Assembly: GCA_964419275.1 (NCBI GenBank)
Contig: CAYQOY010000001.1
Span: 15,218-79,217 of the forward strand
Direction of reading: 5' to 3'
DNA: 64,000 bases
Origin: Candidatus Woesearchaeota archaeon
GTDB taxonomy: Archaea > Nanobdellota > Nanobdellia > Pacearchaeales > GW2011-AR1
A model generated the notes under the pieces. It was given only the letters and a program-made list of their open reading frames with translations. It was not told the origin of the DNA and made no database searches. A program made the position numbers and the translations under genes. The stretch's first letter is position 1, and each line of letters starts with the position of its first letter. Of this stretch, positions 1-64,000 are shown one piece after another.

Positions 1-257
1 TAAAGAAAGAACATCTGCTATAGACTTAACATTGAATCCTATCTTCTTAAGTCTAGCGAAAAATGCTTGCTGTTCTTCTTGACTCGCAGTGATAAGGTTT
101 TTTGCCTTCTTTCTGATTAATTTAACTTTAGCATCAGCTTTCCAAATTTCAGTTTTGCTTTTTAATCCGAATTTCTCGATTATTATTGCTTCTTCGTCTA
201 TTCTTGCTTTATCAAAAGGTCTTTTTGGTCGTGAATAAAGTTTATGTTTTCTTTTCA
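1..257 (-). CDS. rps4: 30S ribosomal protein S4 (S9e family), N-terminal part; gene continues past the window start
   Basis: Reverse translation from the ATG at 257 gives MKRKHKLYSRPKRPFDKARIDEE...GFNVKSIADVL, a typical archaeal S4 N-terminus. It lies immediately downstream of S13 as in the conserved S13-S4-S11 operon. Confidence 0.8.
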
Positions 258-263
258 TTTTAT

Positions 264-791
264 TTATTTAGCAGCTGTTTTCTTTTTAATTCCAACACCC
301 TTGCTTCTGTTTCTTCTGAAATGACTCTTTGTTCTTTGTCCCCTTACTGGAAGATTCAAGTAGTGTCTTAACCCTTTGTAACTTCTAATTTGTTTTAATC
401 TTTTAATATCAAACTCTTTTTTTAATTCTAAGTCTGTTCCGACAAGATGCTCATCGTCTCCTGTTTCCCTGTCTTTTCTTCGGTTTAATAAGAATTTAGA
501 AAAAGTGGGTTTTTTGATGAAATCTGAAATTTTTTTTATGTCTACTTCATTTAATGCTCCAACTTTTGTTTTTTTGCTTATCCTTAAAGAAACGCAAACG
601 GCATTAGCAACACTCCAGGAAATTCCTTTTATTTTAGTAAGAGCTGGATAAATTGCCATATTTGCATCTACATCTGTTCCAAGAATTCTAACCATTCTGC
701 CCAAATGTTCTTGTTGCTTAGCTAGCATAGGGTTCATTTTAGGCTTTTGTGCTTCTTTCGTCGCTGTTTCTTGTTTTTCTTTTGCTTCCAT
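264..791 (-). CDS. rps13: 30S ribosomal protein S13 (S18e family)
   Basis: ORF-track protein has the conserved S13 C-terminus GLRHYLNLPVRGQRTKSHFRRNR. Size is 175 aa. Operon context with S4. Confidence 0.9.
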   Translation of the reverse strand: MEAKEKQETATKEAQKPKMNPMLAKQQEHLGRMVRILGTDVDANMAIYPALTKIKGISWSVANAVCVSLRISKKTKVGALNEVDIKKISDFIKKPTFSKFLLNRRKDRETGDDEHLVGTDLELKKEFDIKRLKQIRSYKGLRHYLNLPVRGQRTKSHFRRNRSKGVGIKKKTAAK

Positions 792-800
792 TGTATTTTT

Positions 801-1337
801 TTAATGAACGAACAAATTATATCTTTCCAAATCTACTAGCTCTTTAAAAATCCTTCTCTCAATAGCTTTTTGTGGGTCTGGAAGGTTTGGAACCCTTTTT
901 CGGATATCTTCAAAAGATTTGAAAGGTTCTTCTTCTCTTTGTTTAATTATTTCTTGCATATGCTTTTTTCCTAGTCCTGGCAAAAATTCTAGTTGGTGAA
1001 CTCTTTTGTTTATTGCATCTGATTTATTGTAAAATTCAACAAATTCTGCTTCTCTTTCTCCAACAATTCTTTTAATGAACTCTTCTAGTTGAGCTTTTCC
1101 TGCTTCGGTTAATTTGTCTCTTGCAAGTCTTCCAGAGATATAATAAACCTTGTCTCTTTTTCCTTCTCCGATATAAACTTTTTCTCCGATTTCAAAACTA
1201 GAACCTCTTCTAGGAACTAATTCCAATAGGGTAAGATTCTTTTCTCCGATAGCTTGTACTATGGGAATCATTTTTCTTTCCAAAGGGTATCCGTTTGGTA
1301 AATATTCTAGTACAATTGCATATTCTTCTTTTTCCAT
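801..1337 (-). CDS. DUF655/COG1491-family predicted nucleic-acid-binding protein (OB fold plus HhH)
   Basis: 178 aa protein sitting in the conserved archaeal L21e-RpoF-DUF655 neighbourhood. Helix-hairpin-helix-like LPGLGKKHMQEI segment. Confidence 0.55.
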   Translation of the reverse strand: MEKEEYAIVLEYLPNGYPLERKMIPIVQAIGEKNLTLLELVPRRGSSFEIGEKVYIGEGKRDKVYYISGRLARDKLTEAGKAQLEEFIKRIVGEREAEFVEFYNKSDAINKRVHQLEFLPGLGKKHMQEIIKQREEEPFKSFEDIRKRVPNLPDPQKAIERRIFKELVDLERYNLFVH

Positions 1338-1342
1338 GTTCT

Positions 1343-1645
1343 TTACCTGTAATGTTTAACTATATCCAATATTTTTTGGATTTCATCTTCATCTAATCTT
1401 ACGTCGATAAAGATTTTGTTTAAGTCTTCTGCATTTTCCGGCAAAAGATCTATAACTTTAGAGATATGCTCGGATTTTATTTTTAACAGATTTAGGTCTT
1501 GGAGTTTCGCTCTAAGCTCTTTAGCTTTTTTTGAGTCTATCTGAACAAACTTGTTTATGAAGCCGACTAACTCACTAGCACTATCATTACCTTTAAGGTA
1601 CTCTTCTGCTTCAGCCATACTTAATGATTCTCTATTTCTTATCAT
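1343..1645 (-). CDS. rpoF: DNA-directed RNA polymerase subunit Rpo4/F (Rpb4 homologue)
   Basis: 100 aa, helical. Pattern KELRAKL...KVIDLLPE...IF.D...DE matches the archaeal RpoF layout. Sits between L21e and DUF655 as in other archaea. Confidence 0.6.
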   Translation of the reverse strand: MIRNRESLSMAEAEEYLKGNDSASELVGFINKFVQIDSKKAKELRAKLQDLNLLKIKSEHISKVIDLLPENAEDLNKIFIDVRLDEDEIQKILDIVKHYR

Positions 1646-1938
1646 TTTGTTGTTTTTGGTTTCTTGTCAACTTTTGTTGTTTTTATTTGTTTTATTTTTT
1701 TCAGATGGACTGGATCAATTAAAAACTGTTTTTTTTCGTTTTGATCTTTTAATCCAAGAACATAAAATTTTCCTCGTTTCCCTTCGATGATTCCTGTTTT
1801 TCCTTGAAGTCTTAATGGAAATTTAGAATCTATTGTTGGTTCCTTAACTACTGCGGCGCTATCTCCAACTTCAAATTCTTGAAAGTGCTTGCTAAGCCCC
1901 GGCTTTCCACGACTTATTACTCGATTCATCTTTCCCAT
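1642..1938 (-). CDS. rpl21e: 50S ribosomal protein L21e
   Basis: 98 aa beginning MGKMNRVISRGKPGLSKHFQEFEVGD...GKTGIIEGKRGKFYVL, typical L21e. 4-bp overlap with rpoF. Confidence 0.85.
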   Translation of the reverse strand: MGKMNRVISRGKPGLSKHFQEFEVGDSAAVVKEPTIDSKFPLRLQGKTGIIEGKRGKFYVLGLKDQNEKKQFLIDPVHLKKIKQIKTTKVDKKPKTTK

Positions 1939-2009
1939 GTTTTAAACAAATAGACTTCATTTAAAAAGCTTCGCATGCTAAGTACATGCTAGAATTCTTA
2001 ATTCTGCGA

Positions 2010-2207
2010 TTAAAGCTTAGACATATTTAAACTTCTAGAGGTATTATTAAATAGCTCTAAATCGTTATTGTCTCTTGCATTTTCCATTGATGCGACGATT
2101 GCTTTAAACATTTTTTCGCCCCAAACTCCAACACCACATTTGTCACAAAAGTCAATAACACTGTTGTCTGAAATTTCGCTTTTGCAGTAAATACACTTTT
2201 TTGTCAT
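2010..2207 (-). CDS. small zinc-ribbon protein (CxxC...CxxC), function unknown
   Basis: 65 aa with CIYCKSEI and CDKCG cysteine pairs. No catalytic motifs recognised. Confidence 0.4.
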   Translation of the reverse strand: MTKKCIYCKSEISDNSVIDFCDKCGVGVWGEKMFKAIVASMENARDNNDLELFNNTSRSLNMSKL

Positions 2208-2315
2208 AGTCTCCTCCTTTATTCTGAAACTGTAGCCTCTAAAACCTGTTTTGTTTTTAAAGATTTGTATATCCTAAATAGTAACTTTTAAAAAGCAACC
2301 CGTTTACTAGAAAAT

Positions 2316-2513
2316 ATGATAATTCCAATAAGATGTTTTAGCTGCGGTAAACCAATCGGCCACTTGTGGGAAGAATATAAAAAACGGGTTGAGGCTGGAG
2401 AAAAGTCTGGGAAGGTTTTAGATGACCTGGGCTTGGAAAGATACTGCTGCAGATCAATTTTCTTAGGACAAACAGACTTGGTTAAGCTTGTTGGAAAATT
2501 CAAGAAAGTTTAA
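2316..2513 (+). CDS. rpoN: DNA-directed RNA polymerase subunit Rpo10/N (Rpb10 homologue)
   Basis: 65 aa starting [21 protein letters not shown], the hallmark RpoN N-terminus with a CxxC zinc site. Confidence 0.85.
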
Positions 2514-2531
2514 GTTTTGATTTTTTAAAAT

Positions 2532-2792
2532 CTAGCTCATTTTCCATCGAGAAATTTTTTTGCAATTTTCACATTTCACTGATTTGGTTTTTTTATTTAT
2601 TCTTATTTCCGGGTTTTTGTGAACATTAAAGCAGTATTTACAAAATAATTTCTTGTTTTCGCCTAGTTTGAGATTATGCTTCATTGCAAGAGTTTTTATT
2701 TTCTTAACTTGCTCGGAAGTTTTATTTTTTATATTTGAAAAGAATTCTTGAATTTCTTTTACAGCCTCGGTTTTTGATAATGTTTTTTGCAT
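2532..2792 (-). CDS. rnp4: RNase P protein component 4 (Rpp21/Rpr2 family)
   Basis: 86 aa, Lys-rich N-terminal helix followed by a C-terminal zinc ribbon FCKYC...CENCKK, matching the Rpp21 architecture. Confidence 0.55.
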   Translation of the reverse strand: MQKTLSKTEAVKEIQEFFSNIKNKTSEQVKKIKTLAMKHNLKLGENKKLFCKYCFNVHKNPEIRINKKTKSVKCENCKKISRWKMS

Positions 2793-3030
2793 TTGATTTT
2801 TAATAGGAAAAATTAAAAAATAAAAAAAGGTGAGAGGGCATTACTGTTTCGCACCCTTTTGGGGAACTAACGCAGTAACGTAATTGGCTTGACTTCTGAG
2901 TTCGGAAAGGGATCAGGTATTGTCCAACTACTGTGGCCTTCTACGATTTTTAGATAATCTAGCTGTTTTTAAGGTTTTTGGTATGCTTTGTGTTTGAAAA
3001 TAAAAACTAAGTTTGGAAAAGCTAAGTTTT

Positions 3031-3040
3031 TTATAATGCC
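3031..3040 (+). promoter_or_regulatory. TATA-box-like element (TTTTATAATG) about 20-28 bp upstream of tRNA-Leu
   Basis: Spacing and composition match archaeal tRNA promoters. Confidence 0.4.
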
Positions 3041-3058
3041 TAAAATATCAAACTTTAC

Positions 3059-3142
3059 GCGGAAATGCCGGAGTGGTCAAACGGGCTGGATTAAGGCTCC
3101 AGTGGCTTAGTGCCTGCGAAGGTTCGATCCCTTCTTTCCGCA
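3059..3142 (+). tRNA. tRNA-Leu (class II, long variable arm); anticodon reads AAG in the canonical fold
   Basis: 84 nt. Acceptor stem GCGGAAA/TTTCCGC. D-stem CCG/CGG with a 10-nt D-loop. Anticodon stem CTGGA/TCCAG with loop TTAAGGC. Variable arm GGCTTAGTGCC. T-arm GAAGG-TTCGATC-CCTTC. No encoded CCA. Confidence 0.85.
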
Positions 3143-3291
3143 TTGAACAATTGAAAGCGGCAAATAAGGTTGAATTATCCAAACAAAAACCTTTAAATAA
3201 TGTTATTTTCAAGACATATTGTATAACTCAATAAACCTGCGAGTTAAACGCGTAAGCAGGAGTTTCGACTTCTGTAAACATTATAAGAAAA

Positions 3292-3660
3292 ATGAAATCA
3301 AATACAAAAATAAATGAGCAAACAAGAAAGAAGACTAATCCTGAATTAGTTGGAGCAATTCTTGCTGCAAAGAAAAATGAAGCTTGGAAAAGAGTTGCTG
3401 AAATTCTTTCAAGCCCAAGAAAAAATAAAAGAGAAGAAAATTTAACAAGAATTAATGCTGAAGCTAAAGAGGGAGATGTGATTGTTATTCCGGGAAAAGT
3501 TCTTTCAATGGGAGAATTAAACAAAAAAATCAAAGTTGTCGCACTTAGTTTTTCTAAAGGCGCTGAAGACAAGATATTAAAAGCAAACTCAACAATCTCA
3601 ACAATAGTTGATGAAATTAAAAAGAATCCAGCTGCTAAAGCAGTTAAAATTTTAGAATGA
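3292..3660 (+). CDS. rpl18e: 50S ribosomal protein L18e
   Basis: 122 aa. NPELVGAILAAKKNEAWKRVAEILSSP...VIVIPGKVLSMGEL is typical L18e. Precedes L13-S9 as in the conserved operon. Confidence 0.85.
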   Translation: MKSNTKINEQTRKKTNPELVGAILAAKKNEAWKRVAEILSSPRKNKREENLTRINAEAKEGDVIVIPGKVLSMGELNKKIKVVALSFSKGAEDKILKANSTISTIVDEIKKNPAAKAVKILE

Positions 3661-4049
3661 AAATCATAGATGGGCAAAATGCAGTTTTAGGAAGAGTTGC
3701 TAGCTATGCAGCTAAAGAAGCTCTTAAGGGAGAGGACATCGCAATTGTTAATTGCAAAGATTTGATTATCACTGGAACAAAAAAATTCATTGAAAAAAGC
3801 ATCCAAGAAAGAAGAGGAAGAGTCGGATGGAGTAGACAAGGACAAAGATATTCTCGTTCCACTGAAAAAATGGTTAAAACCGCTATTAGGGGAATGATTC
3901 CTAATTATCGATTAGGAAGGGGAAAAATTGCATTTGAAAAAATAAAATGTTATTCTGATGTTCCAAAAGAATTTGAAAACTCTGAAAAAATTTCTATCGC
4001 AAAAGATAAGAAGAAAATCTTTGTTAAAGTTAAGGAGGTTTCTCAATGA
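3657..4049 (+). CDS. rpl13: 50S ribosomal protein L13
   Basis: MKIIDGQNAVLGRVASYAAKEALKGEDIAIVNC... is canonical archaeal L13. ATGA overlap with L18e. Confidence 0.9.
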   Translation: MKIIDGQNAVLGRVASYAAKEALKGEDIAIVNCKDLIITGTKKFIEKSIQERRGRVGWSRQGQRYSRSTEKMVKTAIRGMIPNYRLGRGKIAFEKIKCYSDVPKEFENSEKISIAKDKKKIFVKVKEVSQ

Positions 4050-4459
4050 AATCTGACAAAAGCAAAATAGTTCAATCAGGTAAAAGAAAAACAGCAGTAG
4101 CTAGAGCAGTTATAATCCCGGGAGAGGGCGTAATAAGATTAAACAAAAGAGATTACAAAACATTACCTTTCTTTGACAAATTAAGAATCGAAGAACCAAT
4201 AAGAATTGCAAAAGAAATTCTAGGAAATATTAACTTTGATGTTCTTATAACTGTTAGGGGCGGGGGACAGAAAGGACAAATTGAAGCTGCAAGAATCGCA
4301 CTTTCTAGGGCAATGGTTGATTTTACAAAATCCAAGGAATTAAAAGAAGCTTTCTTAACTTATGACAGAGGACTTCTTGTTGCAGATGTTAGAAGAAAAG
4401 AAGCTTACAAACCTGGAGACAGTAAGGCTAGAAGTAGAAGACAGAAATCTTATAGATAA
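4046..4459 (+). CDS. rps9: 30S ribosomal protein S9
   Basis: GKRKTAVARAVIIPGEG...GGGQKGQIEAARIALSRA...ARSRRQKSYR are conserved S9 motifs. Confidence 0.9.
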   Translation: MKSDKSKIVQSGKRKTAVARAVIIPGEGVIRLNKRDYKTLPFFDKLRIEEPIRIAKEILGNINFDVLITVRGGGQKGQIEAARIALSRAMVDFTKSKELKEAFLTYDRGLLVADVRRKEAYKPGDSKARSRRQKSYR

Positions 4460-4493
4460 TTATATTTTTATTTTGCTAGTTAATGCACAAGAA

Positions 4494-5054
4494 TTAATCA
4501 CAAGTGTACGCACAATTTGGATGATTCAATAATTCTTCAAGACTTAGATGAGAAAGGTAATACGCAACTCCGTCTGCAATTCTAACAATTCTTGGTTGGC
4601 TTCTTAAGTAAAAATTAGGGTCCGGAGTTTTTGTGTAATTTTTTGCTTGAATCTCAGCAAAATGCAAATAAGAAAGATGATGGATTAATTCTTTATCATA
4701 TCCCTCACAAGGTTCTCCGTCAAAATGAACTCCCAAATGGGCTTTTTCAAAGGTCTTTGTTTCTAAAAACTTTCTTATCAGCTTAGGAGCTTCATATCCT
4801 AAATTACAATGCTTATGTTTATACTTTTCATTTATTAAAAGTGCGAATAGATATTCTCCGCCTTGATTCAACCAGTCTAATGCTCCTTCTCTATCTCTTT
4901 TTGTGTGAAATTCTCTAGGAACTCCATCTTCAAAATCATAAGAAAACGCTGCAACAACGATCTCAGGTTTGTCTGGCTGATTTACTTTGCCTCGTTGGGC
5001 TTCATCTAACCCGCATATCAAATACGAATTTTCTGTTTGAATTTCTTCAATCAT
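4494..5054 (-). CDS. hypothetical protein with an RNase-HII-like N-terminal motif (ICGLDEAQRGKV)
   Basis: 186 aa. Only the N-terminal DEAxRG-like segment resembles RNase HII (IAGIDEAGRGPV). Downstream motifs are not in canonical order. Start overlaps the upstream recombinase-domain ORF by 8 bp (translational coupling). Confidence 0.3.
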   Translation of the reverse strand: MIEEIQTENSYLICGLDEAQRGKVNQPDKPEIVVAAFSYDFEDGVPREFHTKRDREGALDWLNQGGEYLFALLINEKYKHKHCNLGYEAPKLIRKFLETKTFEKAHLGVHFDGEPCEGYDKELIHHLSYLHFAEIQAKNYTKTPDPNFYLRSQPRIVRIADGVAYYLSHLSLEELLNHPNCAYTCD

Positions 5055-5589
5055 TTTGTTTTTCGTTTTTTAATCTTTCAAGTTTGTTTTGAACATGATT
5101 GAATAACGTTGAAGAAATCAAAGCGGGATGATTTCCTTCGTAAATCTGATTGTTGAATTTAACTTTCCCTATATAAGTAAAATTAGTAAGTATTTTTTTC
5201 AATCCATTGACAGAAAGGTTGTGCCTTTGCGCGAGCTGTCTTAAACTAATATTTTCATTTAGAAATTCCTGGAAGATATCTTCAATTTCATTTTTGTTTT
5301 CTGCTGGAATAAGCTTTTTATCTTCCATTTTATAACCGAATGGAACTCGTGACATTACTTTTCCTTTAGATGCTTGAGAAATCATTCCTTTTTTTTGTTT
5401 TTCACCAACTCCCGCATATTTTCTAAAGGAGTCTAGAACACTTCCGTTTATTTTCTCTGAGATATACTCTTGGAATTTTTCGGAATTATTTGGGGAAAAA
5501 TAATGACAGATGTCACAAAGGTAAACTTGGAACTTTTCTTTGTTTTTTTCAGAATCATGCCCACATTTCACACATCTTTTTCCACTCAT
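5047..5589 (-). CDS. zinc-ribbon plus serine-recombinase 'Recombinase'-domain protein lacking the catalytic resolvase domain
   Basis: N-terminal CVKCGH...CDICHY zinc ribbon. Central VPFGYK...IEDIFQEF...SLRQLAQ..N...G..W....V..IL.N..Y.G pattern typical of the Recombinase domain of large serine recombinases. Confidence 0.45.
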   Translation of the reverse strand: MSGKRCVKCGHDSEKNKEKFQVYLCDICHYFSPNNSEKFQEYISEKINGSVLDSFRKYAGVGEKQKKGMISQASKGKVMSRVPFGYKMEDKKLIPAENKNEIEDIFQEFLNENISLRQLAQRHNLSVNGLKKILTNFTYIGKVKFNNQIYEGNHPALISSTLFNHVQNKLERLKNEKQND

Positions 5590-6236
5590 TTGAAACTCAC
5601 TCCTCGGATAGTTAATTGTTTTATTAAATCTTTATTGTTCTTGAAAAGAATAGATGGAATTCCCAATTTTTTTGCTCCGTTAATATTCTCTGGTTTGTCA
5701 TCTATAAACAAAACTTGATTTTCAGATATTTTTAATTTTTTCAATGTTAATTTGAAAATTTCTGGTTCTGGCTTTCTTGTGCGAACCTGGCATGAAAAAA
5801 TTCTTTTTTTAAACAAATGCTTTAAGTGATACTGTTTAGAAAGATATTGCTTGTGAATCTTTCCAAGATTTGAAAGCAAGACTAAGTTATGTTTTCTTTT
5901 CAGTAAAACCAACAATAAAATCAGCTCTTTATTTGGCCAAAAAATAGAATTCCAAGCATTTTTGAAATCTTTATAAGAAACTTTGTTTACACCCAGTTCA
6001 GTTGCAAGGATTTTTAAGTAAACTCTTGGGCTTTTCCCTTTTTCCATCGCGTTGATAAAACTGTTTGTGTTTGAAGAGAGTATATGTGAGATTTTTTTCG
6101 CTGGAACATTCAAAATAGGCTCGAGTTTTTCAGCAGCGATTTTCTGATCATAAAAAACAACCACCCCCCCTAAATCAAATATAAGAGTATTCCTCTTGAA
6201 CTCATTTGCATTGGAATCACCTCTCTTTAGTTTCAT
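5586..6236 (-). CDS. HAD-superfamily hydrolase
   Basis: Motif I LIFDLGGVVV, motif II LLSN, motif IV LFIDDKPENI. Confidence 0.6.
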   Translation of the reverse strand: MKLKRGDSNANEFKRNTLIFDLGGVVVFYDQKIAAEKLEPILNVPAKKISHILSSNTNSFINAMEKGKSPRVYLKILATELGVNKVSYKDFKNAWNSIFWPNKELILLLVLLKRKHNLVLLSNLGKIHKQYLSKQYHLKHLFKKRIFSCQVRTRKPEPEIFKLTLKKLKISENQVLFIDDKPENINGAKKLGIPSILFKNNKDLIKQLTIRGVSFK

Positions 6237-6237
6237 T

Positions 6238-6444
6238 TTATTTTTTACGGATATTCTTACTCTTTTCTTTATTTTTTAAATTGGAATTTTTGAAAAGCTC
6301 TCTTTGATTAAGAATCATCAAAACAATTGCTCCGATAATAAATGCCCAATTAACCAAGAATGTTAAAGCAATGCACGCGAGAGCAATCAAAGAAAAAAAG
6401 AAGACTTTTTTATTTCTCAATTGCATGATATAATTTAGTTTCAA
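6238..6444 (-). CDS. small membrane protein
   Basis: 68 aa with two predicted TM segments. No homology recognised. Confidence 0.3.
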   Translation of the reverse strand: MKLNYIMQLRNKKVFFFSLIALACIALTFLVNWAFIIGAIVLMILNQRELFKNSNLKNKEKSKNIRKK

Positions 6445-6491
6445 GGGTTTTTAATTTTTTATTTCAATAAAATCTTCTTATTTTTTATTTT

Positions 6492-7343
6492 TCAGGTTTT
6501 ATCCTCGGAATTCAACTTTAAGTCGTCGATTGGGCTTTTAATCTTCTTTAATTCTTCTGAAGAAACATGCGCATAAAGCTGGGTTGTGCTAAGATTGCTA
6601 TGCCCTAATAGTTCTTGGATTAATCTTATATCTACTTTATTTTCCAAGAGATGTGTTGCAAAGCTATGCCTTAGCGTGTGGGGATGAACATCTTTCTTTA
6701 TTTTAGCTGCAATTGCTGCTCTTTTGATTATTTTTTGAATGTTTCTTTCTGTAATTTTTCCGTTTCTTCCGCTGAAAAGGTAAATCTCTTTTCTTTGTTT
6801 TTGATTTTCTGCTTGCTGTTTAAGCTCTTCAATTAAAAATTCCGGGATATTAAACAGCCTATCTTTTCTCCCTTTTGCTTGTCTAGCATATCCTGTTTTT
6901 TCTTCAAAAGATAAATCTGAAACTTTTAGGTTAGTTAGTTCAGATACCCGAAATCCGCATGCGTAAAGTAAACTTACAATTAGTTTGCTTTTTTTATTAG
7001 TTATTAAATCAATAAGTCTCGTGACTTCTTCTTTTGTTAAAACGGGGGGAATCCTCCTTTCTTTTTTTGGACGTTTTATGCCCTCAGTAATATCCTCTTT
7101 TAGCAAATTAGAGTAAGCGTATTTTACTGCAGACAAAAAAACAATTATTGAGGGGGAAGACATATTGGATATCTTAGACGCAATAAAGTTCTTAACATCC
7201 TGATTTTTGACTTGTTCTGGGTTCTTACTGCAGAAGTCTAGAAGTTCACTGTTCGCTCTTACATAATTCCTAATAGTATGCTCAGAATTTTTTGAAATCT
7301 TAAGCTCTACTTTTAGTTTATCTAAAAATTCTTGCTTGTTCAT
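6492..7343 (-). CDS. xerA: tyrosine recombinase XerA-like (integrase family)
   Basis: C-terminal catalytic signature: ...ARQAKGRKDR..., HTLRHSFATHLLENKVDIRLIQELLGHSNLSTTQLYAHV (R, HxxR, H, nucleophile Y). Confidence 0.85.
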   Translation of the reverse strand: MNKQEFLDKLKVELKISKNSEHTIRNYVRANSELLDFCSKNPEQVKNQDVKNFIASKISNMSSPSIIVFLSAVKYAYSNLLKEDITEGIKRPKKERRIPPVLTKEEVTRLIDLITNKKSKLIVSLLYACGFRVSELTNLKVSDLSFEEKTGYARQAKGRKDRLFNIPEFLIEELKQQAENQKQRKEIYLFSGRNGKITERNIQKIIKRAAIAAKIKKDVHPHTLRHSFATHLLENKVDIRLIQELLGHSNLSTTQLYAHVSSEELKKIKSPIDDLKLNSEDKT

Positions 7344-7429
7344 CTGTGCCTCTTTTACCCTAAAATTGTACGAACTTTTTATATGTTATGAAATTTCACT
7401 TTTCGTATTTTACTTGTTTCAGACGCGGT

Positions 7430-7457
7430 CCAAACAGCTGTTTAAACAGCTGTTTGG
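7430..7457. promoter_or_regulatory. perfect 28-bp palindrome CCAAACAGCTG-TTTAAA-CAGCTGTTTGG (11-6-11; dif-like or regulator-binding site)
   Basis: Read directly from the sequence. Lies about 90 bp upstream of the xerA start, in the divergent xerA/RRM intergenic region. Confidence 0.4.
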
Positions 7458-7589
7458 CTTTTGATCAACCAATTTATGAATTTTTCAAAAGGCATAACCT
7501 TAAAAATCGTGATTTATTGGAAAATGTAGAATAAGTAAATCTTGTTCTGTAATTAAATAAAACGTAGATTAATCTACAAGGATCGCGAA

Positions 7590-7943
7590 ATGAGTAAGAA
7601 ACTTTATGTAGGAAACTTGAACTTTAGTATGGATCACCAAAAGCTGAAAGACGCTTTCTCTGAATTCGGAGAAATCGAAGAAGCTGTGATTATACAAGAT
7701 AAGTTCTCTGGAAGATCCAAAGGATTCGGTTTCGTAACCTTCAAACAAGATGCAGATGCTGACAAGGCAATTGCTGCAATGAATGAAAAAGAAATTGAAG
7801 GCAGAAAAATAACTGTAAACGAAGCTAGACCAATGGAAGATAGACCATCTAGACCTCCAAGAAGAGACTTTGGTGGAAGAGGCGGAAGAGATGGCGGAAG
7901 ACCAGGTTTTAACAGAGATAGACCCCCTAGAAGATTTAACTAA
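7590..7943 (+). CDS. RRM-domain RNA-binding protein with RGG/Arg-Gly-rich tail
   Basis: RNP-2 LYVGNL and RNP-1 KGFGFVTF motifs. C-terminus PSRPPRRDFGGRGGRDGGRPGFNRDRPPRR. Confidence 0.8.
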   Translation: MSKKLYVGNLNFSMDHQKLKDAFSEFGEIEEAVIIQDKFSGRSKGFGFVTFKQDADADKAIAAMNEKEIEGRKITVNEARPMEDRPSRPPRRDFGGRGGRDGGRPGFNRDRPPRRFN

Positions 7944-8027
7944 AATTAATTAGGAAATATCTTTAGCTAAAAGCTAAATTTTTTAATTTTTATTTTTTAA
8001 TTTTAAATAACAAAAGAGAAGAACAAT

Positions 8028-8783
8028 TTATTTGAACTGATTGTTTAGTTCTTCTTCGTTTTCTTTTAAGTAAACTAAAGAAGACTTAACAAAAGACTCA
8101 AAATCTTTACTTTTTTCATATAACTTGTTAAGTTCTGCTAAAATAAATTTGCCTTTCAGAGTAATATTATCTAAAAAAGAATAGTAAAGCCGTTCTTTAG
8201 GCAAGTTTAGTTCTGAAACTTCTTTGGAAAAAAGAATTCCCGGAGCTATCTCGCTAAGTTTCCAAATTAAATGTGGGTGCTCAAACTCTTGTTCGTTTAC
8301 TTCTGGAAAGATCTCTTTTATTTTCTTAAAAAACAAAAAATGTGAAAGTTCGTGCAAAATTACTATTTTTACCTGTTCTTCATTCATTTTCCAGTAAAGA
8401 TCAAAAGTCTGGTATTTTAGATATCTGGGACAAATTGGATTTAAGGTTATTCTAGCCTTAAACTCTGAAAACTCCGGGCTCCAAGAGGTTTGTATTCTTT
8501 CTTGAATCAGCTTCAAGAAATTCTCGTTTACTTCTTTCCAAGCACGAGTATATCTTCCTTTTGCAAGGGCTAGGTCCTTGCTTCTCTCTTTTTCCTTTTC
8601 TTGAAAAAAATCCCAAATTGTTTGAGACTTATTTTTAGAAGATTTTAAGGATTCTATTAATTCAGGATAAGCTCTTTTAATGGATTCGTGAAAATGATAC
8701 TGGGGGTTTACGACTTTTTCTAAAAAAGAGAGATAATCTTTAATATTAGCTATTTCAAAAGTTACCTTTGGAAAGTCCTGCAT
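8028..8783 (-). CDS. hypothetical protein with HExxH motif (putative zinc metallopeptidase)
   Basis: 251 aa. VILHELSHFLFF contains HELSH. No other recognisable domain. Confidence 0.35.
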   Translation of the reverse strand: MQDFPKVTFEIANIKDYLSFLEKVVNPQYHFHESIKRAYPELIESLKSSKNKSQTIWDFFQEKEKERSKDLALAKGRYTRAWKEVNENFLKLIQERIQTSWSPEFSEFKARITLNPICPRYLKYQTFDLYWKMNEEQVKIVILHELSHFLFFKKIKEIFPEVNEQEFEHPHLIWKLSEIAPGILFSKEVSELNLPKERLYYSFLDNITLKGKFILAELNKLYEKSKDFESFVKSSLVYLKENEEELNNQFK

Positions 8784-8817
8784 ATTATTTTACCTTTTAG
8801 AGAAATAAATATTTTTT

Positions 8818-8848
8818 GGTTGATGTGCACTTAGATTAACTTAGTGAA
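8818..8848. repeat. copy A (partial) of intergenic repeat GGTTG(A)TGCACTTAG(A/G)TTA(A/G)CTTAGTGA
   Basis: Matches the cores of copies B and C with 3 differences. Lies about 35 bp upstream of the 8783 start codon. Confidence 0.5.
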
Positions 8849-8923
8849 CACTGTTTTTTTGAGATGAAATTCTTTAGATTTTTGCCTAAAAATGTCGAGT
8901 TCGCATAATGTACGTTGTACGTA

Positions 8924-9020
8924 CTTTTTTAGTGTTTTTTCAGCTTTTTTCAAGGTTTTTTAGAGTTTTTCGCGGATTTTCTGGGTTTTTGAGATTTTTC
9001 TCAGCTTTTTTGAATTTTTG
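8924..9020. promoter_or_regulatory. about ten T5-6 tracts phased at ~10 bp (predicted intrinsically curved DNA) in a divergent promoter region
   Basis: ...gtactttttt agtgtttttt cagctttttt caaggtttttt agagttttt cgcggatttt ctgggttttt gagattttt ctcagctttttt gaattttt... Confidence 0.5.
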
Positions 9021-9044
9021 TGAGTCTTAATACAGCTTGCTTTC

Positions 9045-9140
9045 AAAAAATTATAAAAAACTATGTTTCTGACTGCGAAATTTTTTATCAATTTTCTCGC
9101 GCTTCCGGCAGGTTGTGCACTTAGGTTAGCTTAGTGAATA
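9045..9140. repeat. copy B of a ~95-bp direct repeat (TATA-like AAAATTATAAAAAAC ... TTTTTATCAATT.TCT...CTTCCGGCAGGTTGTGCACTTAGGTTAGCTTAGTGA)
   Basis: About 85% identical to copy C at 10313-10407. Ends about 38 bp before the ATG at 9178. Confidence 0.55.
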
Positions 9141-9177
9141 AACAGATTTTATTTGATTTTATTTTGTATCCTCTCAG

Positions 9178-10314
9178 ATGTTCTCATATATTTTTTTAAA
9201 TGAATTTTTCTATTTTTTCTGGATGATTATTAATTTAAAGAGCGAGACAGATCTTTCTGGATTTTACGTTGTTTATGAAGGAGCTGCAAATTTCGAGAAA
9301 AAAGGACAGAGGGGGATTTCTCATTTGCTAGAACACCTTATGGCTAATGACCTCTTCTCCGTTGAGGAAGAGATAATCAAAGATGGAATTGACCTTAATG
9401 CAGAAACATCCCAAAACGACATGGTCTTTTTTATTACCGGATTAGAAAAAAACCTTGCTAAGTGGAGGGAACCTCTTCTTTCTTCTTTAAACAGATTAAA
9501 TTTCCCAGAAGAAAATTTTGAAAAAGAAAAAAATGTTGTTTTAGTGGAATATTTACAAGGTGTTTCAGATTTAGAGTCTAATCATCTTTTGAATCTCTGG
9601 AGAAATACATTAAATGTTTATGGTCCTTGGGGGTTAAAGGCTGACTTAGAAGGTTTAACCTGGACAGATTGTCAAGAACATTATAACTCTAGGTTTACCA
9701 AACCTTCAAAAATTATTAATGTTTCAAAAAATTTTAATTATAAAGACGATTCCATTCAATTTGAAACGCGAAAGTCGGAAAAAAGAATTAAACTGGGGGA
9801 TTATTCCGCTCCTTTAGAAGTGCTTGAATTCTCTCCAGAAATGACTTCAATTATCTGTATGTCTCCTATTATTGAAGAAGACTTTGCTTACGTTGATTTT
9901 ATCACCGATTTGATTTCAAGTGACTTAAATTCCCCTCTTTTTAAGAAGATTCGAGATAGGGGGCTTGCTTATGACTTGACTATGTCGGAAGAAAGGATTA
10001 ACAGGCAGGGGATTATTCTTTTAGGAACTTCTGTTTTAACTGAAAAAATAGAAGAAACCCTTGAAACAGTTGAAGAAGTTCTAAAAAACCCGAAAGAGTA
10101 CCTCTCTGAACGCCGAATTGATTTGATTAAATCTTCCTTAAAGGCTAGACAAGAAAAAGAAGAAATTTTAAGATTTGCGAACATTGATGAGTATATTCAT
10201 CCCGCTGAATGGAACGTTTACAACATATTAAATAAGATAGATTTAGCTAAAATCCAGGAAGTTTACAACAAGTATTTTAATTTTGACAATTGGTATATTT
10301 CTTGTTGCCCTTAA
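9178..10314 (+). CDS. M16 (pitrilysin) family peptidase-like protein, short form
   Basis: Inverted zinc motif HxxEH in GISHLLEHLMANDLF with downstream E (NAETSQND). 378 aa. Start may be the internal Met at 9223. Confidence 0.55.
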   Translation: MFSYIFLNEFFYFFWMIINLKSETDLSGFYVVYEGAANFEKKGQRGISHLLEHLMANDLFSVEEEIIKDGIDLNAETSQNDMVFFITGLEKNLAKWREPLLSSLNRLNFPEENFEKEKNVVLVEYLQGVSDLESNHLLNLWRNTLNVYGPWGLKADLEGLTWTDCQEHYNSRFTKPSKIINVSKNFNYKDDSIQFETRKSEKRIKLGDYSAPLEVLEFSPEMTSIICMSPIIEEDFAYVDFITDLISSDLNSPLFKKIRDRGLAYDLTMSEERINRQGIILLGTSVLTEKIEETLETVEEVLKNPKEYLSERRIDLIKSSLKARQEKEEILRFANIDEYIHPAEWNVYNILNKIDLAKIQEVYNKYFNFDNWYISCCP

Positions 10315-10407
10315 AAATTATAAAAAACCCTATTTTTGACACGAGATTTTTTTATCAATTCTCTAGAACTTCCGGCAGGTTGTGCACTTAGGTTAGCTTA
10401 GTGATAA
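10313..10407. repeat. copy C of the ~95-bp direct repeat
   Basis: Alignment to 9045-9140 is visible by eye. The core CTTCCGGCAGGTTGTGCACTTAGGTTAGCTTAGTGA is identical in the two copies. Confidence 0.55.
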
Positions 10408-10415
10408 TGAAAAAA

Positions 10416-10700
10416 GGCTGTTTGTCGCTGTTTTTTTGCTTTTAATTTTTTCTGAAAATTAAATTTTGTGGGTTAATAGAGAAGGTAATTTTATCGACGG
10501 AGAACTGACTGTTTAAGGGTGTTTAAACACCTGTTTAGAATTGCTTTTGGGTGTTTGTCGCTGTTTATCGCTGTTTAAACAGGCTGTTTGCCTTCTTTTT
10601 TTGACATAAACAGCTGTTTAAGTCTGTTTGTTAAGTGTTTATAGCTGTTTGAACTTATTTTTTCTGTAAATTTTATGAAAAATATTATGCTGTTTACGTC
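10416..10700. repeat. array of at least 12 CTGTTT / GTTTAAAC / AAACAGCTGTTT motifs
   Basis: Examples: ggctgtttgtcgctgttt, gtgtttaaacacctgtttag, gctgtttaaacaggctgtttg, aaacagctgtttaag, agctgtttg, gctgtttacg. All lie upstream of the ORF starting at 10716. Confidence 0.6.
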
Positions 10701-10715
10701 GATATTCTCCGACGG

Positions 10716-11372
10716 GTGCAAAACATTTTTAAACTGTTTATTATAATAACTATTATGTTTTGGTTTTTTAATAGAAAAAAAGAGGCAGAAGATATCAAAA
10801 AAGATGTTAAAGCGGGCTTTGAATCTGTAAAAAAAGACATTACATCTATTAGTGGATGGATAAATTACCTTGATTCTGAAAAAAATATTACCAAAAAAGA
10901 TGTTTTAGAGATAAAAGAGGATTTGTCTTCGATAAAAAAGGAACTTGAAGGATTAAAAAACGTTGTTTCTTTTATGGGCGAAGTTAAAACAAACAGGGTG
11001 TTTAAAACACCCGGGCGGGTGTTTGATAAACAAACAGCTGTTTTGCCTGTTCAAACAGCTGTTCAAACAGCTGTTCAAACACCAAATTTAGACAGATTTT
11101 CAACAACTGAAAGAGCAATCGTGTGGGTATTGCTAAATTCAGAGCTAAGGCTAAGTTATGATGACTTAGCTGCTGTCCTGGGAAAAGAGAGATCGACAAT
11201 TAGAGGTCAAATAAATTCGATAAAGCAAAAAAGTGACATAATTGAAGAAGTAGTTGAGTCAAATGGCAAAAAGAGAGTGTTTATACCTGAAGAAATCAAG
11301 GAAAAACTGCTCAAAAAGGCAAAAGTGAGAGTTAGCAGTACTAAAAAAGATAAAAAAAATGAAAAAAGTTGA
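10716..11372 (+). CDS. membrane-anchored coiled-coil protein with C-terminal winged-helix (HTH) domain
   Basis: N-terminal hydrophobic helix (LFIIITIMFWFF). Coiled-coil stretch DIKKDVKAGFESVKKDI...IKKELEGLKN. Low-complexity QTAVLPVQTAVQTAVQT linker. wHTH-like TERAIVWVLLNSELRLSYDDLAAVLGKERSTIRGQINSIKQK. Confidence 0.5.
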   Translation: MQNIFKLFIIITIMFWFFNRKKEAEDIKKDVKAGFESVKKDITSISGWINYLDSEKNITKKDVLEIKEDLSSIKKELEGLKNVVSFMGEVKTNRVFKTPGRVFDKQTAVLPVQTAVQTAVQTPNLDRFSTTERAIVWVLLNSELRLSYDDLAAVLGKERSTIRGQINSIKQKSDIIEEVVESNGKKRVFIPEEIKEKLLKKAKVRVSSTKKDKKNEKS

Positions 11373-11755
11373 GAAAAAATGAATCTGAAAAAGAAAAAAG
11401 TGAGTAATGGAGGGATTATTTCAAAAAACAGTAAAAGTGAGCATAAGGGTTAATTAAAAATCAACAAAAAATATGTAAAAAATGAGGGTTTTGTAGTGGG
11501 TAAAAATCCTTTAGATTCAACGAGAAAACGCCAATAAAGATCGAAAAAAGTCATAGAAATAGTTTATCGGTTAACCGATTAGATTATTTGAGGGCCTAAT
11601 TTCTCTTAGTTTATCGACGAGAAAATTTAAAAAAGAGTGAAAAGAAAATTTCAAAAGAATAAAAAGTTAGACTTTTCTTTGAATTTTTTGAAGGATTTCA
11701 TTTTATTTTTACGACGAGAAAGGGTCTGCTGAGAACAATTAAAAAAGGCTCAAAA

Positions 11756-12592
11756 TCAAAGATCTCTTAGTTGAATTATTGCGTTAAGTGAAGCAATTTT
11801 CTTTAAATTTTCGGAAATAGAAATTTTAATTTGTTTATTATTTACTTTTTCTTTTTGAATAGGGACACCTTTTTTTATCAATTTACCGACGTAATCTCTT
11901 ACAGAACTTTCACTAAGATTCAATTTCTGAGATAAACTTCGGTAATCTGAAAATCCTTGCTCTTCATCATACTGGTAAATTGCAGAAAAAACCAAAAACT
12001 CTTGCTCGGTAAGTTCTTTGAACTTTAACCTAACTTCTTTTTTTAGACTATCTAAGGAATTTAAAATTTCTAAAGCATTGTTAAGAGACTTGCTTTCTTT
12101 GTTGAATCCCCTTGTTTCAGAGATAAACCCTTCTTTTTGTGTCTGTTGGTTTGTCTGTTGGTTTGTCTGTTTGTCTGTTGGAACCCCTCCATTTCCAGTG
12201 GAAAAGCTCATATTTTGAGCCTTAGAAGGCTTAAAAGGGTAATTATCTGTTGGATTATCTGTTGGACTTGTTGGGTTAACCTGTCTGTTTGTCTGTTTTT
12301 CTAAGTTATCTGTCGGACTATCTTTTGAATGCTCTGAATACTTTTCAGAACAATTTTCGTCTAATCTTTCAGGAGAATACTGAAATTTAGAGTTGTATTC
12401 TGCACTATTTAAGTTAAAACCTTCTTTGGAAGAATAATCTGATTTCTTAAGGTAACTCTCTTCTTGATTAAGAAGAATCTCATCAAGTAAATCTCTTAAC
12501 TGATTTAATTGAAATTTAATCAAATCCATCTCGTTTCTCAAAGAAGCGATATCTGTTTTAACCTTGTCAAATGCCTCTTTGATTGGTTCCAT
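11756..12592 (-). CDS. coiled-coil protein with low-complexity linker and C-terminal winged-helix domain
   Basis: N-terminal IASLRNEMDLIKFQLNQLRDLLDE coiled coil. PTDNPTDN / QTNQQTNQQTQ repeats. C-terminal LTEQEFLVFSAIYQ...SDYRSLSQKLNLSESSVRDYVGKLIKKGV wHTH. Confidence 0.5.
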   Translation of the reverse strand: MEPIKEAFDKVKTDIASLRNEMDLIKFQLNQLRDLLDEILLNQEESYLKKSDYSSKEGFNLNSAEYNSKFQYSPERLDENCSEKYSEHSKDSPTDNLEKQTNRQVNPTSPTDNPTDNYPFKPSKAQNMSFSTGNGGVPTDKQTNQQTNQQTQKEGFISETRGFNKESKSLNNALEILNSLDSLKKEVRLKFKELTEQEFLVFSAIYQYDEEQGFSDYRSLSQKLNLSESSVRDYVGKLIKKGVPIQKEKVNNKQIKISISENLKKIASLNAIIQLRDL

Positions 12593-12623
12593 TTAATTGG
12601 TTGAAACAAGGAGTATAAAAAGA

Positions 12624-13403
12624 TTAATGTTGTTTATTAATCAGAATTCGAATTATCCTTTTGGTTTCTTCAGGGTCTTTTACTTGTATGCAGTCAACTC
12701 CTGTGGAAATCACAGGGTAATCATTTCCCCCAGGAAATAAGGCATCGCCTAGGAATAACATCTCTTCTTTTTTAAAGTTTAACTGCTCTTGAATCTTTGC
12801 AATCCCATACGCCTTGTCTATGCCTTTTTTAGTTACATCTAAAGACGTTGACCCTCCGATTCTAACAGAAAAGTCAGGTAATTTTTCTTGGAGTTTTTCT
12901 TGGAGTTTTTTTCTTTTTTCTGTGGTAGGGTCAAAAGACTCTTTTAATTCGCGAGGAGCTAGCTGACCTAGTGCAGAAAATGTGATCTGGCTTTCTCGAT
13001 CTTCAATTACTTCTCCATAAACTTTTTGAGGATGGATATACCCTGTTTCTTTGAAAACTTGGTGAAACGCAGAAAAAATCTTTTCTTTTTCTTCCTGTTG
13101 CAAAACATTTTCATAAACCTTTTGCCAATTTCCTTGATTGTGCTTATAAAAGCTTGTTGAACAGGTGGGAAAGATAAACAACCTCGAAAAGTCTGTTTCT
13201 TGACTCTGGTTTTTCAAGATTCCTAAAAATTGCTTCTCAAACTGAGGAAAACCCCCTCCAGAAATGACTGCGACACTCCTATTTTTCAAAAGCTCACTTA
13301 ATAGCCTTGCCATCTCTTTATCCATTTCAGACTTGCTTAAAGCTAGAGTCCCGTCTAAATCAAAAATAATCAACTTTTTGGAAGTTAATTCAAGATTATA
13401 CAT
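12624..13403 (-). CDS. HAD-IIB (Cof-like) sugar-phosphatase family hydrolase
   Basis: LIIFDLDGTL motif I, VISGG motif II, K...LFLGDALFPGGNDYPV motifs III/IV. Confidence 0.6.
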   Translation of the reverse strand: MYNLELTSKKLIIFDLDGTLALSKSEMDKEMARLLSELLKNRSVAVISGGGFPQFEKQFLGILKNQSQETDFSRLFIFPTCSTSFYKHNQGNWQKVYENVLQQEEKEKIFSAFHQVFKETGYIHPQKVYGEVIEDRESQITFSALGQLAPRELKESFDPTTEKRKKLQEKLQEKLPDFSVRIGGSTSLDVTKKGIDKAYGIAKIQEQLNFKKEEMLFLGDALFPGGNDYPVISTGVDCIQVKDPEETKRIIRILINKQH

Positions 13404-13414
13404 TTTGGTTTTTA

Positions 13415-13681
13415 TTATTGAATCTTTTTATATGCTTCGTAAGACTTACTGGAAAGTTTCCATCTAGCTCTTTTTTTATAACTAACTCCCTGAGGGTTTT
13501 TTTTGATTTGATCAACTAATCCTTTTTTAGATAAATCTATTAAAAGCCTTTTCACAAATTCCTCATCTCTAGCGATTTCTTTGGAAATTTGAGAGATGAA
13601 TAAGGGGCGAGGGTTATTCTCAAATAAAAGTGCCAGGATTTGTTCAGAAATTTTGGTTTTCTTTTCTTCAGAGATTCGCAT
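13415..13681 (-). CDS. small winged-helix DNA-binding protein (putative transcriptional regulator)
   Basis: 88 aa. ISQISKEIARDEEFVKRLLIDLSKKGLV recognition-helix-like segment followed by a basic wing (KKRARWKL). Confidence 0.45.
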   Translation of the reverse strand: MRISEEKKTKISEQILALLFENNPRPLFISQISKEIARDEEFVKRLLIDLSKKGLVDQIKKNPQGVSYKKRARWKLSSKSYEAYKKIQ

Positions 13682-13765
13682 AGGGCTTTAATACCGAATA
13701 ACTTTTTAAACGTATGTTTGATATTAAGAAACTCTTTAAACCAATTTCATCTAAGATTAAATGGA

Positions 13766-14812
13766 ATGAATCTTGAATTTAACTCTGGAAAAAAAGAAGA
13801 CGCTCAAAAATTTATAAGAAAACTGAAAAAAGAAGATAATCTTGCAATAATCAGCCACAACGATTTAGATGGGCTTGCTTCAGCTAAAATTTTAGAAAGA
13901 GTTAGTTCTCCTAGGTTAATTGAATTAGTTTCTTATGATAAAATCTCCGGGTTAGTGCCTTCTCTTAAAAAAAATAAAATAAACAAGATTATTTTTTCAG
14001 ATTTGTCTTTAGATTTTCCTGGAAGCCTTTCTAGCTTTGAATCTCTTGCAGAAATATTAGTTATAGACCATCATCAATTCAAAAACGACCTTAACTCAAA
14101 TAAAACTACTTTCTTGAATGCCCAGGGATATTGTGCTTCGTATATTTGTTATTCTCTTTTCTCAGAAAATGCAAATTTAAAGAACTTAGAATGGCTTGTC
14201 GCTCTTGCTTCTTTATCAGACTGGCTTTATTCAAAGAATGTTGATTGGATTAAACAAGTTTATGAAAGCCAGGGAGAAACATTTGAATTAAATGAAATTC
14301 AAAAAGGAAAGTTTTGGGAAAGTGTTTTAACAGTTTCGGACGGATTAATTTACTTCAAAGATAACCCGACAAAAGCTTACGAATTAATTAATTCCGAAAA
14401 ATTTGATTTAAAAGAAATAACCCCTTATGTTCAGAAAGTCAGGCAAGATTTGGATTTTAATTTAGATAGATTTGAAAAAGAAAAAGAGCCTATTCCCGGA
14501 GGATTTTTTTATGAAATGAAATCTGAATATGATCTGAATTCTAGATTCGCTTCTTTGATTAGTGGAAAAACACCTAATGAGACTTATGTTATTTCTACTA
14601 AGAATCATACCCTTTACAGAATCTCTGCAAGAAGAAGCGACGGAAAAAGGGACATGTCCGAGTTAGTTAAGTATCTCACTGAAGATTTAACTTTGATCAA
14701 TGCCGGAGGGCATGTTGCAGCAGCAGGATGTAATGTTCTTGAAACAGAGTATATTTCTTTTAAAGAAAAATTGAAACAGATTCCCGAAGAGATGTTTGTT
14801 TTGAAAAAATAA
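13766..14812 (+). CDS. DHH/DHHA1 family phosphoesterase (NrnA/RecJ-like nuclease)
   Basis: Motif I ISHNDLDGLASA, motif III LVIDHHQF, DHHA1 GGHVAAAG. Start set at the internal ATG 13766 because the longer ORF overlaps the convergent wHTH gene. Confidence 0.7.
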   Translation: MNLEFNSGKKEDAQKFIRKLKKEDNLAIISHNDLDGLASAKILERVSSPRLIELVSYDKISGLVPSLKKNKINKIIFSDLSLDFPGSLSSFESLAEILVIDHHQFKNDLNSNKTTFLNAQGYCASYICYSLFSENANLKNLEWLVALASLSDWLYSKNVDWIKQVYESQGETFELNEIQKGKFWESVLTVSDGLIYFKDNPTKAYELINSEKFDLKEITPYVQKVRQDLDFNLDRFEKEKEPIPGGFFYEMKSEYDLNSRFASLISGKTPNETYVISTKNHTLYRISARRSDGKRDMSELVKYLTEDLTLINAGGHVAAAGCNVLETEYISFKEKLKQIPEEMFVLKK

Positions 14813-14852
14813 AGCTGTTTTTAATGAGATCTGGAGAAAAAAATAAGAATCT

Positions 14853-15272
14853 TTATTTTTTTGCCTTGTTTTCTTTTCGAATCATTGGCAAGGGAACATG
14901 TAAGGGGAGATTTATTTCCTCTTCTAACTGCATTGCCTTAAGATTTGCTTTTCTTAAAACTGCGTTGAAAACAAAGATCTTGAAATCTTCTTCTACCTTT
15001 TTATCTTTCCACTGTTTTAATACTTCTTTGGACTGTCGTGGATCTAAAGAGATTAACAAATCTCCTTTAAATTCAATTTTAGCATAATTTGGAGAATAAT
15101 TGATTGCGTAAGAGAATTTAACCCCTAAAAATTCGTCTCTAGTTTTAAACAAATCTGCTTTTACTGTAGAAATTTCAGAAATATCAATTTTAGTCTCTAT
15201 TTTAACATTCTCTGCTTTATCTGCAAGCTTTTCTACGCTTATTTTTTTGAAGTTTAAACCGACTAATTTCAT
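14853..15272 (-). CDS. hypothetical protein
   Basis: 139 aa ORF with clean boundaries. No motif recognised. Confidence 0.3.
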   Translation of the reverse strand: MKLVGLNFKKISVEKLADKAENVKIETKIDISEISTVKADLFKTRDEFLGVKFSYAINYSPNYAKIEFKGDLLISLDPRQSKEVLKQWKDKKVEEDFKIFVFNAVLRKANLKAMQLEEEINLPLHVPLPMIRKENKAKK

Positions 15273-15318
15273 TTTATTTTAGTTAATTCTTTTTAATTTG
15301 GTTAGAATCTCTGAAGCT

Positions 15319-15624
15319 TTAAACTAAATCTTCTTCAGAAACGATCACAAAGTCCCCTATTGCAATAATAGAGTTATAAGGGATAAGTATGTCATTTGTG
15401 TGGGTTCTTTCAAGGTTAAGATTCTTGACATAAGCAGTGGAGTCTTTAACTACAAGGTTAATTAACTCTCCAGACTTAGTTTCAAAAGTAATATCCTTTA
15501 CAGCACCTAGTCTTTTTCCCTCTTTTGTGACAATCATCTTGCCCAAAATCGAATTAAATGGGTTTTTTTCTTGTTGCATGATTGATTGAAAGGGAATTGA
15601 TATATAAATTTTTCTATAACTCAA
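15319..15624 (-). CDS. PRC-barrel domain protein
   Basis: 101 aa. GKMIVTKEGKRLGAVKDITFETKSGELINLVV matches the PRC-barrel core pattern. Confidence 0.45.
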   Translation of the reverse strand: MSYRKIYISIPFQSIMQQEKNPFNSILGKMIVTKEGKRLGAVKDITFETKSGELINLVVKDSTAYVKNLNLERTHTNDILIPYNSIIAIGDFVIVSEEDLV

Positions 15625-15755
15625 GATAACGATTGTTTTAATGCTCTCGAAGAAGGTGAGCTAGATTTAATGATTTAGTTCTTCTTTTAGAAACAATTTA
15701 AAAAAAGAAGAAAAAAGGAGATTAATAACGGAGATTTAATTGTAATTAACCTAAA

Positions 15756-16004
15756 CCCCCTCACCCCTCAATTTCCAGTAGAAACATTTAAAAAAGAAAA
15801 ATTGATTTTTATTTTTTATTTTTTATTTATAAAATTATATATTATATATTATATATATTATAATAGTATAATAATATAAAGTTAATCGGTTTTCCATAAG
15901 AAATCTTGGTGTCTTTCTTATTCAGTAGTTATAATCCTTTATATAATATTTTAAGTTTTTTCGTTGGAAAAATTTATAATGAAGATGTTCCACTGGAAAT
16001 GAAC
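15756..16004. promoter_or_regulatory. oriC: replication origin (oriC): two inverted ORB (origin recognition box) elements flanking an AT-rich DUE, immediately upstream of orc1/cdc6
   Basis: Right ORB 15978-16004: GTTCCACTGGAAATGAACGTGTGGGAG. Left ORB (bottom strand of 15756-15788): TTTCTACTGGAAATTGAGGGGTGAGGGG. Both match the archaeal ORB core TTCCAGTGGAAAC followed by a G-string. Between them lies ~190 bp of >85% AT (ttatatattatatattatatatattataat). Confidence 0.65.
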
Positions 16005-16046
16005 GTGTGGGAGATATTATAAAAGTAAAATAAATAAAAAAATAAA

Positions 16047-17276
16047 ATGGGAGTAATTTTAGACGAAATTTTTGAATCTTTTGATAAAAATAAAATCTTC
16101 AAAAATAAAGAAGTTTTACAATCTAATTACAAACCTGAAGATATTCTTCATAGAGATGAGCATATCAAACAAATTGCTTCTATTCTTGCACCGGTGTTAA
16201 GAGGAGAAAAATGCAGTAACCTTTTCCTTTATGGAAAAACCGGAACAGGAAAGACCCTTTCAATTCAATATGTTCGAGACGAGATGCTTAAACGTGTTAA
16301 AAAAGAAGCAGAATTTATTCTCAAGATAGAATATCTTAATTGTAAATTAAAAAAGATCTCAGATACAGATTATAGAATTTTAGCAGAGTTAATTAAAAAA
16401 TTAGGGGGGCAAGTTCCCGACACAGGGCTTCCAACAGAAAGAGTTTATAATAAGTTCATCAATTTAATCGATTCGGAAAAGCAAGTCATTGTTCTTATTT
16501 TAGACGAAATCGATCAGGTTGTTAAAAAGATTTCTAGCGATTTTCTGTATAACTTAACGCGTCTTAATAACGAACTTTCTAAATCTAAACTATGTATTGT
16601 GGGAATAAGTAACGATCTAACTTTCTTAGATGAAATAGACCCCAGAGTTAGGAGTTCTCTTTCTGAAGAAGAGATTGTTTTTTTACCCTATAATGCAATT
16701 CAGCTTCAAGAAATTTTAAGAAAAAGGGCTTCAGAGGCATTCAAGGAGAATGTTCTTCAAGAAGGAGTTATTGAAAAGTGTGCTGCTTTTTCTGCTAAAG
16801 GTTATGGGGATGCTCGAAGAGCATTAGATTTGTTAAGAGTTGCAGGAGAACTTGCAGAGAGAGATAATTCTGAAAAAATAACTTTTAAGCATATAGATGA
16901 AGCAAATAAAAAATTAGAAAGTGACAAAGTTTTAGAAATAATTGAGTCTGAGCCGAAGCCTTTCCATTACGTTCTTAATTCAATAATTCAATTAACCGAG
17001 CAAAGAGTAAAAGAGGGGAAATCTTCTCATGAACCCATTTTTACCGGAGACGTTTATAATAACTATGCAGATTTTTGCAATAGAAATAAAATAGAAGTTC
17101 TAACACAAAGGAGAGTCTCAGATATAATTCAAGAATTTGATATGTTTGGAATAATCAATGTAAGGGTTGTTTCAAAAGGGAGAGGAGGAAGAATGAGAGA
17201 AATTAATTTAGTATTGCCTCAAGAAGTTATCTCTAAGGTAAAAGAGATTATTAGAAATTCAGTAGATTTTAGATGA
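16047..17276 (+). CDS. orc1: Orc1/Cdc6 replication initiator
   Basis: Walker A LYGKTGTGKT, Walker B VLILDEID, sensor ISND. C-terminal winged helix. 409 aa. Confidence 0.9.
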   Translation: MGVILDEIFESFDKNKIFKNKEVLQSNYKPEDILHRDEHIKQIASILAPVLRGEKCSNLFLYGKTGTGKTLSIQYVRDEMLKRVKKEAEFILKIEYLNCKLKKISDTDYRILAELIKKLGGQVPDTGLPTERVYNKFINLIDSEKQVIVLILDEIDQVVKKISSDFLYNLTRLNNELSKSKLCIVGISNDLTFLDEIDPRVRSSLSEEEIVFLPYNAIQLQEILRKRASEAFKENVLQEGVIEKCAAFSAKGYGDARRALDLLRVAGELAERDNSEKITFKHIDEANKKLESDKVLEIIESEPKPFHYVLNSIIQLTEQRVKEGKSSHEPIFTGDVYNNYADFCNRNKIEVLTQRRVSDIIQEFDMFGIINVRVVSKGRGGRMREINLVLPQEVISKVKEIIRNSVDFR

Positions 17277-17321
17277 ATTTTTCAAAACAGTAATAATCTT
17301 GGCAGGCTGCCGAAAATAAAA

Positions 17322-18905
17322 ATGGATGAAAAAGAAATTTTGAAATTTTGTTTGAAAAAAGGGATTCTTTTAGACAAAGAAGTTCTTAGTTTACTTAGTG
17401 AAGCCCTTGAGTCTGAAGCAGAAATGAAAGTTATTGAAAAAATAAGAGAAAATAGCCAAAAAAAGTTTATTACGAAAAATGTTTTCTGCGAGAATATAAA
17501 GCAAGTAAATCAGGTTTTTTCTTCTCTTTCTGAAGATAAAAAGAAAAAACTTGAAACGCTTAAGATTAAATTAGGGTTAGAACTGGAAATTTCTAAAGAA
17601 TCCGTCTCTTTGCAAAAAGCAACCCCGGAAAGTAGAGAATTTGCAGAAAAAAAAGATTTCGATGAAGATGAAAAAGTTAAAATCAAATCTTTGATCTCTT
17701 GTGTAAACAAAAAACCAGAAGTTGACGATTTTGTGAAATTCTTTAAAAGCAGGCTTACAAAAATGAGAACCGTTCTTCAAACTCATGCGAATTTAAAAGA
17801 TTTGGTTTCAATCAATAAACTTTCTGGAAATAGACACAAGGTATGTATTATCGGAATTGTTAGCTCTAAAAAAACAACCCAAAATAAGAACATTCTTTTA
17901 GAAGTTGAAGATTTGACAGGGAAAACAAGAGTATTAATTAATCAGAATCGTCCGGGACTTTACGAGAAAGGGGAAGAGATAGCTTTAGATTCGGTTATAG
18001 GGGTCGTTGGCGCAGGAAATGGAGAGATTATTTTTGCGGAAGATGTTATTTATCCAGATGCGATGATCACTGAAAGAAAAAGAGCGCCAACAGAAGAGAT
18101 TGCTGCATTTATTGGAGATGTTCATTACGGAAGTAAGCTTTTTATGAAAGAAAACTTTGTGAAATTTATAGAATACCTTAATGATGTTTCTTCTCCTAGC
18201 TCAGAAGCATCTAAAATAAAGTATCTTTTTGTTGTCGGAGACTTGGTCGCAGGAGTAGGAATTTATCCAGAGCAAGAGCCAGACTTAGAAGTCAAAGACT
18301 TAGAAAAACAATTTCAAGGCATCGCGGAACTTCTTGGAAATATTAGAAAAGACATAACAATTATTCTTTCTCCGGGAAATCACGACGGAGTTAGATTGAT
18401 GGAACCTCAGCCTCTTTTTGATAAAAGATACGCGGAACCTTTGTATAACTTAAAAAATGTGATCATCACGACAAATCCTGCTTACGCCACTATCGCTTGT
18501 TCAAAAAAGTTTTCTGGTTTCGAGGTTTTAACTTATCATGGATATTCTTATCCTTTTTATGTCGACAAAATTCCTTCTTTAATTAAAGTAGATGCAATAA
18601 ATGCCCCGGATAAAATAATGGCTTATCTTTTGAAAAATCGTCATCTTGCTCCAACCCACGCTTCTGTTCAATATTACCCTCTGGAAGAAGACCCTCTAGT
18701 TATAGAAAAAGTTCCAGATATTTTTGTTTCAGGGCACATTCACAAATCTGCTGTTTCATATTATAATAATATTCTAATGATTTCTTGTTCTGCTTGGGAA
18801 TCGATAACCGCTTTTCAGGAGAAAATGGGAAATAAACCAGATTTTTGTAAAGTCCCTATTGTAAATTTAAAAAATCGAACAGTTAAAATTTTGGATTTTG
18901 AATAA
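17322..18905 (+). CDS. polB: DNA polymerase II (PolD) small subunit DP1
   Basis: OB-fold region plus calcineurin-like phosphoesterase motifs GDVHYG, GDLVAG, GNHD, GHIH. 527 aa. Confidence 0.85.
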   Translation: MDEKEILKFCLKKGILLDKEVLSLLSEALESEAEMKVIEKIRENSQKKFITKNVFCENIKQVNQVFSSLSEDKKKKLETLKIKLGLELEISKESVSLQKATPESREFAEKKDFDEDEKVKIKSLISCVNKKPEVDDFVKFFKSRLTKMRTVLQTHANLKDLVSINKLSGNRHKVCIIGIVSSKKTTQNKNILLEVEDLTGKTRVLINQNRPGLYEKGEEIALDSVIGVVGAGNGEIIFAEDVIYPDAMITERKRAPTEEIAAFIGDVHYGSKLFMKENFVKFIEYLNDVSSPSSEASKIKYLFVVGDLVAGVGIYPEQEPDLEVKDLEKQFQGIAELLGNIRKDITIILSPGNHDGVRLMEPQPLFDKRYAEPLYNLKNVIITTNPAYATIACSKKFSGFEVLTYHGYSYPFYVDKIPSLIKVDAINAPDKIMAYLLKNRHLAPTHASVQYYPLEEDPLVIEKVPDIFVSGHIHKSAVSYYNNILMISCSAWESITAFQEKMGNKPDFCKVPIVNLKNRTVKILDFE

Positions 18906-21900
18906 AATGGAAACAGAAACATATTTTCATGATTTTGAAAAAGAAGTAAGGGTTGCGTACGCGATCGCAGACGTCGCAAGAAAAAAAGGATTGGACCCTG
19001 TTGATAAAATTGAAATACCTTTGGCAAAAAGTCTTGCGGAAAAAACAACGGGGTTGATAGCAACAATATATCCTCAGCTTACTGATTCCGGAGTTGTTCA
19101 ACGAATTCTAGATTTAGAAGAGCTTTATGGAAAATTGGATTCTGCTGTAGCATTTAAACTTGCAGAAGAAGTAGCCAAACAAAAATTTTGTACTTTCTCG
19201 AATCAGTTAGAAGCGATCGAAGCAGGGATTAGAATGGGGTTTGCTTACATCACCCTAGGAGTTGTTTCTTCTCCTATTGAAGGATTCACAGGAATCAAGA
19301 TAAGAAAAACTCGCAACGGAAAAGATTATTTTGAAGTATTTTTCTCTGGCCCAATCAGAAGTGCAGGAACAACCGCTTCTTGCATGGTTTTAATGTTAAT
19401 TGATTACTTAAGAGAGCTCTTCGGATATGCTAAATATGACCCTAGTGAAGATGAAATTAAAAGATATGTTACAGAAAATCACGATTATCATGAGAGGGTA
19501 ACAAATCTTCAGTATATGCCTACAGATGAAGAAATTGTTTTTTTGGCAAAAAACATTCCGATCCAGATTTCCGGGGAGCCAACAGAAAAGATTGAAGTTT
19601 CAAATTATAAAAATCTTGAAAGAATTGAAACAGATTTTGTCAGGGGAGGAATGTGCTTGATTTTTTCAGAGGGACTCGCTCAAAAAGCGGCAAAAGGATT
19701 TAGACTTTTAAAGGGAGTAAAGAAAAAAGATTTTCAAACAACTGGTTTTGATTTTTTAGAACAATATATCGAGCTTCATGATAAAAGAAATTATGGTAAG
19801 AACGTTTCAACAGACACCAGACCAACTTATATTAAAGATATCGTTGCGGGAAGGCCTATTTTTGGGCACCCTTCTCAAAGTGGAAGTTTTAGATTTAGAT
19901 ACGGAAGAAGTAGAGTATCTGGTTTTTCCGCTTCTTCGGTTCATCCAGCTACAATGGGAATCAGTGATAATTTTATTGCTATTGGGACTCAACTTAAAAT
20001 TGAAAAACCAACAAAAGGAACAGTCACCACTGTTTGCGATTTATTAGAAGGACCTATTGTAAAACTTTCCAACGGAAGTGTTAGAAAACCAAAAACTCTT
20101 GAGGAATCTAAAAAAATTTATCCAGATGTAACAGAAATAATTTATCTTGGAGATCTATTAATGCCTTTTAGCGACGTTGCAAATAGAAACGCAGTATTGC
20201 TTAAACCAGGATACGTTGAAGAATGGTGGGAATTAGAATTAAAAGAAAAATTCAAAGAAAAAAACCCGGAGTTAGATTTTAACACCTTGAATATAAATCC
20301 TTTTGAGATTAGTTTAGACCAAGCAATTGAAATCAGCAGAGAATATGGAATTCCTCTTCACCCAAAATTTATTTTATTCTGGACTCAGATTTCATTAGAA
20401 CAATTTTTAGGTTTGCTAGATTGGTTAAGTTATGCAAGACTTGCTGGAAAAATAATTCTTCCTTACAACAAATCTGAAAAAGAAAAATTTGAGTTAGGAA
20501 AGCGGGCATTAGAAGTATTGGGGATTGAACATGAAGTTACCTTAGAAAATGTGGTTTTAGATAAAGATGAAAGTAACATTTTGTTTTTGAACTTAGGTTT
20601 AGACTTGGAAATTTTAAATCAAGAGGGGCATTTATTGCAAGAATTTTTAGATAAATCTAAATTTGAAACAACTAAGATTAATCCAGAAGATAACTCTGAG
20701 GTTAAGAAGACTGTTTTAGAAATTATCAATTCTGTTAGCTTTTTTGTAATTAAAGATAAAGCAGGAGATTTTATTGGAGCAAGAATGGGGAGGCCTGAGA
20801 AATCTAAGCTTAGAAAACTTACAGGAAGCCCAAACACCTTGTTCCCAGTTGGAAAAGAAGGAGGGAGGCTTAGAAATGTTTATGATACTCTTAAAGCAGG
20901 GGAAATTAAGGGAGAATTTCCAATTTATTATTGTGGGAATTGTAATAAGGAAACAATTTATCCTTCTTGTGAAGATTGCGGAACAAAATGCAAAAAAATG
21001 TATTATTGTAAAGAGTGTGATTCTAAAAAAACAGAAGTTTGCCCAGAGCATAAAAATTGTCGTCCTTATGCTTATCAGTCATTAGACATACAGCATTATT
21101 TTCAAAAAGCAAAAGAAAAAATTTCCATAAAAGATGAAGAAATGCCTACATTAATTAAAGGGGTCAGAGGACTTTCGTCTGGGGGAAAACAAACAGAAAA
21201 TCTTGCAAAAGGAATCTTAAGAGCAAAATATGGTTTGCAGGTGAATAAAGATGGAACAATCAGACTAGATGCAACAGAATTGCCTTTAACTGCATTTAAA
21301 CCAAAAGAGATTTTTGTAAGTGTTGAAAAACTGAGAGAGCTGGGATATACAGAAGATATTTATGGAAAGCCCTTGGAAAATGACAACCAAATTTTAGAAT
21401 TAATGCCTCATGACATTCTGCTTCCTTGCTCTCCGGAAGGGACCGATGAAAAAGCAGATGATGTTTTCATTAAAATTGCTCAATTTATGGACGAACTTTT
21501 AGTTAAATTTTATGGATTACAGCCTTTTTACAAAGTTAAGAAAAGAGAAGATTTGGTAGGGAAATTAGGTGTTTGTATGGCCCCCCATAATTGCGCAGGA
21601 GTTGTTTCCAGGATAATTGGATTTTCTCACGCTCAAGGATTATATGCGAGTCCCTATATGCATGCTGCAATTAGAAGAGATTGTGATGGAGATGAAGTTG
21701 CCGTAATGCTTCTATTAGATGTTCTTTTGAACTTCTCAAGAGAATTTTTACCTGGGCATAGAGGTGGAACCCAAGATGCTCCTTTAGTTTTAAATGCTAA
21801 AATTAATGCAGGAGAAGTTGATGATCAAATTTTAGATTTAGAAATGGTTTCAGAATATCCTCTAGCTTTGTATCGTGCGGCAGAGCAGAAGAAACATTCA

Positions 21901-22437
21901 TCAGAAGTTTCTGTTATGAATGTTAAACTTGCACTTAAAGAACATAGAGATCCTTTTGTTAAAATTGGATTTACTCACGATACCTCAAATTTTAATCAGG
22001 GAGTTATGTGTTCTTCATATAAGTTATTTGGAACTATGTCTGAGAAAGTTCAACACCAGATGATGCTTGTTGAAAAACTAAGGGCTGCAGATACTTCAGA
22101 TACAGTTCGGTTAATTATTGAACGCCACTTTATCAGAGACTTGAAAGGTAATCTAAGAAAATTCTCAACACAGGAATTTAGGTGCGTTAAATGCAATGAA
22201 ATTGTAAGAAGGCCTCCTTTAACCGGAAAATGCCCTGCTTGCAAAGTTGGAAAATTAATATTTACAATAAACGAGGGTGGAATCAAGAAATATCTTGAGC
22301 CTGCTCTTGAGCTTGCAGAGAAATATCACCTTTCAGTTTATCTTCGCCAAAATTTAGAGATTACTAAAAGACAGGTGGAAAGTATTTTTGGAAAAGAGCC
22401 AGAAAAACAGGCAGGATTGGAAAGTTGGTGTAAATAA
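18898..22437 (+). CDS. polC: DNA polymerase II (PolD) large subunit DP2
   Basis: 1179 aa. Conserved DP2 blocks, e.g. GGMCLIFSEGLAQKA, CDGDEVAVMLLLD. C-terminal Cys clusters (CGNCNKETIYPSCEDCG; CVKCNE...CPACK). 8-bp overlap with DP1. No intein-sized insertion. Confidence 0.85.
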   Translation: MNKMETETYFHDFEKEVRVAYAIADVARKKGLDPVDKIEIPLAKSLAEKTTGLIATIYPQLTDSGVVQRILDLEELYGKLDSAVAFKLAEEVAKQKFCTFSNQLEAIEAGIRMGFAYITLGVVSSPIEGFTGIKIRKTRNGKDYFEVFFSGPIRSAGTTASCMVLMLIDYLRELFGYAKYDPSEDEIKRYVTENHDYHERVTNLQYMPTDEEIVFLAKNIPIQISGEPTEKIEVSNYKNLERIETDFVRGGMCLIFSEGLAQKAAKGFRLLKGVKKKDFQTTGFDFLEQYIELHDKRNYGKNVSTDTRPTYIKDIVAGRPIFGHPSQSGSFRFRYGRSRVSGFSASSVHPATMGISDNFIAIGTQLKIEKPTKGTVTTVCDLLEGPIVKLSNGSVRKPKTLEESKKIYPDVTEIIYLGDLLMPFSDVANRNAVLLKPGYVEEWWELELKEKFKEKNPELDFNTLNINPFEISLDQAIEISREYGIPLHPKFILFWTQISLEQFLGLLDWLSYARLAGKIILPYNKSEKEKFELGKRALEVLGIEHEVTLENVVLDKDESNILFLNLGLDLEILNQEGHLLQEFLDKSKFETTKINPEDNSEVKKTVLEIINSVSFFVIKDKAGDFIGARMGRPEKSKLRKLTGSPNTLFPVGKEGGRLRNVYDTLKAGEIKGEFPIYYCGNCNKETIYPSCEDCGTKCKKMYYCKECDSKKTEVCPEHKNCRPYAYQSLDIQHYFQKAKEKISIKDEEMPTLIKGVRGLSSGGKQTENLAKGILRAKYGLQVNKDGTIRLDATELPLTAFKPKEIFVSVEKLRELGYTEDIYGKPLENDNQILELMPHDILLPCSPEGTDEKADDVFIKIAQFMDELLVKFYGLQPFYKVKKREDLVGKLGVCMAPHNCAGVVSRIIGFSHAQGLYASPYMHAAIRRDCDGDEVAVMLLLDVLLNFSREFLPGHRGGTQDAPLVLNAKINAGEVDDQILDLEMVSEYPLALYRAAEQKKHSSEVSVMNVKLALKEHRDPFVKIGFTHDTSNFNQGVMCSSYKLFGTMSEKVQHQMMLVEKLRAADTSDTVRLIIERHFIRDLKGNLRKFSTQEFRCVKCNEIVRRPPLTGKCPACKVGKLIFTINEGGIKKYLEPALELAEKYHLSVYLRQNLEITKRQVESIFGKEPEKQAGLESWCK

Positions 22438-22476
22438 TTTGAGAATATTTTACTTTGTAAAAAAGTTTGATTTAAG

Positions 22477-22785
22477 ATGTTTAAAAAATCTGAAAAACTA
22501 GAAAATAAGATCAAGAGGTTTAAGGAAAAAGTTAGCTCGGGATTTTTAGAAAAAGAAATAGGTGAAAAAACAATGTTAGGTGGAGCAACATCTTTTCTTT
22601 TAGGTGTAATGGGAACATTAGATTATATCGATTCCTTTAAAAATCCCGCTCCTCCAGGATATCCTTTCAATAAAGTTTTAGAACATCTTTCAGATTATCA
22701 GCTAGTTTATCTTGGCGTAGGAGTAGGGGCTATCCTTGTTGGAGATTATTTATACAATAAAGGAGTAAGCAAAAAGAAAAATTAG
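22477..22785 (+). CDS. small hypothetical membrane protein
   Basis: 102 aa with two hydrophobic segments. Confidence 0.3.
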   Translation: MFKKSEKLENKIKRFKEKVSSGFLEKEIGEKTMLGGATSFLLGVMGTLDYIDSFKNPAPPGYPFNKVLEHLSDYQLVYLGVGVGAILVGDYLYNKGVSKKKN

Positions 22786-22797
22786 ATTATTTTAAAA

Positions 22798-24036
22798 CTA
22801 CAAAGTCAAATAAAACACAATTGTGGGAATCAATAAACAGCCCATCATATGAGTTCTTCTTACTTGATAAGAAATACAATAAATTCCGGTGAGAGTTGAA
22901 ATTGCAAAAACAACTAGTCCTAAAAAACCAGAGATTATTAAAATTACTAAAGACAAAATGCCGAGGGTTATAATTGAAATCTTAGGGTAATTTACTTGAG
23001 AAATCTTTTTGGAAAAAAATCTGGCAAGCTTTTCAGTAAGAAAAAAAGAAATAATTCCCGAGATAAAAGTTACAACTAAAATAAGAACTAAAAGTTGAAA
23101 TGAAAATTGCCCCATTAAATTGCTTATTGCAGCTGCTGCACCTGTTCGGTTTCTTGAGATTAAATAAAGAGTAACAAATGAAAATCCCATTACAATGGTG
23201 TTTGTTGCTCCTAATAAAACAAGAAATGACTTTTGATCGGTTTTTGAAATAGAGCTTCCAATTACTGCTGCTTGTCCGCTGCCAAGCCCGGGGAGTAAAC
23301 TGGAAATTGGTGAAGCGATTGTAGCTCCAATCAAAGGCAAAATCATTTTTTTATTTGGCTTTAAATGAGTAATCTCTTGTTCTGGAATTTTGGGTTTTGT
23401 TTTAATGCTCATGATTAAAGAAGATGCTCCAAATAGCCCAGAAAGCAAGGGAAGAAGCGGTTCTTTCAATGAATTTAAATTAAGAACAATTAATCCTAAG
23501 ATTCCTGTTAATAAAAAAACAAAAAGTGCTTGGGATTTCCTTTTTTCTGAAAAGATTAGCATGCCCACAACAAAAATAAGAAGCAAAGCCATAAGAGGAA
23601 TTTGCGGAATAAAATTGATTTGAGGAATTTGAATTTTAGTTAAAAGAATTTCTTGAAATTTTGGAAGAATTAGAAAAGCAAGAGGGGTAATTAAAATTAC
23701 AATAAAAATAGCAGCAAGGCTTCCGTAATTTGTTAGCATAACTGCTTGGTAACCTTGTCCTTGGTTTAGCATTTCATGTCCTGGAAGAATTGAGAGTTCT
23801 GTTTCAGTGTCAGGGCAGCCAAGGAAGATTGATGGAATAAAATCAATAAACGTATTAGTTATTGCCATCGCAACAATTAATACAATCAAATAAACTGGTT
23901 GAATCAACCCAGAAACACCTGCTGAAAGTGCAACAAGAAGGGTTCCAACAAGATTTGTGTGAATTCCAGGCATTAAGCCCGTAAAAACACCCGCAACTAT
24001 TCCAAGAAACGCAAATAGAATTATTTCTAAAAGCAT
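22798..24036 (-). CDS. polytopic membrane protein (TctA/DUF112-like)
   Basis: 412 aa with at least 10 predicted TM helices. GLMPGIHTN and PGLGSGQAA motifs reminiscent of the TctA family. Confidence 0.35.
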   Translation of the reverse strand: MLLEIILFAFLGIVAGVFTGLMPGIHTNLVGTLLVALSAGVSGLIQPVYLIVLIVAMAITNTFIDFIPSIFLGCPDTETELSILPGHEMLNQGQGYQAVMLTNYGSLAAIFIVILITPLAFLILPKFQEILLTKIQIPQINFIPQIPLMALLLIFVVGMLIFSEKRKSQALFVFLLTGILGLIVLNLNSLKEPLLPLLSGLFGASSLIMSIKTKPKIPEQEITHLKPNKKMILPLIGATIASPISSLLPGLGSGQAAVIGSSISKTDQKSFLVLLGATNTIVMGFSFVTLYLISRNRTGAAAAISNLMGQFSFQLLVLILVVTFISGIISFFLTEKLARFFSKKISQVNYPKISIITLGILSLVILIISGFLGLVVFAISTLTGIYCISYQVRRTHMMGCLLIPTIVFYLTL

Positions 24037-24081
24037 TAGCTTTTAGAGTTCCCTGTTTGTTTTATAGTTTTCTTTAGTGGA

Positions 24082-24513
24082 TTATATCTTTATTTTTTCC
24101 CAGTAATTCAATTTTGTTTTCAAATTGTATTTTCTTTTCTGAGCTAGATGGTTCATGGAGTCATTCCATTCTCTTACAAGAAAAGTAATTCTTTTCACTC
24201 TATTTTTCTTGGCGTAGTTTTCCATCCATTCAATTAATAAGTTAGCAATCCCCTTTCCTCTGTGTTTTTTTGAAACAGCAACACTTTCCAAGTAAAGAGC
24301 TTTGTCTTTGTTTAAAGAAAACTCATTAAATCCAACAACTTCCTTGTTTATTTCTGCAACAATTAAATGAATTTCCCTGTCTTTCAACATTTTTTCAAAA
24401 AGGTCTTTGTTGTATTCTCCAGGATAATCTTCAATACTTGTTTCTCCTTTTACAATTTTAACTAATTCCGGAATATCTTTTCTTGTTGCCTTTCGGATTT
24501 TGATTTCTTCCAC
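24082..24513 (-). CDS. GNAT family N-acetyltransferase
   Basis: Acetyl-CoA binding motif VSKKHRGKGIANLLI. Confidence 0.7.
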   Translation of the reverse strand: MEEIKIRKATRKDIPELVKIVKGETSIEDYPGEYNKDLFEKMLKDREIHLIVAEINKEVVGFNEFSLNKDKALYLESVAVSKKHRGKGIANLLIEWMENYAKKNRVKRITFLVREWNDSMNHLAQKRKYNLKTKLNYWEKIKI

Positions 24514-24629
24514 TATTAAATTAAGTTTTTAGGGTATTTATTTCTTTTTAGAAATAATAAAAAATTCAAAAATCTCAACAAAATTTAAAAACATCTTTAT
24601 GTTGTTCTAAGAATAAAAGAGTTGAATCG

Positions 24630-27600
24630 ATGAGAAATAAAAATTTCATAAAGGCGTTTGTTTTTCTTTTTGTAGTTGTTGTTTTGCTATTATCTGTTAA
24701 TAGCATTATCACTTTCACCGGAAAAGTTATAACTGAAAGCCAATCCTCCGTACAAAATTCTAATTTCATGCTGGATTCTTTCAGAAGGACAAATCTCGAG
24801 AGCATTAATTCAGTTAATTTGCATGGAGAAATTCCTTCTTCTGTAACTCAAATTAATATGAATACTTTTCAAGAAGGAAATCTTTTTGAAACCGAGTCGC
24901 AAGAGCCTTCTTTGAATTATTCTGGATTTATTGTTGAACTAAAAGAAGAGCCAAGAGTTAAGAAAAGAGTTGAATTAGAAGAATTAGCAAAAAAGAATCA
25001 AGAAATCATAGACACATATCCAGTTTATAGTCCAATTAAGGTGTTAAATTTAATTTCTGGTGTAGATGAAAAAAATTTAGACATTTTCATCGCAAGCGCT
25101 CAACAAAGACAAATCTCTGAGAAAGAAAAAGTTAAGTCTGAGGTTGTTAATCTTGTTCAAGAAAAAATTAATCAAGGAAAAAATCCTTTAACGGGAAATG
25201 CAATATTCGAGGATACACAAATAAACCCGGAGAATATTATTACTGCAGAGTTTCAAGAACTTTTCAATGGTTTTGCAATAAATGTTGATGAAGAAACAGC
25301 AAGAGAAATTGGAGAAATTGAGGGCGTTAAAAGAGTTTGGCCAAATATGATTGTTCAAGCAACTTTAATGGATTCTGTTCCATTGATTCAAGAAGGAATT
25401 CCTTCAGGACAATTAGATTTCGAGGGAAATGATTGTACTATTTCGAGAAAAGAATGCTTAACTGGAAAAGGTGTTAAAATTGCGATACTGGATACGGGTG
25501 TTGATTACACTCATCCAGATTTAGGGGGATGTACTCTGGAGCAAGTTCTAGCTGGAACTTGTGAAAAAGTTATAAGCGGGCAGAATTTTGTTTGGGAAAA
25601 TGGTTTTTTATATCCCAATAAATTTTTAGATGATTATGGTCATGGTACACACTGTGCTGCAACTGCCGCAGGTGAAGGTGTTTTAAAAGGAGTTGCCCCG
25701 GAAGCAAAAATCTTAGCATATAAGGTACTTAATTCTGAAGGTAGTGGGACGTATGGATGGATACTTGGGGGAATTGAAAAATCGATAGAAAATAATGCAG
25801 ATATTTTAAGTTTAAGTTTTGGATCAATTTATGGAAATCCAGATGATCCACTTTCTCAAGCAGTAGATAATGCTGTTTTGGTGGGCAAGGTTGTTGTCGT
25901 TGCTGCAGGAAATGATGGAGAGGATGGGAAAGAGACTATTGGAAGCCCAGGAGTAGCAAGAAGAGTAATAACCGTGGGAGCAGTCACTAAAAATGATTTT
26001 CTTGCATATTTTTCTTCAAAAGGACCCGTAAGATGGAAAAATTCTGAAGGAATCGAGCAAGAATTGGTTAAACCAGATGTTCTTGCACCAGGAGTTTCTA
26101 TTTGCGCAGCGCAAGCTTCTCAAGATAAAATCTGGCAAGAAGTTTACACTTATTATGATGAAAATATTCACTGCATAGATGAAACCCACATATCTATCTC
26201 TGGAACATCTATGGCAACACCTCATGTTGCAGGAACAGCAGCATTATTGAAACAAAAAAATATGAGCTTAAGCCCAGAAGAAATAAAACAGATTCTAAAA
26301 ATGAATTCAATAGACTTGGGGTTAAGTATCTTTGAGCAAGGGATGGGGCGGATTAATGTTTCAAAATCTTTAAGAGAAGAAGTTCCTCTTGTTTCTGTTA
26401 ATGTCTTTCTTTCGGGCGATATCCTTAGATTTCAGGGATCTGTTCAAAGTTTAGAACCACGAAAATATTACTTAGAATACTTTAATAGATACTCCTCTCT
26501 TTGGGAGTCTGTATCTTCTGAGTTAACCTCTGGAGAGTTTGATTTAGAAATGAGCAAGGGACATTTTAATAATGAACGAGGATTATTTAGAATTAAGACT
26601 CTCTTTCCTAATAAAAAAGAATTTTATTACTACTTCTTTAGCCCTTATTTAAACAACTTTGATATTGAACGAGTAGGGCTGATTAGCCCTTATATGACAT
26701 CTCCCCTTGAGCAAGTAACCTTGGATGTTAACACTGATTATATCTATCCTTCTTACGACATTGAAATTAAAAAACCTTTTGAAGAAGACTGGGAGATAAT
26801 TTATTCTTCTTCAGAGCCATTAAAAAAAGGGCAGACAATAACCTTTCAAACAGGCAATTTTTTAGCAGGTAAATATACTTTGAGACTGGTTGCAAAAAGA
26901 GCAGATTCAACTAAGGTGATTAGTCCTTCTTTTTTTGCAGTGTTCATTGAAATGAGTGCCGAGGATAAGATCAAGCCCCTCAATTTTAAGGTTTATCCTC
27001 TCTCACCTTCTTTTTTAAAAGGAGACGATAACTATCTAGTTCTTGCAGAAACCGCAGAAACCTCTGAAATGGATGGTGTTCCTCGTTGGAAGATTCATGT
27101 CTTTAAAGGAGATGAAGAAATCTCTTTGATAGATGAATTAAAAAATAAAAATTTTCATCCTCTTTTAATCTATCCTCTGTCTGATTACGGACATATAGGG
27201 TTTTTACCTTTTTTTAAAGCGGAAGAATTATCTCTTTTCTTGTTAAGTGAAGTAGATGATACTCAAAGATATTCCAGTTATGATAGCTATCTCCGCTTGG
27301 GAGAAGTAAACTTGCAAGGGGAATATCTAGATAGTTGGCCTTATCATCTAGTGGAGGGACTATTAAATCAGTTCTGGTTTAAGCAGTTAATCAAATCCCC
27401 TGAAAAAAATTTCTTTTGGGGTTTTTATGGAAATAACTCTTTTTTCAAGGAATATATGGCTCTCCCTCCGGGAGAGAAGAGCTCAGTTTATTGTTTATAT
27501 ACGAACAAGTACATTCAAAGCTTAGAAAAAGAATTTTTTATTTTTGATAACTCCGGAAATTTAATTAAAAAAATTTCTGATAAAATTTTTAAAGAAGGAG

Positions 27601-29762
27601 AAATCGATTTTGATGATTGTAGTTATAGGTTGGCACATTATAGCATTTATTTCAAAGATAATGAAAGTGAATATCTTCTAAGTTCTTTATGGAGAAGGTC
27701 TAATTCCGATGAAGATCTTTTAGAACCGGGCCAAGTTTCTGTTTGGGATGCGGGAGAGCTTACTTTAGATTTGGTGGATTTAAAAGAAGGGAAAATTATA
27801 GCATCTAAAGAAATAAAAGAAGTGGGCGGAGACTGGATCGAGGCTTCTCCTAATCCTTTGGTTATAAATTCAAGTGGAGAAATTATCTTTGTTTTACCCA
27901 TAAACAAGCACCCTTCAGCAGGAGACGCGTGGTATCTTGATAATCAATCTTCAGAAATGTATCTATTAGATAAAGAACTGCAAATAATCAGAAAAACCAC
28001 TCCTGTTCGAGGTTATGTTTTAAGTACCGAACCCGTAGTCTTGGAACAAGATTCAAAAATATATCTTGTTGCAAGATATTATCGAGGAATTAGCAGACGT
28101 GACTTGAAAACTAAATTGATAATTTCTGATTTAGAGGGAAATATTGTTCGTGAATTTGGGCAAGAACAATCAAGCACCTCTGAATTAACTACGTTACAAT
28201 CGAGGGCTATAGTTACGGGGGACATTAACAATGATGGAATTACAGAGATAATTACTTTTATTGGAGAAGTTGATTCGGAAGGCTCTTCGTGGATCAAAAT
28301 CTATAATTTTTTTGGGGAATTAGTTCGGGAAATAGAAATCCCCAACCTTTATTTTGCTAGTATCACGGATCAAATAAGTTTAGGAGATTATGATAAAAAT
28401 GGTAAACTAGATTTATCTCTTATTCTAAATGAGTATTATCGAGATGGTCCTTTTGGTAAAGAGGGAAATTCTACATTATATCGTTTTGATTTAGGTTATG
28501 ACTATCTTCCTGAAAATCTTTATTGGCCAGACTTTTACGACTCTCAAAATAGCAGATATTACAACTCTGTTCAAAGTCAAATTCAACTACCGTTTTTAGA
28601 TGTAACTGCTCCAATTTATTCAGACGCAAATCATAGCAATACAACTACAGGACAAGCAACTGAGTTTTCTGTTCTCTGGGGGGATGAAACTTCTTTAAAT
28701 CCAAATGGAAAATATATCTTTTCAACTAATAACACGGGAATTTGGATAAATGATTCTGAAGTTAAATTTTCCATGACTCCAATCTGGGCGAATGTCACAA
28801 AAACTTTGGTTTCTCAAGTAGGAGTCACAATAGGTTATAGATGGTATGCTTCAGACAACGCAAGCAACTGGAACTCCACTCCAATTTATTCTTTTGTTAC
28901 AGCTCCTTCTTCACCGATTCCAATTATAGATAAAACAGCTCCAACTTATTCAAATGTAGGACATCAAATAAGTCTTAGTAATTTAAAGTCTACAACCATA
29001 AAATTCTTCTCCTACTGGAACGATGAAACTTCTTTGAATCCAAATGGACAGTATATCTTTTCTACAAATGCTTCAGGTGTATGGAAGAATAATTCTCCAA
29101 TTAAATTTTCAATAACTCCTAGTTGGGCAAATAGCACTTTGACCATTAGCACTGGTGCAAAGGTAATTGGTTATAAATGGTACGCTTCAGATAATGCAAG
29201 TAATTGGAATTCCACCCAAGTTTATTCTTTGAAAGTTGGTAATATTGTACTTCCTCCAGAGAATCCTGTTCCTGTTGAGCCACCTAAAGAAACTCCGAAT
29301 CCTGTAGAACCACCAATAGAAGAAGAACCTATTCCAATAAAACCAACTGAACCAATTAAACAATCCGGAGATGTTTATCCTCCAACATATATGAATGTAG
29401 TTCATTTAAACACTTATGCAGGGCTTCCAGCAGCGTTTTCAATAACCTGGATAGATGAAACTTCATTAACACCTAATGGAGAATATATCTTTTCAACAGA
29501 TAACTCTGGGCAATGGGTAAATGATACTCCTGTTAAATTTGGAACATCTACTTCTGCAATTGTTGGAAAAAGCATAACTGTCCCGGTAACAAAAATATTA
29601 ACTTCTCAATCTGGAAAAACAGTAAGTTATAGGTGGTATGCTTCAGATAATTCTGGAAACTGGAGAGCAACCGAAACTTATTCTTTCGTTACAAAAACTA
29701 ATTGGAGAACTCTTTTGAGCAGAGTCACGGGAAACATTATAAGATTCTTCTTTAAAGAATAA
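24630..29762 (+). CDS. giant secreted subtilisin-like (S8) serine protease with FG-GAP-like repeats and a triplicated ~100-aa C-terminal domain
   Basis: Signal/anchor helix. Catalytic triad VKIAILDTGVD (D), HGTHCAATAAG (H), GTSMATPHVAGTAALL (S). DINNDGITEI and GDYDKNGKLD repeats. Three C-terminal copies of ...WxDETSLxPNGxYIFSTxNxGxWxN...YxWYASDNxxNW..T.xYS. Pro-rich linker PVPVEPPKETPNPVEPP. Many N-x-S/T sequons. Confidence 0.85.
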   Translation: MRNKNFIKAFVFLFVVVVLLLSVNSIITFTGKVITESQSSVQNSNFMLDSFRRTNLESINSVNLHGEIPSSVTQINMNTFQEGNLFETESQEPSLNYSGFIVELKEEPRVKKRVELEELAKKNQEIIDTYPVYSPIKVLNLISGVDEKNLDIFIASAQQRQISEKEKVKSEVVNLVQEKINQGKNPLTGNAIFEDTQINPENIITAEFQELFNGFAINVDEETAREIGEIEGVKRVWPNMIVQATLMDSVPLIQEGIPSGQLDFEGNDCTISRKECLTGKGVKIAILDTGVDYTHPDLGGCTLEQVLAGTCEKVISGQNFVWENGFLYPNKFLDDYGHGTHCAATAAGEGVLKGVAPEAKILAYKVLNSEGSGTYGWILGGIEKSIENNADILSLSFGSIYGNPDDPLSQAVDNAVLVGKVVVVAAGNDGEDGKETIGSPGVARRVITVGAVTKNDFLAYFSSKGPVRWKNSEGIEQELVKPDVLAPGVSICAAQASQDKIWQEVYTYYDENIHCIDETHISISGTSMATPHVAGTAALLKQKNMSLSPEEIKQILKMNSIDLGLSIFEQGMGRINVSKSLREEVPLVSVNVFLSGDILRFQGSVQSLEPRKYYLEYFNRYSSLWESVSSELTSGEFDLEMSKGHFNNERGLFRIKTLFPNKKEFYYYFFSPYLNNFDIERVGLISPYMTSPLEQVTLDVNTDYIYPSYDIEIKKPFEEDWEIIYSSSEPLKKGQTITFQTGNFLAGKYTLRLVAKRADSTKVISPSFFAVFIEMSAEDKIKPLNFKVYPLSPSFLKGDDNYLVLAETAETSEMDGVPRWKIHVFKGDEEISLIDELKNKNFHPLLIYPLSDYGHIGFLPFFKAEELSLFLLSEVDDTQRYSSYDSYLRLGEVNLQGEYLDSWPYHLVEGLLNQFWFKQLIKSPEKNFFWGFYGNNSFFKEYMALPPGEKSSVYCLYTNKYIQSLEKEFFIFDNSGNLIKKISDKIFKEGEIDFDDCSYRLAHYSIYFKDNESEYLLSSLWRRSNSDEDLLEPGQVSVWDAGELTLDLVDLKEGKIIASKEIKEVGGDWIEASPNPLVINSSGEIIFVLPINKHPSAGDAWYLDNQSSEMYLLDKELQIIRKTTPVRGYVLSTEPVVLEQDSKIYLVARYYRGISRRDLKTKLIISDLEGNIVREFGQEQSSTSELTTLQSRAIVTGDINNDGITEIITFIGEVDSEGSSWIKIYNFFGELVREIEIPNLYFASITDQISLGDYDKNGKLDLSLILNEYYRDGPFGKEGNSTLYRFDLGYDYLPENLYWPDFYDSQNSRYYNSVQSQIQLPFLDVTAPIYSDANHSNTTTGQATEFSVLWGDETSLNPNGKYIFSTNNTGIWINDSEVKFSMTPIWANVTKTLVSQVGVTIGYRWYASDNASNWNSTPIYSFVTAPSSPIPIIDKTAPTYSNVGHQISLSNLKSTTIKFFSYWNDETSLNPNGQYIFSTNASGVWKNNSPIKFSITPSWANSTLTISTGAKVIGYKWYASDNASNWNSTQVYSLKVGNIVLPPENPVPVEPPKETPNPVEPPIEEEPIPIKPTEPIKQSGDVYPPTYMNVVHLNTYAGLPAAFSITWIDETSLTPNGEYIFSTDNSGQWVNDTPVKFGTSTSAIVGKSITVPVTKILTSQSGKTVSYRWYASDNSGNWRATETYSFVTKTNWRTLLSRVTGNIIRFFFKE

Positions 29763-29807
29763 TTTCTTTTTAGAAATATTTAATAATCAAATCTGTTTAA
29801 GTTAAAC

Positions 29808-30854
29808 ATGGAAAAGAAATCGCTTAAGAATTCTAAACTAAGCGTTGAAGAAAGATTAGAACTAGTTAAAAGAAACATAGAAGAAATTCTTGGAGAAGAA
29901 CAACTAATTGAGCTTTTAAAATCCAAGAAAACACCAGTAATTTACTGGGGAACTGCAACTACAGGAAAACCTCATGTAGGATATTTATTACCTGCATTGA
30001 AGATAGCTGATTTTTTGAAAGCAGGATTTGAAGTTAAAATACTCTTAGCAGATATTCATGCAACCCTAGATAATGTTCCTTGGGAAATTGTTGAAAAAAA
30101 GTATAATTATTATAAAAAAATAATTCCTCTTTTAATTAAATCTGTTGGAGCAGACACTAAAAATTTGAAGTTCGTCAAGGGAAGCGAGTTAGAGTTAAAT
30201 CCAAAATATATGTATGATCTTTTGAAGCTTTCTTCATTGGTTTCAATTCATGATGCATCCAAAGCTTCTTCAGATGTTGTAAAAGCAATCGAAAATCCTA
30301 AGCTTTCTGGAATTATTTATCCTTTAATGCAGACTCTTGATGAAGAATACTTGAAAGCAGACTGTCAACTCGGAGGAACAGACCAAAGAAAAATTATGGT
30401 TTTAGCTAGAGAGAATCTTCCTAAGATGGGTTACAAACCTCGAGTGGAAATTATGAATCCTTTAATTCCCGGACTTATCGGAGAAAAAATGTCTTCTTCA
30501 GATGAAAAATCTAAAATTGATTTGATGGACTGCCCTGAAACAATTGCAAAAAAAATGATTTGTGCAGAGTGTGTTGCAGGAAATGCAGATAATGGAATAA
30601 TGTCTTTTTTGAAATATATTTTGATGACAATTAAAAAAGACAAAAAAGAAAAGTTCATTGTAAAGAGAGATGCTAAATTTGGAGGAGATCTTTCTTATTC
30701 TAATTACGAGGATATTGAAAGAGATTTTGTAAGCAAAAAACTTCATCCTTTAGACTTGAAAAATGCAGTTTCCAAAGAGATAGCTAAATTATTAGAACCA
30801 ATTGCAAAAGAAAAAGAAGCTTTAGAAAAACTTGCAAAAGCAGCTTATTCTTAA
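29808..30854 (+). CDS. tyrS: tyrosyl-tRNA synthetase (archaeal type)
   Basis: HIGH-class motif GKPHVGY, KMSSS (KMSKS) motif. Strong similarity to the M. jannaschii TyrRS pattern IYPLMQ...GG.DQRKI..LAREL...KMSSS...FGGDL...LHP.DLKNAV. Confidence 0.85.
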   Translation: MEKKSLKNSKLSVEERLELVKRNIEEILGEEQLIELLKSKKTPVIYWGTATTGKPHVGYLLPALKIADFLKAGFEVKILLADIHATLDNVPWEIVEKKYNYYKKIIPLLIKSVGADTKNLKFVKGSELELNPKYMYDLLKLSSLVSIHDASKASSDVVKAIENPKLSGIIYPLMQTLDEEYLKADCQLGGTDQRKIMVLARENLPKMGYKPRVEIMNPLIPGLIGEKMSSSDEKSKIDLMDCPETIAKKMICAECVAGNADNGIMSFLKYILMTIKKDKKEKFIVKRDAKFGGDLSYSNYEDIERDFVSKKLHPLDLKNAVSKEIAKLLEPIAKEKEALEKLAKAAYS

Positions 30855-30874
30855 AAATAATTTAATCTTCAAGG

Positions 30875-31798
30875 TTATCTTGTCTTAAATTCAACAACAT
30901 CCAAATCTTTTAGTTCATGCTTTAATCCAACTTTTTGTCCTGCGAATTTTGAACTTGGGCCCCATATTTTTGTTTCACTAACTTTTTCAGAGAATCCCTT
31001 TAAGATTTTTTCAGCAACATCCCTCACTGTCGATTCTGGTTCCAGAATAACTGGCTTGTCTTTGTCTTTGTTTACTTCTTTTCCCGGTTCTTTGAGATAA
31101 ACTCTAATTTTATCAAAACTTTTGAAAATCTTTTCCTTGAGTTCATCGTAATTTTCTTGAGTTTCACCAGAAATCATTACAAATTCATATTTCTTAGACT
31201 GAAGTGTTGAAGAAATTTTTCTAATTTCATTTGCAGAAAGAGAATCTATCTTGTTGAAAAGAATTATTCTTTTTCCATAAGCTCTTTCTGTTTGTTTTTC
31301 AATTTCAGAAATTTGAGCAATTTCTGTCACGAGAAATAAAAGAGTGTCTGCAGAATTAACAAGCCCTTTGTCATAATATTCTGAGCCTATTGCAGGAATC
31401 TCCATTATCTGAATATTTGTACCAGCATAGTGCATTATTCCTTGAACAGGTTGTTTTGTGGTAAACCCATAATGCGCAATTTCTGGTTTAGTGTTTGTTA
31501 GATTTGCAAGAAGAGTGGATTTTCCCGTGTTAGCAAATCCTACAATAACTGCTTGCATATCCTCTTTTTTTATTCCTGGTTTTTTTGAGCCTTTGCTAGT
31601 TTTTCGCGTTGATTCGATCTTCTCTTTAAGCTTAATATACCTTGTTTTAAGATTAGCTAGCATTTTTTCACTGGATTTGTGCTTAGGGCATTCTTTTATC
31701 ATTTCTTCAAGGCACTTAAGTTTCTCTTCATTTGTTTTAGCCAAGAAAAATTGCGCTTCTGCTTTTTTATACTGGGGAGATTGGTTTGTGGATGCCAT
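30875..31798 (-). CDS. DRG/Obg-family GTPase with C-terminal TGS domain
   Basis: G1 VIVGFANTGKSTL, G2 GFTTKQPV, G4 NKID. DRG-like helical N-terminus. TGS-like C-terminus (VYLKEPGKE...STVRDVAEKI). G3 is atypical (MEIPAI instead of DxPG). Confidence 0.6.
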   Translation of the reverse strand: MASTNQSPQYKKAEAQFFLAKTNEEKLKCLEEMIKECPKHKSSEKMLANLKTRYIKLKEKIESTRKTSKGSKKPGIKKEDMQAVIVGFANTGKSTLLANLTNTKPEIAHYGFTTKQPVQGIMHYAGTNIQIMEIPAIGSEYYDKGLVNSADTLLFLVTEIAQISEIEKQTERAYGKRIILFNKIDSLSANEIRKISSTLQSKKYEFVMISGETQENYDELKEKIFKSFDKIRVYLKEPGKEVNKDKDKPVILEPESTVRDVAEKILKGFSEKVSETKIWGPSSKFAGQKVGLKHELKDLDVVEFKTR

Positions 31799-31857
31799 TT
31801 TGGTGCTTAATTCTCTTTAACCCTTTAATATTTAAATATCTTTTAATTAAAAAAGTT

Positions 31858-32655
31858 ATGAAAATAAAAGAAACAGGACTTTCTAAAGAACAGTTAATAT
31901 CTAAAATAATTGAAAAAAAAGAATTTTCCGAGCTTCCAAAAATTGATGTAGAAAATGTTTTCAATAAATTCAACAAACCAAGTTATTCAGACGAAGAAAA
32001 AATTAAGCTAACGAGGGATTCTTTGCGAAAGATTTTTTCAGGGTTTAGCAGTCAAAAGATTTTCTCTTTGAAAGAAAAGTCTTCGGAATGGCATTTGAAA
32101 AAGCATCTTTCCACCAGAGAAAGGCTGCCTCACTTTTCCAAGATTTATTCTAAGATTTTTTCTGGAATGCCTAAAAAAATAAGTATAATTGATTTAGGAG
32201 CAGGAATAAACGGATTAAGTTACAGCTTTTTTGAAAAAGTTGGCTTTAAAGTAGAATATACTGCAGTAGAATCTGTTGGGCAACTCGTAACTGCTATGAA
32301 TGAATTCTTTGTTAAAGAAAAATTATCCGGGCGTGCTGTCAAAATGAGTTTATTCGACCTAGAAAATCTGAAAAAGTTAATTGAAAAAACTCCCCAACCC
32401 AGATTGACTTTTTTGTTTAAAGTTATTGATTCTCTTGAAGCTATAGAAAAAGATTACTCGAAAAAGCTGATTGACTATTTGGCAGGAAATTCTGAAAAAG
32501 TTGTTGTAAGTTTTGCAACAGAAAGTATGATTAAACGAACTAAATTCCGAGCAAATCGTAATTGGATAATTGAATTTTTAAAAGAGAATTTTAATGTTTT
32601 AGATGACTTTTCCTATGGCGGAGAAAGATTCTTTGTTTTAACTAAGAGAAACTGA
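31858..32655 (+). CDS. FmrO/Rmt-Arm-like rRNA methyltransferase homologue (16S rRNA m7G1405 MTase family)
   Basis: Block similarity to RmtB/ArmA: HLSTRERL...YSKIFS...ISIIDLGAGINGLSY (vs HASTKERL...YDFIFS...RVLDIACGLNPLAL), FLFKVIDSLE, VVVSFATESMIKR (vs MAVSFPTRSLGGR). Start set at the internal ATG 31858. Confidence 0.5.
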   Translation: MKIKETGLSKEQLISKIIEKKEFSELPKIDVENVFNKFNKPSYSDEEKIKLTRDSLRKIFSGFSSQKIFSLKEKSSEWHLKKHLSTRERLPHFSKIYSKIFSGMPKKISIIDLGAGINGLSYSFFEKVGFKVEYTAVESVGQLVTAMNEFFVKEKLSGRAVKMSLFDLENLKKLIEKTPQPRLTFLFKVIDSLEAIEKDYSKKLIDYLAGNSEKVVVSFATESMIKRTKFRANRNWIIEFLKENFNVLDDFSYGGERFFVLTKRN

Positions 32656-32700
32656 GTTAATTGTACAATATTTTAAAAACTAGCAAACCTTTTTTTATTT

Positions 32701-33903
32701 ATGACTAAAATTCAAAGAAAAATTTTGAAAAACGGCATGGTTGTTCTTTTTGAAAAAAGAAATCTTCCTGTAGTGAGCGTGGCATTTGCTTCTAAAGCAG
32801 GGGGAATAAACGAAGCTGTTTATGAAAAGGGAATTTCACATTACATTGAGCATATGCTTTACAAAGGAACACCCAAACGAGACGCAAAAAAGATTGCTGA
32901 AGAAATTGAAAAGAATGGAGGTGTTCTTAATGGATTTACAGATGAAGATTTAACAGCCTTTTGGTGTAAAATGCCCAGCAAACATCTTAAGACTGCATTA
33001 GAAGTTTTAGGAGACATGGTTGAAAATCCTGTTTTTGACGAAAAAGAATTGGAAAAAGAAAGAAAAGTTATTTTTGAAGAAATGAAAATGCGGAAAGACA
33101 ATCCCGGAATTTATGTTTTCGACAAATTAGGAAGTTTGCTTTACGAACCTCCTTTTGGAATCTCACTTATAGGAACAGAAAAAACAATGGGTGCGATTAA
33201 TCGGGAAAAGATTATTGATAAATTCAAGAAGCTTTATCAGCCAAGCAATATGATTTTATGTGTTGTGGGAAAAGCTAACTTTAATGAAATTGTTAAATTT
33301 GCAGAAAAAAGATTTTCATTTAAGAAAGCAGAAGTTCCAAAGCAAAAGATTATTGCAATAAATAAATCTCAAATCGAAAAGCGAACAGGAATTGACCAGG
33401 CAAATCTCGTTTTTGCTTATCATGTTCCAAAAATAAAAGACAAGAGAATCTATGCCTCTATGGTTTTGAATACTTTGCTTGCAGGAGGGATGTCTTCAAG
33501 GCTATTTGCTGAAATCAGGGAAAAAAGAAATCTTGCTTATTCGATTCGAGGAGGATTAGACACAGGAAAAGATTATGGGCATGCCTACATTTATGTTGGA
33601 ACTTCCAAGGAAAATGTCGCTAAAGTTAAACAGTTAATAATCGAAGAATTTCAAAAAGTTTCCCGAGATATTTCAGAAAAAGAATTAAAGCAAGTTAAAG
33701 AGCAAATAATTGGAAATTACAAAATTTCTGTCGAGGATTCTTACTCCCAAATGATTAATCTTCTTTATAGCGAAACTTTTGATAATATAAAAAATTACGA
33801 AAAGTACGAGAAATATATTTCTGAAGTTAAAATAAGCGAGATTAAAGAATTAGCTAAGAAAGCAATTGAGAAATACAGTTTTTTCGCTCTTATCCCTAAA
33901 TAA
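32701..33903 (+). CDS. M16 (pitrilysin) family zinc peptidase
   Basis: HxxEH motif GISHYIEHMLYKGT, downstream E in EEMKMR. 400 aa. Confidence 0.75.
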   Translation: MTKIQRKILKNGMVVLFEKRNLPVVSVAFASKAGGINEAVYEKGISHYIEHMLYKGTPKRDAKKIAEEIEKNGGVLNGFTDEDLTAFWCKMPSKHLKTALEVLGDMVENPVFDEKELEKERKVIFEEMKMRKDNPGIYVFDKLGSLLYEPPFGISLIGTEKTMGAINREKIIDKFKKLYQPSNMILCVVGKANFNEIVKFAEKRFSFKKAEVPKQKIIAINKSQIEKRTGIDQANLVFAYHVPKIKDKRIYASMVLNTLLAGGMSSRLFAEIREKRNLAYSIRGGLDTGKDYGHAYIYVGTSKENVAKVKQLIIEEFQKVSRDISEKELKQVKEQIIGNYKISVEDSYSQMINLLYSETFDNIKNYEKYEKYISEVKISEIKELAKKAIEKYSFFALIPK

Positions 33904-33948
33904 AATTAAGATAGGTAATTATAAATTAAAAATCAAGAGTTAACCAAA

Positions 33949-34764
33949 ATGTTTGTTGTAAAAGTTCCGGGCGTTGATGGATTGGGAAAAACAGATGGAT
34001 GCGAAAAAGCAGGAAATGCTATTTTAAAATCTCTTTACGATATTAAAACTAATGAGCAAGGAAAAAAGATAGATGTCAAAGCATTGGATTTAGAAGAGAT
34101 CCATTTAGACAATTCTAATTTAGATTTCACCAACAAGTTGATCTATGAAAATTCCAGAGAAATTTTTGAAACCAAAGAAAGAACAATTTTTTTAGGAGGA
34201 GATCATTCAGTTAGCTATTCTCTTGTGAATGCTTTCTTAGATTATTGTGCTGAAAATAAGCAACTTCCTTTTTTGATCGTTTTTGATGCTCATGTTGACT
34301 GTATAGAAAGTTCTGAAAAGCAAAAAAGAAAGTTTCCTAGCCATAGAGAATGGCTAAGAAGAATTGTCGAACTAGGCTTTCCTAGTCAGAATATCCTCTT
34401 TGTCGGAGCCCGCGCGTTTCAAGAAAATGAATTTGAGTTTCTAAGACAAAAGAACATTAAAGTGGTTTCAATGAATAATTTTGTTGAGGACATTCAAGAG
34501 ATGGGAGATATAATCACAGAATTTTCCAGAGGCAAGAATCTTTATGTTTCAATAGATCTAGATGTTTTAGATTGCGTTTTTGCTCCGGGAACAAGTTATT
34601 CTGAAAATGGAGGATTTAGCAGCAGAGATTTTCTTTATCTTATCCAAAGAGTAAATAAGATCAAAAATCTTCGTGCAATAGATTTAGTTAATTTAAATCT
34701 TAAAAAAGATGAAAAAGAACAAACAGTCAAGCTTGCTGCAAAAATCCTTTCCGAGATAGTTTAA
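33949..34764 (+). CDS. speB: arginase/agmatinase-family ureohydrolase (probable agmatinase)
   Basis: Mn-binding motifs GGDHS, DAHVD, SIDLDVLDCVFAPG. Confidence 0.7.
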   Translation: MFVVKVPGVDGLGKTDGCEKAGNAILKSLYDIKTNEQGKKIDVKALDLEEIHLDNSNLDFTNKLIYENSREIFETKERTIFLGGDHSVSYSLVNAFLDYCAENKQLPFLIVFDAHVDCIESSEKQKRKFPSHREWLRRIVELGFPSQNILFVGARAFQENEFEFLRQKNIKVVSMNNFVEDIQEMGDIITEFSRGKNLYVSIDLDVLDCVFAPGTSYSENGGFSSRDFLYLIQRVNKIKNLRAIDLVNLNLKKDEKEQTVKLAAKILSEIV

Positions 34765-34806
34765 AGAATTAATACAATTTATAAATCAAATTTATTTTAT
34801 TGATAA

Positions 34807-35436
34807 ATGAATAAAAAATTAGCTTTATTGATACTGTCTGATATTTTAATCGTCAGTAGTTTTGGACTCATTGGCCCGATATTTGCATTATTCATTAATC
34901 AAGACTTAAACGGGGGAGTTCTTTCTGCAGGAATTGCCACCGCAATTTATTGGGGGGTTAAATCTCCAATTCAGTTACCTCTTTCAAAATACTTGATAGA
35001 TAAACACAAGAGAAAGACACAATTGCTTTTGATAGGGACTTTTTTGATGATAACTGTTCCTTTAATGTACGTTCTTGCTCAAGACGTTAAGCTAATTTTT
35101 TTGGCACAAGCAGTTTATGGATTTGGGACAGCTTTAGCTTATCCTTCCTGGTTTAGCTTGTTTACAACTTATATGGACAAAACGAAAAAAGGTTTTGAGT
35201 ATTCTCTTTGGAGCACAAGCATAGGGTTGGGCTCTGGCGCAGCTGCATTTTTTGGAGCAAGTATAGCTAAAGTTCTCGGATTTCGTTCACTTTTCTTGGT
35301 AGTTGGAGCAATTGCTTTCACAGGATTTTTAATCTTGATAATTCTGGATAGAATCGAAAATAAGAAAGGCTTTGCTACCGAAAAAAAGAAAAATTTTCCA
35401 AAAAAAGTTCTTAATTTTTCCAAAATTAAAAAATAA
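34807..35436 (+). CDS. membrane protein (MFS-like six-helix unit)
   Basis: 209 aa, about 6 TM segments. No definitive motif. Confidence 0.35.
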   Translation: MNKKLALLILSDILIVSSFGLIGPIFALFINQDLNGGVLSAGIATAIYWGVKSPIQLPLSKYLIDKHKRKTQLLLIGTFLMITVPLMYVLAQDVKLIFLAQAVYGFGTALAYPSWFSLFTTYMDKTKKGFEYSLWSTSIGLGSGAAAFFGASIAKVLGFRSLFLVVGAIAFTGFLILIILDRIENKKGFATEKKKNFPKKVLNFSKIKK

Positions 35437-35462
35437 AAATCAAATAAATAAAAATAATCAAA

Positions 35463-35984
35463 ATGAGATTATTTATTTCCTTGGACATTCCTGAAAAAAT
35501 AAAAAAAGAAATTCTTGAGATTCAAAACAATCTGCCGGAATTTAAGGGCAAGAAAACCGAGAAACAAAATCTTCATTTAACTTTAAAGTTTCTAGGAGAA
35601 GTATCAGAGAGCAAACTAGAAGAAATCAAAAATAAGCTTTCTGAAATTAAACTTTCAGGGTTTAAAACAAAAATTTCTAAAATAGGATTCTTTTCTAAAT
35701 CTGAGATAAGGATAATTTGGCTTTCTATGGGTGATTGTGAGAAACTTCAAGAAGAAATCGATGAAAAATTAAAAGAAATTTTTCCAAAAGAAAAAAGATT
35801 TATGGGGCATTTGACTATTGCAAGAGTTAAATCTGTGAAGGATAAGAAAGGGTTCATAGAATATCTAAATAAAACAAAAATTTCCGAGATGGAGTTTTCA
35901 GTGAAAGAGTTTAACTTAATGCAGTCAATTCTCAAATCTTCTGGTCTAGATTATAAGGTTCTGAAATCTTATCCCTTGCTTTAA
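35463..35984 (+). CDS. ligT: 2'-5' RNA ligase / 2H phosphoesterase (LigT/ThpR)
   Basis: Two H-x-T/S-x motifs: HLTLKFLG and HLTIARVK. 173 aa. Confidence 0.7.
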   Translation: MRLFISLDIPEKIKKEILEIQNNLPEFKGKKTEKQNLHLTLKFLGEVSESKLEEIKNKLSEIKLSGFKTKISKIGFFSKSEIRIIWLSMGDCEKLQEEIDEKLKEIFPKEKRFMGHLTIARVKSVKDKKGFIEYLNKTKISEMEFSVKEFNLMQSILKSSGLDYKVLKSYPLL

Positions 35985-36679
35985 TTTTTTGGAGAGTATG
36001 TTTCTTCAATAAGTTTGAAGATTTCTGCTTTTTTGCCAATAACTTCATTTAATTGCTCTTGTGAAGCATTGGCAATGTTTTTTATGGTTTTGAATTTTTC
36101 AAGAAGCTTCTTTGCTGTTTTGGGACCTATTCCCGGAAAACCCTCAATAATGAACTGAATCTGCTCGTTTTTGCTTAAAGATTTTCTAGAAATGTTTAGC
36201 GAGTTTTCTTTTTCTTTTTTTTGAAGAATAGTGAAAATGAATCTAGCTGTATCTTCTGGATTTTTTGTGAACAAAACAGGAATTTTGTGTTTCAACATGA
36301 TTGAAAGCAAGAAACCCCTTATGGAATTTGCATGAACCCCGGATTCGTGACTGTCAGAGTATAATTCTTGCTCGTAAATCCCCTCTATGACAAGAAGAGG
36401 CGACTCGTATTGCTTTAGCCCTTCTAACTGAGAAACCAATCTTTGGTTTATCATTGAAGAAATGAAATCTGAAACTGTTTTTCGTTCAATCGCAATTCCA
36501 TTCACTAAATAATCCGCAACTTTTAGCTCTTTGAATTCTATTTCAATCCCTAACTTGGAAAGATTTGCCGGGACAAAAGAATTTTTCTCTCTGTAATCCA
36601 CAATTACTTTCAGGGGTTCTCGGAAAGATTTATTCTCTTTTTTCTTTGAGAATATCTGTGAAAAATTGGAATTTTCCAT
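35981..36679 (-). CDS. XPF/Hef-type ERCC4 nuclease with C-terminal HhH2 (short archaeal XPF / Hef nuclease module)
   Basis: ERK nuclease motif IAIERKTVSDF. Tandem HhH FPGIGPKTAKKLLEKF. Start set at the internal ATG 36679, because the longer ORF to 36847 overlaps the IMPDH gene. Confidence 0.7.
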   Translation of the reverse strand: MENSNFSQIFSKKKENKSFREPLKVIVDYREKNSFVPANLSKLGIEIEFKELKVADYLVNGIAIERKTVSDFISSMINQRLVSQLEGLKQYESPLLVIEGIYEQELYSDSHESGVHANSIRGFLLSIMLKHKIPVLFTKNPEDTARFIFTILQKKEKENSLNISRKSLSKNEQIQFIIEGFPGIGPKTAKKLLEKFKTIKNIANASQEQLNEVIGKKAEIFKLIEETYSPKN

Positions 36680-36740
36680 AGCGTTTTCATTGTGCTTGAG
36701 TTTAATTATATTTTTATACTCTAAAAAACTGAGATTTTTC

Positions 36741-37793
36741 GTGGCAAGAATAATTGGAAAAGGATACACTTTTGATGATGTTTTGGTTATTCCTAAGTAT
36801 AACAAAGTTGTTTCCAGAAAAGATGTTGTATTGAAAACGCGCGTCACAAAAAATCATTTTTTAGATATGCCTTTGGTGGCTTCTAATATGGATACTGTTT
36901 GCGAGGCTAAGATGGCTATCGCTTTTGGAAGAATGGGGGGATTAGGAATTTTGCATAGATTTTGTTTAATCGAAGAGCAGTGCTCCTGGGTTAAAGAGGT
37001 GAAAAAAGCAGGATTGCTTTGCGCAGCAGCTGTTGGCTTGAAAGATTTAGAACAAAGAGTCAGCGCTCTTGTTGAATCAGGAGTTGACATTCTTGTTTTA
37101 GATGTTGCACATGGGCATTCCAAATATGTTGGAAAAGCATTGGATTGGATAAAAGAAAAATATCCAAAAAAAGATGTAATGGTTGGAAATATTGCAACAA
37201 AAGATGCAGCTGAATACTTCATCAGCAAAGGTGCAGATGCGCTTAAGGTAGGAATAGGCCCTGGTTCTTTGTGCACAACAAGGATTATGACTGGCGCAGG
37301 AGTTCCCCAATTAACTGCAATTATGGATGTTTATGAAGCTAGTCAAGGAAGAGTTCCTATCTGCGCAGACGGGGGAATAAGAATTCCGGGAGATTTAACC
37401 AAAGCAATTGGAGCAGGCGCAGATACAATTATGGTTGGAAGCATTATCGCAGGAACTGATGAAACCCCTGGAGAAATTATTGAAGATGAAAAGGGAAAAT
37501 ATAAAATTTATAGGGGAATGGCAAGTTATGAAGCAACAATCAAAAGATATGAAATGGATGGAAAAAAGAAAGATGAAATAATAAGTGTTGAAGGAGAAAA
37601 AACAAAAGTTAAATTCAATGGGCCTGTTGAGCCAATCTTAAAAAAATTCCTTGGAGGGTTAGCTTCAGGAATGACTTATGTTGGAGCAGATTGTATTGAA
37701 AAGTTAAAAGGGAAAGCTGATTTCATCGAAGTCAGTAATGCTGGATATATTGAAGGAACAGCACACAAGTTTAGAGAGATGAATAAAATTTAG
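36741..37793 (+). CDS. guaB: IMP dehydrogenase/GMP reductase family protein (no CBS subdomain)
   Basis: [12 protein letters not shown]-terminus, catalytic loop [19 protein letters not shown]. Probable GTG start at 36741; the ORF-track TTG start at 36666 overlaps the nuclease gene. Confidence 0.75.
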
Positions 37794-37822
37794 TTCTAAT
37801 TTATTTTTTAAATTGATTATTT

Positions 37823-39421
37823 TTAATCTAATTTGTCTAATGTTGTTTGCTTTTCAGATTTTTCTTTTAATGTTTCTTGAGAGTTATCTTCAGAAAAAAT
37901 ATCCATTCCGTTAGTCATATCTTTTTTAATGGAGCTTATTGCTGTTTGCATCTTTTTTTCTCTAGCTCTGGAAACATAATAAAAAGATTCATCCCTAGTA
38001 GCTTTGGTTATCATAATCATCAGTTTTCCCGGTTTAAGTCTAGCTGTTCTTCCTGCTCTTTGAATTGTACGAATTGCAGAAGCAACAGGCTCATAGAAAA
38101 TAACAACACTGACCTCAGGGATATCCAAGCCCTCTTCTCCAATAGAAGTAGCGCAAAGGACATTTAATTCTCCAGAAGAAAAATCTACAATCATTCTTTT
38201 TTGTTCTTTTTGACTTAAGCCTTCCCCTTTCTTTTTTGTTTGCCCAATGAAAACACCTGCTTTTATTCCAGAAATTTTATTTAATGTTTTTGAAATCTGA
38301 AGAGCTGTGTCTCGGAATTGAGAAAACACAATTATCTTTGCAGAAGAATTCTTTGTTTTTTCGAATTCAACTATTTCGGCAAGCTTGTTTATTTTTGGAT
38401 GTTCAATTCCTTTTTTCAAAAGTTCTGCAGAGCGAATAAATGCAAGATTCATCTCTGGGCGTTTCATTAGCTGCTGAACTCCCTTGCTTTTCATTTTCGC
38501 AGCCTGGTCAAATAAGTCTGCAAGATAATCATGGAATCCTTTAAGAGTCTGAGTTTCAAGAAGTTCAATCGCATGCTGAAGTTTGATTGCACTAGCGCAA
38601 GAAGACGCACCTTTCATCACATTGAAATTTTTATTTCCCTTTGAAAGCGAGTTCATAATTCTTTTTTGAAGAAGAATAAGATTTGTTTTTGTTGGAGCCT
38701 CAAATAAAAGATGCCTAGATTTGAGTTCATCGATGTAAATATCATTAACTTGTTTCATCATCCTTCTTATTTCTTCAATCTCTGAAGGAAGTTCGACAAC
38801 AACTTTTTCAAATTCTCTTTCTTGAAGATTATGCTTTACATCTTCACTTTCACGAGTCCTTAGCTCAACTTCTTCAATAGAAAGATTTTTGCAAATCTCT
38901 TTTATCTTTGAAACTTCGCTTCCCGGAGAAGCGGTTAATCCTAAAATTCTGGGGTGTTGTGAGGTTTCTTTGTATTTTTGAGCAACATAAGTGTAATCGT
39001 AATTTTTCATGCATCTGTGCGCTTCATCTTCCACTAAAAGGCAAACATCGCTTAAATCATAAAGTTTTTTTTTCAAATCATTTGCAATACATTGAGGTGT
39101 TGAAAAAATTATGTCTGCAGTTTTCCAAATTTTTTTTCTTTGGTCTGCCTTAACTGTTCCTGTGAAAAGTTGCAAATCTCCGAAAAGTTCAGAAAGATGG
39201 CTTGTGAAAAAATTTAAATGTTGTTCTGCTAGAGGGCGGGTAGGGGCTAAAAATAAAACTTTTTCTCCTGGAAATTGTTTCATTCTTTGAATCGCAAGCA
39301 TTAATGCAATCAAAGTTTTACCTAATCCTGTTGGAAGGACAACCAAGCAGTTTTTTTCAAGACAGCTTTCTAATATCTTTTGTTGATAATCCCTAGGGGA
39401 TATGTCTTTTAAAAATTCCAT
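37823..39421 (-). CDS. hef: Hef/FANCM-like superfamily-2 helicase (helicase module only)
   Basis: Motif I LPTGLGKT, motif II VEDEAHR, motif III LTASP, motif VI QRAGRTAR. Inserted helical domain. 532 aa. No ERCC4 domain in this ORF. Confidence 0.75.
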   Translation of the reverse strand: MEFLKDISPRDYQQKILESCLEKNCLVVLPTGLGKTLIALMLAIQRMKQFPGEKVLFLAPTRPLAEQHLNFFTSHLSELFGDLQLFTGTVKADQRKKIWKTADIIFSTPQCIANDLKKKLYDLSDVCLLVEDEAHRCMKNYDYTYVAQKYKETSQHPRILGLTASPGSEVSKIKEICKNLSIEEVELRTRESEDVKHNLQEREFEKVVVELPSEIEEIRRMMKQVNDIYIDELKSRHLLFEAPTKTNLILLQKRIMNSLSKGNKNFNVMKGASSCASAIKLQHAIELLETQTLKGFHDYLADLFDQAAKMKSKGVQQLMKRPEMNLAFIRSAELLKKGIEHPKINKLAEIVEFEKTKNSSAKIIVFSQFRDTALQISKTLNKISGIKAGVFIGQTKKKGEGLSQKEQKRMIVDFSSGELNVLCATSIGEEGLDIPEVSVVIFYEPVASAIRTIQRAGRTARLKPGKLMIMITKATRDESFYYVSRAREKKMQTAISSIKKDMTNGMDIFSEDNSQETLKEKSEKQTTLDKLD

Positions 39422-39438
39422 TTTATTCTACAAAAAGT

Positions 39439-40071
39439 TTAGATTATAAATATACTGAAAAAGAATCCAATAAAAATAAGAGCCACTAAAAATATCCATA
39501 AAGAAAGATTTCCAAAAAAGATTTTATTTCCGTCCAAATTTGAAACAGGAATCATATTGAACAACGCGTAGAAAATATTAATCCTTGAAAATTCAGGGAA
39601 TCCGAATAAGTATCCTATTAAAGCGAGTAATAGATTCATTGCAATCCCTGATGCTGCAATCCATCCAATTTCCTCTTCTGCCATTTCTGAGAATTTGTAT
39701 AATCCATGCCTTCTGGCAGCCTTGTAAGCTTCAGGTTCTGTGTCAAAAACTAAACAAGCCATCCAGATAAAAATATTTATCGGAAAGAAAAACATCTTAA
39801 AAATAATTGGCATAACAATTCCTCCGGGAATTGGTTGAGTGAAATGGAATTCTTTTCTGAATCCGTATCTATATATCTCCCATATTTTTATTTTAATTTT
39901 AGCGTCAAAGAAATAAGCAACTATTTTTTTGGCAAGAATATTCAAAAAAGACACAAGAAAAAAAGAGACAAACAAAGAGAAGTAAACTTGTTTCCCTCCA
40001 AAAGGATTCATTAAGAAGCTGATGATAACTGAAACTAATAAAATGCTGGTAATCTCTTTTATGCTAAACAT
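39439..40071 (-). CDS. polytopic membrane protein, site-2-protease (M50)-like with LDG motif but no HExxH
   Basis: NMIPVSNLDGNKIF resembles the S2P LDG motif. HExxH is not found. Confidence 0.35.
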   Translation of the reverse strand: MFSIKEITSILLVSVIISFLMNPFGGKQVYFSLFVSFFLVSFLNILAKKIVAYFFDAKIKIKIWEIYRYGFRKEFHFTQPIPGGIVMPIIFKMFFFPINIFIWMACLVFDTEPEAYKAARRHGLYKFSEMAEEEIGWIAASGIAMNLLLALIGYLFGFPEFSRINIFYALFNMIPVSNLDGNKIFFGNLSLWIFLVALIFIGFFFSIFII

Positions 40072-40210
40072 GTTTCACTTAAGCTAGAGATTTTTATAAA
40101 CTTATTCTTTAATTTAATTTAAACCTCCCTCGCAGCTATTCAAATATCCGTTGATGTTATAGATAACAAATAACGGAAAAGTATTTAAATCGTTTACATT
40201 AATTTAATGT

Positions 40211-40492
40211 ATGAAAATCAAAAAAATTACAGAGGTTTTGGGTGTAAAAGTTTACACAGATTCTGGAGATTACTTCGGAGAGATTGAAGAAGCAAATCTT
40301 TACGAAAATAAGATAGATGGTTGGAAAATAAGAGTTGGCGGAGGCATAGCTTCTCTTATTGGAGGCGCTAAAGGAGTTATAATTCCTCACCAGTTTGTTA
40401 AGGCTATGAGTGATATTATCATAATAAACTCTTCTGCATTACCAAGTCCAGCTGAACCAGGATTTGAAGAAATGACCGAAGACTTAATGTAA
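40211..40492 (+). CDS. PRC-barrel domain protein
   Basis: 93 aa. GVKVYTDSGDYFGEIEEANLYENKIDGWKIRV is a PRC-barrel-like pattern. Confidence 0.45.
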   Translation: MKIKKITEVLGVKVYTDSGDYFGEIEEANLYENKIDGWKIRVGGGIASLIGGAKGVIIPHQFVKAMSDIIIINSSALPSPAEPGFEEMTEDLM

Positions 40493-40493
40493 G

Positions 40494-41009
40494 ATGGCTG
40501 CTGAAGAAACTATATTTTTGCAACACTGGTTATTTACCAAATTCCTACTTCCTTTCTTATTAGTATTTTTAATTGCATTTGCTTTATTGGAGAAGACTAA
40601 AGTCCTTGGAGAGGGTAACAAACAGTTAAACGCATTAGTTTCTTTTGTAATTGGATTTATTTTTGTTGGAGTTGCTGGACCTGCTTTGATGGTAAGCAAT
40701 TTAATGCTTTTCTTGAGCGTCGCTTTGGTTATAGTTTTTGTAACTTTACTGATTTGGGGCGCAGTTAGTGGAAAAGCGGATTTAAGCATAGTCACTAATA
40801 ACAAAGTTGCAATTATAGTGTTGTTTGCTTTGGTTATTCTTTCAATTGTTTATGCTAGTCTTTGGGCAGCAGGAATAGAGATAGACAAGTTCATTATAGA
40901 TCCTTTATTTAATCAGTCTGGTAGTGAGGCAATTTGGACAAATGTAGGATTTGTTGTAATAATTGCCTTGGCACTTGCTTTGGTTTTAAGAGGAAAAGCT
41001 AGCTCTTAA
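40494..41009 (+). CDS. membrane protein
   Basis: 171 aa, 4-5 TM helices. Start overlaps the stop of the upstream PRC-barrel gene. Confidence 0.3.
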   Translation: MAAEETIFLQHWLFTKFLLPFLLVFLIAFALLEKTKVLGEGNKQLNALVSFVIGFIFVGVAGPALMVSNLMLFLSVALVIVFVTLLIWGAVSGKADLSIVTNNKVAIIVLFALVILSIVYASLWAAGIEIDKFIIDPLFNQSGSEAIWTNVGFVVIIALALALVLRGKASS

Positions 41010-41058
41010 TTTTATATTTTCTCGAAACATATTTAAATAATAATCCCTATTTTTTTTC

Positions 41059-41664
41059 ATGATTGAGAGGTTAATTTTTTTAGCAGCTTTTGTTGGCGCT
41101 GAAAGTTCTGGAAACTCAATAGGCACTTTTTTAGAGAATGCCGGATTTTACAGTTATATCCTCCCCTTCTTGCTTTTATTTGCTTTAATTTTTGGAGTTC
41201 TTTCTAAGTTAGAATTATTCAAAGATAACAAGGGAGTTATAGTATTAATTGCAATGAGTGTTTCACTGATGGCGTTGCAAGTGCCTTTAGTTCCAAAATT
41301 CTTTGCAGAATTATTTCCTAAAGTCGGAGTCGGACTTTCAATCATCTTAGGAGTACTAATCTTGTTTGGGATGTTTATTGATAAAAATAAGCAATGGATA
41401 TTGTACATACTCTTAGCGATAGGAGCAATCATCACTGCAGTGGTTGTTTATCCTAGTTTTAGCGATGTGTTTGGCATAAAAAGTTCTGCTTCTAGTTATG
41501 ATATTGGAGTTATTTTAGGATGGGTTTTAGTGGGAATTGTTGTTTTGATTGCAATTGCCGCAATCGTGGGATGGAAGCTTCCTGTTCCAAAAAGTTCAGA
41601 AAAATCTAGTTCACAACAGCCATATCACCCTTATTTATTTTATCCTCCTGCTCAATCTTCTTAA
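41059..41664 (+). CDS. membrane protein
   Basis: 201 aa, 5-6 TM helices. C-terminal PYHPYLFYPP. Confidence 0.3.
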   Translation: MIERLIFLAAFVGAESSGNSIGTFLENAGFYSYILPFLLLFALIFGVLSKLELFKDNKGVIVLIAMSVSLMALQVPLVPKFFAELFPKVGVGLSIILGVLILFGMFIDKNKQWILYILLAIGAIITAVVVYPSFSDVFGIKSSASSYDIGVILGWVLVGIVVLIAIAAIVGWKLPVPKSSEKSSSQQPYHPYLFYPPAQSS

Positions 41665-41672
41665 TTTTTTAA

Positions 41673-42488
41673 TTAACTTCTTTTTCTTAATTTTTGCGCA
41701 GGGTCAACTCTATTTGGCTTTTGAAAAGAATTCTCTGCTAAGTCCATTAAAGGATTAAGAGTTTTGCTAAAAGATTCTTGCATCATGGACATTTCTTTTT
41801 TTATTCCTTCAAGTGTGCTAGAATAAGAGCCAACTTTATCTAGAATTGCGATTTGTAACTTGTCTAATGTCAAATCAATTCTTTTGACTCTTTCTGAAAT
41901 GTAATCTATTCTTGTCTGGGCCAATGTTTTGAATTCTTCTAATTCATCTAATCTTTTTCTTATTTCAGCAGTTTTTTCTGAGACAACTTGCTGGGCAATA
42001 TCTATCAAAGTCTCTGTGCTTGTGTTGGGCGCATATCCGGAATAAGCTTGCTGAGCGTAAGGATCTTGATACTGTTCAGGGGCATAACCCTCTTGAGGAT
42101 AAGATTGTTGAGGAACAGCAAGATAATTATCTTGTGCAGCGGGAGTGTAAGTCTCTTGAGGAGAATAATAATCTTTAGGTTCTGGAGATTGAGTTTTGTA
42201 ATTTACAGAAGGAGAATAACTTTCTTCTTGTTCTTCGTTTTCCGGAGCGTATCTTTCTTTAGAAGATTTTTCTGGCAGAGAATAAAACTCTTGAGGAGCA
42301 TAATCTTCATTCTGAGGAGGAACAAGTGAGTCCCCTCTTATTCCTGTTACTGCAGCCTTTATGCTTGCTTGATTAAGCGCGTCACTTATTGCTTTTGGTG
42401 AGATTCCTTGTTCTCTAAGATTGTAAATAATATCTTCGTCGTTCATTCCTTCTTCTCTCATTTTTGTTACTTGTTCTAGTGTTCCCAT
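41673..42488 (-). CDS. P/Y/Q-rich low-complexity protein with small N-terminal helical domain and C-terminal coiled coil
   Basis: Repeats of Y.P.E/Q (YAPQEFY, YAPENEE, YSPSVNY, YSPQETY, YAPEQYQDPYAQQAY). C-terminal heptad-like region. Divergent from the pilus ATPase gene. Confidence 0.35.
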   Translation of the reverse strand: MGTLEQVTKMREEGMNDEDIIYNLREQGISPKAISDALNQASIKAAVTGIRGDSLVPPQNEDYAPQEFYSLPEKSSKERYAPENEEQEESYSPSVNYKTQSPEPKDYYSPQETYTPAAQDNYLAVPQQSYPQEGYAPEQYQDPYAQQAYSGYAPNTSTETLIDIAQQVVSEKTAEIRKRLDELEEFKTLAQTRIDYISERVKRIDLTLDKLQIAILDKVGSYSSTLEGIKKEMSMMQESFSKTLNPLMDLAENSFQKPNRVDPAQKLRKRS

Positions 42489-42489
42489 T

Positions 42490-42810
42490 TTATTGTATTA
42501 ATTGTCTTCTTTCCAAAGGTTGAAACATTCTCGCTTGCTTAGTTAATATCTCTAAATCTTCTTTTCTTGCAAATTTAGATAACTCTCCTGAAAGAGTTTC
42601 TAAAAAAGATACCATCCTGTTTACTTCTTGTTTAAGGAGTTCAACATCTTTTTTTAATGTTAAAACTTCTTGTTTGGTTTTTTCTCTGGTTTCAATAAGA
42701 TTTTTTCCTATTAAAATCATTTGATTTTTCAGCGTTCTTTGTTTGTCATCTAAATCTGTTAATGCGCTGTTAATTCCTTGCATATCTGATGGTTCTGTTT
42801 GATTATTCAC
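42490..42810 (-). CDS. small coiled-coil protein
   Basis: 106 aa. Continuous heptad pattern (LTLKKDVELLKQEVNRMVSFLETLSGEL). Confidence 0.35.
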   Translation of the reverse strand: MNNQTEPSDMQGINSALTDLDDKQRTLKNQMILIGKNLIETREKTKQEVLTLKKDVELLKQEVNRMVSFLETLSGELSKFARKEDLEILTKQARMFQPLERRQLIQ

Positions 42811-42904
42811 GTTATTTAAAAAATGCTAAACTAGTTTAAAATTGTTTTGTTTGTTGAGGTTAATTAATCAATAAAGTTTTAAATCAGAATATCTTAATTT
42901 TATT

Positions 42905-45193
42905 ATGGAATTTGAACAGGGAGCAGCTCTTTATTCTTATCAAGTTAAAAAAGAGGGCGGTGAAGATGTTTTGTATATCAATTATCTAGGTGCGCCCTTT
43001 GTTCCGGATTTAGCTGGTTCTGCAGAGATTATGGAAAGAACAATGGATGCACTTATTGAAAATCCCAATGTTTCTAGAATTGTTTTTGTTCAACAAAAGA
43101 ATTACAATTACGATTTCAAAGAAACTTCTTTGATATTGGAAATTGCTCAACTTTATGTTTACTTAATTAAACAAGAACAAATACTTTCCAGAGAAAAATT
43201 AGTAACATTCAATGAACAATTTCACTCTTCAAGGTACAAGGAAATGTTTTCTTTTCTTTATTTGTTGAAAAGAGACCCGGTCTCAGCATACGCTACTCTG
43301 GAAGACACTATTGTTCACGCGAAGGTCATCTTAGAAAGAATGGGTGATGAAATGGCAAGAGACCAAGCTAATTATGTAAGACTTCTAGAGAAAATTTTCA
43401 TTTTATTAAGCTCAACAAAACTCATTTCTCAAGTCAAAGATTACATATCAGATTATTCCAAGGGAAGCAGAGAAATTTATTACCGCGTTTTCAAAGCAGA
43501 TGTAATTCCCAATTTCACTTTCACAAGGCTTGTTTCCGAATTGCCAGAAGATGCAGAGATTGTAGACCAATACAAAATTTCCAGCGGAGAGTATGATGAA
43601 TCTCTTGTTACAATTTTAAGAAGCAAAGAAGAAGCTAAAATGATTTACCATATTGTTCCTCCAGAAAATAATTTAAATGAATCTCAGAATATGCTTTTGA
43701 ATTTAGCTAAGAATGTTTTAATTGAGCACCAGCCTCGTGCAGAAGAATTTACAGACACTGAAAGAACAAGACATGTTTTTTTTAACATTGCCCGAGATTT
43801 ATTGCAAGATTTAGCGCAAACAAAAAAGATTCTCCTTAAGTATCCTGATTTAAACACCTTAGCAACAATTCTTGTAAGGCATACAATCGGTTTCGGAGTT
43901 ATCGAGGTTCTTTTGCAAGACAAAAAAATTCAGGATATTGTTTTGAATGCGCCTATTCCTTTGACTAAGATTTTTTTAAGGCATCAGGATTATGAAGAGT
44001 GTGCAACAAATATTCTTCCAAGCCAGGAAGAGGTTGACTCTTGGGCTTCAAAATTCAGAATGATTTCTGGAAGGCCTTTAGATGAAGCTAATCCTATTTT
44101 AGACACCCAATTGGAAATAGAAAAACTTAGAGCCAGAATTGCAATTGTTCAGCAGCCTCTTTCTCCAATGGGGATATCTTATGCAATTAGAAAACACAGA
44201 GAAGAGCCTTGGACATTGCCGCTGTTTATTAGAAATAGAACCCTGAATTCTTTTGCTGCAGGATTATTGAGTTTTCTTATTGATGGAGCAAGAACAATGC
44301 TTATTGCTGGAACAAGAAGCTCTGGTAAAACTTCTTTGCTGGGAAGTTTAATGCTTGAAATTTTGCCTAAAACTAGAATCATCGTTATTGAAGATTCTTT
44401 GGAGCTGCCATTGGATGCTTTAAGAAAATTAAACTACGATGTTCTCAGAATGAAGGTTCGTTCTGCTTTGCTTAAAACAACAACAGAAGTTTCAGCTTCA
44501 GATGGAATCAGAACCAGTTTAAGACTTGGAGATTCTTCTTTGATTATCGGTGAAGTTAGAAGCGCAGAAGCAAAAGCTCTTTATGAAGCAATGAGAATTG
44601 GTGCGCTTGCAAATGTCGTGGCTGGAACAATTCACGGTGCTTCACCTTATGATGTTTTTGACAGGGTTGTAAATGATTTGAATGTCCCAACAACAAGTTT
44701 CAAAGCAACAGACATAATTGTAGTTACAAATCCGATTAAATCTGCAGATGGGCTTTCTTCTAAAAAAAGAGTTTTGCTTGTAACAGAAGTTAGAAAGCAC
44801 TGGACAAAAGATCCTCTTCTTGAAAAAGGGTTTGTTGATTTGCTTAGATACAATGTTGAAAAAGATGAATTAGAACCCACAGAAGATTTGATTAATGGAG
44901 ACAGTGAAATAATCAAAAGCATTGCGTCAAGTGTTAAGGGCTGGGCTGGAAATTGGGATGCGGTTTATGATAATATTCTTTTAAGAGCTAAAATTAAGCA
45001 AGAGATAGTTGATGTTGCTGAAAGAATAGGCAATGAAAGGTTGCTTGAGGCTAAATTCAATGTTTTTGCTAATCAAGTCTTCCACAGGATTTCCAGCGAA
45101 GTTAGAGAAGAATTTGGATTGCCTTATTCAGATAAAGTTTTCCCTCGCTGGCAGAAATGGCTTAATGAGGAAATTAAGAGCGGCAAATGGTAA
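42905..45193 (+). CDS. FlaI/VirB11/GspE-family secretion ATPase with ~300-aa N-terminal extension (pilus assembly ATPase)
   Basis: Walker A AGTRSSGKTS, Asp box IIVIEDSLEL, Walker B/His box GEVRSAEA...AGTIHG. 762 aa. Confidence 0.8.
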   Translation: MEFEQGAALYSYQVKKEGGEDVLYINYLGAPFVPDLAGSAEIMERTMDALIENPNVSRIVFVQQKNYNYDFKETSLILEIAQLYVYLIKQEQILSREKLVTFNEQFHSSRYKEMFSFLYLLKRDPVSAYATLEDTIVHAKVILERMGDEMARDQANYVRLLEKIFILLSSTKLISQVKDYISDYSKGSREIYYRVFKADVIPNFTFTRLVSELPEDAEIVDQYKISSGEYDESLVTILRSKEEAKMIYHIVPPENNLNESQNMLLNLAKNVLIEHQPRAEEFTDTERTRHVFFNIARDLLQDLAQTKKILLKYPDLNTLATILVRHTIGFGVIEVLLQDKKIQDIVLNAPIPLTKIFLRHQDYEECATNILPSQEEVDSWASKFRMISGRPLDEANPILDTQLEIEKLRARIAIVQQPLSPMGISYAIRKHREEPWTLPLFIRNRTLNSFAAGLLSFLIDGARTMLIAGTRSSGKTSLLGSLMLEILPKTRIIVIEDSLELPLDALRKLNYDVLRMKVRSALLKTTTEVSASDGIRTSLRLGDSSLIIGEVRSAEAKALYEAMRIGALANVVAGTIHGASPYDVFDRVVNDLNVPTTSFKATDIIVVTNPIKSADGLSSKKRVLLVTEVRKHWTKDPLLEKGFVDLLRYNVEKDELEPTEDLINGDSEIIKSIASSVKGWAGNWDAVYDNILLRAKIKQEIVDVAERIGNERLLEAKFNVFANQVFHRISSEVREEFGLPYSDKVFPRWQKWLNEEIKSGKW

Positions 45194-45235
45194 GTTTATA
45201 GCAAGATTTATATATTTCTTAAGTTATTTTTACCT

Positions 45236-45454
45236 ATGAAACAATCAAGAAAAAAGAAATTTGACAAATCTTTATTTCTAGCCTGGCTCGCCGTGGTTAG
45301 TTATGTTATAGCTTTAATTTTTATTTCTGTGAATATAACCGGAAATGTGATAAATAATTCTGGTGCTCCAGACAGTTCCAGAATAATCAGTATCGGAACC
45401 TTTTTCTTAGGGCTTTGCTTTACTTTTTTTTATTTTAAAACTAAGAACAGATAG
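45236..45454 (+). CDS. small membrane protein between ATPase and platform genes
   Basis: 72 aa, two TM segments. Confidence 0.3.
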   Translation: MKQSRKKKFDKSLFLAWLAVVSYVIALIFISVNITGNVINNSGAPDSSRIISIGTFFLGLCFTFFYFKTKNR

Positions 45455-45511
45455 CCACAAAGATTTATTAATTGTTTTTACATTTTTAAGATAGTTTAAC
45501 CGAGGTGCTAA

Positions 45512-47677
45512 ATGTCTTTACCTAATCAAAATCCGCCAAGCGTAGATGATATTTTAAAAAAATACGGAAGAAAAATTGAAAAGCAAATCAACAGTTCGCC
45601 TCTTTCTTACCAAAAAGGAAATTACAGCCAGTCTTATTCCAAGTTCAAGCAAGAAATGGCTCCAGAATGGTCAAGATATGAACGATGGTGCAACATCCTT
45701 GGAAACACTTTGAAAGTAAAAGCTTCAAAAAAAGATGAAGAAAAAATCAAGAAATACTTAGAGATAGCTCATCTTGACGTTGAACCCTGGCAAGCAATTA
45801 CTCTCGGGTTAACTGCTTTTATCGGTGTTTTTTTTCTTAATTTAATTCTTTCTTTGTCTATATTTTTTATAACAACCAGTTTTCCAGGAACATTTTTTCT
45901 TTTGATGTTAATTTTTTCTTTGTTTATTTATTCTTACGTGAACAGTTATCCAGAAAGATTTGCCAACAAATGGAGGCTTAAAGCTTCATCTCAAATGGTC
46001 CCTGCTATTTTGTATGTTGTTGTTTACATGAGGCATACTCCTAATCTTGAAAAAGCAATTGCTTTTGCCGCAGAAAATATAGAATACCCCCTTTCCTTGG
46101 ATTTAAGAAAGGTTTTTTATGATGTTGAAATAGGAAAATTCTCAACAATAAAAGAAAGCTTAGATAATTACTTGGAAGTTTGGAGAGATTATTCTCCGGA
46201 ATTTATTGAGTCTTTCCATTTAATTGAAAGCAGCCTCTTTGAGCCCGGAGAAGACAGAAGAATTTCTGTTTTAGAAAAATCTATTCAAGTTGTTTTGGAT
46301 GGTGTTTATGACAGAATGCTTAAGTTTGTTCATGAAACAAAAGGCCCTGTTCAAAATACTTACATGTTGGGAACTGTTCTTCCTGTTTTAGGATTAGCGT
46401 TGCTTCCTTTAGCTTCGGTTATGATTGCAGATATGCTTAATGCAGATCATGTTTTCATGCTTTACAACTTAATTATTCCCTTTTTAGCTTTTTTCTTAAT
46501 GAATAAATACATGATGATGCGTCCAGGAGGACATGGAGAAACTTCTTTTTTAGAAAGAAACCCTAAGTATTCTTCTTTTAAAAATAATAGACATTATGTT
46601 AAAGCTTCTTTAATCGCAATTCCTTTAATTATTCTCGGATTTTTGCCTTTGATATTTCAGTATACCCCTCTTCCCGAACTTTTAGGATTACAAAAAGATT
46701 ATACTCTTGCTCAGTTGAAATTAGGCAGTTCTGAAGATCAAATGTTTTTTGGATTTGTTGGAAAACCCGGAGAACCGGTTAAAGGTCCATTTGGAATTGG
46801 TGCATCTATTCTAAGCATGTTTGTTCCTTTAGGAATCGCTCTATTCTTTTCTATTGCTTATACCAGTAAAACTAAGGAAATGATAAAAGAAAGAAATAAA
46901 ACCAAAGAGTTAGAAAAAGAATTCAACAGTTCACTTTTCCAGCTAGGAAATAGAATCGGAAATGGAACGCCTCCAGAGCTGGTTTTTAGCAAAGTTGCTG
47001 AATCTTCCAGAGGAATGAAAACTGAGGATTTCTTTAGAAAAGTTAGCTATAATATTCAAAGACTTGGAATGAGTGTTGAAAACGCTTTGTTTGAGAACAG
47101 AAGGGGAGTTATGAATGAGTACCCTTCCGGGTTAATTGCAACAAGCATGAGAATCTTAGTTGAGGCAGCCAAAAAAGGATTGCACATTGCAGCAGTTAGT
47201 TTGATGAGCATTTCAGAGTATATTAAAAATATTCAGAAAATTAATGATAGGCTAAAGGATATGCTTGCTGAAACTGTTTCAGATATGAAAAGTAATATGA
47301 CTTTCTTAACGCCTCTTCTAGCAGGTGTTGTTGTCGGACTTTCAACAATGATCACTAATATTCTGGGAAAAGTTAATCTTTTAGAAAGTTTGCAAGACCA
47401 GGAAATTTCGGGTATTGGCAATGTCTTAAAGATGATGGATATTAAATTAATGATTCCTCCTTATTTCCTTCAACTTGCAATCGGAATTTATTTGGTTCAA
47501 ATAATCTTTATTTTAACGCAAACTTTAGTCACAATAGACGCCGGTGAAGATGAGCTTGAAAGACTTAATAAAACTGGAAAAAACCTTAAGGCCGGAATGT
47601 TGTTTTACTTTTTCACTGCAGCAATTACCACTCTGATTTTATTTGCAATATCTTCTTCAGTTTTATCTGGAATGTGA
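45512..47677 (+). CDS. FlaJ/TadC-like polytopic membrane platform protein (T2SS-F-like)
   Basis: 721 aa. Two blocks of TM helices separated by cytoplasmic helical domains. Position immediately after the FlaI-like ATPase. Confidence 0.6.
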   Translation: MSLPNQNPPSVDDILKKYGRKIEKQINSSPLSYQKGNYSQSYSKFKQEMAPEWSRYERWCNILGNTLKVKASKKDEEKIKKYLEIAHLDVEPWQAITLGLTAFIGVFFLNLILSLSIFFITTSFPGTFFLLMLIFSLFIYSYVNSYPERFANKWRLKASSQMVPAILYVVVYMRHTPNLEKAIAFAAENIEYPLSLDLRKVFYDVEIGKFSTIKESLDNYLEVWRDYSPEFIESFHLIESSLFEPGEDRRISVLEKSIQVVLDGVYDRMLKFVHETKGPVQNTYMLGTVLPVLGLALLPLASVMIADMLNADHVFMLYNLIIPFLAFFLMNKYMMMRPGGHGETSFLERNPKYSSFKNNRHYVKASLIAIPLIILGFLPLIFQYTPLPELLGLQKDYTLAQLKLGSSEDQMFFGFVGKPGEPVKGPFGIGASILSMFVPLGIALFFSIAYTSKTKEMIKERNKTKELEKEFNSSLFQLGNRIGNGTPPELVFSKVAESSRGMKTEDFFRKVSYNIQRLGMSVENALFENRRGVMNEYPSGLIATSMRILVEAAKKGLHIAAVSLMSISEYIKNIQKINDRLKDMLAETVSDMKSNMTFLTPLLAGVVVGLSTMITNILGKVNLLESLQDQEISGIGNVLKMMDIKLMIPPYFLQLAIGIYLVQIIFILTQTLVTIDAGEDELERLNKTGKNLKAGMLFYFFTAAITTLILFAISSSVLSGM

Positions 47678-47739
47678 TAAGATTCTAAACGCAATTCAGA
47701 AAGAAAAACATTTATTAATTATTTGTCTTTGATAACCTT

Positions 47740-47886
47740 ATGAAGAAAAGAGGACTTGTTATAAGCTATACAACTAAAATTGTTATTCTGGCTATTCTGC
47801 TTTTGCTGATGTTGATAGGGTATGCTGCATTAAAAGAAACAGGGGTTTCATTTGTGGATAGAATAGGAGATATCTTTAAGGGTTAA
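47740..47886 (+). CDS. very small pilin-like ORF (48 aa; not in ORF track)
   Basis: MKKRG|LVISYTTKIVILAILLLLMLIGYAAL has a class-III-like N-terminus. Hand-translated; below the 60-aa track threshold. Confidence 0.25.
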   Translation: MKKRGLVISYTTKIVILAILLLLMLIGYAALKETGVSFVDRIGDIFKG

Positions 47887-47887
47887 A

Positions 47888-48913
47888 ATGGGAGAGCTTA
47901 TTCCAAACACAACAACCAAGTTTATTTTGTCTGCAGCTTTGATTATAATAATAACAGTTGCTATTGGCGCTTTGTTTTCAAATTCTTTTCTTCCTTGGAT
48001 TAAAGGTTTTATTACAGAATGGAATCCCTTCCGCCCAGCAGAAGGATGGGAATTGACAATAATAAGTAAAACTGATTTCACAGAGCCAATCCCCGAATGG
48101 GTTATTGATAGATATTTAGAAGAAACTTTTGAAGAATTAACTGAAAAAAATATCTTAAATACTGTTGGTCAAGGTTCTTCTTGTTATAACGAACCCTATC
48201 CCCTCAGAACGAATGTAAACAAAATTGAAGAAGGAAGAGACTTAACAGCTCTTTGGAAGGAATACAAAGAAAACGTAGACACAACTAATCCCTGCACCTC
48301 AAGTTGCTCTTTGAATTGGAAGTTACTTAATCAAAATGAACAAGATCGAGAAAAACTTAAAGAATATCTTTTTTTATGGGGCTTTTGTAAGAATCATAAT
48401 AATTTAGGAAATCTGCAATTCAGTAAATTATCTGACATTTCTGTTCAACCTAATTTAATTCATTTTAGAAATATGATTATTCATAAAAAAGTGTTTGAAG
48501 TAGGTTCGGATTATATCAAAAATATTCTCATTTCTCAAGGAACAGACGCATATAAAATAATTTACCCCTCTTTTTCTGGAACATATGAAAAAGTTTATTC
48601 TGAATTAATCACCGGAAGGGATTATAATGATAAAATCTATTGTCCTCTTTGGAGCAATGGGCAAATAAAAGAGGGGGGAATTTGTAAAGATTCTCGAGTT
48701 AAATCCAACGTTGTGACCTTAGTTTCTAAGGGCGGATTAAATAGAGAAGTTTCTCTTTTTATGGTTTGGACAAATGATGAAGGAAAGCTTATCTGTGAAG
48801 AAGATAAAACTGACAAGTTACTTTCTCCTCGTAGCTCTTGTACTATTAAAATGAATGGAAATAAAGAAATATTTGTTAAAGCAGCTCCTCTCGGACTTTT
48901 AGAAGGCTTTTAA
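47888..48913 (+). CDS. secreted/membrane-anchored Cys-rich protein
   Basis: N-terminal hydrophobic anchor (FILSAALIIIITVAIGALF). Multiple Cys pairs (SSCYNEP, CTSSCSLNWK, CPLWSNGQIKEGGICKD). Confidence 0.4.
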   Translation: MGELIPNTTTKFILSAALIIIITVAIGALFSNSFLPWIKGFITEWNPFRPAEGWELTIISKTDFTEPIPEWVIDRYLEETFEELTEKNILNTVGQGSSCYNEPYPLRTNVNKIEEGRDLTALWKEYKENVDTTNPCTSSCSLNWKLLNQNEQDREKLKEYLFLWGFCKNHNNLGNLQFSKLSDISVQPNLIHFRNMIIHKKVFEVGSDYIKNILISQGTDAYKIIYPSFSGTYEKVYSELITGRDYNDKIYCPLWSNGQIKEGGICKDSRVKSNVVTLVSKGGLNREVSLFMVWTNDEGKLICEEDKTDKLLSPRSSCTIKMNGNKEIFVKAAPLGLLEGF

Positions 48914-48921
48914 TTAACAAA

Positions 48922-49533
48922 ATGAAAAATAAAAAAGGATTTTTTTTAGCAGAAGAAACGATTCGGTTGATTGTAGGGGCTCTTATTTTAGTAAGTTTAG
49001 TTTCCCTTCTTGCTTTTTTATACTACTCTTCTCAACAAGATCAAGAACTTAAATTTGCAGAGAGTTCTTTAATCTATCTCGTGAGTCGTCTTGAAGCAGG
49101 AGATAAAGAGGTTATTCTTTTTGGACCTAAAGGATGGTACCTCATAGTAAACTCTGCTTGCAGGAATCTTGAAAATGTTCCTTGTATGTGCTTGCAAAAA
49201 GGACTTGGTTTTGGAGATTCTCCTGGAGAAGCCCAAAAAAGTGTTTGCATCAAAAATGATTTGAACATTAAAGTTTATCACGGCGAGACAGTATATGAAG
49301 AGATTTCCTCAGGTGTACAAGTGATTTGCGAAAGCGCTATTATGCTTAGTCCCCCTCAAAAAATCTGGGTTAAATCTTCTCCAGATAAAAAAATTCCATA
49401 TATTTTAACATTACAAGAATCTATAGAAATTTCAAATAACGCAGAATTTAAAGAGGGATGTAAATCTTCAATAGTAGAGTCCCCTTCAAATTCAAATGAA
49501 GTTAGACCTCGTATAGAAGGGAGTGATGCATAA
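48922..49533 (+). CDS. pilin-like protein with class III signal peptide
   Basis: MKNKKG|FFLAEETIRLIVGALILVSLVSLLAFLYY (Glu at +5 after the putative cleavage site). Cys-rich mature part. Confidence 0.55.
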   Translation: MKNKKGFFLAEETIRLIVGALILVSLVSLLAFLYYSSQQDQELKFAESSLIYLVSRLEAGDKEVILFGPKGWYLIVNSACRNLENVPCMCLQKGLGFGDSPGEAQKSVCIKNDLNIKVYHGETVYEEISSGVQVICESAIMLSPPQKIWVKSSPDKKIPYILTLQESIEISNNAEFKEGCKSSIVESPSNSNEVRPRIEGSDA

Positions 49534-49634
49534 TGGAATTTGAAACTTTAATAAAATATTTAATATGGATTATTTTTGTAGGGATAGCCTTAGCTGCAAT
49601 TTATTCCTTATTTAATAAAGCAGGAGTTATCTAA

Positions 49635-50630
49635 ATGAAATTCAATAAAAAAGGAGAAGTCGATGCGCAGATATTGAAAATAATCTTAGTAATAGCAGCA
49701 TTTTTGATAATTATTCTTTTAGTTATAAGATTTAATTTCACTAAGTCTATTGAGGATAATGTTTGTCGAGCTTCTATTTCTTTACAGTCTAAAGGAGGAA
49801 TTATTGGGGGCATTGCGAATAATGCTTTTTCTGCAAACTGTAAAACAAATTATGTTTGCATTTCTGGAGGAAAAAAGTGTTTGGGAATAAATCCAACAGA
49901 AACAATCAAGGTTGACGCCTCAGATAAAACTGAAATTATGAAAGCGATTGCAGATGAAATGGTTGATTGCTGGTGGGCTTATGGTGAAGGTAAAATGGCT
50001 TTTGCCGAAAGAGAAACTTGGAAAACAAATCTTGCTTGTGCAGCTTGTTCAAGAATTGTTTTTGACGAAAAAATTCAACAAACACAAGCAGAGATTTCTT
50101 ATCAAGATTTTTATAACTTTTTAACAGATTTTAAAAAATCCCCTTCTGAAACTTATTCTCAGTATATGTATAACACTAATAATGTAGACTATATCAATAA
50201 CCAATTTTCTGGAATTCGTTATAATTCAGTTTTTAGGCTTAGTTATATAAAAGATTATATCAAAAGCGAGGATTTAACTTTTAATCGAAAATTAGATTTT
50301 AAAAAAGATTATTACATCATAATTGGTTCTGCAAGACAGTCTTGGTTTGATGATAATTCTAATTGGATTTTTGGAGCAGCTGCAACAATTGTAGTTGGAG
50401 GAACATTACTTGCTACTGGCGGGACTGCTGCCCCTATTGTTATGGGAATCTCCACTGTTGCAAAAGGGACTGCGATAGGATTAGCTGGAGCAGGAACAGT
50501 TGGGGCAACTTTGATTTATAACTCGGTATTTAAACCAACAGATGATTCATACATTTTTTCTCCGATTATTTTAGAAGCTGATTCTTTAAAAGAAGTTCAG
50601 TGCCAAGAATACATAACTCTCCCCGGATAA
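49635..50630 (+). CDS. pilin-like protein with class III signal peptide and Gly-rich hydrophobic C-terminus
   Basis: MKFNKKG|EVDAQILKIILVIAAFLIIILLVI. C-terminal GAAATIVVGGTLLATGGTAAPIVMGISTVAKGTAIGLAGAGTVG. Confidence 0.55.
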   Translation: MKFNKKGEVDAQILKIILVIAAFLIIILLVIRFNFTKSIEDNVCRASISLQSKGGIIGGIANNAFSANCKTNYVCISGGKKCLGINPTETIKVDASDKTEIMKAIADEMVDCWWAYGEGKMAFAERETWKTNLACAACSRIVFDEKIQQTQAEISYQDFYNFLTDFKKSPSETYSQYMYNTNNVDYINNQFSGIRYNSVFRLSYIKDYIKSEDLTFNRKLDFKKDYYIIIGSARQSWFDDNSNWIFGAAATIVVGGTLLATGGTAAPIVMGISTVAKGTAIGLAGAGTVGATLIYNSVFKPTDDSYIFSPIILEADSLKEVQCQEYITLPG

Positions 50631-50686
50631 GCAGCTTCTTTATTTTCTATAAACATTTATTAATCTGTTTTTGTATTTTTTATAGT

Positions 50687-51106
50687 ATGAAATTATTAGG
50701 GATTAAGAGTAAAAGAGGAGAAAGTCTTTTGATGGAGAATATAATGTTTATTCTTATAACTGCTGTTTTTTTGGCAATGTTGATTACTTTTCTTGTTTCC
50801 AAGATGAATAGCCTTGCGATTTATGAAGAAATTTATGCAAAGAAAATAGCTTTGATATTAGATTATGCAAAGCCTGAGATGAAGATAGAAATTAATCTGG
50901 ATGATATCATGCCCAAAGAGAAATTAGAAAAAGAAGGCATAAGTTTTGATGGTTCTGTTTTTATTCAAGGTAATTTAGTTAATGTTAAACTTTATCCTGA
51001 AGGTAAAGGCTATTCTTATGCTTTTTTCAGTGATGTAAAAATTACTAGTTATTATTACAGTGCAGATAGAAACTCTTATGTTTTTATAATCGGGGGGTAT
51101 AACTGA
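50687..51106 (+). CDS. pilin-like protein with class III signal peptide
   Basis: MKLLGIKSKRG|ESLLMENIMFILITAVFLAMLITFLV. Start at internal ATG 50687, after the stop of the previous gene. Confidence 0.5.
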   Translation: MKLLGIKSKRGESLLMENIMFILITAVFLAMLITFLVSKMNSLAIYEEIYAKKIALILDYAKPEMKIEINLDDIMPKEKLEKEGISFDGSVFIQGNLVNVKLYPEGKGYSYAFFSDVKITSYYYSADRNSYVFIIGGYN

Positions 51107-51107
51107 A

Positions 51108-51623
51108 ATGCTCAATAAAAAAGGGGGACAAAAAGTTCTTTTTGTTTACTGGTTTGCGATATTCGTTATTATCACTGGCGGAGTGGTGTATATGGCTTCT
51201 GTTTTTTACGGAGCTCCTCACAATGTAAGAGAAGTTGAGTCCCAAGCACTTTTAGAAAGGGCTGTTGATTGTATTTCTGAAAAAGGGTATATTCATGAAG
51301 ATTTTTTAAATAAAAAAATAACTGATGAAACTCTCCTGGATTTTTGTCATTTCAATTTTGAAATTCCTTCCTCGGAAAAAAATCCGGTTGGTCAATATTA
51401 TCTTAAAATTGAATTTTTCAAATTTGATTCTTCTAAAGATTTAGCGATGGGAGAAAAAGTTTTAAGTTTAAACGCAGGAAATCCAAATCTTGATGCACCC
51501 CGGGAAATTTTAAAAGAGAATTATATTTCTCCGAAATTTGTTTATCTTTTAGACAAACAAGGCAATCCTTATGTAATTAAAATTAGCTCTATTGTGGGAA
51601 AGTTCAACGAAAATGTTAAATAA
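51108..51623 (+). CDS. pilin-like protein with class III signal peptide
   Basis: MLNKKG|GQKVLFVYWFAIFVIITGGVVYMA. Confidence 0.5.
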   Translation: MLNKKGGQKVLFVYWFAIFVIITGGVVYMASVFYGAPHNVREVESQALLERAVDCISEKGYIHEDFLNKKITDETLLDFCHFNFEIPSSEKNPVGQYYLKIEFFKFDSSKDLAMGEKVLSLNAGNPNLDAPREILKENYISPKFVYLLDKQGNPYVIKISSIVGKFNENVK

Positions 51624-52098
51624 AAAAGCTCAAGTTGGAGAAGGAATAACCTGGATTTTCACAACAATTGTGATAATTGTTTTTTTAGTTGCAGCAGTTC
51701 TTATAACTGACAAACTAGTGGAGGTAAAAGGATGGGCAACTAAAGCGCGAGAGATTTTTTCTCTTAAAGAGCAAACAGAAAAAATTGATAAGGATTTTAT
51801 TTTTTCCAAGTCTGTTTCAAGTTTTTTGTTAGTTAAAAGTTCAGACTCTGAAAAATTGTTTGGTTTGAAACCAAGAATAATCTCTTCGGGGATAGTTGAA
51901 GTTTCGGAATTTATCTTTGGAAATCTAGACCCCGTTCATTTAGGGCCAATTGGCAATCTTATCTCTGTATTAATTAATGAAGAAGCCGGAGTTTTCAGCG
52001 GTCCGCAATCAGAGAATCTCCCTTTGAAAAATTTAGAAAATCTATTCAGCACAATTAAATCTCAAGCAAATCTCGGAGGTATTGGTGAGAAATTATAA
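51613..52098 (+). CDS. pilin-like protein with class III signal peptide
   Basis: MLNKKA|QVGEGITWIFTTIVIIVFLVAAVLIT. Start set at internal ATG 51613. Confidence 0.5.
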   Translation: MLNKKAQVGEGITWIFTTIVIIVFLVAAVLITDKLVEVKGWATKAREIFSLKEQTEKIDKDFIFSKSVSSFLLVKSSDSEKLFGLKPRIISSGIVEVSEFIFGNLDPVHLGPIGNLISVLINEEAGVFSGPQSENLPLKNLENLFSTIKSQANLGGIGEKL

Positions 52099-52106
52099 TT
52101 TTTAAA

Positions 52107-52454
52107 ATGATGAATCGAAAAAAAGCAACATCAATTCCGATTATGGTTTTAGTTATAGGTGCTTTAGTGGTTTTCACTTTTGCAATAATGAGCTTTGTGA
52201 AAAATTTATCTAGCACTAGAAGCACTTCTTTAGATTTAGAGCCATTGAAAGAAGTTTATATCGATGCAGTAGGATTTTATTTTTACAGGAATCTAGGGCA
52301 GTCAAACGAAGAAGCTTTCAATAAGATAAATAACCCTGAATCAGGAAAGTCTGTGAAATTAGAAAAAGATTATTTGACAATCTCTCGTTCAAAAGGTTCT
52401 GTTTCTGTTCTTTATCGCATTAATATTAAAGAGATTTCTTCTGAAGGTGAATAA
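52107..52454 (+). CDS. small pilin-like protein with class III signal peptide (major-pilin candidate by size)
   Basis: MMNRKKA|TSIPIMVLVIGALVVFTFAIMSF. 115 aa. Confidence 0.5.
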   Translation: MMNRKKATSIPIMVLVIGALVVFTFAIMSFVKNLSSTRSTSLDLEPLKEVYIDAVGFYFYRNLGQSNEEAFNKINNPESGKSVKLEKDYLTISRSKGSVSVLYRINIKEISSEGE

Positions 52455-52509
52455 TCCAAGGAAAGCAAATCATAGAAATATTTATAAATCCCTACTGAAT
52501 ATTCTTGAT

Positions 52510-53436
52510 ATGCACAACAAAAGAGGTCAAGAATTTGGAATAAATTCTGCTGTACTTATTGTTATAGTTATCATTGTTCTTGGAATAATTGTTGCTGGAG
52601 TTTCCATGGGCTGGGAAAATTTAACTGCCTGGATTCAGCCAGACACTGTTTCTATAACTGCAGGAAAATGCTCTACTTCTTGTGGAGTGAATAATCAAAT
52701 AGATTTTTGTTCAAGTCCTAAATCCTTTAAAGCAAGCAGAGCAACAGTTCGCGCAGTTACAAGTGACGAAGCTCTTGCAACATATAACCTTTCATATAAA
52801 AATGAGCAAAAACTATTCCAATCAGTAAGAGAAGAATATCTTAAGAAAACATTTGAATATCAGATTTATAATACTAGTGCAGGAATATATCAAATTCCTA
52901 CAGATTATAATCCTACCAAATACACACATCCAGATAATAATTCTATTAATATCTCTGATTTCCTTAAAAATAAAGGTGTCACAGACCCAGAAAATTATCT
53001 TTCTCCTTCAAAGTTAATTAAACTAATTCCTAAAGCAGGTGAAGAAGGTTACTTAAAATCTAATGCAATTTTCCCAGAATTGTTTGCACTCGATGCTTCA
53101 CCAACAGACGGGAAGAGCATTAAATTTAAGAGTTTAGATTCTTCAACAGGAGAGGACACAGAACTTAGAAATACCTTAATCGAGTTAGCTAAAGATTCTG
53201 CTACCCGAAATTATTTAACAGCAGCAAAAAATTTAATGTATTATATGCAAGTAAAAGAAAAAGAAGGTTCTATAACTGGAATTAAAGTTAATGAATTTTC
53301 TTGCGCAGCTTTATCCGAACACCCTGTTTGGAAAGAATACTTCAAGAAATGTAGAGAGGATAACTTACTTTGTGAAGGGAAAAGTGCAGCAAGCAGTTCA
53401 GACTTAGAGACCTACTTAAAGATTAAACAAAGATAG
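52510..53436 (+). CDS. pilin-like protein with class III signal peptide
   Basis: MHNKRG|QEFGINSAVLIVIVIIVLGIIVAGV. Start at internal ATG 52510. Cys-containing extracellular part. Confidence 0.5.
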   Translation: MHNKRGQEFGINSAVLIVIVIIVLGIIVAGVSMGWENLTAWIQPDTVSITAGKCSTSCGVNNQIDFCSSPKSFKASRATVRAVTSDEALATYNLSYKNEQKLFQSVREEYLKKTFEYQIYNTSAGIYQIPTDYNPTKYTHPDNNSINISDFLKNKGVTDPENYLSPSKLIKLIPKAGEEGYLKSNAIFPELFALDASPTDGKSIKFKSLDSSTGEDTELRNTLIELAKDSATRNYLTAAKNLMYYMQVKEKEGSITGIKVNEFSCAALSEHPVWKEYFKKCREDNLLCEGKSAASSSDLETYLKIKQR

Positions 53437-53504
53437 ATATAGCCATTTAATCTATTTTTTATCTTTCTTAAACTCGCAAGAATTATAAACTAGATTTTAT
53501 TTTT

Positions 53505-54869
53505 TTGTTTATGAAATATCAAAGAGGACAAGCTGTAGTTTCGCATAGTTTAATTTATTTTATTATTGCTTTAATGGTTCTTGTAGGCTTGTTGGTTTAC
53601 TTAACCTTGGGCAAGGAGATTATTCCTAGGCAAGACACTAATTTAGATGATTTAGCTTCTCAGTGCGATACATTGTGTTCTCTTAAAGATCAAGAAGGAT
53701 TTTGCGAGAATATCCGTCCATTAGTAATAAAAGGCAAGAAAGTGGAAACAGAAACTTGCGCTTCTCTTGCAAGAGATTATCCAAATATCTTCCAAGGATG
53801 TTCTTTTTTTAGTTGCTCTAATTCTCAGGCATACTCTTTTTATTCCTATGTCAGTTCAGGCGGGTTTATTCAACAAAGCACAGGGTTGCTTGAAAATGGG
53901 GTTATATTAAATGTATTTAATACTCAGATGGAAGATGTCCTTCCAGATGCTTTTAAAGTTAGTCTTGATGATATAACCGAAGCAAGAGCAATATTAAATA
54001 ATAAAGGCATACTTTCAGGAGCAGACATTGATGCAGGAATTGGCCCGCGATTTTCTTCTGCACTTATTCTTTTCCAGTTGGAATATCTTGGAAAAGATAA
54101 GGTTACAGGGCTTCCAAATAAAGAAACTTTAGATGAGCTAGCAAAGTTAAAAAATTCCGACGGAACAATAAACTTGCCTTCCTTTCAAAGTTGGGGCAAA
54201 CCAGAACCCACAGATTGGAGCAAGAGTCAGGGCAGTTTAAATATAAACGACTTAGTGGTTTTGCCTTCTGCAGAAAAATCCGCTTCTGGGAAAACACTAT
54301 ACGCTTTTGTCGAAAAAGAAACAGCAATTGCTTGGGCGTTTTTAATCCGAGAAGCTATGGAAGAAACAGAGCCAGAATTAGATTTAGAAAGATTTGTTTT
54401 AGTCGATGCAGACGGGGGCTATAGGCCTTTGTATAACCAAATGGTAGTGTTGTTACAATATGGGTGTTGCAAGTATAAAGATTCTTGTAAATCTTTTCCT
54501 AGCCCTCAATTAAGCACTTATGTAAATATTCCTGCTTGGGATAATAAAGATTCTGCTAAAAACTGGATTGAGAAAAATTATAATGCTTACTGCAACAACC
54601 CTGGAGAATTGGAGTTTAATAATCTCTTATCGCAGATTAATACCGGAGCTTTAAAAGGAACAGCCACTGGAGCTCATTCAAGAGGAACAGCATTAGATTT
54701 TAATTTGAAAAATAATCAGAATATAATGTCAGATGTTCAAGGAAAATGGTTAGAAGAAAATGGGAGAAATTTTGGTTTTTGCCCTTATCTAAATAAAGAC
54801 ACACCCGAACCTAATGATTATATTGAAACTTGGCATTGGGAGTATAAAGGCGTTGATGGTTGTTCTTAA
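53505..54869 (+). CDS. pilin-like N-terminus fused to peptidoglycan-binding domain and VanY/M15-like (LAS) metallopeptidase domain
   Basis: MFMKYQRG|QAVVSHSLIYFIIALMVLVGLLVYL. PG_binding_1-like AGIGPRFSSALILFQLEYLGKDKVTGLPNKETLDEL. LAS motifs H..G.A.D (AHSRGTALDF) and E.WHWEY (IETWHWEYKG). Confidence 0.6.
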   Translation: MFMKYQRGQAVVSHSLIYFIIALMVLVGLLVYLTLGKEIIPRQDTNLDDLASQCDTLCSLKDQEGFCENIRPLVIKGKKVETETCASLARDYPNIFQGCSFFSCSNSQAYSFYSYVSSGGFIQQSTGLLENGVILNVFNTQMEDVLPDAFKVSLDDITEARAILNNKGILSGADIDAGIGPRFSSALILFQLEYLGKDKVTGLPNKETLDELAKLKNSDGTINLPSFQSWGKPEPTDWSKSQGSLNINDLVVLPSAEKSASGKTLYAFVEKETAIAWAFLIREAMEETEPELDLERFVLVDADGGYRPLYNQMVVLLQYGCCKYKDSCKSFPSPQLSTYVNIPAWDNKDSAKNWIEKNYNAYCNNPGELEFNNLLSQINTGALKGTATGAHSRGTALDFNLKNNQNIMSDVQGKWLEENGRNFGFCPYLNKDTPEPNDYIETWHWEYKGVDGCS

Positions 54870-54908
54870 TTGCGAAATTATTATAAACTCTTTTTTATTT
54901 TAATAAAC

Positions 54909-55643
54909 ATGAACAAAAGAGGACAAGAGTATGTAATTACTATGATTGTAGTTCTCGCTTTAATGACTTTAATTCTTGGGCTTTATATGGGTTGGATTGA
55001 CACAAGCATTCCAGTGATAAATAGTCTTATAGGAAAAGAAAACCTTGATTTGAGAGTGCAAGAGTGTAATAATGCTTGCAATAGCATTCCTCCCCAATCA
55101 TATGCTTATTGCCAAAAAACTAGAAAGCTTACACTTCCCGATAAAAAGAAAACAGAAGGAACTTGTTACGAATTTTCTAGGGGAGAAAATATCCCCGCAG
55201 AATATAAATCTTATTTTCAATCTTGCGAAAAAATAAATTGTGAAGAATTTTTAGGTGGAGTAGAAGCAGAGGAGGAAGATGGGGGGGAAGATGAAGAAGC
55301 TGAATCGCCTTTAAATCCGGAAAATCTTATTCTCAAGATGAATGCGTATACCTTAAAAAGCGGAGAAAGTAGAGTACTAGATTTAAATAATAATAATTTA
55401 TACAAAATTATAGGATCTAATAGTGCTGCAATTCCTTTAGCAACAATCATTCTTTCTAAAGATATAAACAGCTGTGATTATCCCCCTATTAAGATTAATG
55501 CAGGAACCTATTCCCTTTTGTCAATGGTGTACGATCTTAATAACCACCAAAACGTTAAATATTTTATTGATGACACTATTGATAATGGTAAAAATCCTTG
55601 TGTTCGTTTAAATCAGTTTACCTTTAAAGAATGGCTTATCTAA
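54909..55643 (+). CDS. pilin-like protein with class III signal peptide and acidic stretch
   Basis: MNKRG|QEYVITMIVVLALMTLILGLYMGW. EAEEEDGGEDEEAES. Cys-rich. Confidence 0.5.
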   Translation: MNKRGQEYVITMIVVLALMTLILGLYMGWIDTSIPVINSLIGKENLDLRVQECNNACNSIPPQSYAYCQKTRKLTLPDKKKTEGTCYEFSRGENIPAEYKSYFQSCEKINCEEFLGGVEAEEEDGGEDEEAESPLNPENLILKMNAYTLKSGESRVLDLNNNNLYKIIGSNSAAIPLATIILSKDINSCDYPPIKINAGTYSLLSMVYDLNNHQNVKYFIDDTIDNGKNPCVRLNQFTFKEWLI

Positions 55644-55697
55644 TTCTCTTTGTTGTTTCTTTTCTCCGAAAATGTTTATAAATTCTCGAAGGCTCTA

Positions 55698-56666
55698 ATG
55701 GCTATGAGGGGAATTGAAAACAAACGAGCGCAGGGTGCATCCATTGAAACAGTCATAGGTTTTGTTTTAGGTGCAATAGTTTTGGTTTTAGCAATTTTTT
55801 ATTTCACTGGAAACTTTGATTTAATATTAAATTTGTTTTTTAGGGAGAATGTTGATAAAATTATTGCAAAATGTGATTCTTTTTGCGATTTAAAGCAAAC
55901 ATATAACTATTGCGAGTTAAATCAAAAAGTTGTTTTTTCATCAAAAGAAAAAGAACAAGGTTCTTGCTATGCTCTTTCACTGGCTTATTCATATTTTCCT
56001 AGCTGTCCTTCTTTGGATTGTCAAACTAGAGCACGACAACTTTTAAGTGATTCAAAATATGACCTTGTCGAGGGGAATACAATGAGAGGTGATAAATCTA
56101 AGATTTCCCAAGTTCTTGAATCAGCGAAAAATCTTGAAACAACAAAATCCAGCCGTTCTTGTAATTGTGGAACAAGTTGTGATGATTATGCGGGATATTT
56201 AATTGCTGCAGCACAACAAGTAAATTCAGCTGGATTTTCCAAAGATCCTTTAGATCCTTTGTTGATTGCTGCTTTGTTGATGCAAGAAACAAATTGCAAT
56301 GCTCAAGCAGGATTTCCCTACACGACTTCTGGAAAAGCATATGGGATTGCTCAAATTGTTCCGAGTGTTTGGTGTGGACAGACGCCCCTCTTAAGTGTTC
56401 AAACATCTGCTTGTGTAAACCAGCTTAAATCTGCTGAAACAAGCATACTTTCTGCTGCAGATATTTTAAAAAAGAATTATCGAGTAGGAGATAAACTGTT
56501 TGAAGGTGCTTGTATTGTTGAGTATTCTTCTAAAAAATATTCTGGCTGGGCAGCTGCATTAAGAGGCTATGTTGGTTGGGGATGTGCTGAAGGGCATGAC
56601 TCTTATGTAACAGATGTTATACTTCTTTACACTCAATTAAAAGAAAAGTATAATTCCTTGAACTAA
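55698..56666 (+). CDS. pilin-like N-terminus fused to lytic-transglycosylase (SLT/lysozyme-like) domain
   Basis: MAMRGIENKRA|QGASIETVIGFVLGAIVLVLAIFYF. SLT motifs LLMQETNCNAQAGFP (E-S/T catalytic block) and SGKAYGIAQIVPSV (G.A.GLMQ.MP.T block). Confidence 0.55.
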   Translation: MAMRGIENKRAQGASIETVIGFVLGAIVLVLAIFYFTGNFDLILNLFFRENVDKIIAKCDSFCDLKQTYNYCELNQKVVFSSKEKEQGSCYALSLAYSYFPSCPSLDCQTRARQLLSDSKYDLVEGNTMRGDKSKISQVLESAKNLETTKSSRSCNCGTSCDDYAGYLIAAAQQVNSAGFSKDPLDPLLIAALLMQETNCNAQAGFPYTTSGKAYGIAQIVPSVWCGQTPLLSVQTSACVNQLKSAETSILSAADILKKNYRVGDKLFEGACIVEYSSKKYSGWAAALRGYVGWGCAEGHDSYVTDVILLYTQLKEKYNSLN

Positions 56667-56814
56667 ATTCAAATTTCCAATTAAAAACTAAGATGTCAGA
56701 TTATGCTGTTCCGGACAAGAGAAATAAGGGAAAAGATAAGAAAAAGAATAGAAAGAAGTATCCTTACAGGCATGGCGGGAAGCAAAGAACAAAAGAGGAG
56801 ATTTAATCGTATCT

Positions 56815-57687
56815 ATGATTGAAATAATTGTTTTGGTTGCTCTTGCATTAATCTGGCTGGTATTTGCCAGTGTTCATGATGTTCGAACAACAGAAGTTCC
56901 TGACTGGCTTAATTTTTCTTTGATTGCTTTTGCACTTGGCTTCAGGTTTTTTTACTCTTTATTTGCTTTGGTAAATTTTAGTTTCTTTTTTCAAGGCTTA
57001 ATTGGATTGGGAATATTCTTTGTTTTGGGAAATTTATTTTATCATGGAAAAATGTTTGCAGGTGGAGATGCAAAGCTTATGATTGCCTTGGGAACAATTT
57101 TGCCTTTTTCCTTTAGTTTAGTTGAAAATTTGAAGCTGTTTGTCGCATTTTTGCTCGTTTTCTTTTTAACAGCTTCTATTTTTGGGATTTCCACTAGCAT
57201 TTATTTTGCAATTAAAAACAAAAACAATTTCAAAAAAGAATTCATTAAAACTTATCAGAAAAATAAAAAAATAAGCTTGGTTGTTCAAGCATTGGCTTTA
57301 ATTGTGATGATGCTTGGGTTGATTAATCAACAAGGATTATTTTATCTTGGAATTTTTGTTTTTCTAAGCCCCTTGCTTTTTAATTTTGCAAAATCTGTCG
57401 ACGAGGCTTGTATGGTTAAGCTTGTCGATTCCAATAAGCTGATGGAAGGAGACTGGCTTTACAAACCTATTTTAGTTGGAAATAAAAAAATACTTGCAAA
57501 ATGGGATGGATTAAGCAAACAAGAAATAAAGCTCATTCAAAAACATAAAAAATTTGTATGGATTAAAAAAGGAGTTCCCTTCGTGCCTGTTTTTTTGATT
57601 AGTTTTATTATACTCTGCGTTTTATTTTTGTTTTTTAAGGAATTCTTCTTGGAAACCAGATACTTTTTTCTTGCTCTGGGTGCTTAG
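56815..57687 (+). CDS. prepilin peptidase (A24 family; PibD/FlaK-like)
   Basis: Polytopic membrane protein. First catalytic Asp region SVHDVRTTEVPD. Second catalytic motif GGDAKLMIALG. Confidence 0.7.
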   Translation: MIEIIVLVALALIWLVFASVHDVRTTEVPDWLNFSLIAFALGFRFFYSLFALVNFSFFFQGLIGLGIFFVLGNLFYHGKMFAGGDAKLMIALGTILPFSFSLVENLKLFVAFLLVFFLTASIFGISTSIYFAIKNKNNFKKEFIKTYQKNKKISLVVQALALIVMMLGLINQQGLFYLGIFVFLSPLLFNFAKSVDEACMVKLVDSNKLMEGDWLYKPILVGNKKILAKWDGLSKQEIKLIQKHKKFVWIKKGVPFVPVFLISFIILCVLFLFFKEFFLETRYFFLALGA

Positions 57688-58231
57688 GATTGTCTTCAAC
57701 TGTTGATTCTTTAGAATTGTCTTTAGCTTCTTGTTTTTCATTTTTTGAATTTTCTTTTTTTTCTTGTTTATCTTCTTCTTGTTTATTCTCTTTTTCCGAG
57801 TTTGTTTTATTTTCTGATTTTTCAACTTCGTGGCTTTTAGTTTCATCTTCTTTGATGAATAAGCTTCGTACTTCTTCAAGCTCTTCTTGGGTTGCTTTGT
57901 ATCTTTCTGAAGAAATGCTTTCATCGTTGTAAACAGGAATTAAATTAATTATCCCATGTCCCTGGAAATCCACAGTGGCAATTTCAATATCCTTGGAATT
58001 TAATTTTTCTTTGAGCTGAGAGGCAAGCTTTTGGGCAAAAAGGATAATCTTGCTTTTCATTTCTTTTAGCTGAAGATGCTCTTTTGGCAAAACCATCGTA
58101 TGCCCTTTGGAAACAGGATTAATTTCCAGAACTGCCACAGCCTCTTGAATCTCAGAAATTTTGTAGCCAGCAATTTTTTCAGAAGCGATAAGGCAGAAAA
58201 CACAATTTTGATTTTCAGATTCTTGTGCCAT
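57635..58231 (-). CDS. HIT-family protein with Lys/Glu-rich C-terminal tail
   Basis: N-terminal CVFCLI. Histidine-triad-like DFQGHGIINLIP. Low-complexity tail EKENKQEEDKQEKKENSKNEKQE. Overlaps the 3' end of the prepilin peptidase gene convergently. Confidence 0.5.
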   Translation of the reverse strand: MAQESENQNCVFCLIASEKIAGYKISEIQEAVAVLEINPVSKGHTMVLPKEHLQLKEMKSKIILFAQKLASQLKEKLNSKDIEIATVDFQGHGIINLIPVYNDESISSERYKATQEELEEVRSLFIKEDETKSHEVEKSENKTNSEKENKQEEDKQEKKENSKNEKQEAKDNSKESTVEDNPKHPEQEKSIWFPRRIP

Positions 58232-58277
58232 TAAAAATTAACAACTAATTGGTATTAAAATTTATCCAATTGAGTGT

Positions 58278-58550
58278 TTATCCAATTGCTCTTCTTAAAT
58301 CAATAACTTCCACAGAATTAACATTCTCAATTGTTCTTAACTCTTGCTCTAAATCCTCAAGTTCGTTTTCTTCTGGCCAAGCAAATCCCGCTATAACTGC
58401 AATTAATCCAAACGCAATTGGCTGCTGTTCAAAAACAGGATTAAGAACTTTTTTTGATTCAATAATCTTTTTAGCGTCTTCGGTTATCTTGTCTAAGTCT
58501 ACGCCAGGGGCTGTAGGCATTATTTTCATTTTAACTAAAGCTGTTCCCAT
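58278..58550 (-). CDS. ef1b: translation elongation factor aEF-1 beta
   Basis: 90 aa. MGTALVKMKIMPTAPGVDLDKI...IAFGLIAVIAG...NVNSVEVIDLRR matches the aEF-1beta family pattern. Confidence 0.8.
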   Translation of the reverse strand: MGTALVKMKIMPTAPGVDLDKITEDAKKIIESKKVLNPVFEQQPIAFGLIAVIAGFAWPEENELEDLEQELRTIENVNSVEVIDLRRAIG

Positions 58551-58646
58551 GAGGTTTTTTATGAGGTTTCTTTTATAAATGTTTTGAAAAATTAGTGGGT
58601 TTTAAACTATCGCAATACTTAAAAAATAGCTTCTGTTTTTCTTGGA

Positions 58647-59588
58647 ATGTTAGAAAATTATTCCAAGCTTCTTGAGAGGATTTCCAGACATTCAGGAATC
58701 GATAAAGAGGAAATTGAAAGAAGAGTTGAAGCTAAAAGAGCAAAGCTTTCAGGGCTTATTAGCAAAGAGGGTGCTGCTCAAATTGTCGCTAGTGAATTGG
58801 GAATCTCCTTTGATAATGAGATGCTTAAAATAAATGAGCTTTTGCCTGGAATGAAAAAGGTTAATGTTATTGGAAAAGTAATCCACCTTTCCCCTGTAAG
58901 AAGCTTTATGAGAAAAGGCCAAGAAGGAAAAGTTGTGAATTTAACTTTAGCAGATGAAACAGCTAACATAAAAGTTGTGCTTTGGGATATGAATCATATT
59001 ATTCTTGTTGAAAATAATGACTTAAAGCTGGGAGATGTGATTGAAATTTCAAATGGAACAATGCGAGACAATGAGCTTCACTTAGGAAGTTTTTCTAATC
59101 TTAAGCGTTCTTCAGAAGAAATTAAGACCGTTGTAACTCAAAAAGCAGTTCATGAAAAAAAGATTTCTGAAAGCGTTGCTTCAGAGACAGTCAAGCTGCG
59201 AGCTTTTGTTGTAAGTGTACTGGGCCCAAGATTCTTTGAAACTTGCCCTGAATGCAGAAAAAAAGTTCAGAAAGAGTCTGATGGTTTTATTTGCGCAGAG
59301 CACGGAAAAGTTATTGCCGACAAAAGAGCCCTGGTAAATCTTGTTTTAGACGATGGCACAGAAACAATCCGAGCAGTGGTGTTCTCAGATAATTTTTCTA
59401 AACTAGGATTAACTGATTTGGAAGATATAGAAAAGACTTCAGTACAAAAAGAAGAGCTTTTAGGAAAAGAAATGTTTTTTTCTGGAGAAATAAGAGTAAA
59501 CAAATTCTTTAACAACAACGAATTGAATATTGAATCAATGGAATTTGTTGATGTTGATAAACTTCTTTCAGATTTAGAAAAAAATTAA
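58647..59588 (+). CDS. rpa: replication protein A-like ssDNA-binding protein (OB folds plus zinc ribbon)
   Basis: OB-fold blocks (VNVIGKVIHLSPVRSF...KVVNLTLADETANIKVVLW). CPECRKKV...CAEHGKV zinc ribbon. Confidence 0.6.
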   Translation: MLENYSKLLERISRHSGIDKEEIERRVEAKRAKLSGLISKEGAAQIVASELGISFDNEMLKINELLPGMKKVNVIGKVIHLSPVRSFMRKGQEGKVVNLTLADETANIKVVLWDMNHIILVENNDLKLGDVIEISNGTMRDNELHLGSFSNLKRSSEEIKTVVTQKAVHEKKISESVASETVKLRAFVVSVLGPRFFETCPECRKKVQKESDGFICAEHGKVIADKRALVNLVLDDGTETIRAVVFSDNFSKLGLTDLEDIEKTSVQKEELLGKEMFFSGEIRVNKFFNNNELNIESMEFVDVDKLLSDLEKN

Positions 59589-59592
59589 GCAT

Positions 59593-60063
59593 ATGCTTAT
59601 TAGAACCCATTTAGCGATCTCAATCTTTTTTATCTTACTATTTTTTCCTTTTTTCGAAAACAAAATCCTTTTTTGCATTGTGATGATTGTTGCAACTTTT
59701 CTTCCAGACATCGATAGCTCTCGTTCCAAAATTGGAAAAAGCTTTTTGTTGCGCCCATTGCAATTATTTTTTGGGCATCGCGGAATTTTGCACAGTTTTA
59801 CTTTTGCATTAATGTTGAGCGTGTTAATTTTCTTTTTTTCGCAAGAAGTTTCAATAGCATTCTTTTTAGGATATGGATTGCATTTGATTGCAGACAGCTT
59901 TACTTTTATGGGAATAACTCCCTTTTACCCTATTTCTAAAAAATGGAAAGGGTTAATTAAAACAGGTGGTTGGACAGAAGCAATTATTTTCATGATCCTT
60001 GTTTTGTTGAACTTGGGATTGCTGTATTTTAGACTGGTTGAATGGATTAATTTTCCTCGATAA
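59593..60063 (+). CDS. membrane-bound metal-dependent hydrolase (DUF457/YdjM-like)
   Basis: LPDIDSSRS, HRGILHSFTF, HLIADSFT motifs. 156 aa, 4 TM. Confidence 0.5.
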   Translation: MLIRTHLAISIFFILLFFPFFENKILFCIVMIVATFLPDIDSSRSKIGKSFLLRPLQLFFGHRGILHSFTFALMLSVLIFFFSQEVSIAFFLGYGLHLIADSFTFMGITPFYPISKKWKGLIKTGGWTEAIIFMILVLLNLGLLYFRLVEWINFPR

Positions 60064-60128
60064 TTGCTTTTTGAAATATATATCTTAATCCGAACAATCT
60101 TTATAAACAGACTAAAGGTAGAAAAGAT

Positions 60129-61193
60129 ATGGCTGAAGATTATGAAGAAGATGAGGAATTAGAAGAAGAGGTTGAAGAAAAAGAAGAGAAATCTGAAAAA
60201 AAATCTAAATCTACTAAAGAAAAAGGCAAAGAAAAAGAGCCTACTTTAACTGATTTGCCCGGCGTTGGACCTGCTGTTGCAGCGAAATTAGAATCTGCAG
60301 GAATTTTTGATCTAATGTCTTTAGCTGTTATGGGGCCCACGGAATTAGGCGATATTGCTGGAGTTAGCCCTGCTGTTGCAAGAAAAGCTATTCAAGCAGC
60401 TAGAAAGATGATGGATTTGGGATTTGTTGATGGCGCTGAATATGCTAAAAAAAGAGAATCTGTTCATTTTATTACAACTGGAAGTAAAAATCTTGACGAA
60501 CTCTTGGGTGGAAGAGGTGTTGAAAGCCGAGCAATCACAGAAGCTTTTGGAGCATATGGAAGTGGTAAAACTCAGCTAGGTTTATCGCTTGCTGTTAATG
60601 TCCAGTTACCTTTAGAAAAAGGAGGGGCAGAAGGAAAATGTGTGTTTATTGATACAGAGGGAACATTCAGACCTTCAAGAATAAAGCAGATTGCTGAAGC
60701 TCTCGGAGCAAATCCTGACAAGGTATTGAAAAATATACTTGTTGCTCGTGCCTTCAACTCAGATCATCAGATTTTACTTTTAGATAGAATTTCTGAAATG
60801 ATTAAAGAAGGCGAGCCAATTAAACTGATTATTGTCGATTCTTTAACAGCACACTTCAGAGCTGAATTTTCTGGAAGAGGACAATTAGCAGACAGGCAGC
60901 AGAAGCTTAATCAGTATATTCATAATTTAATGAAAATAGCAGAGCAATTTAATTTAGCAATTTATGTTACAAATCAGGTTATGGCAAATCCTGCTCAAAT
61001 GTTTGGAGACCCAACTGTTGCTGTTGGAGGGAATATTGTTGCACACGCTTCGACTTACAGAATTTATTTGAGAAGAGGTAAAAAAGATTCCAGAGTTGCA
61101 AAGTTAATTGACAGTCCTAATCTTCCAGACAATGAAACAATCTTTTATCTCAGTGAAGGTGGGTTGAAAGATGATTCAAAGGAAAAAGACTAA
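60129..61193 (+). CDS. radA: DNA repair and recombination protein RadA, with acidic/Lys-rich N-terminal extension
   Basis: HhH LPGVGPAVAAKL. Walker A GAYGSGKTQ. Walker B LIIVDSL. Typical RadA C-terminus. First ~40 aa are E/K-rich low complexity. Confidence 0.9.
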   Translation: MAEDYEEDEELEEEVEEKEEKSEKKSKSTKEKGKEKEPTLTDLPGVGPAVAAKLESAGIFDLMSLAVMGPTELGDIAGVSPAVARKAIQAARKMMDLGFVDGAEYAKKRESVHFITTGSKNLDELLGGRGVESRAITEAFGAYGSGKTQLGLSLAVNVQLPLEKGGAEGKCVFIDTEGTFRPSRIKQIAEALGANPDKVLKNILVARAFNSDHQILLLDRISEMIKEGEPIKLIIVDSLTAHFRAEFSGRGQLADRQQKLNQYIHNLMKIAEQFNLAIYVTNQVMANPAQMFGDPTVAVGGNIVAHASTYRIYLRRGKKDSRVAKLIDSPNLPDNETIFYLSEGGLKDDSKEKD

Positions 61194-61232
61194 ATAAATA
61201 ATTTTAAAAAATAAAATAACCCTTCTAATCCC

Positions 61233-62393
61233 ATGAAAACCTACATAACTTCTGAGTCTGTAACAGAAGGACATCCTGACAAAATTTGTGATCAAATTTC
61301 AGATGCAATACTAGATAAACTTATTGCACAGGATCCCAGTTCTAGAGTAGCTGTTGAAACTCTTGTGACAACTGGGAGTGTTCACGTTGCTGGAGAAGTT
61401 ACCAGCGAAGGATTTGCAGATATTCATGAGATTGTAAGAAATACCCTTAAAAGAATAGGATATAATGATCCTGAGTTTGGAATGGATTATGAAGATGCAG
61501 GCGTTTGGGTAAGTATTCATTCTCAAAGTCTAGATATTTCTCAAGGAGTTAATGAAAAAACAAACGGAGAACAAAAAGAACAAGGTGCAGGAGATCAAGG
61601 AATGATGTACGGCTTTGCTTGCAATGAAACTCCTGAATTAATGCCTATGCCGATTATTTATGCTCATAAACTCGCAAAAGCTCTTGCGAGTTTCAGAAGA
61701 TCTGGCGCGTTAAATAAGGGATTGGGCCCAGATGGAAAAACTCAAGTTACAGTGGAATATGAAAACGGAAAACCAAAAAGAATCGACACTATTGTAATTG
61801 CTCAACAGCATAAAAAACAAGTTAGTGAGAATAAGCTAAGAAAAGAAATTTACAGAAAAGTTATTGTACCGGTTTGTGGAAAGTTAATTGATAGACAAAC
61901 TAAAATTCATATTAACGCTACAGGAAGATTTGTCATCGGTGGGCCTGAAGGAGATACCGGATTAACTGGAAGAAAAATTATTGTGGACAGCTATGGGGGC
62001 GTTGGAAGAGTCGGCGGAGGATGTTTTAGTGGAAAAGATCCTTCAAAAGTCGACAGAAGTGGTGCTTATATTGCAAGGCATATCGCAAAGAATATCGTTG
62101 CTGCAAAACTTGCTGACAAATGTGAGATTCAAATAAGTTATGCGATTGGAATAGCCAAGCCTGTTTCAGTTCACATAGACTGCTTTAATACAAATAAAAT
62201 TCCAGAAGAGCAAATAAGAAAAATTGTTGCTGAAACATTTGACTTGCGCCCTAAGGCAGTTATTGAGTATCTTGATTTGAAAAAACCAATTTATGAAAAA
62301 ACAGCCAGCTACGGCCATTTTGGAAGAAGCGAATTTTCTTGGGAAAAAACCGACAAAGTTGAAGAATTGAGAAAAAAAGCAGGTTTAGCTTAA
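61233..62393 (+). CDS. metK: S-adenosylmethionine synthetase, bacterial/eukaryotic MetK type
   Basis: [97 protein letters not shown]. Near-identical blocks to E. coli MetK. Confidence 0.9.
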
Positions 62394-62470
62394 AGGTATT
62401 CTTTTCTATTTTTATCTTCGGCAACAAAAAGATAATTTTATAATCTTGTTTTGATTGATTCTTATACCAC

Positions 62471-62911
62471 ATGAAATCTTTGGTAATTTATTATTCACAT
62501 TTTGGAAATACTCGAGTTATTGCAGAAAGAATTGCAAGGCAGCTCGGAGAGGATTCTCGAGCAATTTCCATAGATTCTTTTGATATGAGTTATCTTAAGG
62601 GAGTTAAATTATTGGTTGTTGGGAGCCCTATTTTAGGTTGGATGCCTTACGAAAAAATTCAAACATTTTTGAATAGCCTTAAACCCGGAGAATTAAGGGG
62701 AGTTAAGGCTGTTAGTTTTGACACTCGTGTTAAGCTTTTCATTCATGGTGATGCAGCATCAAAAATTTCAAAAAAATTAGAAGAAGCTGGAGCAGAAATT
62801 ATTATCCAACCTCAAGCATTTTATGTTAAAGGACAAAGCGGTCCCCTTTTTCCAGGGGAAATTGAGAAAGCGAAAGCTTGGGCGGATATGATTAAAATAA
62901 ATTTTAAGTGA
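62471..62911 (+). CDS. flavodoxin-like fold protein
   Basis: MKSLVIYYSHFGNTRVIAERIA is an FMN-binding-loop-like N-terminus. 146 aa. Confidence 0.45.
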   Translation: MKSLVIYYSHFGNTRVIAERIARQLGEDSRAISIDSFDMSYLKGVKLLVVGSPILGWMPYEKIQTFLNSLKPGELRGVKAVSFDTRVKLFIHGDAASKISKKLEEAGAEIIIQPQAFYVKGQSGPLFPGEIEKAKAWADMIKINFK

Positions 62912-62971
62912 GCAAGCTAACAAATTCAAATAGATTTAAAATTGTTTGAAACAATATAAAAAAGGTGAAGT

Positions 62972-63712
62972 ATGTCAAGATCAAAAATTCCTAAGGATAT
63001 TGAAGAATTTCCTAAAAGATTAAAAGCCTTTGTTTGGATTATCCTTTTATTAATTCTTTTTGGAACAGTAGGATTCAGAATCATCTCTGAAAAAACATTC
63101 AAAGCGGCGTTCATTAGAACTTTTCAGACTCTTGCAGTAATGTTTCGCCCAGATAGCACAACTCCCGAAAGGATATTAGAGATTTTCCTCGCTCTTGTAG
63201 GCGTTTTCTTGATTTGGTGGGTTTTATGGAGCTTTGCAGATATGGTGCTTGAAGGAAGTCTAAAAAAGTATTTAAAAACAAGATTCTATTCTGCTAAAAT
63301 GGAGAGTATGAAAAATCACACAATTATTGTTGGCGCCGGAAGAGTTGGCGAGGAAATCGCACAAAGTTTGGCTAAAAAGAAAAAGGATTTTATTCTGATT
63401 GAATCAGATACCAAAGTCACTTCAGGTTTAAGGAAAAGTAAATATGTTTTCATTGAAGGAGATGCTTTAAATGAGGATATTCTTAAACGAGCAGGAATTG
63501 AAAAAGCTTCTAGAATAATTTTGACATTGCCTAAAACTGAGCAAAATATTTTGATTACTTTAACTGCTAAAGAATTGAATTCTAAAATCGAAGTGCATTC
63601 CAGATGTGAAAGCCCGGGATTGGTTTCAAAATTAAAACGAGCCGGAGCAAAAATCGTTGTTGTTCCTGAAATTGTCGCAGCAGATAAGATTGCCGACGAA
63701 TTGGGGCTTTAA
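62972..63712 (+). CDS. TrkA-N (RCK) domain protein with N-terminal membrane helices
   Basis: Two N-terminal TM helices, then Rossmann GxGxxG IIVGAGRVGEEIAQSL. No GYGD selectivity filter seen. Confidence 0.55.
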   Translation: MSRSKIPKDIEEFPKRLKAFVWIILLLILFGTVGFRIISEKTFKAAFIRTFQTLAVMFRPDSTTPERILEIFLALVGVFLIWWVLWSFADMVLEGSLKKYLKTRFYSAKMESMKNHTIIVGAGRVGEEIAQSLAKKKKDFILIESDTKVTSGLRKSKYVFIEGDALNEDILKRAGIEKASRIILTLPKTEQNILITLTAKELNSKIEVHSRCESPGLVSKLKRAGAKIVVVPEIVAADKIADELGL

Positions 63713-63725
63713 TTTAATTTTTAAA

Positions 63726-64000
63726 ATGAATCATTCTTGGAAAGTTGGATTTAATTTCGGAGTAACTTCGGGGATTATTACAACTCTTGGACTTATGGTG
63801 GGATTAAACACTGCAACAAGTTCTAAACTAGCAATTGTCGGAGGAATTTTAACAATCGCTGTTGCCGATGCTTGTTCTGACGCATTGGGGATTCACATCT
63901 CAGAAGAAGGAGAAAACAAACACACTCGAAAGCAAATTTGGGAGTCTACTTTTGCAACTTTCTTTTTCAAATTTATTTTTGCTTCGATTTTTATTGTTCC
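63726..64000 (+). CDS. VIT1/CCC1-family-like membrane protein (partial; runs off the window end)
   Basis: GVTSGIITTLGLMVGLNTATSS...GGILTIAVADACSDALGIHISEE resembles the VIT-family N-terminal half. Confidence 0.35.
   Translation, partial: MNHSWKVGFNFGVTSGIITTLGLMVGLNTATSSKLAIVGGILTIAVADACSDALGIHISEEGENKHTRKQIWESTFATFFFKFIFASIFIV

What the first reader, a model, noticed from the sequence alone, without database searches (positions are those of the whole stretch)
55698..56666. Pilin-like N-terminus fused to a lytic-transglycosylase (SLT/lysozyme-like) domain
After the class III signal (KRA|QGASIETVIGFVLGAIVLVLAIFYF) and a Cys-rich region, the C-terminal half contains LLMQETNCNAQAGFP. This corresponds to the SLT motif I block ES.fnp.A, with the catalytic Glu. 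It is followed by SGKAYGIAQIVPSV, corresponding to the G.A.GLMQ.MP.T motif II. Together with the M15 protein two genes upstream, it gives the locus a glycan-strand cleaver and a peptide-stem cleaver, i.e. a complete murein-lysis toolkit.
Basis: partly seen in the sequence, partly recalled or inferred. Interest (0 to 1): 0.75.

Follow-up and report, generated by a model that had tools for sequence, protein, structure and literature searches.

The report
Cell-wall-cutting enzyme on an archaeal pilin
A tiny (DPANN, Pacearchaeota-like) archaeon, which has no bacterial-type cell wall of its own, encodes a bacterial-cell-wall-cutting enzyme fused to a pilus-subunit-like anchor inside its pilus operon, suggesting a surface filament or surface array built to attack or feed on bacteria.

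The parts
55675..55682 (+). TATA-box-like TTTATAAA, 15 nt upstream of the ATG at 55698. This suggests the gene has its own archaeal promoter and a leaderless or near-leaderless mRNA.
   Evidence: Read from the sequence. The same element lies 21 nt before the ATG at 52510 of a paralogue. Promoter function is inferred from general knowledge of archaeal promoters.
55698..56666 (+). Gene for the 322-aa pilin-like / SLT fusion protein (stop codon included).
   Evidence: An exact copy is on record in NCBI on a 93,450-bp contig, unnamed. An orthologue with 96% identity occurs in 6 contigs. dN/dS against that orthologue is 0.37.
55698..55730 (+). Class III (prepilin-type) signal leader, MAMRGIENKRA. 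The predicted cleavage site is KRA|Q, between residues 11 and 12.
   Evidence: Read from the sequence. The site aligns with KRG|Q in three paralogous neighbours. 46 of 78 complete short family members carry a [KR][GA] + hydrophobic helix N-terminus. Cleavage itself is inferred.
55731..55889 (+). Hydrophobic N-terminal helix continuing into an amphipathic helix (residues 12-64), resembling helix alpha-1 of a type IV pilin.
   Evidence: The AF2 model has helices 16-37 and 40-64, with pLDDT 72-91.
55869..56021 (+). Small Cys-rich head (C59-x3-C63-x8-C72...C90...C103-x4-C108). Together with the helix it forms a module shared with ORFs 52510-53436, 53511-54869 and 54909-55643.
   Evidence: BLASTP of 55698 against 54870 gives 3.6e-13, and against 53505 gives 3e-9. 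The same module is found in P0055, P0110, P0053 and P0027.
56022..56093 (+). Flexible linker (residues 109-132).
   Evidence: pLDDT is below 50 for residues 111-125.
56094..56663 (+). GH23 / SLT-type lytic transglycosylase domain (residues 133-322), with family-specific cysteines (C155-x-C157-x3-C161, C200, C226, C296).
56286..56288 (+). Codon of Glu197, the predicted catalytic acid/base (motif I; ET here, ES in 147 of 154 family members).
   Evidence: Glu is present in 154/154 aligned family domains. It aligns with the catalytic Glu of MltC and MltE. It lies at the C-terminal end of helix 187-198. It is the only invariant acidic residue of the domain.
56343..56354 (+). Motif II, G216-I-A-Q219 (family consensus GLMQ).
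   Evidence: G in 153 and Q in 152 of about 153 aligned domains. L is replaced by I in 12 domains and M by A in 5.
56568..56576 (+). Motif III, Y291-V-G293 (family consensus YNG, corresponding to AYNxG of family 1 lytic transglycosylases).
   Evidence: Y in 153/153, G in 153/153, and V instead of N in 24.
56815..57687 (+). Prepilin/preflagellin peptidase (A24), the likely processing enzyme.
   Evidence: Pfam Peptidase_A24 6.5e-13, 49.5 bits. NCBIfam FlaK 4.5e-9. It holds the same position in L003, L012, L013 and L014.
53511..54869 (+). Paralogous pilin-like module fused to an M15/VanY-type peptidase. A possible PG_binding_1 region at residues 155-212 is only weakly supported.
   Evidence: Pfam VanY 5.6e-7, 29.9 bits, above the gathering score of 25; PG_binding_1 only E 0.1. 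PDB VanY-type 5hnm 2e-3, with AHSRGTALD and ETWHWEY aligned to the metal and catalytic motifs.
54909..55643 (+). Paralogous pilin-like module with an acidic linker and an unassigned C-terminal domain.
52510..53436 (+). Paralogous pilin-like module with an unassigned C-terminal domain of about 230 aa.
48922..52454 (+). Six further consecutive pilin-like ORFs with class III-like N-termini (48922, 49635, 50687, 51108, 51613, 52107). In other genomes, homologues of four of them carry the SLT domain.
42905..45193 (+). Type-IV-filament assembly ATPase (FlaI/TadA/VirB11 superfamily).
   Evidence: Pfam T2SSE 8.5e-14. NCBIfam TadA-type 2.3e-37, FlaI 9.3e-37, BasE 8.9e-22, all below the equivalog cut-offs.
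45512..47677 (+). Polytopic membrane platform protein (TadC/FlaJ-like).
   Evidence: Pfam T2SSF 1.1e-4, 22.6 bits, below the gathering score of 25.2. A homologue precedes the pilin/SLT row in L009 (2.6e-84) and L008 (5e-50).

Best explanation
The gene encodes a modular, pilin-like protein of a DPANN (Pacearchaeota-like) archaeon.

Proposed sequence of events:
1. The short basic leader is removed by the A24 prepilin peptidase encoded 150 bp downstream, with predicted cleavage at KRA|Q (inferred).
2. The exposed hydrophobic helix and small disulfide-rich head let the operon's ATPase/platform machine extract the protein from the membrane. It is then mounted on, or at the tip of, a type-IV-type filament or a short pseudopilus-like surface array (inferred).
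3. A flexible linker of about 25 residues holds out a C-terminal GH23/SLT lytic transglycosylase. Its fold and catalytic Glu197 are shown by profile and structure comparison.

Archaea do not make murein (general knowledge). The sister subunits in this operon and in relatives carry an M15/VanY peptidase and, in one relative, an N-acetylmuramoyl-L-alanine amidase. The substrate is therefore most likely the peptidoglycan of bacteria the archaeon touches. The enzyme would cut the MurNAc-GlcNAc glycan strand, releasing 1,6-anhydro-muropeptides. That would locally open the wall for attachment, penetration or nutrient extraction (inferred).
For: Domain identity:
- Homologues P0002 and P0003 carry PF01464.
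- 39 of 41 aligned family members hit Pfam SLT, best 8.1e-18.
- The leave-one-out family HMM scores the window protein at 240.5 bits.
- The family profile against PDB gives MltC 1.8e-9, MltE 5.7e-7, EtgA 2.4e-6 and Slt70 4.7e-5, with Glu on Glu.
- The AF2 model has pLDDT above 90 over most of the domain.
- Glu197 is invariant in 154/154 domains and is the only invariant acid, which fits a single-acid lytic transglycosylase mechanism.

Filament context:
- One same-strand cluster runs 42905-57687 and holds the ATPase, the platform protein, ten consecutive class III-type ORFs and the A24 peptidase.
- The carrier module is paralogous to three neighbours.

Comparative evidence:
- The syntenic operon (platform, pilins, A24, HIT, EF1b, RPA, RadA) occurs in L003, L012, L013 and L014. 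It carries the SLT on different subunits.
- SLT is fused to homologues of ORFs 49635, 50687, 51108 and 52107 and to the CxxxC module. In the 51108 type it is inserted mid-protein.
- L013 also carries an Amidase_2 domain inserted in a 51108-type subunit.
- An Aenigmatarchaeota locus shows a platform homologue, then pilin-like ORFs, then a class III SLT protein.
- All five genome loci found are DPANN archaea. The one 'Patescibacteria' label sits on an archaeal, syntenic contig.

Host organism: the window is archaeal, with PolD DP1/DP2, Cdc6, EF1b and a RadA 76% identical to that of a Pacearchaeota MAG.

Literature: SLT/GH23 domains in Pace- and Woesearchaeota have already been proposed to bind or degrade bacterial walls (PMC8204110, PMC9723730).
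Against: - No experiment or expression data exist.
- Alone, the window protein is below Pfam's SLT gathering score.
- It departs from the family consensus at three motif positions (S198T, M218A, N292V), so reduced or altered activity cannot be excluded.
- The 'pilin' head is very small. No known pilin family (Pfam or NCBIfam) or pilin structure was matched.
- Class III signals in archaea also occur on non-filament proteins such as sugar-binding proteins and proteases (PMC2910488). Incorporation into a filament is therefore not established.
- Foldseek E-values for the full-length model were weak (0.01 or worse), although every hit was GH23.
- The bacterial partner or target is unknown.
- The M15 fusion occurs only in this lineage, and its structure could not be modelled.
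Confidence: 0.6

Rival explanations
1. This is a surface-anchored or bindosome-like enzyme rather than a filament subunit. The class III signal only targets and anchors the hydrolase at the cell surface, as for the Sulfolobus sugar-binding proteins assembled by BasEF. There it digests free peptidoglycan debris, and the archaeon scavenges amino sugars and amino acids.
For: - Archaeal class III signals are documented on substrate-binding proteins and proteases (PMC2910488).
- The ATPase also matches the bindosome ATPase BasE, at 8.9e-22.
- The pilin head is tiny, and no pilin family is matched.
- Pacearchaeota genomes are reported to be rich in muramoyl-tetrapeptide carboxypeptidase, which fits scavenging (PMC11537232).
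- The window also encodes a 1710-aa secreted S8 protease.
Against: - The SLT domain has been grafted repeatedly onto at least five different subunit families of the same operon, including mid-protein insertions that keep both halves of the subunit. This is easier to explain if the carrier's assembly function matters.
- Ten different pilin-like genes are more than a simple anchor needs.
Confidence: 0.27
2. The substrate is not murein, or the domain only binds glycan. It could act on chitin or another beta-1,4-GlcNAc-type polymer, or on a host archaeal envelope glycan, or serve as an adhesin with little catalysis.
For: - The window protein deviates at three canonical motif positions.
Against: - The catalytic Glu, the Gln of motif II and the Tyr/Gly of motif III are retained.
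- The closest sequence matches are murein lytic transglycosylases.
- Sister subunits carry murein-specific peptidase and amidase domains (VanY, Amidase_2).
- dN/dS of 0.37 indicates constraint on the protein.
Confidence: 0.08
3. This is a machine-assembly ('specialised') lytic transglycosylase like VirB1, EtgA or plasmid R64 PilT. It would clear a gap in the producer's own wall so the filament machine can be inserted.
Against: - The producer is an archaeon, and archaea lack murein (general knowledge).
- No murein-synthesis gene is seen in the window.
- The same domain family also sits at the end of 2000-3000-aa extracellular proteins of DPANN archaea (PMC8204110).
- The enzyme is fused to a secreted pilin-like module, not to a periplasmic machine part.
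Confidence: 0.03

Closest known systems
[quoted passage not shown] 2021, PMC8204110; GH23 in Vigneron et al. 2022, PMC9723730)
   Same: They share the same SLT domain family. The profile built from the window protein and its relatives retrieves dozens of 1900-3000-aa proteins at E 1e-41 to 1e-24, with the same Cys pattern and motifs. The host clade is the same, and so is the proposed target, bacterial walls.
   Different: Those proteins are giants with ordinary Sec-type signal peptides; only 5 of 49 match the class III pattern. This protein has 322 aa, carries a class III signal on a pilin-like module, and sits inside a type-IV-filament operon.
Bacterial family 1 lytic transglycosylases (GH23): MltC, MltE/EmtA, Slt70, MltF
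   Different: - Sequence identity is only 13-18%.
- There are extra conserved cysteines (CxCx3C, C200, C296).
- The producer is an archaeon without murein.
- The N-terminus is a class III signal, not a lipoprotein or Sec signal.
- The window protein itself is below the Pfam SLT threshold.
Specialised lytic transglycosylases of bacterial secretion and pilus systems (EtgA, VirB1, R64 PilT; named from my own knowledge)
   Same: A GH23 domain is encoded within a secretion or filament gene cluster. EtgA is among the best matches.
   Different: Those enzymes open the producer's own sacculus and are not pilin fusions. Here there is no self sacculus, and the enzyme is carried by the pilin-like subunit.
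Modular type IV pilins of bacteria (e.g. [quoted passage not shown]
   Same: The architecture is the same: a class III signal and pilin module, then a grafted functional module.
   Different: The described examples are bacterial, with adhesin or lectin-type modules. Here the system is archaeal and the grafted modules are murein hydrolases. No sequence similarity to those pilins was found.
Sulfolobus bindosome (Bas system) and other archaeal non-pilin proteins with class III signals (PMC2910488)
   Same: A functional extracellular protein carries a class III signal. It depends on a PibD-type peptidase and a FlaI/FlaJ-like ATPase/platform pair.
   Different: The bindosome cargo is sugar-binding proteins for uptake. 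No murein hydrolase is involved, and the lineage is different.
Archaeal peptidoglycan hydrolases that kill bacteria (PMC12352652), and the Myxococcus Kil Tad-like apparatus for contact-dependent prey killing (PMC8460266)
   Same: Both supply the concept: archaeal enzymes aimed at bacterial murein, and a type-IV-filament-class machine used in contact-dependent attack.
   Different: My term search of the archaeal-hydrolase paper returned no mention of pilins, class III signals or SLT. I did not read the Kil paper (PMC8460266); that no murein hydrolase-pilin fusion is reported for Kil is my own recollection, not something checked here.

Membership tests
GH23 / Pfam SLT (PF01464), family 1 lytic transglycosylases | Score above the Pfam gathering threshold | tested here: not met
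   The window protein alone scores 16.9 bits against a gathering score of 21.3, E 0.0048. However, 39 of 41 aligned family members hit SLT (best 8.1e-18). The window protein scores 240.5 bits against a family HMM built without it.
GH23 / Pfam SLT (PF01464), family 1 lytic transglycosylases | Lysozyme-like alpha-helical fold | tested here: met
GH23 / Pfam SLT (PF01464), family 1 lytic transglycosylases | Catalytic Glu in motif I (E-S) at the end of a helix | tested here: met
   Glu197 aligns with the catalytic Glu of MltC and MltE; mutant entry 4cfo has Q in that column. It is invariant in 154/154 domains and lies at the end of helix 187-198. Ser is replaced by Thr, as in 5 of 154 members.
GH23 / Pfam SLT (PF01464), family 1 lytic transglycosylases | Motif II GLMQ and motif III AYNxG | tested here: inconclusive
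   G216, Q219, Y291 and G293 are kept. L is replaced by I, M by A and N by V (GIAQ, YVG). The family consensus is canonical, GLMQ and YNG.
GH23 / Pfam SLT (PF01464), family 1 lytic transglycosylases | Non-hydrolytic cleavage giving 1,6-anhydroMurNAc products | not testable with these tools
   The only indirect evidence is that no second conserved carboxylate exists in the domain, as in lytic transglycosylases and unlike g-type lysozymes (general knowledge).
Archaeal class III signal peptide proteins / type IV pilin-like subunits | Short basic leader, a [KR]-[GA] cleavage motif, then a hydrophobic stretch of about 20 aa at the mature N-terminus | tested here: met
   The sequence reads ...NKRA|QGASIETVIGFVLGAIVLVLAIFYF. 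The site aligns with KRG|Q of three paralogues.
Archaeal class III signal peptide proteins / type IV pilin-like subunits | Cognate A24 prepilin peptidase, assembly ATPase and platform protein encoded nearby | tested here: met
   Peptidase_A24 6.5e-13 lies directly downstream. T2SSE ATPase scores 8.5e-14. The platform protein gives a weak T2SSF hit (22.6 bits, below the gathering score of 25.2) but has conserved homologues in related loci.
Archaeal class III signal peptide proteins / type IV pilin-like subunits | Match to a described pilin or archaellin family, or to the pilin fold (long alpha-1 helix plus beta-sheet head) | tested here: inconclusive
Archaeal class III signal peptide proteins / type IV pilin-like subunits | Cleavage by the peptidase and incorporation into a filament | not testable with these tools
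   This needs biochemistry, proteomics or imaging.
DPANN SLT-domain family (as in the giant Pace-/Woesearchaeota proteins) | Full-length match to the family profile, including the family-specific cysteines | tested here: met
   240.5 bits in the leave-one-out test. C155, C157, C161, C200, C226 and C296 are present. The library holds 844 proteins at E of 1e-3 or better and 60 at 1e-30 or better.

The most novel reading that the evidence does not exclude
DPANN archaea of the Pace-, Woese- and Aenigmatarchaeota groups build a 'lytic pilus'. This would be a type-IV-type filament whose interchangeable subunits carry murein hydrolases: a lytic transglycosylase, an M15 peptidase and a MurNAc-L-Ala amidase. 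It would work as a contact-dependent tool to breach the walls of bacterial hosts or prey. That would be a cross-domain parasitism or predation organelle, and direct genomic evidence that these archaea live on bacteria.
Probability: 0.35. Interest if true: 0.85.

Novelty: new variant of a known kind. Interest (0 to 1): 0.62.

Why it matters
Whether the abundant, uncultured Pacearchaeota and Woesearchaeota depend on bacterial rather than archaeal partners is an open question. It has so far been argued mainly from the presence of GH23 domains in giant surface proteins.

This locus offers a more concrete and testable mechanism. Murein hydrolase domains are built into the subunits of a conserved filament operon, and they have been re-grafted onto different subunits in different genomes. 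That gives small, expressible targets: a 190-aa enzyme domain, a defined cleavage site and an adjacent peptidase. It also gives a genomic marker, class III signal plus murein hydrolase, for predicting bacteria-associated DPANN lineages.

It would also extend 'modular pilins' to archaea and to enzymatic cargo.

Tried and rejected
- Single-sequence searches of the protein against PDB and NCBIfam gave nothing. Pfam alone was sub-threshold.
- The first word-index homologue search returned only 3 proteins. The exhaustive profile search was needed to find the family.
- The AFDB50 fold library was unavailable.
- The genome-contig scan used over-specific patterns and returned only 5 loci, so the taxonomic census is thin.
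- I tried to characterise the sister cargo domains. ORF 54909-55643 has no Pfam or PDB hit and only 5 close homologues. The M15 protein has only 2 close homologues, and its AF2 model failed (pLDDT 35.6), so it was not used.
- The source record of the window could not be retrieved by exact look-up.
- I considered cleavage after MAMRG|I and rejected it. It would leave K and R at positions +4 and +5, and the paralogue alignment puts KRA|Q on KRG|Q.
- I rejected a bacterial (Patescibacteria) origin for family member P0027. Its contig encodes RadA, EF1b, eIF2-alpha and Hjc and is syntenic with the window.
- Seven full-text searches, and targeted reading of the archaeal T4P census (PMC4858521), a 2026 preprint on archaeal type-IV-filament systems, and DPANN genomics papers, found no description of pilin-borne murein hydrolases in archaea. 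Absence from this library does not prove it is unpublished.

Full report
**What is there**

A TATA-like TTTATAAA lies 15 nt upstream of the ATG. The protein has 14 cysteines. An exact copy is on record in NCBI on a 93-kb contig without a name. An orthologue with 96% identity occurs on six other contigs, and dN/dS against it is 0.37.

**The host**

The window is archaeal. It encodes PolD DP1 and DP2, Cdc6/Orc1 and EF1-beta, and a RadA 76% identical to that of a Pacearchaeota MAG. GC content is about 33%.

**The C-terminal domain**

Alone, the protein gives only a sub-threshold Pfam SLT hit (16.9 bits against a gathering score of 21.3, residues 182-265). It has no single-sequence PDB or NCBIfam match.

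Two homologues, P0002 (4.8e-29) and P0003 (2.1e-14), carry precomputed PF01464 and canonical MQESSC and VGLMQI motifs. P0003 is annotated by NCBI as an SLT domain protein of a Pacearchaeota MAG.

A profile of four domain sequences retrieved 844 proteins at E of 1e-3 or better (276 at 1e-10, 60 at 1e-30) from the 1.8-billion representative library. Of 41 aligned members, 39 hit Pfam SLT, best 8.1e-18. An HMM built without the window protein or its near-identical orthologue P0001 scores the window protein at 240.5 bits.

The family profile matches solved lytic transglycosylases: MltC 1.8e-9, MltE 5.7e-7, EtgA 2.4e-6 and Slt70 4.7e-5. The Glu of MQE(S/T) falls on their catalytic Glu, and the mutant MltC entry 4cfo shows Q in that very column.

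Across 161 aligned domains:
- Glu197 is invariant (154/154).
- Ser198 is present in 147 and Thr in 5, including this protein.
- G216 and Q219 are essentially invariant. L217 is I in 12 domains and M218 is A in 5.
- Y291 and G293 are invariant. N292 is V in 24.

Glu197 is the only invariant acidic residue of the domain. This fits the single-acid mechanism of lytic transglycosylases (inference).

The domain is a GH23/SLT-type enzyme, a somewhat divergent member (ET, GIAQ, YVG) of an SLT clade that has so far been found only in DPANN archaea. That clade has extra conserved cysteines (CxCx3C, C200, C226, C296).

**The N-terminal part and the locus**

Residues 1-36 form a short basic leader, KRA|Q and a hydrophobic helix. 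The model continues this helix to residue 64. A small head with six Cys follows, then a low-confidence linker at residues 109-132.

The gene is the last of ten consecutive ORFs (48922-56666) with [KR][GA] + hydrophobic N-termini. Elsewhere in the window only four scattered, dubious matches occur among 65 ORFs.

Upstream on the same strand lie a T2SSE/FlaI/TadA-type ATPase (42905-45193) and a large polytopic platform protein (45512-47677; weak T2SSF hit). Immediately downstream is an A24 prepilin peptidase (6.5e-13).

The first 110 or so residues are paralogous to those of three neighbouring genes. BLASTP gives 3.6e-13 to ORF 54870 and 3e-9 to ORF 53505. All share KR[GA]|Q, the helix, and a C-x3-C...C...C...C-x4-C head.

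ORF 53511-54869 carries an M15/VanY domain. Pfam gives 29.9 bits, above the gathering score of 25. The H..D and E.WH motifs align to VanY-type structures. The other two neighbours carry unassigned C-terminal domains.

**Comparative evidence**

The same syntenic operon (platform, pilin-like row, A24, HIT, EF1-beta, RPA, then RadA) occurs in L003, L012, L013 and L014.

In these and other metagenomic relatives the SLT domain sits on different subunits:
- At the C-terminus of homologues of ORF 50687 (P0019, P0093 and others).
- Inserted in the middle of homologues of ORF 51108 (P0002, P0004, P0009 and others, with both halves of the subunit retained).
- On homologues of ORF 49635 (P0046) and ORF 52107 (P0013).
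- On the CxxxC module (P0027, P0053, P0055, P0110).

In L013, a 51108-type subunit next to the SLT subunit carries an inserted Amidase_2 domain.

In an Aenigmatarchaeota MAG and in an unclassified archaeal MAG, a platform homologue (2.6e-84 and 5e-50 respectively) is followed by pilin-like ORFs and a class III SLT protein.

Of 78 complete short family members, 46 have a class III-like N-terminus. Among the giant members (1900-3000 aa) only 5 of 49 do; the giants have ordinary signal peptides.

All five genome loci found are DPANN archaea. One member is labelled 'Patescibacteria', but its contig is archaeal and syntenic with the window, so the label is a binning or annotation error.

**Interpretation**

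Shown here:
- A GH23/SLT fold with the catalytic Glu.
- A class III-type N-terminus.
- Membership in a conserved type-IV-filament operon with its peptidase.
- Repeated, independent grafting of murein hydrolase domains onto the subunits of that operon.

Inferred:
- Cleavage at KRA|Q.
- Assembly into or onto a filament.
- Bacterial murein as the substrate.
- A role in attachment, penetration or feeding.

The grafting pattern argues that what matters is presenting the hydrolase through this machinery, not which subunit carries it. The main rival is a bindosome-like surface array or a simple anchor used for scavenging wall debris. Archaeal class III signals are known on non-pilin proteins (PMC2910488). 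A housekeeping role like that of VirB1 or EtgA is unlikely in an organism without murein.

**Relation to what is known**

GH23/SLT domains in Pace- and Woesearchaeota are published. They were described as parts of very large extracellular proteins and interpreted as evidence for interaction with bacteria (PMC8204110, PMC9723730, PMC11537232). My profile links the window protein to exactly those giants.

Modular pilins are known in bacteria (PMC6916266). Class III-signal enzymes and binding proteins are known in archaea (PMC2910488). Archaeal murein hydrolases that kill bacteria were reported in 2025 (PMC12352652).

I found no description of murein hydrolases borne on pilin-like subunits of an archaeal type-IV-filament operon, including in the archaeal T4P census (PMC4858521) and a 2026 preprint on these systems. 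I therefore rate it a new variant of known kinds.

The M15 domain resembles stem-peptide carboxypeptidases. It is confined to this lineage and could not be modelled.

Noticed in passing
L013:10103-11134 (JGI contig Ga0373628_0000543): In a syntenic operon of a related archaeon, a homologue of window ORF 51108-51623 carries an inserted Amidase_2 (PF01510) domain. It sits next to an SLT-bearing homologue of ORF 50687. This is a second kind of murein hydrolase on a pilin-like subunit.
   Followed up: partly
window 56693-56806 (+): A 37-aa, very basic ORF (MSDYAVPDKRNKGKDKKKNRKKYPYRHGGKQRTKEEI) lies between the SLT gene and the A24 peptidase gene. It is conserved at the same position in L003, L012 and L013 (59-92% identity). 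Its function is unknown.
   Followed up: partly
window 54909-55643 (+) and 52510-53436 (+): Two more proteins share the KRG|Q + helix + CxxxC carrier module. Their C-terminal 'cargo' domains (about 130 and 230 aa; the first follows an acidic EEEDGGEDEEAE linker) match no Pfam family. The first also gave no PDB hit; the second was not searched against PDB. They may be further effector or binding modules.
   Followed up: partly
L012 (JGI Ga0369713_1000291); protein P0027 = NCBI MBW6442606.1: NCBI labels this SLT-pilin protein 'Patescibacteria group bacterium'. Its 62-kb contig encodes RadA, EF1-beta, eIF2-alpha, Hjc and an A24 peptidase in the same order as the window. It is therefore an archaeal contig, mis-binned or mis-labelled.
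   Followed up: yes
window 24630-29762 (+): This ORF encodes a 1710-aa protein with an I9 propeptide, an S8 subtilase domain (2.9e-59) and a weak FG-GAP hit. It is a very large secreted protease in a small-genome archaeon.
   Followed up: no
window 61233-62393 (+): The S-adenosylmethionine synthetase is of the MetK type. The orthologue in L003 has S-AdoMet_synt_N/M/C domains. To my knowledge this is the bacterial/eukaryotic type and not the usual archaeal enzyme.
   Followed up: no
L008:1423-4551 and L009:2005-4515: In the Aenigmatarchaeota-type loci, very large proteins (1042 and 836 aa) with class III-like N-termini (MGKKG..., MASKG...) lie directly after the platform gene. They may be giant pilin-like adhesins.
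   Followed up: no
window 42905-45193 (+) and 45512-47677 (+): The assembly ATPase (762 aa) and the platform protein (721 aa) both look unusually long to me for their families, and the ATPase has an N-terminal extension of about 300 aa ahead of its T2SSE match (residues 403-602). The extra regions were not analysed.
   Followed up: no
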